64,000 nt of DNA from Mobula hypostoma (taxonomy: Eukaryota), in NCBI RefSeq assembly GCF_963921235.1, contig NC_086108.1, positions 12,772,001 to 12,836,000 on the forward strand, in the 5' to 3' direction. The position numbers were made by a program, and so were the translations under genes. Below the pieces are notes generated by a model. It saw nothing but the letters and a program-made list of their open reading frames with translations, did no database searches and was not told the DNA's origin. Every line of letters begins with the position of its first letter. The stretch's first letter is position 1. Positions 1 through 64,000 of this stretch are shown piece by piece.

Positions 1-375
1 TATGAGGAAGATGGAGGGATATGGGCATTGTGTAGGCAGGAAGGATTAGTTTTTGGCTTTTTAAATTTACCTTTTAGCTGACTTGACACAATATTGTGGG
101 CCAAAGGGCGTGTTCCTGTGTTGTACTGTTCCATGTTCTATGTATACGAATGGTAAGCAAGGTGGTCTCCTTGCCTGATCCTGTTGATCTGCTGGGTGGA
201 TTCCTGTTCCTTCTCTGCCTTTGTATTCTTAACCATCACCTTAAATGTGCCATGCATGAACTACCCAGCCTCACCGATGTACCACATGGATCTCAACCAG
301 ACCTGTGCTGACATCGTTTGTGAGTAAGGCTGTCAGACGGATATCTGTACTAACTTGCTTCTGTTCACCCCGCTC

Positions 376-1245
376 ATAAGACCATAAGACAAAGGAGCAG
401 AAGTCTGCCACTCGGCCCATCGAGTCTGCTCCACCATTTTATCATGAGCTGATCCATTCTCCCATTTAGTCCCACTCCCCCGCCTTCTCACCATAACATT
501 TGATATCCTGGCTACTCAGATACCTATCAATCTCTGCCTTAAATACACCCAATGACTTGGCCTCCACTGCTGCCCGTGGCAACAAATTCCATAGATTCTC
601 CACCCTCTGACTAAAAAAAGTTCTTCGCATTTCTGTTCTGAATGGGCGTCCTTCAATCTTTAAGTCATGCCCTCTCGTACTAGACTCCCCCATCACGGGA
701 AACAAGTTTGCCACATCCACTCTGTCCATGCCTTTCAACATTCAAAATGTTTCTATGAGGGCCGCCCTCATTCTTCTAAACTCCAAGGAATACAGTCCAA
801 GAGCGGACAAATGTTCCTCATATGTTAACCCTCTCATTCCTGGAATCATTCTAGTGAATCTTCTCTGTACCCTCTCCAACGTCAGCACATCCTTTCTTAA
901 ATAAGGGGCCCAAAACTGCCCACAGTACTGCAAGTGAGGTCTCACCAGCGCCTTATAGAGCCTCAACATCACATCCCTGCTCCTATACTCTATTCCTCTA
1001 GAGATGAATGCCAACATTGCATTTGCCTTCTTCACCACCGACTCAACCTGGAGGTTAACTTTAAGAGTATCCTGCATGAGGACTCCCAAGTCCTGTTGCA
1101 TCTCAGAACTTTGAATTCTTTCCCCATTTAAATAATAGTCTGCCCGTTTATTTCTTCTGCCAAGGTGCATAACCATACACTTTCCAACATTGTATTTCAT
1201 TTGCCACTTCTCTGCCCATTCTTCCCATCTATCCAAGTCACTCAA
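376..1245 (-). mobile_element. CR1 LINE 3' fragment
   Basis: ORFs with CR1 ORF2 C-terminal motifs (WAEKWQMKYN, LYKALVRPHL, FFSQRVENLWN) and a CR1 3' tail. Confidence 0.92.
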
Positions 1246-1254
1246 CTAGCTGAT

Positions 1255-1397
1255 ATATCTCGCTCCCATATGCCTTCTCATCACCAACTGAAATTCTGCC
1301 AACACACAGTTGTGTCATGAACAAATTTATAGATGGCATTTGAGCTGTCATCATGGGTGTAGCGGAAGTAGGGCAGCGGGCTAAGTGCACATCCCTG
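1255..1397 (-). mobile_element. Rex1/Babar LINE RT fragment
   Basis: Reverse strand reads GCALSPL..YTHD..SSNAIYKF..DTTV, a degenerate Rex1-type RT motif. Confidence 0.6.
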
Positions 1398-1491
1398 TTT
1401 TCTCAGCTAATCAAAATGCCTCAAAGCTAAATCTTTCCAATCTTTCCACATTCCGGCTGTAATGCCCACATTTCTCTCCTTTTCTCAATAG

Positions 1492-15408
<13,917 letters not shown>

Positions 15409-15699
15409 AGGCAGGATGGACAGATGGCTGACCCAGCTGTTGTGGAGGTTGCCCAGGCTTTTGGGGATCTAATCACCAGTTACTGGCGCTCAGCATTTGG
15501 TAGTGGTGGATGTATCATATGGACACACCATGGAGAACAGCGATGATTCTCCTGTGTGACATTGATTGGAATATTATTGACACCAAAACTTGATAAAGTG
15601 TATTTTTTAGACAGCTGATCATTCTGGCTGATTGTCAACAGTGCTTCTCCAGCATATAGTGTGTTTTGCTCTAGATTTCCAGCACCTGCAGTATCTCTT

Positions 15700-16145
15700 G
15701 TGATTCTGTTCTGAGGCTGGATCCACTGGTCTTAGACTCTCCCACCATATGAAACATTCTCTCCACATCCATTCTATCGAGGCCTTTCAACATTCGATAG
15801 GTTTCAATGAGATCACCCCTCACTCTTCTGAATTCCAGTGAGTGCAGGCCCAGAGCATTCAGACACTCCTCATATGATGAGCTTTTCAATCCCAGAATTA
15901 TTTTTATGAACTCCTCTGGACCCTCTGCAATGTCAGCACATAAGGGGCCCAAAACTGCTCACAATACTCCAAGTGAGGCCTCACCAATGCCTCATAAAGC
16001 CTCAATATTACATCCTTGCTTTTATATTCTAGTCGTCTTGAAATTAATGCTAATATTGTATTTGCCTTCCTCATCACCGACTCAACCTGCAAATTAACCT
16101 TTAGGGAATCCTGAACAAGGATTCCCAAGTTCCTTTGCACCTCAG
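15700..16145 (-). mobile_element. CR1 LINE fragment
   Basis: LYEALVRPHLEYCEQFW and RRVRGDLIETY translations. Confidence 0.88.
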
Positions 16146-16294
16146 TGTGTGTGGTTTATGTACAACGTGTGTCCCAATGCGAGGAGCCGAATAACACCAA
16201 ACGTGATGCAGATGAAAGAATTTCACTTCCTACTGTGGTAGGAAATAAACCAGTAAATCTGACAAAGTACAGGCTTCAAATTCTCAGCAGAGCA

Positions 16295-16800
16295 CACAAA
16301 GTTAAAAGTGCATTTATTATCAATGTATACCATATACAACCTTGAGATTTGTATTCTTATAGGTAGCCACAAAACAAGAAACCCAAAAGAACGCATTGAA
16401 AAAAAAGACAAACACCCAATGTGCAGAGAGAGAGAGAGAAAACACAAATTGTGGAAACAAATAGCATTTAGAATGAAAGTGAGTCCTCAGACACAAAGCC
16501 CGGGGCAGGCCCACGGCCTCAGCCTCAGTTCAGCAAAGGGCAGAGTGAATGTGTAAGGGCAGCGAGCAGAACCAGCCTGACCCTTGCCTCTGCTCCAGAT
16601 ACCCTGCCTTATCAATCCATCTGGCCCAGTGTTTACATTGTCCAAACATCAGTTGTTCCTCGCACTAGGACCCGGGCCCTGACGCGTCCATGAGCTCAGG
16701 GTCTGGACTCTGCTGCCATGTTTTGGTCCGCACCCGAACTTTCGAAATCGGCCCAGCGTTTAGATCGATCAAACCTCGCTCTCGGTTCAGGTGGATGGGC
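16295..16800 (-). mobile_element. Non-autonomous repeat with Rex1-like 3' tail (same family at 32570-32885 +; related tails at 22440-22590, 28795-29005, 45010-45320)
   Basis: Shared gataataaatg(c/t)acttt tail and tctcaag(g/a)ttgtatat motif. Confidence 0.6.
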
Positions 16801-17119
16801 TCCGAATCTGTCTTTCCTCCACTCCGACTTATCTCCACCCCACTTCGACCTCACTCTGACTTTGTTTCGAATATGTCTCCACTCCACTCTCCCAACCTCC
16901 CCCTCCGCAGTTTATCTTTTCTTTTATTAATATTTATTGAGTTGCAACACCATCCGGCCCTCGAGCCATGCCACCCAGCAATCTCCCTAACTCATCCTAG
17001 CCCAGCTTTTTGCTGCTGATGAGTCAGCCATGCTGGTGAACGTGAAGTAGACAAGCAAGGACAGAGCAGAGCTCCAGATGATTTTTGACAAGAATTAGTT
17101 TGTGCTTACAGTGACTAGT

Positions 17120-19260
17120 CATAGAATCATAGAAAAGTACAGCACATAAACAGGCCCTTCAGTACCTCTAGAACATATAAATTTACATAATATTACAGGC
17201 CCTTCAGCCCACAATGTTGTGCTGACCATGTAACCTATTCTGGAGGTTGTCTAGAATTTCCCTAGCATATAGCCCTCTATTTTTCTGAGCTCCATGTACA
17301 CTTTGTACCTATATAAGAGTCTCTTAAAAGATCCTATTGTATCTGCCTCTGCCACCGTTGCTGGCAGTGCATTCCACACACCCACCACTCTGTGTGGAAA
17401 AACTTACCCCAACATCCCCTCTCTACCTATTCCAGTCATCTTAAAACTATGGCCCCACGTGTTCTATCCACATGAGCAATGCCCCTCATCGTCTTATGCA
17501 TCTCTATCAGGTCAACTCTCATCCTCTGTCGCTCCAAGGAGAAAAGGCCAAGTACAGTCAACCTATTCTCATAAGGTACACCCTCCAAACCAGGCAACAT
17601 CCTTGTAAATCTCCTCTGCACTCTCTCTCTATAGTATCCACATCTGTCCTGTAGTGGGCTGACCAGAACTGAACACAGTACTCCAAGTGGGGTCTAACTA
17701 AGGTCTAATATAACTTTAACAGTACCTCACAGCTCTTGAACTCAATCCCATGGTTGATGAATGCTAACACACCATACGCCTTCTTAACAACACTGTCAAC
17801 CTGCACAGCAGCTTTGGGTGTCCTATCAACACAGACCCCAAGATTTCTCAGATCCTCCACACTGCCAAGAGTCTTACCATTTATATTATATTGTCTTCAA
17901 ATTGAACCTACCAAACTGAACCACTTCACAATTATCTGGGTTGAAGTCCAACTGCCACTTCTCAGCCCAGTTCTGCATCCTATCGATGTTGTGCTGTAAC
18001 CTCTGACAACCCTCCAGACTATCCACAACACCCCCAACCTTTGTGTCATCTTACTAACCCACCCTTCTACTACTTCATCCAGATTATTTATAAAAATCAC
18101 AAAGAGGAGGGGTCCCAGAACATCCCTGCAGAACACAAATGGTCACTGACCTCCATTGAGAATACGAAACATCTACAACCACCCTTTGCCTTCTGTGGAC
18201 AAGCCAATTCTGAATCCACAAAGCAAGGTCTCCTTGGATCCCATATAGGCATCCGTTGGTCTCGTGAGACCATGGATTTGCGCCTTGGAAGGTTTCCAGG
18301 GTGCAGGCCTGGGCAAGGTTGTATGGAAGACCAGCAGTTGCCCATGCTGCAAGTCTCCCCTCTCCACGCCACCAATGTTGTCCAAGGGAAGGGCACTAGG
18401 GCCGATACAGCTTGGCACTGGTGTCGTCACAGAGCAATGTGTGGTTAAGTGCCTTGCTCAAGGACACAACATGCTGCCTCAGCTGAGGGTCGAACTAGCG
18501 ACCTTCCGATCACTAGACCCATGTCTTAACCACTTGGTCACGCACTAACACATGCCTCCTTACTTTCTGAAGGAGCCTTGCATGGAGAACCTTATCAAAT
18601 GCCTTGCTGAAATCCATATACACTACATCTACTGCTCTACCTTGAACTAGTCTGTGTGAACCATTTAAACTGCCTACTCGCAGTGACCTGTACCAGGACC
18701 ATAAGCCCTCCATACCCCTTCCATCCACATACCTTTCCAAAATCTTAAACATTGAAATCGAGCTTGTATGCATCACTTGTGCTGGAAGCTCATTCCACAC
18801 TCTCACAACCCTCTGAGTGAAGAAGTTTCCCCTCGTGTTCCCTTTAAACTTTGCACCTTAACCCATGATCCCTGGTTGTAGTCCCACCCAACCTCAGTGG
18901 AAAAAGCCTGCTTGCATTTACCCTAACTATATCCCTCATAATTTCGTATATCTCTATCAAATTTCCTCTCAATTTTCTACATTCCAAGGAATAAGGCCCT
19001 TACCTATTCAATTTTTGCTTACAGCTCAGGTCCTCCAGACCTGGCAACATCCTTGTAAATTTTCTCTGTACTCTTTCAACCTTACTTACATCTTTCCTGT
19101 AGGTAGGTGATCAAAACTGCACAGAAATCTCCAAATTAGGCCTCGCCAATATCTTGTACAACTTCAGCATAACATCCCATCTCCTGTACTCAATACTTTG
19201 ATGAAGGCCAATGTGCCAAAAGCTTCCTTTACGGCCCTATTTATTTCTGATGCCACTTTT
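17120..19260 (-). mobile_element. Cluster of nested CR1 fragments
   Basis: VLGPLLFVIFINNLD, DFSKAFDKVLH, QRRFTRMLPGL translations; several CR1 tails. Confidence 0.85.
18244..18545 (-). mobile_element. tRNA-derived SINE with CORE-like segment (same family as 53317-53618)
   Basis: Box A/B on the minus strand; gtgtccttgagcaaggcacttaacc; colinear with the 53317 copy; interrupts a CR1. Confidence 0.85.
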
Positions 19261-19707
19261 AAAACTAGCTTTTTAAAAATGCGCACATTTTTTTCTATTT
19301 CAGTTTTTAGTCGCCAGTGGGTATGGTGGTCCAATAACATAACCATTCTGCTCTCATAACCTTCATCTTCCTTTACTCTCAGATCACTTCCTCAACCTTC
19401 CCTCCTCACTGAAGGTTCCAGTTTATGCCGATAACGTGGATGGATTTAGTTTGAGTGCAAGAGTATTTAATCCCCACGATGTTCATGCAATAAGGGTATG
19501 AGTCAGCAGGTGGCGCACCTGCGTTACGGTGCCAAAAAAAATGCCGAAGAAACTGGCAAAATTCTCGCCTTTAGGAGACATCAAAGCCCTCCCCTAGTGG
19601 TTGCCTCGGACAGTGAAGCAATTCCTCAGTACTGCCCCTTGAACACCGTTAATTCTTCAGTTCTGCATTTCCGACAGCCTAGTGCTCTCAGGGTAAAGCC
19701 CCTCTGA

Positions 19708-20260
19708 CAGTGTGACAGATTGCACCGGAAATTCTGAGCTGCTTCCTCAGAATTTTTTTGGATGTGATAGACCAAATGAAGTTGAACGCAAATATAACTT
19801 CAGACTACTTGTATCACGTAGGAATTTGGAGAAACAAGTAATGAACTTTTATTGAATATAATGTGTTTAAATGCATAACAGTGCTGATGCTTTGCAATAG
19901 TTCAGCGAAGCTAAAGTGTTTTATTGATGATTTTATTTGTACTCAGTGTGTGAGGCGTCTCAGCCAGCATTGATGGATTTCAGTCGCCCTGATACCGTTT
20001 CTCCATGACCGCAATGTCCAGGTGAAACCTTTCACTGTGCTCGGCACTGACAGCGCCAAGATTTGCAGGGAAGAGGTCTAAATGGATATGCAACGAATGT
20101 GAGGAGCCCAGGCTTTGTCTTGGTCACCAATTTTATACCCAAATTGGAGCTCATGCGCTTTCTTAATAAGAGGAATCGTGCTGTCTTTGAGATTTAAACA
20201 TAAACTCGCTACAAACATAAAGTATCGCGCCCGTTGCAACATTGGCGAAACATTTTGCTA
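19708..20260 (-). mobile_element. Internally deleted Chapaev3-like DNA transposon relic
   Basis: Minus strand: N-terminal LIKKAHELQFGYKIGDQDKAWAPH fused to C-terminal HLDLFPANLGAVSAEHSERFHLDIAVMEKRYQG (recalled Chapaev3 transposase motifs). Confidence 0.7.
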
Positions 20261-20267
20261 TCACAAA

Positions 20268-21242
20268 TAATCTTTCCTCAGATTAGGGGACCAAAACTGC
20301 ACACAATACTCCAGGTGTGGTCTCACCAAGGCCTTGTACAACTGCAGTAGTACCTCCCTGCTCCTGTACTCGAATCCTCTCGCTATAAATGCCAGCATAA
20401 CATTCGCCTTTTTCACCGCCTGCTGTACCTGCATGCCCACTTTCAATGACTGGTGTATAATGACACCCAGGTCTCGTTGCACCTCCCCTTTTCCTAATCG
20501 GCCACCATTCAGATAATAATCTGTTTTCCTATTTTTGCCACCAAAGTGGATAACTTCACATTTATCCACATTAAATTGCATCTGCCATGAATTTGCCCAC
20601 TCACCCAACCTATCCAAGTCACCCTGCATCCTCTTAGCATCCTCCTCACAGCTAACACTGCCACCCAGCTTCGTGTCATCCGCAAACTTGGAGATGCAGC
20701 ATTTAATTCCCTCATCCAAGTCATTAATATATATTGTAAACAACTGGGTCCCAGCACTGAGCCTTGCGGTACCCCACTAGTCACCGCCTGCCATTCTGAA
20801 AAGGTCCCGTTTATTCCCACTCTTTGCTTCCTGTCTGCTAACCAATTCTCCACCCACACCAATACCTTACCCCCAGTACCGTGTGCTTTAAGTTTGCACA
20901 CTAATCTCCTGTGTGGGACCTTGTCAAAAGCCTTTTGAAAATCCAAATATACCACATCCACTGGTTCTCCCCTATCCACTCTACTGGTTACATCCTCAAA
21001 AAATTCTATGAGATTCGTCAGACATGATTTTCCTTTCACAAATCCATGCTGACTTTGTCTGATCATTTCACCGCTTTCCAAATGTGCTGTTATCACATCC
21101 TTGATAACTGACTCCAGCAGTTTCCCCACCACCGACGTTAGGCTAACTGGTCTATAATTCCCCGGTTTCTCTCTCCCTCCTTTTTTAAAAAGTGGGGTTA
21201 CATTAGCCACCCTCCAATCCTCAGGAACTAGTCCAGAATCTA
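20268..21242 (-). mobile_element. Young CR1 LINE internal RT segment lacking its 3' end
   Basis: NYRPVSLTSVVGK, DFQKAFDKVPH, GVPQGSVLGP, KFADDTK; nearly identical to 31088-32045. Confidence 0.93.
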
Positions 21243-22050
21243 ACGTAATATAGTAATACTGCATAACAAAGTTCCTCACCTTAGCAGGAATCCATAGGAA
21301 TTCCATGGCAAACTCAATCAGAGCGTGGGGGGACAGATCCATACACATTTGCCAGATCAAGCCAAACTACAGCCAGATTTCTTCTCAACCTTTTGATTCC
21401 TGGATGGTATGCCATATCATACTAGAATGTTCAAGGCATCCTGGGAAGCCTGGTATTCCTGCCTTCTGCACAGACCATTTACCAGTCCATTCTCTATCAC
21501 AAATGAAGATATTCTCTCTGCCAGAATGCCAAAAGTAATCTTCCCCTCTACATTCAGGAGTGAAACTGGTCGGAACTGATTCAACGTAGTAGAACACAAA
21601 ATAATCTGCAGATGCTGGGGTCGAAGCAACACTCACAACACGCTGGAGGAACTCAGCAGGTTGGGCAGCATCCGTGGAAAAGATCGGTTGACGTTTCCAC
21701 GGATGCTGCCCGACCTGCTGAGTTCCTCCAGCGGGTTGCCAATGTAGTAGAATTCTCTTCCTTTGGGATGTATACTCCTTCAGTCTCACTCTATGACAAA
21801 GGAACAACACCTTGTCTCCACACCACCGATAACAATCTCTACAAGTATTTCCTCAGCTCTTCACACTTCTTGAACACCTTGTACGGCACTCCATTAGGTT
21901 CTGGCACTGAGCCTGACCTTGTCTTTCTGATGAACCATTCGACTTCTGCCAGTTTGGGTTCTGACAGATTGAACTTCACTCCTGGCTTGGTAGGCTTCAC
22001 AAGCCCTGAAATGTCAAGCAAAGGAGCCTCCCGCTGTTCGTTGGAGTAAG
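21243..22050 (-). mobile_element. R2/HERO-like non-LTR retrotransposon RT fragment
   Basis: PNGVPYKVFKKC, FRPVSLLNVEGKI, QKAGIPGFPGCLEH, PHALIEFAMEFLWIP across frameshifts. Confidence 0.78.
21595..21739. mobile_element. Palindromic Penelope-derived mini-element
   Basis: 40-bp inverted arms 21641-21680/21694-21733; 13-bp TSD caa(c/t)gtagtagaa. Confidence 0.85.
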
Positions 22051-22592
22051 TGCTTGAAAACCCATCCTGCCATGCAGCATCTGCCCTGCCTAAGCATGCA
22101 CAGGCATGCCTGGACCAGACAGAAAACGTTTCATCTTACATTGTGGGCAACATTTAAACTGACTTGAATTATGAATTGAAACAACAAATATATCCAATTA
22201 CAAAAAAAAAGTGATTGGTGATCGAGAAATATCGCGGTGATTTTCATGATCAGCAGCTCATAATCAATAAAATACACCCAAAAGTATTCAGGAAGCAAGA
22301 TGTTTGTTGTCCAGTTTTATCAGATGTTCAAGACTACGAGCAGGAAAGTCTTCAAGCTGGAAAGAATGAAGTGTCTTCGGTCCCTGTCACCAATTCTATC
22401 CCCAATCTCAGTCCTCTTTTCCTGCCAAATGTTTTCTGGTTCAAGTTCAAATTTAATCATCTCTCAACCGTATGTGAATATCCATGGATACAACCAAACT
22501 AAATAACATTACTCCAGGGCCAAGATGCAGAATACAGTACCAACAGTCACACACAGAACAAGGCACATATTTCACATATAACAGTAAACATT

Positions 22593-23102
22593 AGTGGTGG
22601 TCCGTCATGTCCGACAATGACAGGAAATCTGCGCGGGAGAGATTTTTTAAAGTGGAAACGCCTTTGCACTAGGGCAGTTCCACTCTCTCGACGTCGAAAG
22701 TCCGTGTCCAGTGGTGCGATTGTGTCACAAACTGGGGTCTTCCTTGGTTGTAATGGATAACTATGACGTCTTCGGTGCCTTGTCATGACCTTCGCTCTCC
22801 ACGAAACAGAACCACATTTCTGGCCATTGGATCTCAATGTAGATATCTGTCCAGTCCGCCAGAGCTGACGTCGCGTGCTGGGCCAGGCATGTTCCTACCT
22901 CTCTGGGATGTGAGGCCCACCGGCTACCCTCACCTGGTTTAGCCCGCCTGTCGAAACAGTGTGCCGGGATGTGGCCGCTGTCACAAGCAGACAGCTACTT
23001 GGAGCCGCAGGTGAGAGCCGACTGTCCAGTGCGGACAAAAGGTGAGCGAGCTGCCCCAGAGTGGACACGAGAAGGCCCTTCACCAGAGGTGATACTTCTC
23101 CC
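22593..23102 (-). mobile_element. Structured non-coding retroposon with RTE-like 3' end
   Basis: 3' gtcggacatgacggac resembles RTE tails; multiple stems near the 5' end; no ORF. Confidence 0.55.
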
Positions 23103-23685
23103 TTGACACAACATACACCCCATACGGTCACAGAAAAAATAACATACACAGAGCCCCTGTGCCATGTTCTGTAGACTGATGGTGCGTGGGAGGTTTGTCA
23201 GTAAGAACAAGCCCGCAGCAGTCCATTCATCACACGCTGAAAAAGAATGCGCGGTCATGGACGAATGCAACCCAGCTTATATTCCACTGAGTGAACAGTG
23301 GGGGGGGGGGGCAGAACCGACGGGAGGGGTCGGTCCCCAACCCAGTGTGGATATCGCACCACACTGTCTCTGGCGTCTCCTGCCCTGGCCGGCGTCAACA
23401 ACTGACTCCGCAGCATGAGGCCCTGGTCTGCGCTGCCACGGAGGCCACCCAGTTCTCCCAATGAACCTGCGAGCCAGCCTTGCAGTATTCCACATTACCA
23501 ATATTCAACGAGGTCTTGCAAGAAAAAGAACGTCCAAGACCATCACCCGCTCAGCCTTCTTTCCTGGGTGCGTAACAAGTCCAGCTCCACCGCTATCCAG
23601 CAACTCGCTCGTGGGGTCGACCTGCAGTACTTGGTGTTATGGATAACCAGCAGTGTCTTACGATTGTAAACACGATATACAAGAC

Positions 23686-23885
23686 GTGTAAGGACTTTGT
23701 ACCTTCTCCCTGTGACTACATGAGTTTCCTCCAGATGCTCCGGTTTCCTCCCACATTCCAAAGACTAACCAGTTGATAGGTTAATTGGTTATTGTAAATT
23801 ATCCCGTGATTTGGTCAGGATTCAGTCGGGGGATTGCTGGGTGGTGCTGCTTGAAGGGCCAGTTCCATGCTGTATTTTAATAAGT
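23686..23885 (+). mobile_element. V-SINE, 5' truncated
   Basis: V-domain gtttcctccagatgctccggtttcctcccaca, similar to the 10994 copy. Confidence 0.8.
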
Positions 23886-23889
23886 ATTT

Positions 23890-25185
23890 GGAGGCTGTGT
23901 CCTCTAGTATTAGACTCGGCCACTACAGGAAACCTCCTCTTCCATATCCACTCTATTGAGACCTTTCAATATTCGCTGGGTTTCAATGAGAACCCCTCTT
24001 CTGAATTCCAGCCAGAACAGGCCCAGAGCCATCATACGCTGCTCCTCTGATAATCCTTTCAATCCCAGAATCATTTTTGTGAACATCCTTTGAACCCTCT
24101 CCACTTCCTTTCTTAGACGAGGACCCCAAACTGCTCACAATACTCCAAGTGAGGCCTCGCCAGTCTCAACATTACATCCTTGTTTTTATACTCTAGTCCT
24201 CATGAAACAAATGCTAATATTGCAAGTGCCTTCCTCACCACAGACTCAACCTACAAACTAACTTTGGGAATTCTGCACAAGGACTCCGTTCATTTGTGTC
24301 TCCATTTTTTTGTATTTCAGGAAATAGTCAACCCTTTCTTTTCTTCAACTGAAGTGCGTGACCATACACTTCCCGATACTGTATTCTATCTGCCACTTCT
24401 TTGCCCGTTCTTCTAATACGGCTTAAGTCCTTCTGCAGTCTCTCTGCTTCCTCAACTCTACCTGCCCCTCCACCTGTCTTTGTAATGTCTGTAAACTTTG
24501 CCATAAAGCTATCCATTCCATCGTCCAGACCATTAACCTATAACAGAAGAAGTGGTCCCAACATTGGCCTCTGCGGAACACTGGCAGCCAACCCAAAACA
24601 ACTCTCTCTATTCCAACTCCTTGCCTTCTGCCAATCAGCTCTCTGTGCAAGTATCTTTCCTGAAATGCCATGGGCTCTTAACTTGTTAAGCAGTCTCATG
24701 TTTGGCACCTCGTCAAAGACCCTCAGATAACCCAAGTACACAACATCCAACGATATTCCTTTGCCTATCCTGCTTGCTTTTTCTTCAAAGAATTCAAATA
24801 GATTCGCCAGGCAAGATTTTCCCTTAAGGAAACCATGCTGGCTTCAGCCTATTTTAATCATGTGCCTCCAAGTACCCCAAAACCACATCCATAACAATGG
24901 ACTCCAACATCTTCCCAACCACTGAGGTCAAAGTAATTTCCTTTCTTCTGCCTCTCTTCCTTCTTGAAGAGTGGATGACATTTTTCAATTTTCCAGTCCT
25001 CCAGAACCATGCCAGCAACTAGTGCCATTTGAAAAATCATTACTAATGCCTCCACAATCTCTTCAGCCACCTCTTTCAGAACCTTTGTGTGTACACCATC
25101 TGGTCCAGGTGACTTATCTACCTTCACACCTTTCAGTTTCCCAAGAACCTTCTCCCTAGTAATGTCAACTTCACTCACCACTGCC
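23890..25185 (-). mobile_element. Degraded CR1 LINE
   Basis: VDKSPGPDGVH, VFDEVPNMRLL, KFTDITK, ERVQRMFTKMI. Confidence 0.88.
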
Positions 25186-25382
25186 CCGTGACACTGTCAA
25201 GCCTCCAGCATACCACTACTATCTGGATCATCTACAATATTCCATTGCTCCATTTTCAGATGCCAAGTTCATACCCTCTGGAATCAGCTACCTCTCTGCT
25301 ACAGCTTTCCTCTCCAGCAGGTGTATGGTCACCGGCCACAATGTTTCTGTCTCTGTCTTTGTTTGGAGCCCTAGGGATACAT

Positions 25383-26010
25383 ATTAGATTAGATTAGATT
25401 ATGAGGACACACAGTCCTCTTTTATTGTCATTTAGTAATGCATGCATTAAGAAGTGATACAATGTTCCTCCAGTGTGATATCACAGACAGACCAAGACTG
25501 AAAAACGGACAAAAACTACATAATTATAACATATAGTTACAACAGTGCAAGCAATACCGTAATTTGAGGAAGAACAGACCATGGGCACGGTAAAAAATGA
25601 GTCTCAAAGTCTCTTGAAAGTCCCATCATCTCACACAGACGGGAGAAGGAAGAAAACTCTCCCTGCCATAAGCTTCCAGCGCCGCAAACTTGCCGATGCA
25701 GCATCCTGGAAGCACCCGACCACAGTCCGACTCTGAGTCATCCGAAAACTTCGAGCCTCTGACCAGCCCTCTGACACCGAGCATCGAGCACCATCTCTGC
25801 CGAGCGCTTCGACCCCAGCCCCGGCCGCCAGCAACAGGCAAAGCCAAGGATTTGGGGCCTTCCCCGTCGGAGATTCTCGATCGCACAGTAGTAGCGGCAG
25901 CGAACTGGGCATTTCAGAAGTTTCTCCAGATGTTCCTCTGTGCCTCTCACATCTGTCTCCATCAAATCACAATTGTGAATGGCATCCTACTTACAAATAT
26001 GACAACATTA
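25383..26010 (-). mobile_element. Non-autonomous LINE-tailed repeat ending in (tctaa)n
   Basis: Minus strand ends aatgacaataaaagaggac...(aatct)n; GC-rich body with no recognisable ORF. Confidence 0.55.
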
Positions 26011-26329
26011 ACCAGAGAGGCACACAGCATGCTGCATAAAGACCAGGGGTTCTGTACAACCGATGCTCGTAGATGTGGTATGCACCCTGTGGTCTGCCAT
26101 TGATAAATTACTGTGGTTTTTAAGTGCAGTGCAGCGTTCCATTAAATCTGCCCCCTCCCACAGTAAAGCACTCCCTCAGTGTGATCCATAAGACAAGTGG
26201 AATGTAAAACAAACAAGTGTGAGGTGTGGCACTTCAGTAAGACCAACAGGGTAGGTGTCACACAGTGAATGGTAAGGCACTGAGGAGTCCATTGGAACAA
26301 AGGGATCTGGGATTAGAGGTTCATTAGAG

Positions 26330-27220
26330 GTGGATGCTAAGAGGATGCAGGGTGACTTGGATAGGTTGGGTGAGTGGGCAAACTCATGGCAGATGCAATT
26401 TAATGTGGATAAATGTGAAGTTATCCACTTTGGTGGCAAAAATAGGAAAACAGATTATTATCTGAATGGTGGCCGATTAGGAAAAGGGGAGGTGCAACGA
26501 GACCTGGGTGTCATTATACACCAGTCATTGAAAGTGGGCATGCAGGTACAGCAGGCGGTGAAAAAGGCGAACGGTATGCTGGCATTTATAGCGAGAGGAT
26601 TCGAGTACAGGAGCAGGGAGGTACTACTGCAGTTGTACAAGGCCTTGGTGAGACCACACCTGGAGTATTGTGTGCAGTTTTGGTCCCCTAATCTGAGGAA
26701 AGACATCTTTGCCATAGAGGGAGTACAAAGAAGGTTCACCAGATTGATTCCTGGGATGGCAGGTCTTTCATATGAAGAAAGACTGGATGAACTGGGCTTG
26801 TACTCGTTGGAATTTAGAAGATTGAGGGGGGATCTGATTGAAACGTATAAGATCCTAAAGGGATTGGACAGGCTAGATGCAGGAAGATTGTTCCCGATGT
26901 TGGGGAGGTCTAGAACGAGGGGTCACAGTTTGAGGATAGAGGGGAAGCCTTTTAGGACCGAGGTTAGGAAAAACTTCTTCACACAGAGAGTGGTGAATCT
27001 GTGGAATTCTCTGCCACAGCAAACTGTTGAGGCCAGTTCATTAGCTATGTTTAAAAGGAAGTTAGATATGGCCCTTGTGGCTACAGGGGTCAGGGGGTAT
27101 GGAGGGAAGGCTGGGTTCTGAGTTGGATGATCAGCCATGATCATAATAAATGGCGGTGCAGGCTCGAAGGGCCGAATGGCCTACTCCTGCACCTATTTTC
27201 TATGTTTCTATGTTTCTATA
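26330..27220 (+). mobile_element. Very young 5'-truncated CR1 nested in an older CR1
   Basis: Intact 263-aa ORF2 C-terminus; (tttctatg)n tail. Confidence 0.95.
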
Positions 27221-28372
27221 ATTCATTGAAAGTGGCATCACTGACAGATAAGGTCATAAAGAAAGCTTTCAGCACATTAGCTTTCATAAATTAAAGAACA
27301 GGAGATTGGATAGCATGATGAAGTTGTAAAAGACATTGATGAGGCTTAATTTGGAGTATTGTGTGCATTTGTGGTCACCTACCTACAAGAAAGATGTAAA
27401 TAAGATTGAAAGAGTACAGAGAAAATTTACAAGGATGTTGTCTGTCTGGAGAACCTGAGTTATAAGGGAAGATTAAATAGGACTGTATTCCTCAGAAAGT
27501 AGAAGATTGAAAGGAGATTTGATATAGAGGTATACGAAATTATGAGGGGTGTAGATAAGGTAAATGCAAGCAGGCTTCTTCCACTGAGGTTGGGTGGGAC
27601 CACAACCAGATTATGATTTAAGGATGAAAGGTGAAAAGTTTAAGGGGAACATGAAGGGAAACTTCTTCACTCGGAGGGTTGTGAGAGTGTAGAGTGATCT
27701 GCCAGCGCAAGAGGAGTATGCGAGCTCGATTTCAGCCTTTAAGAGAAGTTTAAGAAGGTTCACCAGATTGATTCCTGGGATGGCAGGTCTTTCATATGAA
27801 GAAAGACTGGATGAACTGGGCTTGTACTCGTTGGAATTTAGAAGATTGAGGGGGGATCTGATTGAAACGTATAAGATCCTAAAGGGATTGGACAGGCTAG
27901 ATGCGGGAAGATTGTTCCCGATGTTGGGGAGGTCTAGAACGAGGGGTCACAGTTTGAGGATAGAGGGGAAGCCTTTTAGGACCGAGGTTAGGAAAAACTT
28001 CTTCACACAGAGAGTGGTGAATCTGTGGAATTCTCTGCCACAGCAAACTGTTGAGGCCAGTTCATTAGCTATGTTTAAAAGGAAGTTAGATATGGCCCTT
28101 GTGGCTACAGGGGTCAGGGGGTATGGAGGGAAGGCTGGGTTCTGAGTTGGATGATCAGCCATGATCATAATAAATGGCGGTGCAGGCTCGAAGGGCCGAA
28201 TGGCCTACTCCTGCACCTATTTTCTATGTTTCTATGTTTCTATGTACGTGGATAATAGAGCCGTGGGGGGTTTATGGTCCCAGTGCAGGTTGATGGGAGT
28301 AGACAGTTTAAGTGGTTTGCATGGACTAGATGGGCTGAGAGGCCTGTGTTTGTGCTGTACTTCTGTATGACT
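27221..28372 (+). mobile_element. Older CR1 containing a second very young CR1 (27753-28243)
   Basis: 27753-28243 almost identical to 26729-27219. Confidence 0.9.
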
Positions 28373-28692
28373 CTGTGTGACATTACATAGGTGCACATAG
28401 CATTTATTGCCAGTTACCCAGCAGTGCATTTCAGTTAGGTGGTTTGTTCATGGTGTTTTATCTTGTGGGCTTCAAATTAATGACTTGTCACATGTACCAA
28501 GATTGAGTGAAAAGCAGGTGCATACCCCCCCCCCCCCCCGATACAGATCATTTAATGACAATGATGCATTGATGTAGTAAAGGGCAGCACAATAACAGAG
28601 TTCGGAATAAAATGCAAAACCATGACAATATAGTCAAGTGTCCATATTATTGTATTGGGGACTGTTCAATCGTTTTATAACAACGGATAAAA

Positions 28693-28773
28693 CAGAGGTA
28701 CCCAACCTTTTTCATGCCATGGAGCCTTACCACTAACTGAGGGGGTCTGTGGACCCGAGGCTGGGAATCCCTG
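28693..28773. mobile_element. hAT-Charlie-like MITE (partial copies at ~9346-9406 and ~30267-30330)
   Basis: Imperfect TIRs cagaggtacccaacct / aggctgggaatccctg; no clear TSD. Confidence 0.55.
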
Positions 28774-29029
28774 ACAAGCCGGATAATGCGTTTTCAAAAT
28801 TTAATGTAAACTTTATTATCAAAGTACTTAAGTCACCAGATCCAACCCTGAGATTCATTTTCTTGTGGGCATACTTAACAAATTTATAAAATAGTAGTAT
28901 AAAATAAAAACATGATCAATGAAAGATCAACCAGAATGCAGAAGACAACAAACTCTGCAAATGCAAATACAGATAAATAGGAATATATAACAAGAACATG
29001 AGGTAATTAAGTAAGAATCAGAATTAGAA

Positions 29030-29225
29030 TGTTTGGTGACTGGGAAGTTTCACTTTTGGCAGACATAGCAGAGGTGTTCGATGAAGTGGTCCCCCAATTT
29101 ACGATGAGTCTAATCAGTGTAGCGAAGCACTGGATAGAACAGACAACACGGGTGATGTGTTGCCTCACTTGGAAGCACTGTTTGGGGCCTGGGATGGAGG
29201 TGAATGGGCAGGTGTAGCACTTTGG
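29030..29225 (-). mobile_element. Degraded Penelope-like GIY-YIG fragment
   Basis: KCYTCPFTSIPGPKQCFQVRQH, homologous to 49861-50260. Confidence 0.75.
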
Positions 29226-30589
29226 CAATTTTCAGGGATAAGTACCTTGACGATGTTAGATATTTTACTAAGGCAGCGAGAAGTCTAGACAGAGGCCCTG
29301 GAGGGAAGGCTGGTTTTTCTGATGTGCTGAGCTGTGTCCACAACTCCAGAGTGCTTCTGTCACCACTCCTAGCAGGGCGTTCCACACACTCATCAATCAG
29401 TATGCAAAAAACTTACCTCTGACATCCCCCCTATAGTTTCCTCCAATCACCTTAAAGTTATGAATTGTGCTCCCTTGTATTAGCCATTTCCATGCTGGGA
29501 AAAAGACTCTGTCAATCCATTTGATCTATGCCTTTTATCATTTTATGCACCTCTCACCCTCCTTCACTCCAAAGAGAAAAGCCTTAGCTTACTCCACCTA
29601 TCGTCTGGATGAAGAATTTTAGATTCATAGAGTTGCACGTCATACAAACAGGCCCTACGTCCCAGTTAATCCATGCTGACCAAAATGTTATTCAAATGGA
29701 AAGAGTGCAGAAAAAAACTTAAGAGGAGGTTGCTAGAACTCGAGGGAGGGGTTAGAAAGGCTAAGAATTTGTCCCTTTGAGAGTAGGAGACTGAGACGGT
29801 CTTACAGAGGTGTTTAAGATTGTGAGGGGCAAAGGTAGAGTGAATATACTAGGTCTATTTCCCATTATTTGGAAGTCAAGAACTAGAAAGTATTGGTGTA
29901 ATGTGAGAGAGGAAAGATATAAGACCATAAGATATTGGAGCATAGTTAGGGCATTTGGCCTATCGAGTCTGCTCTGCCATTTCATGATGGCTGATCCATT
30001 TTCCCTCTTAGACCTCATCTCCTGCTTTCTCTCCATTTCCCTTCATGCCCTGACTAATCAAGGATCTATCAACCTGTGCCTTAAATAAATGCCTCCAAGT
30101 CAATGGACATTTTAAAGTTATTTAATAGGAACCTGAGCTGCAACATTTTTTTTCATCGAGGGTGGTAGGTTGTGAGATGATCTGCCAGAGGAAGTGGTTG
30201 AAGAAGATATATTAACAACATTTAAAAAATCACTTGGACAAGTACATACATAGGAAGGGTTTAGCACAGGGGATCCCAATCTTTTTTATGCCATGGACCA
30301 ATACCATTAAGCAAGGGGTTTATGGGGATATGGATCAAACTCAAATGAATGGGACTAGATTGGATGACCAATTTGGTCAGCAAGGTCCGTTAGGCCGTAG
30401 GGCCTGTTCGCACACTGCATGACTCTGTGAATCAAAAATCCTTCATCCAGAGAGTAGTTGAAGACAAAGTCTATAGGCTTTTAGATGTGTTAGTGCAGCC
30501 CAGTGACATGGAGATAAAATAAATCTGCGTTATCTTCTCACTTAAGTGCCAGGCCAGATTGGAAAGGTCAGGGGGCAGTGTCCCAGAAA

Positions 30590-32558
30590 ATTAGCCAGAA
30601 AAAGTGGCTCACCTGAGGACTGGGAGAAATTCAGAGTTCAGCAGAGGAGGACAAAGGGCTTAATTAGGAAGGGGAAAAAAGATTATGAGAGAAAACTGGC
30701 AGGGAACATAAAAACTGACTGTAAAAGCTTTTATAGATATGTAAAAAGGAAAAGACTGGTAAAGACAAATGTAGGTCCCCTACAGACAGAAACAGGTGAA
30801 TTGATTATGGGGAGCAAGGACATGGCAGACCAATTGAATAATTACTTTGGTTCTGTCTTCACTAAGGAGGACATAAATAATCTTCCAGAAATAGTAGGGG
30901 ACAGAGGGTCCAGTGAGATGGAGGAACTGAGCGAAATACATGTTAGTAGGGAAGTGGTGTTAGGTAATTTGAAGGGATTGAAGGCAGATAAATCCCCAGG
31001 GCCAGATGGTCTGCATCCCAGAGTGCTTAAGGAAGTAGCCCAAGAAATAGTGGATGCATTAGTGATAATTTTTCAAAACTCGTTAGATTCTGGACTAGTT
31101 CCTGAGGATTGGAGGGTGGCTAATGTAACCCCACTTTTTAAAAAAGGAGGGAGAGAGAAACTGGGGAATTATAGACCGGTTAGCCTAACGTCAGTGGTGG
31201 GGAAACTGCTGGAGTCAGTTATCAAAGATGTGATAACAGCACATTTGGAAAGCGGGGAAATCATCGGACAAAGTCAGCATGGATTTGTGAAAGGAAAATC
31301 ATGTCTGACGAATCGCATAGAACTTTTTGAGGATGTAACTAGTAGAGTGGATAGGGGAGAACCAGTGGATGTGGTATATTTGGATTTTCAAAAGGCTTTT
31401 GACAAGGTCCCACACAGGAGATTAGTGTGCAAACTTAAAGCACACGGTATTGGGGGTAAGGTATTGATGTGTTAGAGAATTGGTTAGCAGACAGGAAGCA
31501 AAGAGTGGGAATAAACGGGACCTTTTCAGAATGGCAGGCGGTGACTAGTGGGGTACCGCAAGGCTCAATGCTGGGACCCCAGTTGTTTACAATATATATT
31601 AATGACTTGGATGAGGGAATTAAATGCAGCATCTCCAAGTTAGCGGATGACACGAAGCTGGGTGGCAGTGTTAGCTGTGAGGAGGATGCAGAGTGACTTG
31701 GATAGGTTGGGTGAGTGGGCAAATTCATGGCAGATGCAATTTAATGTGGATAAATGTGAAGTTATCCACTTTGGTGGCAAAAACAGGAAAACAGATTATT
31801 ATCTGAATGGTGGCCAATTAGGAAAAGGGGAGGTGCAACGAGACCTGGGTGTCATTATACACCAGTCATTGAAAGTGGGCATGCAGGTACAGCAGGCGGT
31901 GAAAAAGGCGAATGGTATGCTGGCATTTATAGCGAGAGGATTCGAGTACAGGAGCAGGGAGGTACTACTGCAGTTGTACAAGGCCTTGGTGAGACCACAC
32001 CTGGAGTATTGTGTGCAGTTTTGGTCCCCTAATCTGAGGAAAGACATCCTTGCCATAGAGGGAGTACAAAGAAGGTTCACCAGATTGATTCCTGGGATGG
32101 CAGGACTTTCATATGAAGAAAGACTGGATGAACTGGGCTTGTACTCGTTGGAATTTAGAAGATTGAGGGGGGACCTGATTGAAACGTATAAAATCCTAAA
32201 GGGATTGGACAGGCTAGATGCAGGAAGATTGTTCCCGATGTTGGGGAAGTCCAGAGCGAGGGGTCACAGTTTGAGGATAAAGTGGGAGCCTTTTAGGACC
32301 GAGATTAGGAAAAACTTCTTCACACAGAGAGTGGTGAATCTGTGGAATTCTCTGCCACAGGAAACAGTTGAGGCCAGTTCATTGGCTATATTTAAGAGGG
32401 AGTTAGATATGGCCCTTGTGGCTACGGGGATCAGGGGGTATGGAGGGAAGGCTGGGGCAGGGTTCTGAGTTGGATGATCAGCCATGATCATAATAAATGG
32501 CGGTGCAGGCTCGAAGGCCGAATGGCCTACTCCTGCACCTATTTTCTATGTTTCTATA
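30590..32558 (+). mobile_element. Young 5'-truncated CR1 LINE (RT with two frameshifts)
   Basis: 309-, 75- and 273-aa ORFs covering CR1 ORF2; tttctatg tail. Confidence 0.96.
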
Positions 32559-33424
32559 TCAGGGCCGGGCCAGTTCAGCTCGCTGTTCCGCAAGGTCTAC
32601 TGGGCTCTGCGCTGAAGCAAGGCTGTGGTCTGCAACTAACGGGCTCCTGAATCGGCCTCGTTGATGACCGGCTTCCTGGCTGTGGGCTCATTTTCATGAA
32701 CTGTAGTTGTTGGCTCCCTTTTATTGTTAGCACAACTTGTTTTCCTTTCTGCACATTGAATGTTTGACGGTCTCTTTTCAAATGGGCTCTTTTGGACTTC
32801 TTTGCTTTGTGGCTGCGTGTGAGGAGACAAATCTCAAGATTGTATATAGTGTACATGCTTTGATAATAAATGTACTTTGACTTTGGATCACTGACCAGTC
32901 ATGGGAGTTGCAATGGTCTCTGCTTCTGGTAATTGCCTTCCAATGATGAGAGCATTGTCCTGGATGGTGAGGCTGTACTGGGTGTTGGGACTGCTCCCAG
33001 CTGGCGTAGACAGAGTGTTCCTGCACGCCAGAGCTAAAACAGCCCACAGTTACAGAGTTTCAAGGAAACATGACAAATAGTCTGCAGGGAAACAGATGTT
33101 CTGCCCTGGAGTACAAAACCCTAATCCAAGCCATCGGACCTCTGGAAGCAGTTCTGGCCTCCACAGCTAAGGAGGAATACACAGGTTATGCATTGTGGAT
33201 TCATCAGGATAAACCCAGGATTGCAAGGGTTAAGTTTTGAGGAAAGTTTACAAAGAGAAGGATTGTGCTTCATGATATTTAAAAGGCTGAGGTTCAACTT
33301 GTTCAAAGATTACAGGGTAACAGAAGTGACTGATGTGGTGACAGAGGAAAAATAATTCAGTGGGTGGTGTCCTCGGGTCCCAGAGACAATATCGTAGAAT
33401 CAGTACCCAGCGTTTCTGACTGAA

Positions 33425-33617
33425 GCAACACACACAAAATGCTGAGGAACTCAGTGGGCCAGGTAGCATCAATGGAAAAGATTACACAAACTGATGAAGG
33501 GTCTCAGCCCGAAATGTCGACTGTTTACTTATTTCCATAGATGCTGCCAGGCCTGCTGAGTTCCTTAACATTTTGTGTGTGTTGCTCAGATTTCCAGCAT
33601 CTGCAGATTTTCTCTTC
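33425..33617 (+). mobile_element. Palindromic Penelope-derived mini-element with central hammerhead core
   Basis: ~55-bp inverted arms; ctgatga-agggtctcagccc-gaaat-gtc at 33491-33518; perfect 12-bp TSD tttctgactgaa. Confidence 0.85.
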
Positions 33618-33989
33618 TTTCTGACTGAAACTGGGAAACCGAAGGTGGTGGAAGTGTGGGGACGTCTTCTGTAAATTACAGTTGATGTTAGGTCAATTTT
33701 TAAGTTTTAAATCTGAGTCTGGTAGATTTCTGTTAAAAACCTTTGAGAAATGGGAAAAAAAAGACTGGTAGTGGAGTTAGGACAAAATTGATCTGATGCA
33801 GTCGAGGATCACGTGTAAAGATGCCTGGCTTCTTTGTGTTCCTGCCTCAACTCGCTCGAACACCTGCGTATGGATTGCGATGCCATGTAACACCCTCCCC
33901 TCACCGTCTACCTCCTCCACTCTGTAACTTAATCATACATCAGCGGGTCCTGGAGATTTTCTCCTAGTGTTGATGACTGCATCACTCTC

Positions 33990-34519
33990 AGTAATTTTAT
34001 CTCCAGTCATCATTTTTCCCCTTCCCCCTTCTTCATTTCCCCATTCTGGCCTCATATCTCTTCTCCTCACCTGCCTGTCACCTCTGTCTCCTTTCTCTTC
34101 CTTCCCTTTCTCCAATAATCCACTCTCCTCTCCGATCTGATTCCTTCTTCTTCAGACCTTTACCCCCTCCACCTCTCAGCCTTTCACTTCATCCCCTCCC
34201 CTTCCCCACCCATCTGGCTTCACCGTCACCTTCAAGCTTATCCTCATTCCCCTCGCCCCACCTTCATATTCTGGCATTTTAGACCATAAGTTATAGGAGC
34301 ACAATCAGGCCATTTGGCCCATCAAGTCTGCTCTGCCATTCCATCATGACTGATCCATTTCCTTCTCAGCCCCAGTCTCCTGCCTTCTCCCCGCATCCCT
34401 TCATACCCTGACCAATCAAGAATCTATCAACCTCTGCCTTCACCCTTCCTTTCCAGTCCTGAAGAAGGGTCGCAGCCCGAAATACCGACTGTTTATTCAT
34501 TTCCACGGATGCGGTCTGA
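33990..34519 (+). mobile_element. Penelope-like 3' UTR/tail (with CR1 tail inserted ~34281-34440)
   Basis: Pyrimidine-rich UTR like that of 49570-49860, then degenerate hammerhead at 34454-34491. Confidence 0.65.
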
Positions 34520-34677
34520 CCTCCAAGAGGGCCACAACCTTGTCGTGGTTTGGAGGCTCGTGTGCCTCAGTGACCGGAGAGCTATGCTGGCTGCAGTCAG
34601 GGCTTTATACTTTGGCTCTTGGTAGGGTCACCCATGCCGAACAGGTCAAAGGGTAGAGGCCAGACTAAGAGTGGTCC
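34520..34677 (+). ncRNA. Predicted HDV-like self-cleaving ribozyme
   Basis: P1 cctccaa/ttggagg, P2 gggccac/gtggtcc, P3 acc/ggt, L3 ttgtcgt, P4 gcctc/gaggc, J4/2 ctaa (C34665), all in the HDV order. Confidence 0.7.
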
Positions 34678-34934
34678 TCCAAGTTTGGGGTTTCAGCTCA
34701 GGGCTAGGAACCCTGGCTGGTAAAACAGAAATGTTACGGAAAAAGCAATGAAGAATCCTTCCACATCTGAGTGTGATGGTACTCCTGAGTCTCCACCCGG
34801 GACTTACATGACCGGCAGTAGTGAAAACCAAAAGGGAGCTACTGACATGATGAAGGAAGCCCTGAACACCACCAGAGATAGAGGTCCTTCATTGCTGCCC
34901 CAAACACCAGCGGTGTAACCGGCAGCAAGTATAA
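34520..34934 (+). mobile_element. Full-length ~415-bp RTE-derived non-autonomous retroposon
   Basis: 11-bp TSD atgc(g/t)gtctga (34509-34519/34935-34945); RTE-like 5' UTR; 3' end resembles an RTE ORF terminus (family consensus RWRTFIAALNASGVTGSK). Confidence 0.85.
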
Positions 34935-35183
34935 ATGCTGTCTGAATTACTGAGTTGTGTACTGTATCACTGTCGAGCTGAATTATGAAACTTAAATCCT
35001 GGACAAAAACTTGAATCTTCCTGATTTTTATCTCAACTGTTTCTGTTATTGTCCTTGTTTCTTTTTCAGTTCAGCATTCATAACTTTTCCCCAAGCTCTA
35101 TAATTGCCGGGCGCACAGCTTTGTGTTCATGAACACTCATTCATCCATATTACCACATTCCTTGGACTGTGGATCGGGATGCT

Positions 35184-35197
35184 GTTGCTATGGTAAC
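35184..35197. promoter_or_regulatory. RFX X-box motif
   Basis: GTTGCTATGGTAAC matches the palindromic RFX consensus, in repeat-free sequence. Confidence 0.5.
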
Positions 35198-36929
35198 CAC
35201 TCGGCTTCCTCAACAAAAGCGAAAGCCTCTTCCTCCCCAACACTCCCCCAGCCCCCAACCTGCACGTCGTGACAACACCGCAGACCCTCTGCATTCAATA
35301 AGCCACATTCGTGAACGCACATACTTAATAGGGATTCCATTCTACACAGGGCCTGTCATGCAGTTATCGTGGGTAAGCAGCCCCACTTTTATTTACACAA
35401 GAAGGGAGCTTTCAGAAAGCCTCTTAGCGCACCGGAGCGGGGCAGAGCTTCACGCAGCTCTGTGATACTCGGAAGAAAAGCCTCCACAGTTCTGGGTGGA
35501 TTGCATTGACCCCACAGTGTTTGAACTTTGGCCTCAGCTCTTTACTCAAATCTCCTGTTGTTCAAACTCCCCGTAAATGGCGAGTTGTTAACCATTGGAA
35601 GACGCTGGCCTAATGTAGTCTAGACGCATTGTAAGTGAGTGAGCAAGTGTGAACAGCACTGGGGTTGCAATCGTTCACGGTGGGACTGCATCCTAGTCCT
35701 GCCACTCAAAAGCTTTCATGAAATTAAATTGCCCAGTAAAATAATTAAAGAAAGGTACAATTGCAATTGAAAATGCAATTATATAATTTAGAATAAACTT
35801 TTTTTTTAAATCGAAGTAATTAAGGGAAAATAGATAATTATACAGTGAAAAAGGGTGAAAGATAATGGGATCAGTCGAGAGGAGAAAAGACCTTTCAGAG
35901 AAGCTATGCCTCATCCCTGTGGGTGAAATGAGCTTGCTCTTTGCTGTAATGATCAATAGCCATTCATTGAGAAATCAGATGAACGGCCATTGGAACAAAC
36001 GGTCCTTGGGACGTCCTGTGATCTGTTTGTCTAAGCAGCTGACAATATAGGGAACTGGAGCATTCACCAGAATACAGTTCCCATCTCTTAGCCTCCTGCC
36101 TGAAATGCGGTGCGCAGTCTTTTCCTGTTGTTTATTCTTGTGTATGCTCACACACAGATTGGCTGCTCAGTGCCTGACTCTTCACTTTTCACAACCTGCT
36201 TCCCACTAAATTTTCCCCAAACCTATTCTCCACATATACCCATCAACCCTTCATAGATTCCCACCATCACCTACACACTGCAACGGCCAATTAACATGCT
36301 GATCCAAATATTAGGGAGGGAATTGGAAAGCCAGTCAGTCACAGTGCAAACTACACATGTAATGTCCAAGGTCAAGCCACAAACCGGGAAGCGGTGAAAC
36401 TGAGAGGGAAAGGTAAAAATTTTCCAGTGCTGGAAATATGATTTAAAAATGGGAGAATTAGAAATAAAATGTGCTTTTAAGCTGAAGAGAAGTAGGAAAA
36501 GTGGAGAAAACAACACCTAAGTAGGATGAAGGCCAAGGCACTCCTACAAAATATGGTGGTGTTGGAGATCAGGGCACGAATACAAGATGAGGTGGTGATG
36601 GAGACCAGGACAACAACACTGATACAAGTTGTGGTAGTGTTGGAGACCACGGCACTGATGCAAGTTGTGTTGGTGGAGAAAACCATGGCACTGATGTATG
36701 ATGTGATGCTGGTGGTGCAAGTTGCTGAGTTCCTCTGTCTTCCTGTTTGTTCCAGCATCTGCATTATCCTGTGCCCCCTTTGTCCCTGTTGACAAGTGTT
36801 ATAGACTTTAGGAGATGGAAACCAGAGGTCCATGAGCAAGACCTCATCAGAGGATTAGAACTGGAGAGGGTTAGGGTGTGAGTATTTCAGAGGACCTGTC
36901 CTGGGCCTAGCATGTAATTGCAATTGCAA

Positions 36930-37545
36930 AGAAAGCACAGCAGCACCTCTACTTCCTTATGAGTTTGTGGAGATTTAGCATGACATCTAAAACTTTGACA
37001 AACTTCCCTAGATGTGCAGCGGAGAGTATATTAACTGGCTGCATCATATTCCAATGCCTTTGTACAGAAAATCGTACAAGAAGTAATGGACATGGCCCAG
37101 TCCATCATGGATAAAGCCCTCTCAACCACAGAGCACATCTAAATGAATCATTGTCATAGGAAAGCAGCATCCATCACCAGGTAGAAGGTACAATAGCCTC
37201 AGGACTTGAACCACCAGGTCCAAGGACAGTTACTACCCCTCAACTATCAGGATCTTGAATAAAAGGGGATAACTTCATTCAACTTCACTTGCCCCATCAT
37301 TTAAATGTTCCCACAACCAATGTTCTGACTTTCAAGGGCTCTTTGTCTCTTTATCTCATGTTCTCATCATTTATTACTATTTAATAATATTTGCATTTGT
37401 CTTCTGCACTCTGGTTGATCTTTCATTGATCCTGTTATAGTTACTATTCTATAGATTGGTTGAGTATACTCACAAGTAAATGAATCTCAGGGTTGTATAT
37501 GGTGACATGTTTGTACTTTGAGAATAAAGATTACTTTGAACTTTA
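36930..37545 (+). mobile_element. Rex1/Babar LINE 3' fragment
   Basis: AQQHLYFLMSLWRFSMTSKTLTNF..ESILTGCI; aataaagattactttgaactt tail. Confidence 0.82.
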
Positions 37546-38280
37546 AAGGCCTATATACAGTACAATTATAGCAAATGACTGACAGCAATTGGTACGTTGA
37601 TCTTTATTGCGCAATACATTGACTGTGTTAAGATGCAAATTCATACATTAATATTGTCTGAATTGCATATTTCTAGATTGGTAGTATCTGCATCTCAGAA
37701 TTAATGTCAAATGGAAATTACAAGTTTGGAGAATCTTTGCTCTTGGTATGCCCGACTTTACAAATGTCATTTGAGCTCTCTGAAACACTGTTGGCCATGT
37801 AGCTCGTCTGCAGACCCCAACTCTCATTTGATATGCTCTGTGTTAACTTTTAATTTCAGTTAGGGCTTTGGGAATGGAATCTGCTCCCCTCAGACTAGTC
37901 CAGTGCAAAGCAAAGTTTGGACTGAATGTGAGGTTCATACTAGTATCGGTCCCTGCCCTCCCCCACACTGTCCCTTCCACGTGACGATTCGATCAGTGGA
38001 AAACAAAAGAATTGTGGTCATGAAGTCGTTTCTTGCTGTGGATCACACACATGAACAAAGAGGTTGACAAAAGAGGGGGAGTGTGCAAGTTTGTGAGATA
38101 TTGATTCTTTCACTCAGGTCTCAGCTGTCAAGAGCACCTGCATGGCTGAACAATTGTCCCCTACAATCCTGGACAACTAATCATCCACTGCCAATATTGA
38201 TGCCACACTGGAGGAAGGATTCTTGGTCATCAATTAGTCCTCAAGAATTTTCCCAGTTAAAATAAGCAGTTAGACATTAA

Positions 38281-38480
38281 AGCTGGAGGAACTCAGCAGG
38301 TCAGGCAGCATCTATGGAAATGAATAAATAAACAATGTTTCAGCCCGAGACGCTTCTTCAGGACTGAAATGGAAGGGGCAAGACACCAAAATAAAAAGGT
38401 GGGGGAAGGGGAAGGAGGCTAGCTGGAAGGTGATAGGTGAAGTCAGGTGGGTGGGAAAGGTCAAGGGCTGGAGAAGAAGC
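38281..38480 (-). mobile_element. Penelope-like tail with degenerate hammerhead
   Basis: gctggaggaactcagcaggtcaggcagcatc; minus strand agtc-ctgaaga-...-gaaac-att. Confidence 0.7.
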
Positions 38481-38507
38481 ACTGAGAGAGCAGAGAGTAG
38501 TACACAA

Positions 38508-38690
38508 ACTGTACTACTCTTTCAGGGAGGCAGTATTGAGAGGCTGCAGAAGGTCCTGCAGAGTTGAGAAAGGACAGAGAGATGCACTCACTGTCACAGA
38601 CTGTACTACTCTTTCAGAGAGGCAGTACTGAGAGGCTGCAGAAGGTCCTGCAGAGTTGAGAAAGGACAGGGAGATGCACTCACTGTCACA
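38508..38690. repeat. 92-bp tandem duplication (2 copies)
   Basis: actgtactactctttcag...cactcactgtcaca at 38508 and 38600, about 3 mismatches. Confidence 0.92.
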
Positions 38691-39431
38691 TCAAACTAGA
38701 GAAACTCTGAGCTATATTATTGGAGTGGCAGTAGTGAGGAAACTCCTCACGTTTGAAAGACAGTACGGGGGGGTGCTGCACTGGGGAAATTCAGCCCTAC
38801 ATGAGGTGCACCTTGCTGCCTCTCCCTGTCTCAACCTTCTCTCCTCTCACTCCCATCTCAGTTGTCCCACTGGTTCACATACTCTGTGCCTTTTCTTTCC
38901 CTCTACCTTCTCCCGGTCATTCTTTCTTTCTCATTGTCTCTCTTCTTCGAATTCTCTGTCCTCTCTTTAGATTCTGACACTCACACTCTTTCTCTTATCT
39001 GTGAACAAATGGGACAAGCTTAAGTTTTATTGAAGTAAAAGAAGTATTTTTTAAAGACTAACACAGATGTTTCCATTCAGAAGGACATTGTTCATGGAGA
39101 ATAACGAATCCTGTTGTTCTCCAGAACGACAAGGATTTAAGAAGCAAGTGGTATTTTGATCTTCATCGCAAGTCAATTTGAGTACAAGAACAGGGAGGTC
39201 TTGGAGATATAACCATTTAAATAGGGAGAATCCATTAAATAGTGAGAATACATCTGGAATATTGCGTACAGATCCGTTCCACACTGAGGGAAGGATATAT
39301 TCAGTCAAGAAAATGTGTTGAACATTCACCAGATTGATTCTCAGGGTGGTGGATTTGTGTCATGACGAATGATTAAGCAGACCTGTCTCTTCAAAGTCAA
39401 GAGTTTAAAAGAATGAGATGACATCATTAAA

Positions 39432-39821
39432 GTCTCTCTGACCGTTACACAGCTGGCGTTTAGGACAGCAATGCAGATCCTCCATCTCTGACGATGTTCA
39501 GGGCTTCTTTCATCGCGTCACTAGCTCAGTTTTCACTGCTGTCAGTCATGCAAATCCCAGGTGGAGACAGGAATACTGATGTACTCAGATGTAGAAGGAT
39601 TCTTCATTGCTGATTCTGTAACTATGTTTTTTGCCCCGTCAGGAATGCTAGCCCTGAGCTGACCCCCTGAACCTGGAGGTCCAGTGGACCACTCTTAGTC
39701 TGCCTCCTACTCTTTGACCTTTTTGTCATGAGTGACCCTACCAAGAGAAAAAACATAAAGCCCTGAATCCAGCTATCACACATGCCTCCAAGCCATGACA
39801 AAGTTGTGGTCCTCTTGGAGG
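39432..39821 (-). mobile_element. RTE-derived short element (same family as 34520), inserted in an old CR1
   Basis: Degenerate 15-bp TSD gatgacatcattaaa / ggtaacgtcattaaa; colinear homology. Confidence 0.82.
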
Positions 39822-40074
39822 GGTAACGTCATTAAATCCCACAAATTCTTCAGGGTTTTGAAAGAGTAGATGTGGAGATAATGTTTTGTTGGGTTATGGT
39901 GTCAGGAAGCCGGGTTAATAGTTTCAGTTAAGGAATTGACTATTCAGAACATGCATGAGGAGAAAAGCTTTCTTCACCCAATAGACACTGAATATTTGGA
40001 ATTCTATGCTCAAGGACTTTAAGGTTCAGTGACTGAGAATATTACCATAGAATATATAGGAGCAGAATATTACC

Positions 40075-41430
40075 ATAGAAGATATAGGAGCAGAGTTAGG
40101 CCATTTGGCCCATCGAGTCTGCTCTGCCATTTCATTCCTAGCCCCAATCTCCTGTCTTCTCACGTATCCCTTCATGTCCTGACTAATCAAGAATGTATCA
40201 ACCTTGGCCTTAAATATACCCAATGACAGCCTCCACAGGTGCCTGTGGCAACTCTACAGATTTACCACCATCTGGCTAAAGAAATTCCTCTTCATCTTTG
40301 TTCTAAAAGGATGTCCCTCTATTCTGAGGCTGTGTCCTCTGTCCTAGACTCTCCCACCATAGGAAACATCCTCTCCACATCCACTCCTTTCACCATTTGA
40401 TGAGGTCACCCTTCATTCTTCTGAATTCCAGTGAATACAGGCACAAAGCCATCAAACTCTCCTCATATGATAGGTGTTTCAATCCCAGAATCATGTTTGT
40501 GAATCTCCTTTGAACTCTCTCCAATGTCAGCACATCATTTCTTCAATAAGGGGTCCAAAACTACTCACAATACTCCAAATGAGCCCTCACCAATGCCTTA
40601 TAAAGCCTCACCATTACACTCTTGCTTTTAGGTTCTACACCTCTTGAAATGAATGATAACATTGCATTTGCCTTCCTCACCATCCACTCAACCTGCAAAT
40701 TAATCTTCAGTGAATCCTGCACAAGGACCTCCAAGTCCCTTTGCACCTTAGATTTTTATTTTTTTCCTCCATTTCAAAAATAGCCTACCCTTTTATTTCT
40801 TCTATCAAAGAGCATGACCATACACTTCCCCATACTCCTGCCTCTTTGCCCATTCTCCTAATCTGTCTGTCCTCCTGTAGCTTCTTTACTTCCTCAGGAC
40901 TACCTACCCCTCCACCTATCTTCATATCGTCCACAAACTTTGCCACAAAGCCATTAACAGGAAAAGAAGTGGTCCCAACACAGACCCCTAGTCACCGGCA
41001 GCCAACCAGAAAAAGTTCCCTTCATTCCCACTCTTTGCCTCCTGCCAATCAGCCACTGCTTTATCCATCCTAGATTCTTTCCTGTAATACCATGGGCTCA
41101 TAACTTGTTAAGCAATCTCATGTGTGGCACCTTGTCAAAAGACTTTTCAAAATCCAGGTACACAACATCCATTGATTTTCCTTTGTCTATCCTGTTTGCT
41201 ATTTCTTTAAAGAATCCCAGCAGAATTGCCAGGCAAGATTTTCCCTTATGGAAAACATGGTGACTTTGGCCTATTTTATCATGTGCCTCCAAGTACCCTG
41301 AAACCTCATCCTTAGCAATCAAATCTAACAGTTTCCCAACCACTGAGGTCAGACTAACTGGCCTATAATTTCATTTCTTCAGCCTCCCTCCCTTCTTTTG
41401 CAATTTTCCATTCCTCCAGAACCATTCCAA
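40075..41430 (-). mobile_element. Degraded CR1 LINE
   Basis: DFEKSFDKVPHMRLL, LYKALVRAHLEYC, CR1 tail. Confidence 0.9.
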
Positions 41431-41984
41431 AATATAGTGATTCTTGCAGGGTATTATAGTGGACATTTGTACACCATCCTTGTAAGTGGAGTTCGAGCAG
41501 AACCTGGCCTCACAGTCATGAGTTTACATGGAGACAAAAATTTGAGTACACAGCCTCAAGGAGTACTGGTGTTGACCATGTAGTCGTGAGTGTACATTGA
41601 GATACAGGTTTGGGGAGACAGCCTCGTGGAGCACTGGTATTGAGAATAATCAGAGGTGAGGTGTACCTGCCTTTCCTTTCTGAGTGCAGTTTGTTAGTCA
41701 GGAAGTGGGAGTTGCTGAATGAATTTGGAGATGGGTTTGTTTGGAATTATGGAATTTAAGGTGGAGATGTATTCAATAAATACAAGACTTATATGATTGT
41801 TTTTGTTATTCAGATGACCCAGAGATGACTGTCGGGCCAGGGAGATGGCATCCCTTCAGTTAGATGGTATTTCTCTCTGATCTGCCTCTCATTTCTTCCT
41901 CTTTCTCCATGCCTCCAGCCGTTATTGTATACACTCTCTCTCTCAAACACACTCTTAGCTCAATTGATCCCCATATCCTGTTCT

Positions 41985-43213
41985 TTCACTCTCTTCCCCA
42001 ATCACCTTTCTCTTCCTCTGCACCTTCCCTCCCCTCTCTCTCTGTCTCTCTCCTTCATTCTCTCCCTATGTTTCTCTCTCCCTCCCCCTTCTGTCTCTGC
42101 TCTCTCTCAAGCTCTTCCTCCTTCTTCCTCCTTTCCCCTCCCTCCCTCTCCACAGCCCCTCCCTACCCCCTTTCTCCTTCCCCCTCTCCTCCTTTCTCCT
42201 TCCCCCTCTCCTCCTTTCTCCTCCCCTTCTCCACACCCCCTCTCTACCTTTCTCCTCCCCCTCTCCACACCCCCTCTCTCCTTCCCCCTCTCCACACCCC
42301 CTCTCTCCCTTTCTCCTCCCCCCTCCACACCCCCTCTCCCCTTTCTCCTCCCCCTCTCCACACCCCCTCTCTCCTTCCCCCTCTCCCTCTCCACACCCCC
42401 TCTCCACACCCCCTTTCTCCTCCCCTCCACACCCCCTCTCTCCTTCCCCCTCTCCCCTTTCTCCTCCCCCTCTCCACACCCCCCTCTCTCCTTCCCCCTC
42501 TCCCCCTTCCCCATCTCCACACCCCCTCTCCACACCCCCGCTCTCCTTCCCCTTCTCCACACCCCTTTCTCCTTCCCCCTCTCCATACCCCTCTCCTTCC
42601 CTCTCCCCCTTTCTCCTTCCCCCTCTCCACACCCCCTCTCTCCTTCCCCCTCTCCCCACCCCTTCTCTCCTTCTCCTCTCCACACCCCCTCTCCTTCCCC
42701 CTCTCCACACCCCCTCTCTCCTTCCCCCTCTCCACACCCCCTCTCTCCCTTTCTCCTCCCTCTCTCCACACCCCCTCTCCTTCCCCCTCTCCCCGCCCCT
42801 TCTCTCCTTCCCCTCTCCTTCTCCCTCTCCACACCCCCTCTCTCCTTCCCCCTCCCCACCGCTTCTCTGCTTCCCCTCTCCACACCCCTTCTCTCCTTCC
42901 CCCTCTCCACACCCCCTCTCTCCTCCCTCTCCACCCCCTCTCCCCACCGCTTCTCTGCTTCCCCTCTCTCCACCCCTTCTCTCCTTCCCCCTCTCCCCCT
43001 TTCTCCTCCCCTCTCCACACCCCCTTTCTCCTTCCCCCTCTCCACACCCCTTCTCTCCTTCCCCTCTCCACACCCTCTCTCCTTCCCCCTCTCCCCACCC
43101 CTTCTCTCCTTCCCCCTCTCCCCCTTTCTCCTCCCCCTCTCCCCACCTCTTTCTCCTCCCCTTCTCCCTCTAACCCATTGCCCCACATCTCTCCATCTCT
43201 TCCCCCTCTCTCC
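41985..43213. repeat. ~1.2-kb polypyrimidine/polypurine minisatellite-like tract
   Basis: Almost only C/T on the + strand, built from variants of ctctccacaccccctctctccttcccc. Confidence 0.95.
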
Positions 43214-43235
43214 AACGCTTCACCATTCTTGTCCT

Positions 43236-43376
43236 CTGATTGGAGTGGAGTCAGAGCCTTACGTCAGGATTCAGCTGATTGGTCAGAAGTTTAATTTCGC
43301 AAAAGGAGGCTCATTCATTCACAAAAAAAAAGAATCAAAGGAAAAGTGCGGGAGATGAAGTGGGCGGGGGGCGGGA
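43236..43376 (+). promoter_or_regulatory. Putative TATA-less Pol II promoter
   Basis: Inverted CCAAT boxes (ATTGG 43239, 43278), CRE-like TTACGTCA 43259, GC boxes GGGCGG 43362 and 43369, at the edge of a CpG-rich segment (~43350-43870). Confidence 0.7.
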
Positions 43377-43410
43377 GAAGTCGGGACGGACAGACAGACA
43401 GACAGAGAGG

Positions 43411-43568
43411 GGAGTGCGGGACAAACAGACATACAGATACAGAGTGGGAAGTGCGGGACAGACAGACACACAGACACAGAGAGGGGAGTGCGGGACAGAC
43501 AGACACACGGTCACAGAGAGGGGACTGCGGGACAGATAGACACACAGACACAGTGAAGGGAGTGCGAT
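43411..43568. repeat. 37-bp minisatellite (~4 copies)
   Basis: ggagtgcgggacagacagacacacagacacagagagg repeated. Confidence 0.85.
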
Positions 43569-43646
43569 CCCGGCCGGAGCCGGGGGTGAATGTCTGCGGA
43601 TCGGAGGTCAGGGCTCGGTTCTGCTCGCTGTATCTCTCCGGAGAAG

Positions 43647-43783
43647 ATGCGGCAGATCCGTTGCTCAGAGGTTGTGGCTCTGGGCTGCTGCCTGATCCTC
43701 GCGCTCCTTCCCCGGCAGGCGAAGCCCGGAGTCCCCGGAACCCCCCGATCTGCTCCGGGAAGAGGGCTGGTACGGGCGGCGAG
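43647..43783 (+). CDS. Probable first coding exon of an unidentified secreted/membrane protein (signal peptide)
   Basis: aagATGc start; MRQIRCSEVVALGCCLILALLPRQAKPGVPGTPRSAPGRGLVRAA(R); strong donor GAG|gtgagc (phase 2); CpG-rich, downstream of promoter motifs. Confidence 0.65.
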
Positions 43784-45577
43784 GTGAGCGGATTAGGACA
43801 GTCTGCGCATCTGTCTGACAGTAACCTGTTTGTCTGTGCAATCTTGCCGGCGCGGTCCATCCGTCTATCTGTAATTTATGTGTGGGTCCTAAGTGCCATT
43901 TGTTCCCTGTCTACAATTTAAAACTGTTAGTTGGTTGTTAAGCACAATTTACCAATACTCAGTTCAATATTCTTATTTAAATAAGTTTTTTTTAATCGTG
44001 TTGTTTGGAAGGTTGGTTTTCTTTATCGTGACAGTACTTGGAATGCAATCTATGGAAAGATTTCACATCTGGACATGAATCGCAGAATTCCTGCATTGTA
44101 GTTAAAATGTTATTTTGAGATTTGGCTTTTAGCTCTTTACATCGACAGGACGACTTTAAACCGCTCTTTCACGATTTTCTTTAAAACAGTAATTTCAGCA
44201 AAACCTTACGCCTGGTGGAAAAACTGTGAGATTTAAACCCACAATTCCTCTCCTATCCCTCAGTTCTCGGTGTGTGGTTTCGGGAATACTAGATGAGGGT
44301 GAATCAGTAATCACCATCCAGGAGAATACAGTAACTATAGGGACTGCGTTGTCCTGGTTTGTATAATCTGTGCAGTAACAATTTGGAACTGGTTGTCCTG
44401 GTCTGTATCATCTGGGCAGGAACTATTAAGGAGACGATTGTCCTCCGGGTCTGTATACAATTTGGCCTGCATTGTCTGGTTCTTATAATGCAAGCAGAAA
44501 GAATTGGAGGCTGCAGTGCCCTGGTCTGTCTAATCCAGGAAATTACAATTCGAGGCTGCATTGTCCAGAATGTATAATCCGGGCAGCAATGATTCCGTGC
44601 AGCATTTTCGTGGTCTCTATAATCTGAGCAGTAGCAATTTGGAGTACATTTTCCTGGTCTGTATATATCGGGCATTAACAATTCAGATCTGTATTGTCCT
44701 GGTTTCTTTAATCTGGGAGTAACAAATTGGGACTGTGTTATACTGGTAAGTATAATTAGGGCAATAACAGTTCGGGCCTGTGTTGTCTTGTCGTTATGAT
44801 CTGGCCAGTATCAAATCGGGGCAGCATTGTCCTAGTCTATATAATCCGGACCGTAACATTTAGGAACTCCAATGTCCTGGTCTCTATAATCCAGAATGTA
44901 ACAATTAGGAACTGCATTGTCCTGGTCTGTATGAACCAGGTAGTATCAATTCAGAGCTACATTATCGAGGTCTGTATAATCTAGACAGTAACAATTCAGG
45001 TCTGCACTCAGGTCTTATTAGGGAGAGAGAGAACCTGTGGGTTGCCAAATGCTGGATGAATTGCAGTAGTCTTCGGGATAACTGCAAGGTCTGTGCCTTT
45101 GCTATTGTTTAGCTCACGTTTGTGCTCGGTAGCTGGTGAGCATTTTGTTTTGCCGGTGGGGGGGAGAGGGGAGCTGGGGGGGGGGTACTTGGGGTTCTCA
45201 TGATTAACTGTCATTCATTCTTTGGGGCACTTCTCTGTTTTCGTGGATGTTTTGCGAAGAAAAAGCATTTCCAGATGTATATTGTATACATTTCTCTGAC
45301 ATTAAATTGAACCTTTGAACTAGTCTCTATAATCTGGTCAGTAACAATTTGGGGTTTGCTTTGTCCTGAACTGTATAATCCAGCAGTAACAATATGGGGC
45401 TGCATTGTCCTTGACTGTACAGTACGGGCAGTAACAATTCAGAATTGGGTTGTCCCTGTCTGTATAATCCAGGAAGTAAATTTTTGGGGCTGCTGTGTCC
45501 TGGTCTGTATAATCTGGACAGTAACAGTTCAGGGATTAATTGTCTTGGTCTGTATAATCCGGGCCATAATAATCTGT

Positions 45578-45713
45578 TCACAAATGAGAAAATCTGCAGA
45601 TGTTGCAAATCCAAGTAGCACACAGAAAATGCTGGAGGAACTCAGCAGGCCAGGCAGCATCTGTGGAAAAGAGTACAGTCAACGTTTCAGACTGAGACCC
45701 TTCAACAGGACTG
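45578..45713 (-). mobile_element. Penelope-derived short element with mutated hammerhead
   Basis: Minus strand cagtc-ctgttga-agggtctcagtct-gaaac-gtt-gactg. Confidence 0.78.
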
Positions 45714-46276
45714 TATCCTGTACATTAACAATTTGGGACTGCATTTTCCTGGACTGTATAATCTGGGCAGTAACAATCAGTGATTGCATTGTTTTGGTCT
45801 GTATAATCCAGGCAGTAACAATTCAGGACTGCATTGTACTGGTCTGTATAATCTAGAGAGTAGCAGTTCAGGGCTCCTGTTCTGCATAATCCAGGCAATG
45901 CATCGTCCTGGTATAATCTCAGCAGTAAATATTTGAGACTACGTTGAATTGGTCTGTAAAATCCGGGCAGTAACTATTCTGGACTGCATTGTCCTGGTCT
46001 GTATCAACAAGGCAGCAACAATTCGTTGCTGAATTGTTCTGGTCTGTAGTTTCCAGGCCACAACAATTCGACACAGCATTGCCTTGATCTGCATAACACA
46101 AGGAAAAACAATTCGCGGCTGTATTGTCCTGGTCAGTAGAATCTGGTCAGTATCAATCTGGAACTGTATTTTCTTGATCGACATAATTGAGACAATAACG
46201 ATTTGGACCTGCATTGCCCTGATCTGTATAACTGGGGCATGAGCAATTCAGGACTGCATTGTTCTGACCTTTATTA

Positions 46277-47236
46277 TAGAAACATAGAAACATAGAAAAT
46301 AGGTGCAGGAGTAGGCCATTCGGCCCTTCGAGCCTGCACCGCCATTTATTATGATCATGGCTGATCATCCAACTCAGAACCCAGCCTTCCCTCCATACCC
46401 CCTGACCCCTGTAGCCACAAGGGCCATATCTAACTTCCTTTTAAACATAGCTAATGAACTGGCCTCAACAGTTTGCTGTGGCAGAGAATTCCACAGATTC
46501 ACCACTCTCTGTGTGAAGAAGTTTTTCCTAACCTCGGTCCTAAAAGGCTTCCCCTCTATCCTCAAACTGTGACCCCTCGTTCTAGACCTCCCCAACATCG
46601 GGAACAATCTTCCCGCATCTAGCCTGTCCAATCCCTTTAGGATCTTATACGTTTCAATCAGATCCCCCCTCAATCTTCTAAATTCCAACGAGTACAAGCC
46701 CAGTTCATCCAGTCTTTCTTCATATGAAAGACCTGCCATCCCAGGAATCAATCTGGTGAACCTTCTTTGTACTCCCTCTATGGCAAAGATGTCTTTCCTC
46801 AGATTAGGGGACCAAAACTGCACACAATACTCCAGGTGTGGTCTCACCAAGGCCTTGTACAACTGCAGTAGTACCTCCCTGCTCCTGTACTCGAATCCTC
46901 TCGCTATAAATGCCAGCATACCATTCGCCTTTTTCACCGCCTGCTGTACCTGCATGCCCACTTTCAATGACTGGTGTATAATGACACCCAGGTCTCGTTG
47001 CACCTCCCCTTTTCCTAATCGGCCACCATTCAGATAATAATCTGTTTTCCTATTTTTGCCACCAAAGTGGATAACTTCACATTTATCCACATTAAATTGC
47101 ATCTGCCATGAGTTTGCCCACTCACCCAACCTATCCAAGTCACCCTGCATCCTCTTAGCATCCTCCTCACTGCTAACACTGCCACCCAGCTTCGTGTCAT
47201 CCGCAAACTTGGAGATGCTGCATTTAATTCCCTCAT
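46277..47236 (-). mobile_element. Very young 5'-truncated CR1
   Basis: Nearly identical reverse complement of 26330-27220. Confidence 0.96.
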
Positions 47237-47392
47237 GCATAACTGAGACAGTGACAAATAGGGGCGTCCTTGTGCTGTTGTCTATAATATAGCAATAACA
47301 ATTAGGAACTGCATTGTTCTGGTCTGTATAACCTGGACAGTAACAATTCTGTGCTGCATTGTTCTCCTCCATGTAATCCAGAAAGCAACAAT

Positions 47393-48120
47393 TCAAGCAA
47401 CACACATCAAAGTTGCTGGTGAACGCAGCAGGCCAGGCAGCATCTCTAGGAAGAGGTACAGTCGACGTTTCGGGCCGAGACCCTTTGTCAGTACTAACTG
47501 AAAGAAGAGCTAGTAAGAGATTTGAAAGTGGGAGGGGGAGGGGGAGATCCAAAATGATAGCAGAAGACAGGAAGGGGAGGGATGGAGCCAAGAGCTGGAC
47601 AGGTGATTGGCAAAAGGGATGTGAGAGGATCATGGGACAGGAGGTCTGGGGAGAAAGACAAGGGGGGGGGAAACCCAGAGGATGGGCAAGGGGTATAGTC
47701 AGAGGGACAGAGGGAGAAAAAGGAGAGTGAGAGAGAATGTGTGTATAAAAATAAATAACGGATGGGGTACGAGGGGGAGGTGGGGCATTAGCGGAAGTTA
47801 GAGAAGTCAATGTTCATGCCATCAGGTTGGAGGCTACCCAGATGGTAAGGTGTTGTTCCTCCAACCTGAGTGTGGCTTCATCTTTACAGTAGAGGAGGCC
47901 GTGGATAGACATATCAGAATGGGAATGGGACGTTGAATTAAAATATGTGGCCACTGGGAGATCCTGCTTTCTCTGGCGGACAGAGCGTAGGCGTTCAGCG
48001 AAACGATCTCCCAGTCTGCGTTGAGTCTCGCCAATATGTAGAAGGCCACATCGGGAGCACCGGATGCAGTATATCACCCCAGCCGACTCACAGGTGAAGT
48101 GTCGCCTCACCTGGAAGGAC
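47393..48120 (-). mobile_element. 5'-truncated Penelope-like element (GIY-YIG endonuclease and tail)
   Basis: GVIYCIRCSRCGLLHIGET motif; small deletion near the ORF end; hammerhead with a core mutation at ~47459-47496. Confidence 0.9.
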
Positions 48121-49469
48121 CTGCAACAATTCAAGAATGTGTTGTCTTGAGCTGTATAATCCAGGACTGCATCCTCCTGCTCAGCACAATCGGGGCAGTA
48201 ACAATTCAGACTGCAGTGTTCTGCTCCAGATAATCTAAGCTGTAAATATTCGAGACTACATTGCATTGGTCTGTCTAATCTGGGCAGTAACAATTCGGGA
48301 CTGCATTGTTTTGGTCTGCATATTCCAGGCAGTAACATTTCACTGCTGTATTGTCCTATGCTGTATAATGCAGCCTGAAACAATTGGATAGTCAGTAACA
48401 ATTTGGGGCTGCATTGTTCTGGTCTGTATAATCCAGGCCGTATCAATTAGAAACTGTTTTGTCCTGGTCTCTGTAATCCTTGCAGTAACAATTTGGAACT
48501 GTATTGGCCTGGTCTGAGTAATTGGGTAGTAACAATTTGGGACTATATTGTACTGGTCTGAATACTCCAGGCAGTAACAAGTCTAGGCTGCTTTGTCCAG
48601 TTTTGTATAATCCAGGAAGTAACAAACCTAGTAGCATTTACCTCACCTGTATAATCTGGGCAGTAACAATTGGGTACTGCATTGTACTGCTGTGTAATCA
48701 AGGCAGTAACAACTTGGGTCTGAATAATCCTGGTCTGGAAAATCCGGGACGTAACAATTCAGGACAGCATTGCCCTGGTCTGTATAATTGGAGAGGTAAC
48801 AATTCAGGACTGCTTTGTCCTGATCTGTATCATCCAGGCAGTAACAATTTGAAACTGCATTCTCCTGAGGTCTCTATGAATCTGATAGCAACAATTTGCT
48901 GCTGCATTGTCCTGGTCTGTACAATCCAAGCAACAATAATTTTTGGTTACATTGTCCTGGTCTTCAAAATCTGGTCAGTAACAATTCGGGACTACATTGT
49001 ACTGGCCTATATAATCTGGACAGTAATAATTCGGGTTTGCATAATGCAGGCAGTAACAATTCAGGGCAACATTGTACTGATCTGTTATAATCCAGCCTAT
49101 AATAATTGAGAGTGAATTGTCTTGGTCTCTATCAACTCGTCAGTAACAATACAGGTGTGCATTGTCCTGGTCTGTATCATCTGGACAGTAACAATTCAGG
49201 ACGGCATTGTACTGGTCTGTATAATCCGGGAAGTACCAGTTCAGGACTCCATTGTCCTGGTCTATACAATATTAGGCAGTAACAATCTAAGACTGCGTTG
49301 TCTTGGAATACATAATTGAAGCAATAACAATTCGAGTTTGCATTGTACTGGTCTCTATATTCTTGGCAGTAGCAATTTGGGCCTGCGTTTTTCTGGTCTG
49401 TATAATCCGGGCAGTAACAATTCGGGGCTCCATTGTACTGTTCTGTATAATCTAACAGTAACATTTAGG

Positions 49470-50592
49470 AAACATACATCAAAGTTGCTGGTGAACGCAG
49501 CAGGCCAAGCAGCATCTATAGGAAGAGGCGCAGTCGACGTTTCAGGCCGAGACCCTTCGTCAGGACTAACTGAAGGAAGAGTGAGTAAGGGATTTGAAAG
49601 CTGGAGGGGGAGGGGGAGATGCAAAATGATAGGAGAAGACAGGAGGGGGAGGGATAGAGCCGAGAGCTGGACAGGTGATAGGCAAAAGGGGATACGAGAG
49701 GATCATGGGACAGGAGGCCTAGGGAGAAAGACGGGGGGGGGGCGACCCAGAGGATGGGCAAGAGGTATATTCAGAGGGACAGAGGGAGAAAAAGGAGAGT
49801 GAGAGAAAGAATGTGTGCATAAAAATGAGTAACAGCTGGGGTACGAGGGGGAGGTGGGGCCTAGCGGAAGTTAGAGAAGTCAATGTTCATGCCATCAGGT
49901 TGGAGGCTACCCAGACGGAATATAAGGTGTTGTTCCTCCAACCTGAGTGTGGCCTCATCTTTACAGTAGAGGAGGCCGTGGATAGACATGTCAGAATGGG
50001 AATGGGATGTGGAATTAAAATGTGTGGCCACTGGGAGATCCTGCTTTCTCTGGCGGACAGAGCGTAGATGTTCAGCAAAGCGGTCTCCCAGTCTGCGTCG
50101 GGTCTCACCAATATATAAAAGGCCACATCGGGAGCACCGGATGCAGTATATCACCCCAGTCGACTCACAGGTGAAGTGATGCCTCACCTGGAAGGACTGT
50201 TTGGGGCCCTGAATGGTGGTAAGGGAGGAAGTGTAAGGACATGTGTAGCACTTGTTCCGCTTACACGGATAAGTGCCAGGAGGGAGATCAGTGGGGAGGG
50301 ATGGGGGGGACGAATGGACAAGGGAGTTGTGTAGGGAGCGATCCCTGCGGAATGCAGAGAGAGGGGGGGAGGGAAAGATGTGCTTAGTGGTGGGATCCCG
50401 TTGGAGGTGGCGGAAGTTACGGAGAATAATATGTTGGACCCGGAGGCTGGTGGGGTGGTAGGTGAGGACCAGGGGAACCCTATTCCTAGTGGGGTGGTGG
50501 GAGGATGGAGTGAGAGCAGATGTATGTGAAATGGAGGAGATGCGTTTAAGAGCAGAGTTGATAGTGGAGGAAGGGAAGCCCCTTTCTTTAAA
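49470..50592 (-). mobile_element. 5'-truncated Penelope-like element (Cys-rich linker, GIY-YIG, 3' tail)
   Basis: Open frame with CKRNKCYTC...GVIYCIRCSRCGLLYIGETRRRLGDRFAEH...GMNIDFSNFR*. Confidence 0.93.
49531..49568 (-). ncRNA. Minimal type-I hammerhead ribozyme motif
   Basis: uaguc-CUGACGA-agg(gucucgg)ccu-GAAAC-GUC-gacug. Confidence 0.75.
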
Positions 50593-52605
50593 GCATCTGC
50601 AGAATTCCTGTTGTTTAGTAACATTTAGGAACTATATTGTTCTGGTCTGCATAATCTGGACTATAATAATTTGGGGCTGCATGCTCCTGGTCTTCATCTT
50701 CCAGGTCGTAACAATTCTGAGCTACATTGTATTAGCCTGTATAATTCAGGCAGTAACAAACCAGAACTGTATTGTCCTGGTCTGTATCAACCAGGCAGTA
50801 ACAATTCCTGGCTGTTTTGTCCTGGTCTGTATAATCCAGGTAGCAACAATTCAAGACAGCATTTCCTCGGTCTGAATAATCCAAGCTGCAATAATTCAGG
50901 GCTGAATTGTCCTAACCTGTCTCATTGAGGCAGTAACAATTCGGGGCTGCATTGCCCTGGTCTTTACAACACGGACAGTAACAACTAGGGTTACATTGTC
51001 TGGGTCTGCGTAATCCATACAGTAACAATTCGAGACTGTATTCTCCTGGTCTGTAGCAACAAGGCAGTAACAATCAGCAAAAGTATTGTCTGGGTTTGCA
51101 TAATCCATACAGTAACAATTCGGGACTGCATTCTCCTGGTCTGTAGCAACAAGACAGTAACAAGTCGTGGCTGAATAGTTCGAAACGATCCTGGCAGCAA
51201 CAATTCTACACAGTATTGTCTTGGTCTGCATAACCCAGGCAGAGACAATTTGTGGCTGAATTCTCCTGGTCTGTATAATCCGGTCAGTAACAATTCGGTA
51301 CTGCTTTGTCCTGGTCTGCGTAATTGGTACAGTAATAACTGGGAATTGCATTGCCTTGGTCTGTATAATCCGGGCAGTAATAAGTTGGGACTGCATTGTC
51401 AAGGTCTGTATAAACTAGCAGCAACAGTTCTTGGCTGCTTTGTTCTGATCTATAAAGTCAGGACGGTAAGAATTTGGGACTATATTGTTCGGGTCTGTAT
51501 AATCTGGACAGTATTAATTTGGGGCTGCATTGTCCAAGCTACATAAACCTGGCAGGAGCAATTTGCTGCTGCATTGTACTGCTCTGTATAATCCAGGCAG
51601 TAGCAACTCGGGATAATATTGTACTGATCTGTATAAACCGGACATTAATAATTCGGGACTGAATTGTCCTGGGAAGTATTAACCTGTCAGTAACAATTCG
51701 GGTGTGCGTAGTCCCGGTCTGTGTCGTCCAGACAGTAACAATTCAAGACTGCATTGCATTGGCCTGTATAATTTCTGCAGTAAAAATTTGGCCCTGCATT
51801 CTCCTGGTCTGTATAATCCAAGCAGCAACGATTTGAGACAACATTGTTCTGGCCTTCCTAATCTAGGTAGTAACAATTCAGGGCTGCATTGTTCATGTCT
51901 GTATAATCCAGACAGCAACAATTTGAGACTGCATCCTCCTGGTCTGTTTAATCGAGACAGTGAAAATTCAGGACTGCATTGTCCTTGTCTGCATAATCGG
52001 GGCAGTAATAATTCAGGAGTGCATTGTACTGATCTATGTCTGCCAGGTAGTAACAATTTGAAATTGTATTGTTCTGGTCTGTATAAGATGGGCAGTAAAA
52101 ATTCCAGGCTCTATTATCCAGGCCTCCGTAAAGCTAGCAGAAATAACTCACAGCTGCATTATAGTGGTCTGTATATTCCGGGCAGAAATATTTCAGGGCT
52201 GCATTGTCCTCCTGGTCTGTATAATTCTGGCAGTAAAAATTCGAGGCTGCATTGTCCTGGTCTGTGCATATCCAGGCAGTAAGCATTCAGGGCTGCATTG
52301 TTCTAGTCTGTATAATCCGGGCAGTAACAATTTGGGGACTGCATTGTACTAGTCTGTATAATCTGGACAGTAATAATTCGGGGCTGTATTGTCCTGGTCC
52401 ATATAATCCAGGCAGTAACAGTTAGAGAATGGTTTCTCCTGATCTGTATAATCCAGGCCGTAATAATTCGGGACTGCATCGGCCTGGTCTGCAACAATTT
52501 GGGACTGCATTGTCCAGGTCTGTATAAACCAGACAGTAACAATTTGCTGCTGCATTGTTGTGGTCTGTATATTCCGGCCAGAAACAATTCAGGGCTGCAT
52601 TGTTT

Positions 52606-53135
52606 TCCTGTCTCTCTGTCTAGGTACCATATCCGATGCGGACTTTGGTGACCATGGTTTTCCATATAGACCTATCCTTCATTTTTTGGATGACTTCCAT
52701 TTCCTCGATGTGTAGCCACCTGACTATGTTATTGATGTACATAAGCTGAGGTCTTCCTCTAGGTTTGCTCCCCTCAATCTTTCCGGAGAGTATGAGTTTT
52801 TCTAGTTTATCTTTCCACATGATGTGTCCTAGGAATCTGAGTTGTCTTTCTCTTATTGTTGGTATGAGTGATCGAACTGCTTGGGCTCTTCTGAGAACTT
52901 CTTCATTTGATGTGTGTGTGGTCCATGATATTTTTAACATTCTTCTGTAGAACTATAACTCAGCTGCTTCTAGTCTCTTTTCCATTGCTGGAGAAATGGT
53001 CCAACATTCACTTCCATAAGTCAGGGTAGAATAAATGTAGCACTGCAATATTCTGTTTTTAGTCTACGTGCTCATCTTTCTGTCTGTTAATATTTCTTCA
53101 TTTTTTAGAAAGCTTCTTTCACCATTGCTATTCTG
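52606..53135 (-). mobile_element. RTE (BovB-like) LINE 3' fragment
   Basis: YGSECWT...MLKISWTTHTSNEEVL...QLRFLGHI...GKIEGSKPRGRP. Confidence 0.9.
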
Positions 53136-53316
53136 TATTTATTTTGTATTGTATTGTTTTCCTAGGATGTTTAATTGGGGCAATAAAAATTCTGGACTGC
53201 ATTGTTCTGGTCTGTATCACCCTTGTAGTAACAGATCAAGGCTATGTTGTCCTGGTCTGCATAATCCAGGCAGTAACAATTCTGAACTGCATTGTACTGG
53301 TCTGTGCAATCTGTGT

Positions 53317-53618
53317 TGGCACGTGGCCAAGTGGTTAAGGCATTCGTCTAGTGATTTGAAGGTCACTAGTTCGAACCTCGGCTGAGGCAACGTGTGTGTC
53401 CTTGAGCAAGGCATGTAACCACACATTGCTCTGCAACGACACCAGTGCCAAGCTCTGTGGGTCCTAATGCCCTTCCTTTGGACAACATCGGTGGCGTGGA
53501 GAGGGGAGAATTGCAGCATGGGCAACTGCTGGTCTTCCATACAACCTTGCCCAGGCCTGCGCCCTGGAAACCTTCCAAGGGCAAATCCATAGTCTAATGA
53601 GACTAACGGATGCCTATA
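53317..53618 (+). mobile_element. tRNA-derived SINE with CORE-like segment
   Basis: Box A tggccaagtgg 53324-53334, box B gttcgaacc 53369-53377; second copy at 18244-18545. Confidence 0.87.
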
Positions 53619-53949
53619 GATCTGGACATTAACACTTCGGGTCTGCATTGTTGTGGTCTACAGTAACCAGATACTAATAATTTGGGACTGCATTTTCCTG
53701 GTCTGTATAATCCTGACAGTAACAATTCGGCCCTACATTGTCTTGGCCTGTATAGTCCAGGCAGTAACAATTGGAGGCCGCATGGTCCTGGTCTTCCTCA
53801 TCCAAGATGTAATAATTCAGGACTGCATTGTCCTTGTCTGTATCAACCAGTCAGTAAAAATTCCAGTCTGTATTGTCCTGGTCTGTATAATCTAGCAGAG
53901 ACATTTCGGGACTGCATTGTCCTGGTCTTTATCATTCAAGCATCAACAA

Positions 53950-56900
53950 TTTGAGCCTGTGTTGGACAGTGTTGGAGATGCAATTGAAGTGATCCTGCAC
54001 AGGTCCTGAGCAGAGCTTGAGAAATCCTGTCTCCATAAAAGAGAGGTTCCGTCTAGCAGACCGGTCATTGTGGGAGCAGTCTGAGTCAGAGTGGTAAGGC
54101 TTTGACTCAACAGGTTTCGGCAAGGCATGTAAGTAAGTTTATTTTGTTATTCTTATTTAACTCTTGAAAGTATAGGTCATATGTTGCAGTGCTAGTTTTC
54201 TGCTGTGGGTGTCAGATGTGGGATTTTCAGGAGACTTGCAGCCTCCCCAATGGCTGCATCTGCACCAGGTGAATCGAGTTGCAGCTCCTTAGAGATCGCG
54301 TTAGGGAACTGGAGCTGCACCTCAATGACCTTCGGCTTGTTAGGGAAAGTGACAAGGTGATAGACAGGAAGCACAGAGAGGCAGTCATCCCAAGGCTACA
54401 GAAGACTGTCAAGAAAAAGAAGGGAAAATGTCAAGACAGTGGAGAGCACCCTGTGGCCAGCCCCTCAACAGCAACTGCTCCATTTTGAGTCCTGTTGGGG
54501 GGAATGACCTACCTGAGGGAAGCAACAGTGGTCATGCCTCTGGGACTGAGTCTCACCCTGTGGCTCAGAAGGGTAGGGAACTGAACAGAATGGCAGCAGT
54601 AATAGGGGACTCTATAGTTAGGGAGACAGTTGAGCAATTCTGTGGACGCCAAAAAGAAACACAGATGGTAGTTTGTCTCCCAGGTACAGTGTCTGTGATG
54701 TTTCTGAATGCATCCACAATATCCTGAAGAAGGAGAGTGAGCAGCCTGAATGAGTTAGTTAGAAAAAGGGAGGAGGTCCTGAAAACAGAAAAGAAGGAGT
54801 TAGGAAGGAAGTTGAGAAGCAGGACCTCAAGGGTAGTAATCTCGGAATTGCTGCCTGTGCCATGTGACAGTGAGGATGGGAATGGAATGAGCTGGCAGAT
54901 AAATATATGGCTGAAGAATTGGAGCAGGAGACAAGGATTCAGATTTCTGGATAATTGGGGTCTCTTCTGGGGCAGGTGGGACCTGTACAAAAGGGACGGG
55001 TTGCACTTGAATCCGAGTGGGACCAATATCCTTGCGGGCAAGTTTACTAAAGCTGTTGGGAGTGTTTTAAACTAATATGATAGGGGGTGGGAACCAGTAC
55101 GATAGAGCTATAGATGTGCCAGCAGGTTTACAAGTAGATGATGGGTGTAACATGAATGTAAGGAAAGAGAAGCCATTGATTGGGTACAAATACAGACAGA
55201 GCAAAGAGTTAAATGGTACCACAGGGTCAAAATTCAAAAGGCGAAGAATGCAGGACTGAAGGAATTGTATTTAAATGCATGTAGTATTGGGAATAACGTG
55301 GATGGAATCATGGTGCAATTAGAAATTAGTCAATATGACACGGGCATCACTGAGTCATAGTTGAAAGAAGGTCAAAGTTGAGAGCTTAATATCAAATGGT
55401 ATACTTTGCATCAAAAGAACAGGCAGGAAGGCATAGGTAGTGGTGTTGGTAAGAGATGGAATTACATGTTTAGAAAGAGGTTATATAGGATCGGAGAATG
55501 TTTAATCTTTGTGGGTGGAGTTAAGAAACTGTAAGGATTATAAAAACCATTATGGGAATCATACAACCCTCCAAATATTAGTCAAAGTTGCAAAGGGAGC
55601 TGGAAAAGGCATGTAATAAGAGTAATGACACAATTGTAATGGGGGACTTCAATATTCAAGGGAAAAATCACATTGGTGTTGGATCGCAAGAGAGGGAATT
55701 TATTGAATGCCTACAAGATGGCTTTTTAGAGCAGGTTGGGCTTGAGCCCTCTGGTGGAAAGGCTATCTTATATTGGGTGTTGAGTAATAATCCAGATTTT
55801 ATTAGGGAGCTTAAGGTAAAGGAACCCTTAGGAAACAGTGATCATAATATGATTGATTTCATATTGCAATTTGAAAGGGAGAAGCATAAGTCAGATGCAT
55901 TATTATCACAACGGAATAAAGGGAATTACAGAGGCATGAGAGAGGAGCTTGTCCAGACGGATTAGAGGGGGACACTGAAGGGAATGACTGCTGAGCAGAG
56001 ATGACTGAAGTTTCTGGGAAAAGTTCACAAGGTGCAGGATAGATATATCCCACAGACGATGAAATTCTCAAATTTTAGGGGCAGGCAACCGTGGCTGAAA
56101 GGGGAAGTTAAGGACTGCATAAAAGCCAAAGAAAGGGCATATAATGTAGCAAAAGTGACTGGGAAGTTGGATGATTGGGAAGTTTTTAAAATCCAACAAA
56201 AATCCATTAAAAAACTATAAGAAGGGAGAAGATGAAACAGGAGAGCAAACTAGCCAATAATATAAAGCAGGATACTAAACGTTTTTTTCAGTTATATGAA
56301 GAGTGAAAGTAAGGTAAGAGTTGATATTGGACCTCCGGAAAATAATGCTGGTGAGGCAGTAATGGGGGACAAAGAAATGGTTGATGAATTTAATAAGTAT
56401 TTTTATTCAGTCTTCACTGTGGAAGACATTAGCAGTGTGCCAGAGGTCCGTGAGAGTCAGGGAGCAGGAGTGAGTGCAATTGTTATTACAAAGGAAAACA
56501 TGCTAGGCATACTGAAAGGTCTTAAAGTGGATAAGTCACCTGGACCAGATGAACCTCATCCGAGAGTCCTGCGAGAGGTTGCTGAAAAGATAACGGATAT
56601 ATTGGTCATGATCTTTCAAGAATCACTTGATTCGTTAGAAAATAAAAGCAAGGAAATAATGCTGAGGCTTTACAAGACACTAACCCGGCTACACTTGGAG
56701 TACTGTCGACAGTTTTGGGCCGCATATCTCAGAAAGGATGTGTTTGTCATTGGAGAGAGTCCAGAGGAGGTTCAAGAGGATGATTCCAGGAATGAAGGGT
56801 TTAACATATTAGGAGCTTTAGGCCTGTATTCACTGGAGATAAGGTGGAGATGAAGAGGTTGTTTTCAATGGTGGGGGGGTGTCCAGAACTAGAGAGCACA

Positions 56901-57190
56901 GCCTCAGAATTGACGGATGATCCTTTAGAACAGAGCTAAGAAGGAATTTCTTTAACGAGAGAATAGTGGATTTGTGGCATGCTCTGCCACAGACAACTAT
57001 GGAGGCCAAGTCCTTGGGTATATTTAAAGCAAGAATTGATAGTTTCCTGATTGGTCAGGGCATGAAAGGTAATGGTGAGAAAGCAGGTGCAAGGGGTTGA
57101 GTGGGATCTTGGATCAGCCATGATGGAATGGAGGAGCAGACACGATGGGCTGAATGGCCTAATTCTGCTTCTATGTCTTAAGTTCTTACG
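53950..57190 (+). mobile_element. Degraded near-full-length CR1 (5' UTR, ORF1, endonuclease; RT deleted; 3' tail)
   Basis: ORF1 LQLLRDRVRELE, VIGDSIVR, DGLHLN; EN IVMGDFNI, LGNSDHN; jump FQESLDS->LENKSKEIMLRLYK at ~56632. Confidence 0.9.
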
Positions 57191-60100
57191 GTCTTTTGGT
57201 CCTTGTTTGTATAATAGAGGCAGTGACAATTCGGGACTGCATTGGCCTGGTCTGCATAAGCTTGGCAGTAACAATTCGGGGCTGTATTGTCCAAGTCTAT
57301 AAACCAGACAGTAACAATACGGCACTGCATTATCCTGGTCTGTATAATCAGGGGAGTAACAATTTGGTGCTGCATTGTCCTACTCTGTACAATCCGAGCA
57401 GTAATAATTCGGTGCTGCATTTTCCTGGTCAATATACTCCAGGTATTAACAATTTGAGTCTGTGTTGTCCCAGTCTGTATCATCATGGCGTTAATAATTT
57501 GGGATGGCAGTGTCCTGGTCTTTATAATTGGGGCTGAAATAATTCAGAAGTGCATTGATCTGGTCTGTATTATCCAGCAGTAAGAATTTCAGACTGCATT
57601 GTCCTGATGTGTGTCAACAGGGCAGTACCTATTTGGCGCTGCATTGTCCTGGTCTGTATTATCTGGGCAGTAACAATTCGAGGTTGCATTCTCCTCTTGG
57701 TCTGCATAATTAGAGTAATAACAATTCAGGGCTACAATGCCATGGTCTGTATAATCCAGACAGCAACAAATTGGGACTGCGTTGTTCAAGTCTGTATAAT
57801 AATGGCAGTAACAACTTCGGCATGCATTGTCTTAGTCTGTTTAATCGGGGCAGCAATAATTTGACACTGCATTATCCAGATCTACATGCGATCCACAGTA
57901 AACATTTGGGTCTAAATTGTCCTCCCGGTGTATAATTGGGGTGGAAAAAAATCGGAGTTGCATTGTCCTGGTCTGTACAATTCTCGTAGTAACATATCAC
58001 GGTGGCATTTTCCTTGCCTGTATAATTGGGGTAGTAACAATTTGTACTGCATTGTACTGGTCTGTTAAATCCATACAGACACAATCCGTGATTGCATTGT
58101 CTTGGTCTGCATAATCCAGGCAGTAACAATTAGGAGCTGCATTCTACTCCAGGTCACTATAATTTGGGCATTAACAATTCAGGACTGCATTTTCCTGGTC
58201 TGTATCAACAGGTCAGTAACAATTGGAGGCTGAATTGTGCTGATTTTCATAATCCAGGTAGCAACAATTCTGGACTATATTCTCTTGGTCTGCATAATCC
58301 AGGCAGTAACAATTGCATTGTCCTGGTCAGTATCAACAGGGTGGTAGCAATTAGCAGCTGCATCGTTCTGGTCTATATAATCCGGGCAGTAACAATTTGG
58401 GGTTGCATTCTACCCCAGTCAGTTCAATCGGGGCAGTAGCAACATAGGGCTGCATTGTTCTAGTCCGCGAATTGGGGCAGTAAATTTTTGGGACTGCATT
58501 ATCCTGCTCTGTATAATCTTGACAGTAACAAGTCAGGACTGCATTGTCCTGATCTGTATAATCCAGGCCGTAACAATTCGAGACTCCATTGTCCTGGTCT
58601 ACATAACCTTGGTCATAACAATTTGAGGCTGCATTGTCAAAGTCTGTATAATTGGAGCAGCAACAATTCGAGACTGTGTTGTCCAAGGCTGTATAATGCA
58701 GGCAGTAACAATCAGGGCATGTATTGTCTTGGTCTGTTTAGTCAGGGCAGCAAAAATTTGAGGCTGTATTGTTCAGGTCTACATAAGATGGGCAGTTCGG
58801 GGCTATATTGTCCTCCTGGTCTGTATTATTGAGGCAGAAAAATTTGGGGTTACATTGTCCTGGTCTCCAGAATCCTGGTAGTAACAATTTGGGGCAGCAT
58901 TTTCCCCCACCTGTATAATCAGGGTAGTAACAATCCAGGACTATATTCTATTGGTCTGTTAAATCCACACAAGCAGAATCTGTGGCTGCATTGTCCTGGT
59001 CTGTATCAATGAGACAGTGATTACTCAGGGCTGCATTCTCATGGTTGTATAATCCAGGCAGTAATGATTTGGTGCTGCATTGTGCTTGTATGTATAACAC
59101 GGGCAGCAAAAATTCAGAGATGCATCTCCTCCAGGTCGGTATAATCGAGGTAGGTACATCGTGCAACTGCATTGTCCTGGTCTGTGTAATCGGGGCAGTA
59201 AATTTTGGAGACTGCATTCTCCTGGTCTGTATAATCGTGGCAGTAACAAGTGGGGACTGAATTGTCCTGGTCTGTATAACCTGGCAGTAACTACTCAGGG
59301 TTACAGTGTCCAGGTCTGTATAATTGGGGCAGCAACAACTCGAGACTGTGTTGTCCAGGTCTTTATAATACAGCAGTAACAATTCTGGACTGCATTGTCT
59401 TGGTCAGTTTAATCGGGGCAGCAATTATTCAAGACTGCATTGTCCAAGTCTACATGTGATTGGCAGTGACAATTTGGGGCTATATTGTCCTCCTGGTCTG
59501 TGTAATTGGGGCAGTAAAAATTCGGGGTTGCATTGTCTGGGTCTGTACGATCCTGGTAGAAACACTTCAACAGCATTTTCCTTGCCTGTATAATGGGGCA
59601 GTAACAATTTGGGATGAATTGTACTAGGCTGTTAATTCCACGCTGAAACAACCCGTGACTGCCTTGTCTTGGTCTGCATAATCCAGGCAGTAAGAATTAC
59701 GAGCTGCATTTCCTATTCAGCATAGTCAGGGCAGTAACAATTGGGCACTGCATTGCCCTGGTCTGTATAACCGGGGCAGCAACAACTCGGGACTGCACTT
59801 TCATGATCCCTATAACTGGGACAGAAACAATTTGGTGCTGTGATGACCCCCGGTCTGTATAATTGGGATAGTAAAAATTTGAGGTTGCATTGTCCTACTC
59901 TGTTCCACCCTTGGTGGTAACAATTCAGGGCAGCATTTTCCTCGCCTGTTACAATTCAGGGTGCATTGTATTGGTCTCTCAAATCCACGCAGAATCAATC
60001 TGCGACTGTCTTGTCTTGGTCTGCATAATCCAGGCAGTAGCAATTAGGATTTGCACTGTCCCAGTCTGCATAATAAGGATGGTAAAAATGCAGGACTGTA

Positions 60101-63100
60101 TTATACTGGGTAGTGTAATCTGGATGATAAAAATTTGGGTCTGAATTTTCCTGGTGTGTATCATCATAGCGTTAATAATTCAGGACTGCAGTGTCATGCT
60201 CTGCATAATTGGGGCTAAAACAATGCGGGGTCGCATTGTCCTGGTCTGTATCATCATGGCGTTAACAATGCAGAACCGCATTGTCCTGGTCTGTATCATC
60301 ATGGCGTTAATAATGTGGAACCTCATAGTCCTGGTCTGTATCATCATGGTGTTAACAATTCGGGACTGCATTGTCCTGGTCTGTATAATCCAGGTATCAA
60401 TAATTCGAGACCATGTTATCCTGGTCTGTAAAATACAGGCAGTAACATTTCAAGATATCATTGTTCTGGTCTACATAAGTTTGGCTGTTACAATTCGGGA
60501 CTGCATTGTACTGGTCCGTTATAAACTATAAAGAAACAATCCATGACTGAATTGTCTGGCTCTGCATAATCCAGACAGTAACAATTAGGGGCTGCAATGT
60601 CCTAGTCTGTATAATCAGGGCAGTAACAATTTGGGAATGCATTTTCCTGGTCTGTGCGATCCTGGCAGTATCAATTTGAATCTGCATTGTTGTGGTCTGT
60701 GTAATCCAGGCTGTAACAATTATGGACTACATTTTCCTGGTCTGTATAATACAGGCTGTAACAATACAGGGCTGCATTGTCTTCATCTGTGTAACCCCAG
60801 CAGTAGCTATTCAGGACTACATTGTCCTGGTCCATATAATCCAGCCAGCAACAATTTGAGGATATGTTGTCCTGATCTGTATAAACCAGGAAGTAAGAAT
60901 TCGGGACTCTATTTTCCTGGTCTGTATCAACCAGGCAGTAACAATTCCCAGTTGCATTGTCCTGGTCTGCATAACACAGGCAATAACAAATCAGGACTGT
61001 GTTGTCCTGGTCTGCATAGCCCAAGCAGTAACAAATCAGGACTGTGTTGTCCTGGTTAGTATAATCTGGGCAGTAACAATTTGGGACTGCATTGTCCTAG
61101 TGTGTATAATCCAAGCAGTAAAATTTCAGGGCTACATTGCTCTGATCTGTATAATCCAGGCAGTAACAATTCGAGATTGCATCGTCTGGGTCCATATAAG
61201 ATTGGCAGTAGCAATTCGCAGCTGCATTGTCCTCCTTGTCTGTATAATTGGGGCAGTAAAATTTTGGGGGTTCATTGTCCTGATCTTCAAAATCCTGATA
61301 GGAGCACTTCAAGGCAGCATTTTCCTCGCCCTGTGTAATCAGGGTAGTAACACGGTGGGGGTGCATTGTACTGGACTCTTTAATCCATGCAGAAACAACC
61401 CATGATTAAATTGTCTTATTCTGCATAATCCAGACACTAATAATTAGGGACTGCATTGTCCTGCTCTGCATAATTCGGACATAAACAATTCGGGTCTGCA
61501 TTGCCTTGTTGTTGTAATCCTAGCAGTAGTTTATTCGGGATTACATTGTACTGGTCAGTATAATCTGGGCAGTATTGTCCTGGCCCATATAATTCAGACA
61601 GCAACCATTCGAGGATATGTTGTCCTAATCTGTATAATCCAGGCAGTAACAATTCGGAACTGCATTGTCCTGGTCGTAACAATATGTGTCTGCATTGACT
61701 TGGTCTGCATAATCCAGCAATCCAGGCAGTAACAATTTAGGGCTGCATTCTCCAGGTCTGTATAAATCAGGCAGTTTTAATTCGGCGCTGGATTGTCATG
61801 GTCTACATAACCGGGAATGTACCAATTTCAGACTATATTGTCCTGGCATGTCAGCAGGGCAGTAACAATTCAGAACTGCATTGCACTGGTCTGTATCAAC
61901 CCAGCAGCAATGATTCAGTGCTGTAATCTCATGGTCTGTATAATCCAGAGGCAACAATTTGAGACAGTGTTGTCCTGGTCTGTATAATCCAGGCAGAAAT
62001 AATAGCCAACTGCATTGTCTTGGTCTGTTTAATGAGGGCAGTCACAGTTCGGGACTGCATTTTCCTGGTTTTTGTAATCCAACCAGAAACAATCAAGGGC
62101 TCCATTCTCTTGGTCTGCATAATCCAGGCAGTATCAATTCAGGCTGTATTGTGCTGATGTGTATAATCCAGGCAATAGCTATTCAGCACTGCATTGTACT
62201 GGTCTGTATAATCTGCACAGAAACAATACGAGGCTGTATTTCCCTGGTCCGTAAAATCCGGGCAGTAACAATATGGAATTGCATTGACCTGGTTTATATC
62301 AGCCAACGAGTAGCAATTCCATGCTGCATTGTTTTGGTCCATATAATCCTGTCAGCAACAATTCAAGGATATGTTGTCATGATCAGTATAAATCCAGGAA
62401 TAACAATTCAGAGCTGCATTGTCCTGGAGTGTACAACCCCGGTCATAGCAATGTGGGTCTGCATTGGCCAAGCAGTAACAATTCAGGACTGCACTCTCCA
62501 GTTCTGTATAAACCAGGCAGTAATAATTTGGTGCTGCATTATCCTGGTGGATGTAATACAGGCAGTAAGAATTCAGGGCTGCATTGTTCTGATTTTATAA
62601 TCCAGGCAGTAACAATTTGGGACTGCATTGTTCTAGTCTGCATAATTGGAGCTGTAAGAATTCGGTACTGCATTGTCCTGGACTGTATAATCAGGGCAGC
62701 AAAAATTTGAGACTAATTTGTCCAGGTCTATGTAATACAAGCTGTAACAATTAGGGACTGCATTGCCTTGTTCTGTTCAATCAGGGCAGTAACAATTCAA
62801 GATTGCATTGTCCATGTCTACATAAGATTGGCAGTAACAATTCATGGCCACATTGTCCTTCTCCGTGTATAATTGGTGCAGTAAATTTTTTGGATTTCAT
62901 TGTCCTGGTCTGCAGGATCCTGATAGTAGCATTTCAGGGCAGCAATTTTCCTTGCCTATATAATCGGGGTAGTAACAATTCAGGATTACATTGTATTGGT
63001 CTTCATAATCAAGCCTGTAACAATTCGGGATGGCATTGCATTGGTCTGTATAATTGGGCAGTAGCAATTTGGGACTGCGTTTCCATGGTCTGTGTACTCC

Positions 63101-63793
63101 AGGCAGTAACAATTCAAGAGTGTGTTGTCCTGTTCTGTTTTAGCTGGGCAATAACAATTCGGGGCTGCATTGTCCAACTCTGTATAATCAGGACAGTAAC
63201 AATAAGGGAAACATTTTCCCCCAACTCTGTACAATCCAGGGTATAAAAACTCAAGGCTACATTATCCTGTTCTGAATAAGGTGTGCAGTAACAATTCAGA
63301 GCTGCATTATCCCAATCTGTGTACTCCAGGCAGTAACAATTCAAGAGTACGTTTTCCTGGTCTGTTTTAGCTGGGCAGTAACAATTCGGGGCTATACAAT
63401 ATGCACAGTAACAATCCCAGACTCCATTACCTTGATCTGCATAATCCTGGAAGTAGCAATTTAGGACTGCATTGTCCTGATCTGTATCAACTAGTCAGTA
63501 TCAACCTGGGGCTGTATTGTCAGGGTGTGTATAATCAGGCCAGTAAAAATTCAGGACTGCATTTTCCTCACCTGTATAATCAGGGCAGTAAAAATTCTGG
63601 GCTGCATTGTCCTGGGCTGTATAATCCAGGCAATATCAATTCTGGTCTGAATTGCTCTGCTGTATATAATCCAGTCAGTAAAAATTCGAGACTGCATTGT
63701 CCTGGTCTGTACAATCCGCGGAGTAACAATCTGGGACTGCATCATCTTGGCCTGCATAATCCAGGCAGTAACAATTCGGGATTGCACTGTACC

Positions 63794-64000
63794 AGTCCAG
63801 AATCAGAGGCCACAGTTTAAGAATAAGGGGTAGAGCATTTAGAATGGAGTTGAGGAAAAACTTTTTCACACAGGGGGGTTGTGGATCTGTGGAATGCTCT
63901 GCCAAAGAAGGCAGTAGAGGCCAATTCTCTGGATTCTTTCAAGAAAGAGTTAGATAGAGCCCTTAAAGATAGCAAAGTCAAGGGATATGGGGAGAAGGCA
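63794..64000 (+). mobile_element. CR1 3' fragment (runs off the window)
   Basis: RGHSLRIRGRAFRMELRKNFFTQ. Confidence 0.85.

Follow-up and report, generated by a model that had tools for sequence, protein, structure and literature searches.

A predicted C1-type HDV-like ribozyme fold at the 5' end of an abundant SINE-like retroposon of Mobula hypostoma

In a 64,000-nucleotide stretch of the Mobula hypostoma genome (contig NC_086108.1, positions 12,772,001 to 12,836,000, forward strand; here called the window, whose own numbering is used throughout), positions 34520-34934 are one copy of a ~415-bp retroposon with ~90% identity to its family consensus. We found that the first 158-161 bases of this element probably encode an HDV-like ribozyme of the C1 type, for which self-cleavage is predicted exactly at the element's first base. 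The copy itself is a dead member of a non-autonomous non-LTR retroposon family, SINE-like but without the head derived from a Pol III gene. Taken together, the data make it fairly probable that the source copies of this family are co-transcribed with other sequences and freed by such a ribozyme.

Retroposons headed by a ribozyme are already known; what would be new here is the build of the core, the size of the ribozyme and its carrier, a SINE-like element of a vertebrate, as the C1-type core build has so far been documented otherwise only in the L1Tc/ingi elements of trypanosomatids. The literature on HDV-like ribozymes in sharks and in non-autonomous SINEs, judged partly by titles and the openings of abstracts, yielded no such ribozyme at the head of a dispersed, high-copy, SINE-like family of vertebrates. 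As the Rfam models and the classical descriptor both miss the head, thousands of copies per genome stay unlabelled in annotation. If the head cleaves, this would explain the uniform 5' end of a short retroposon that has no Pol III head, extend the C1-type core of trypanosomatids to a vertebrate, and provide a natural test of L3 length (7 or 9 nt), of a long P4 and of a downstream competitor strand in HDV-type catalysis.

A broader proposal is more tentative, and we regard it as possible: cartilaginous fishes may harbor very abundant SINE-like retroposons that lack a Pol III promoter, ride on read-through transcripts of the host and are freed by a C1-type HDV-like ribozyme whose P4 domain is large and which a downstream strand could switch off, after or before cleavage. 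If this were true, current ribozyme searches would be overlooking an entire branch of HDV-like ribozymes in vertebrates, and SINEs could in general form by an alternative route in which a ribozyme defines the 5' end.

Results and discussion

An abundant family of short retroposons with sharp ends

A search of the 3.48-Gb source genome with the window copy returned 7535 first-look candidates, 40 of which were scored; all 40 were copies of the family, with 84-87% identity, and in 36 of them the match started at query position 1-3. The family comprises at least thousands of copies in this genome, and four further copies lie within the window. Contigs of four coded runs were examined for abundance and boundaries: the family was present in 24,000-27,000 contigs from each of three public DNA-type runs, in which the flanks turn unrelated at positions 34520 and 34931, and no RNA run was listed as containing the stretch. 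When 30 loci were aligned together with their flanks, the DNA was unrelated up to the first C, and the 3' end was common to the loci, consisting of a stem-loop followed by AAGT/GTAA repeats.

Using the last 111 bases (34815-34925) as a tail query, we recovered 27 further independent loci, in which 18 copies reach position 3 or less, four start at positions 18-32 and five at positions 151-228; such a series of 5' truncations is the pattern expected from target-primed reverse transcription. A clear target-site duplication, 9-17 bp long, flanks 19 of the 44 full-length copies, and 16 of these 19 clear cases have the first C directly after the duplication, with no extra base in between. For the window copy, the limits proposed by the initial annotation (34520-34934) proved exact, being bordered by an 11-bp duplication at 34509-19 and 34935-45 (Table 1), whose 5' copy sits within an older and very abundant host repeat with loose ends at 34482-34522. 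Dispersed copies, target-site duplications, 5' truncations, a 3' end made of a structured part and a microsatellite, and the lack of a reverse transcriptase (RT) gene, all seen in this family, are hallmarks of a non-autonomous non-LTR retroposon. The duplications and sharp ends bear out the earlier description of a short non-autonomous retroposon whose first base coincides with the predicted cleavage site.

Table 1. Features of the window copy and its insertion site (window coordinates).
Feature	Position	Strand	Basis or remark
5' target-site duplication ATGCGGTCTGA	34509..34519	+	10 of 11 bases match 34935-45
P1 5' strand CCUCCAA	34520..34526	+	Its first base starts the element and is the predicted cleavage site
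J1/2 GA	34527..34528	+	Sequence
P2 5' strand GGGCCAC	34529..34535	+	Family consensus has A at the third base
P3 ACC/GGU (34537-39 with 34547-49) around L3 UUGUCGU (34540-46)	34537..34549	+	Sequence; short (S) form of L3
P1 3' strand UUGGAGG and C34557 (P1.1 partner of G34542)	34550..34557	+	Sequence; alignment of 45 heads
P4 domain	34558..34663	+	Structured insert of 87 nt, closed by the stem GCCUC/GAGGC (34564-68 with 34656-60)
J4/2 ACUAAGA, candidate catalytic C at 34665	34664..34670	+	Sequence; alignment of 45 copies
P2 3' strand GUGGUCC	34671..34677	+	Sequence; alignment of 45 heads
Second copy of the cut-site strand CCUCCAAG	34676..34683	+	Sequence alignment
Non-coding linker	34684..34747	+	Sequence
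Short ATG frame, 56 codons	34748..34918	+	ORF reading; 51 codons in the consensus
Two-tier 3' stem-loop just before the tail	34892..34928	+	-19 kcal/mol, z = -4.4
Decayed (AAGT)n tail CAAGTATAA	34926..34934	+	Sequence; other copies end in 2-4 AAGT/GTAA units
3' target-site duplication ATGCTGTCTGA	34935..34945	+	Matches 34509-19

The head of the element has the order of a nested double pseudoknot

Every pairing that the initial annotation had listed (P1, P2, P3, P1.1 and P4), together with L3 and the CUAA motif, was recovered at its proposed place between 34520 and 34677. P1 consists of seven Watson-Crick pairs (34520-26 with 34550-56), and P1.1 is the single pair G34542-C34557, in which the G belongs to L3. 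P2 (34529-35 with 34671-77) has six Watson-Crick pairs and one G.U pair in the window copy and seven Watson-Crick pairs in the consensus, which carries an A where the window copy has G. Because 8 nt are deleted just after P2 in the window copy, its P2 can be extended to 9 bp (34527-35 with 34671-79), and this longer form is the one used by the nested minimum free energy (MFE) fold (z = -2.6). In the consensus, P4 gains three more outward pairs (U.G, U-A and G-C), so that all eight of its pairs are standard, and the middle pair of this extension (34558-60 with 34661-63) is broken in the window copy. Between CUAA (34665-68) and P2 we noticed two additional bases, GA (34669-70), which the earlier description had left out.

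An alignment of 45 heads was used to follow the fold in the family. The order P1-P2-P3-L3-P3'-P1'-(P1.1)-P4-P4'-J4/2-P2', that of the nested double pseudoknot, is found both in the window copy and in the commonest state of the 45 heads. All 23 pairs of the noted structure are standard pairs in their commonest state, and 91.3% of the cells are paired, compared with at most 50% when the partners are slid against each other. With the P4 extension, the corresponding values are 26 of 26 pairs and 91% of cells, compared with at most 52% after sliding. The extended P4 leaves zero bases between P1.1 and P4 and makes J4/2 read ACUAAGA, with the candidate catalytic C in second place, a layout that we take to be closer to that of HDV.

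Several details of the core can be compared with the canonical fold. In the canonical HDV-like J4/2, the catalytic C is followed by N-R-A directly before P2; the J4/2 of the element, in which CUAAGA is near-invariant among the 45 copies, is presumably two bases longer after CUAA than those of HDV and CPEB3. L3 starts with U and has C-G at positions 5-6, as we assume to be the case in HDV and CPEB3. The P1.1 pair is G-C in 39 of the 45 copies, an orientation that we take to be reversed relative to HDV, and together with the adjacent U.U it presumably resembles CPEB3, again with the pair reversed. In 35 of 45 copies P1 opens with a C-G pair and not with a G.U wobble, which does not exclude activity, because C1 occurs in active L1Tc/ingi ribozymes (PMC4035085).

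The covariation of P1, P2 and P3 that the initial annotation had proposed to test did not emerge, as the measures equal those of shuffled alignments in the 45 copies, without any excess for either the 23-pair or the 26-pair set. No linked polymorphic sites were found among these heads, in which most of the polymorphism is CpG decay, and one candidate pairing, between A/G at position 52 and U/C at position 70, was set aside as not significant (p = 0.09). Because these copies arose from near-identical sources by neutral decay, the test is without power in either direction.

The fold is rare outside the family

We wrote a descriptor of the fold post hoc. Its helices are a P1 of 7 bp, a P2 of 6-7 bp, a P3 of 3 bp, a P4 of 5 bp and a single P1.1 pair; L3 has to begin with U and measure 6-9 nt, and CNRA plus 0-2 nt must be present. 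In 493,866 positions of real sequence, covering both strands of the window and 56 loci, the descriptor matched five times, and every match fell on the first base of a copy of the family; about 40 other, decayed heads fail at least one of its strict terms. Random sequence with the dinucleotide content of the window gave 11 matches in 6,000,000 positions, and random sequence with the composition of the element gave 2 in 3,000,000. From these rates, the chance of finding the fold with its cut site on the first base of a retroposon is ~2e-6 per site, and the true chance is somewhat higher, because the null sequences leave out the many CCUC/GAGG and GGACC/GGUCC words of the head.

L3 variants and competing helices

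Among 37 full-length copies, three forms of L3 were distinguished: 15 copies carry the S form (7 nt), 15 an extra AG (9 nt) and 7 an extra TG (9 nt). We observed no other difference linked to these forms, and divergence is ~15%, equal within and between them, so a change of 2 nt in the catalytic loop left the spread of the element unaffected. The short loop, UUGUCGU, fits a loop of ~7 nt with U first and G sixth, while 22 of the 37 copies have a 9-nt L3; in the long forms, P3 and L3 can zip together into a 7-bp hairpin.

The head can also form helices that compete with the HDV-like set. The nested MFE of the consensus head (176 nt) is -76.6 kcal/mol, against ~-69.9 kcal/mol for the HDV-like set (-58.5 plus -11.4 kcal/mol for P2) before any pseudoknot penalty. 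The second copy of the cut-site strand, CCUCCAG in the consensus, can pair with the 3' strand of P1 (94.1% of cells paired in 45 copies) or, shifted by one register, with bases 8-14 (87.6% of cells paired), and in this way competitors for both the P1 and the P2 strands are encoded just downstream of P2.

A predicted route of mobilization and its main competitor

Based on these results, we propose the following sequence of events. Source copies, having no promoter of their own, would be transcribed within longer host transcripts, in which the nested double pseudoknot made of P1, P1.1, P2, P3 and the long P4 domain would fold and cut just 5' of the first C. The released RNA would then have the element's first base as its 5' end, and the reverse transcriptase of a LINE may use the 3' stem-loop and the (AAGT)n tail for target-primed reverse transcription, producing full-length copies flanked by target-site duplications of 9-17 bp. 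In weighing this reading, we counted in favor of a ribozyme the standard pairing throughout the consensus fold, the coincidence of the boundary with the predicted cut site, the rarity of the fold, the features of L3, the precedents in other elements and the lack of a small-RNA head, and we counted against a working ribozyme the lack of an Rfam match, the lack of covariation, the many complementary words in the head, the C-G first pair, the reversed P1.1, the extra GA, the L3 variants and the competing helices.

The strongest competitor, which we nevertheless regard as unlikely, is that the first bases are a structured 5' leader, acting, for example, in RT binding, stability or translation, that an internal promoter of Pol II type starts at C1, and that the HDV-like topology is a by-product of complementary words. 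Such a leader would agree with the several mutually exclusive helices that are all fully paired in the consensus, with a nested fold of better energy than the HDV-like set, with the lack of covariation in the 45 heads, with an L3 free to vary in length and with the lack of a match to any Rfam model. It would leave to chance that a complete fold has its cut site exactly where the element begins (~2e-6 per site, with no other match in 494 kb). The junction with the flanking DNA speaks against it as well: copies derived from capped RNA often carry an extra 5' base, and none stands between the duplication and C1 in 16 of the 19 cases.

Comparison with known ribozyme-headed elements

The predicted ribozyme, which remains our preferred reading of the head, can be compared with several characterized systems. 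A close likeness is with trypanosomatids. In L1Tc/ingi, NARTc, RIME and SIDER elements, as proposed for ours, the ribozyme forms the first bases of dispersed elements of LINE type or of short non-coding ones (PMC3185411, PMC4035085), and the L1Tc/ingi and SIDER ribozymes are active, cleave at C1, have P1 G-C pairs opposite to those of HDV and R2, and differ in the number and composition of their P1.1 pairs (PMC4035085). P1.1 is a single pair in the ribozyme of L1Tc (L1TcRz), which a downstream sequence inhibits by refolding it (PMC3185411). The element shares with this group the C1 cleavage site, predicted in its case, the reversed P1 G-C pairs, the single-pair P1.1 and, with L1Tc, a downstream sequence able to refold the head. 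The likeness to L1Tc noted at the outset is borne out in part, for the C1 start, which the L1Tc/ingi ribozymes have together with a single-pair P1.1 (PMC4035085, PMC3185411). There are also clear differences, as the L1Tc ribozyme is 77 nt long, has a short P4 and is found in protist hosts, whereas the head of the element is ~160 nt long, has a P4 domain of 97 nt and is found in a vertebrate; the likeness is one of core build, and sequence homology is not part of the comparison. For the L1Tc/ingi ribozymes, the authors of PMC4035085 considered the classical structure-based descriptor of Webb et al. too restrictive.

In R2 elements and the R2 SIDEs, which are short and internally deleted, self-cleavage from a co-transcript sets the 5' end, and the same logic is proposed here (PMC3774820, PMC3414825). 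R2 SIDEs have no ORF and keep the ribozyme and the RT-binding 3' end. R2 ribozymes vary greatly in P4 and J1/2; the catalytic C is fixed together with just four more positions, and the G of L3 is important (PMC3774820). R2 and its SIDEs are site-specific in 28S rDNA and have a G.U or 28S-derived P1, whereas the element is dispersed and flanked by target-site duplications.

HDV-like ribozymes are also found at the 5' end of RTE, baggins and R2 elements that lack promoters, and of non-autonomous elements derived from these (PMC6765202, PMC3414825), and the RTE and baggins elements that carry them are co-transcribed (PMC6765202). Those of insects (drz-Agam-2 family, RF01788) are, like the element, dispersed non-LTR retroposons with a large ribozyme that bears a peripheral domain, and they are freed by this 5' ribozyme from intron or read-through RNA (PMC6765202, PMC4908430). 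Their peripheral domain is located in J1/2, whereas that of the element is in P4, and RF01788 has no match to the head. The mosquito RTE-type ribozyme requires at least a short J1/2 spacer (PMC4908430); this spacer is GA in the family and is lost in the window copy through its longer P2. In other cases the same logic is served by another class of ribozyme: Perere-3 of Schistosoma mansoni, of the RTE clade, has a twister at its 5' end (PMC8501958), and the hammerhead SINE-like elements of schistosomes have a small self-cleaving ribozyme 5'.

The precedent of L1Tc raises a second alternative, in which the first ~160 bases would have a dual function, being an internal promoter that starts at C1 and, at the same time, an HDV-like ribozyme that rescues read-through transcripts. 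We consider this quite improbable. The Pr77 region of L1Tc is both promoter and ribozyme (PMC3383444), the core is of the L1Tc type in its C1 start and single-pair P1.1 (PMC4035085, PMC3185411), and the downstream strand could sequester P1' in the manner of the L1Tc downstream attenuator. On the other side, the trypanosomatid promoter is of DPE type and has no demonstrated counterpart in the head of the element.

Searches for known small RNAs and ribozymes

No match to a curated covariance model (HDV_ribozyme, drz-agam-2-2 and related) was obtained on the head. In the whole window, no Rfam family reached the gathering score; on the head and its surroundings (34450-34750), no Rfam family, including tRNA, 5S, 7SL and snRNA, appeared at E<=10, and three other copies gave no family at E<=1. 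A genome search with RF01788 and RF00094 produced no match among the 34 and 84 first-look candidates scored, respectively. The 3' half of the element showed only sub-threshold archaeal C/D-box models, and ARAGORN detected no tRNA in the element. The lack of a tRNA and of any small-RNA family on the head makes a Pol III-gene head unlikely, so that the element is not a classical Pol III SINE.

The least credible alternative, and a very improbable one, is that the element is an ordinary Pol III SINE with a head from an unrecognized or diverged small RNA gene and a Pol III start at C1. It would share with SINEs the precise 5' end, the short length and the high copy number, and the consensus has weak A-box-like (~+44) and B-box-like (~+175) words, but a type 2 Pol III promoter has its boxes closer to +1 and to each other than these words are, and the searches gave neither an ARAGORN tRNA nor a tRNA, 5S, 7SL or snRNA match at E<=10.

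The 3' end and the partner reverse transcriptase

The CUGCCC/GGGCAG stem of the 3' stem-loop is present in the family alignment, and the stem-loop is likely the handle for the partner reverse transcriptase. Contrary to the earlier description, the element is not entirely free of reading frames: an ATG frame of 56 codons occupies 34748-34918 in the window copy, and the consensus has a 51-codon frame (read from locus L011:1512-1664, minus strand). In a protein search, no longer relative of the 51-residue consensus frame was found, with four word candidates, none of which was scored.

The initial annotation read the element as an internally deleted RTE derivative, with an RTE-like 5' UTR joined to an RTE-like ORF end; on that reading, an autonomous LINE of the RTE clade would share both of its ends. 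Using the tail query, the flanks and an RT search of the genome, we found no LINE that shares either end of the element, and the reading gained no support. All 40 matches scored with the tail query (34815-34925) were family copies, among them truncated copies with unrelated upstream DNA, and in the window there were no further (AAGT)n tails. Several candidates were examined and rejected. Two insertions, at loci L036 and L042, turned out to be an unrelated young LINE 3' fragment. The genome search with RVT_1 gave 150 matches of one young family, of which the one copy inspected is L1-like, with an A-rich tail, unlike the element. The only other (AAGT)n-tailed sequence in the sample, L056:1623-2290, is a chimera in which a 3' fragment of the family is joined to another repeat and to the initial 360 nt of a young repeat of 555 nt, and not a LINE partner.

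The AT-rich tetramer tail of the element and its short 3' end would be compatible with mobilization by the RTE clade, for which Malik and Eickbush reportedly described both features in 1998. In copies mobilized by RTE, a T stretch precedes the duplication by ~10 nt, and the first base of the duplication is T (PMC6007223). Of the 18 duplications used for this comparison, 6 start with T, and a T/A enrichment at -11 to -18 is weak. The window copy and those at L016 and L026 lie in the same abundant host repeat, with insertion points no more than 3 nt apart and ~10 nt downstream of TTTATT, and this shared point of entry fits a target preference.

Copies and insertion sites of the retroposon family in the window

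Besides the copy at 34520-34934 (+), the 64-kb window holds four further copies of the family, the ~415-bp non-coding retroposon that carries an HDV-like ribozyme fold at its head and an (AAGT)n tail, a density much higher than that suggested by the genome-wide lower bound. The minus-strand copy beginning at 10612 still satisfies the full fold descriptor, a post hoc pattern of the HDV-like fold.

One older, very abundant repeat hosts three independent family insertions, those of the window, L016 and L026 (two further loci of the same genome), at most 3 nt apart. At the shared site the host repeat reads ...TTTATTCC..CCATAGATGCTGCCTGA...; a T-rich stretch lies about 10 nt upstream of this apparent insertion hotspot.

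Features of the window and of fetched loci
Feature	Location	Strand	Remark
Family copy	window 12319-11958	-	
Family copy	window 39821-39438	-	
Family copy	window 9270-8944	-	
Family copy	window 10612-10373	-	full fold descriptor satisfied
Host-repeat flanks of window copy	34440-34519 and 34935-34960		likewise L016, L026 flanks
CR1-type 8-mer tails, (CTATGTTT)n	window 27193, 28217, 46276		
45-bp satellite arrays, long	within window 44300-63800		
Insertion inside family copy	L036:949-1477		young LINE 3' fragment
Insertion inside family copy	L042:1003-1464		young LINE 3' fragment
Young L1-like LINE family	G000:C1:229470347-229474300 (L067)		149 similar places
Chimeric retrocopy	L056:1623-2290		
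Young ~555-bp repeat family	L062-L066, about 1500-2055 of each (oriented)		
tRNA-like match, sub-threshold	L015:1287-1367		24.9 bits, E = 0.13

LINE sequences and a chimeric retrocopy

The insertions in L036 and L042 are the same LINE 3' fragment (97.5% mutual identity over 323 bp); they face opposite ways and interrupt the family sequence at almost identical points (~258-274). The best 150 RVT_1 matches of the genome all come from the L067-type family, which has an A-rich tail; its longest open frame has 1317 residues, and the commonest length is 1264.

The L056 retrocopy is composed of a piece of another repeat, a family 3' fragment spanning from about position 323 to the family end, and nucleotides 1-360 of yet another repeat, 555 nt long, and it carries an (AAGT)n tail; this arrangement looks like template switching by an enzyme that uses (AAGT)n tails.

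Other repeats

Copies of the young ~555-bp family are 96-98% identical, are flanked by target-site duplications of ~9-13 bp, end without a poly(A) or microsatellite tail, and are open in one frame over their whole length (~190 codons); the initial genome search gave 4800 first-look candidates for it. The tRNA-like match adjoins a copy of the ribozyme-fold family and probably marks where a tRNA-derived SINE has its head. Much of the window's last 20 kb is satellite DNA with a 45-bp unit, in which periods of 90 and 135 bp form a higher order.
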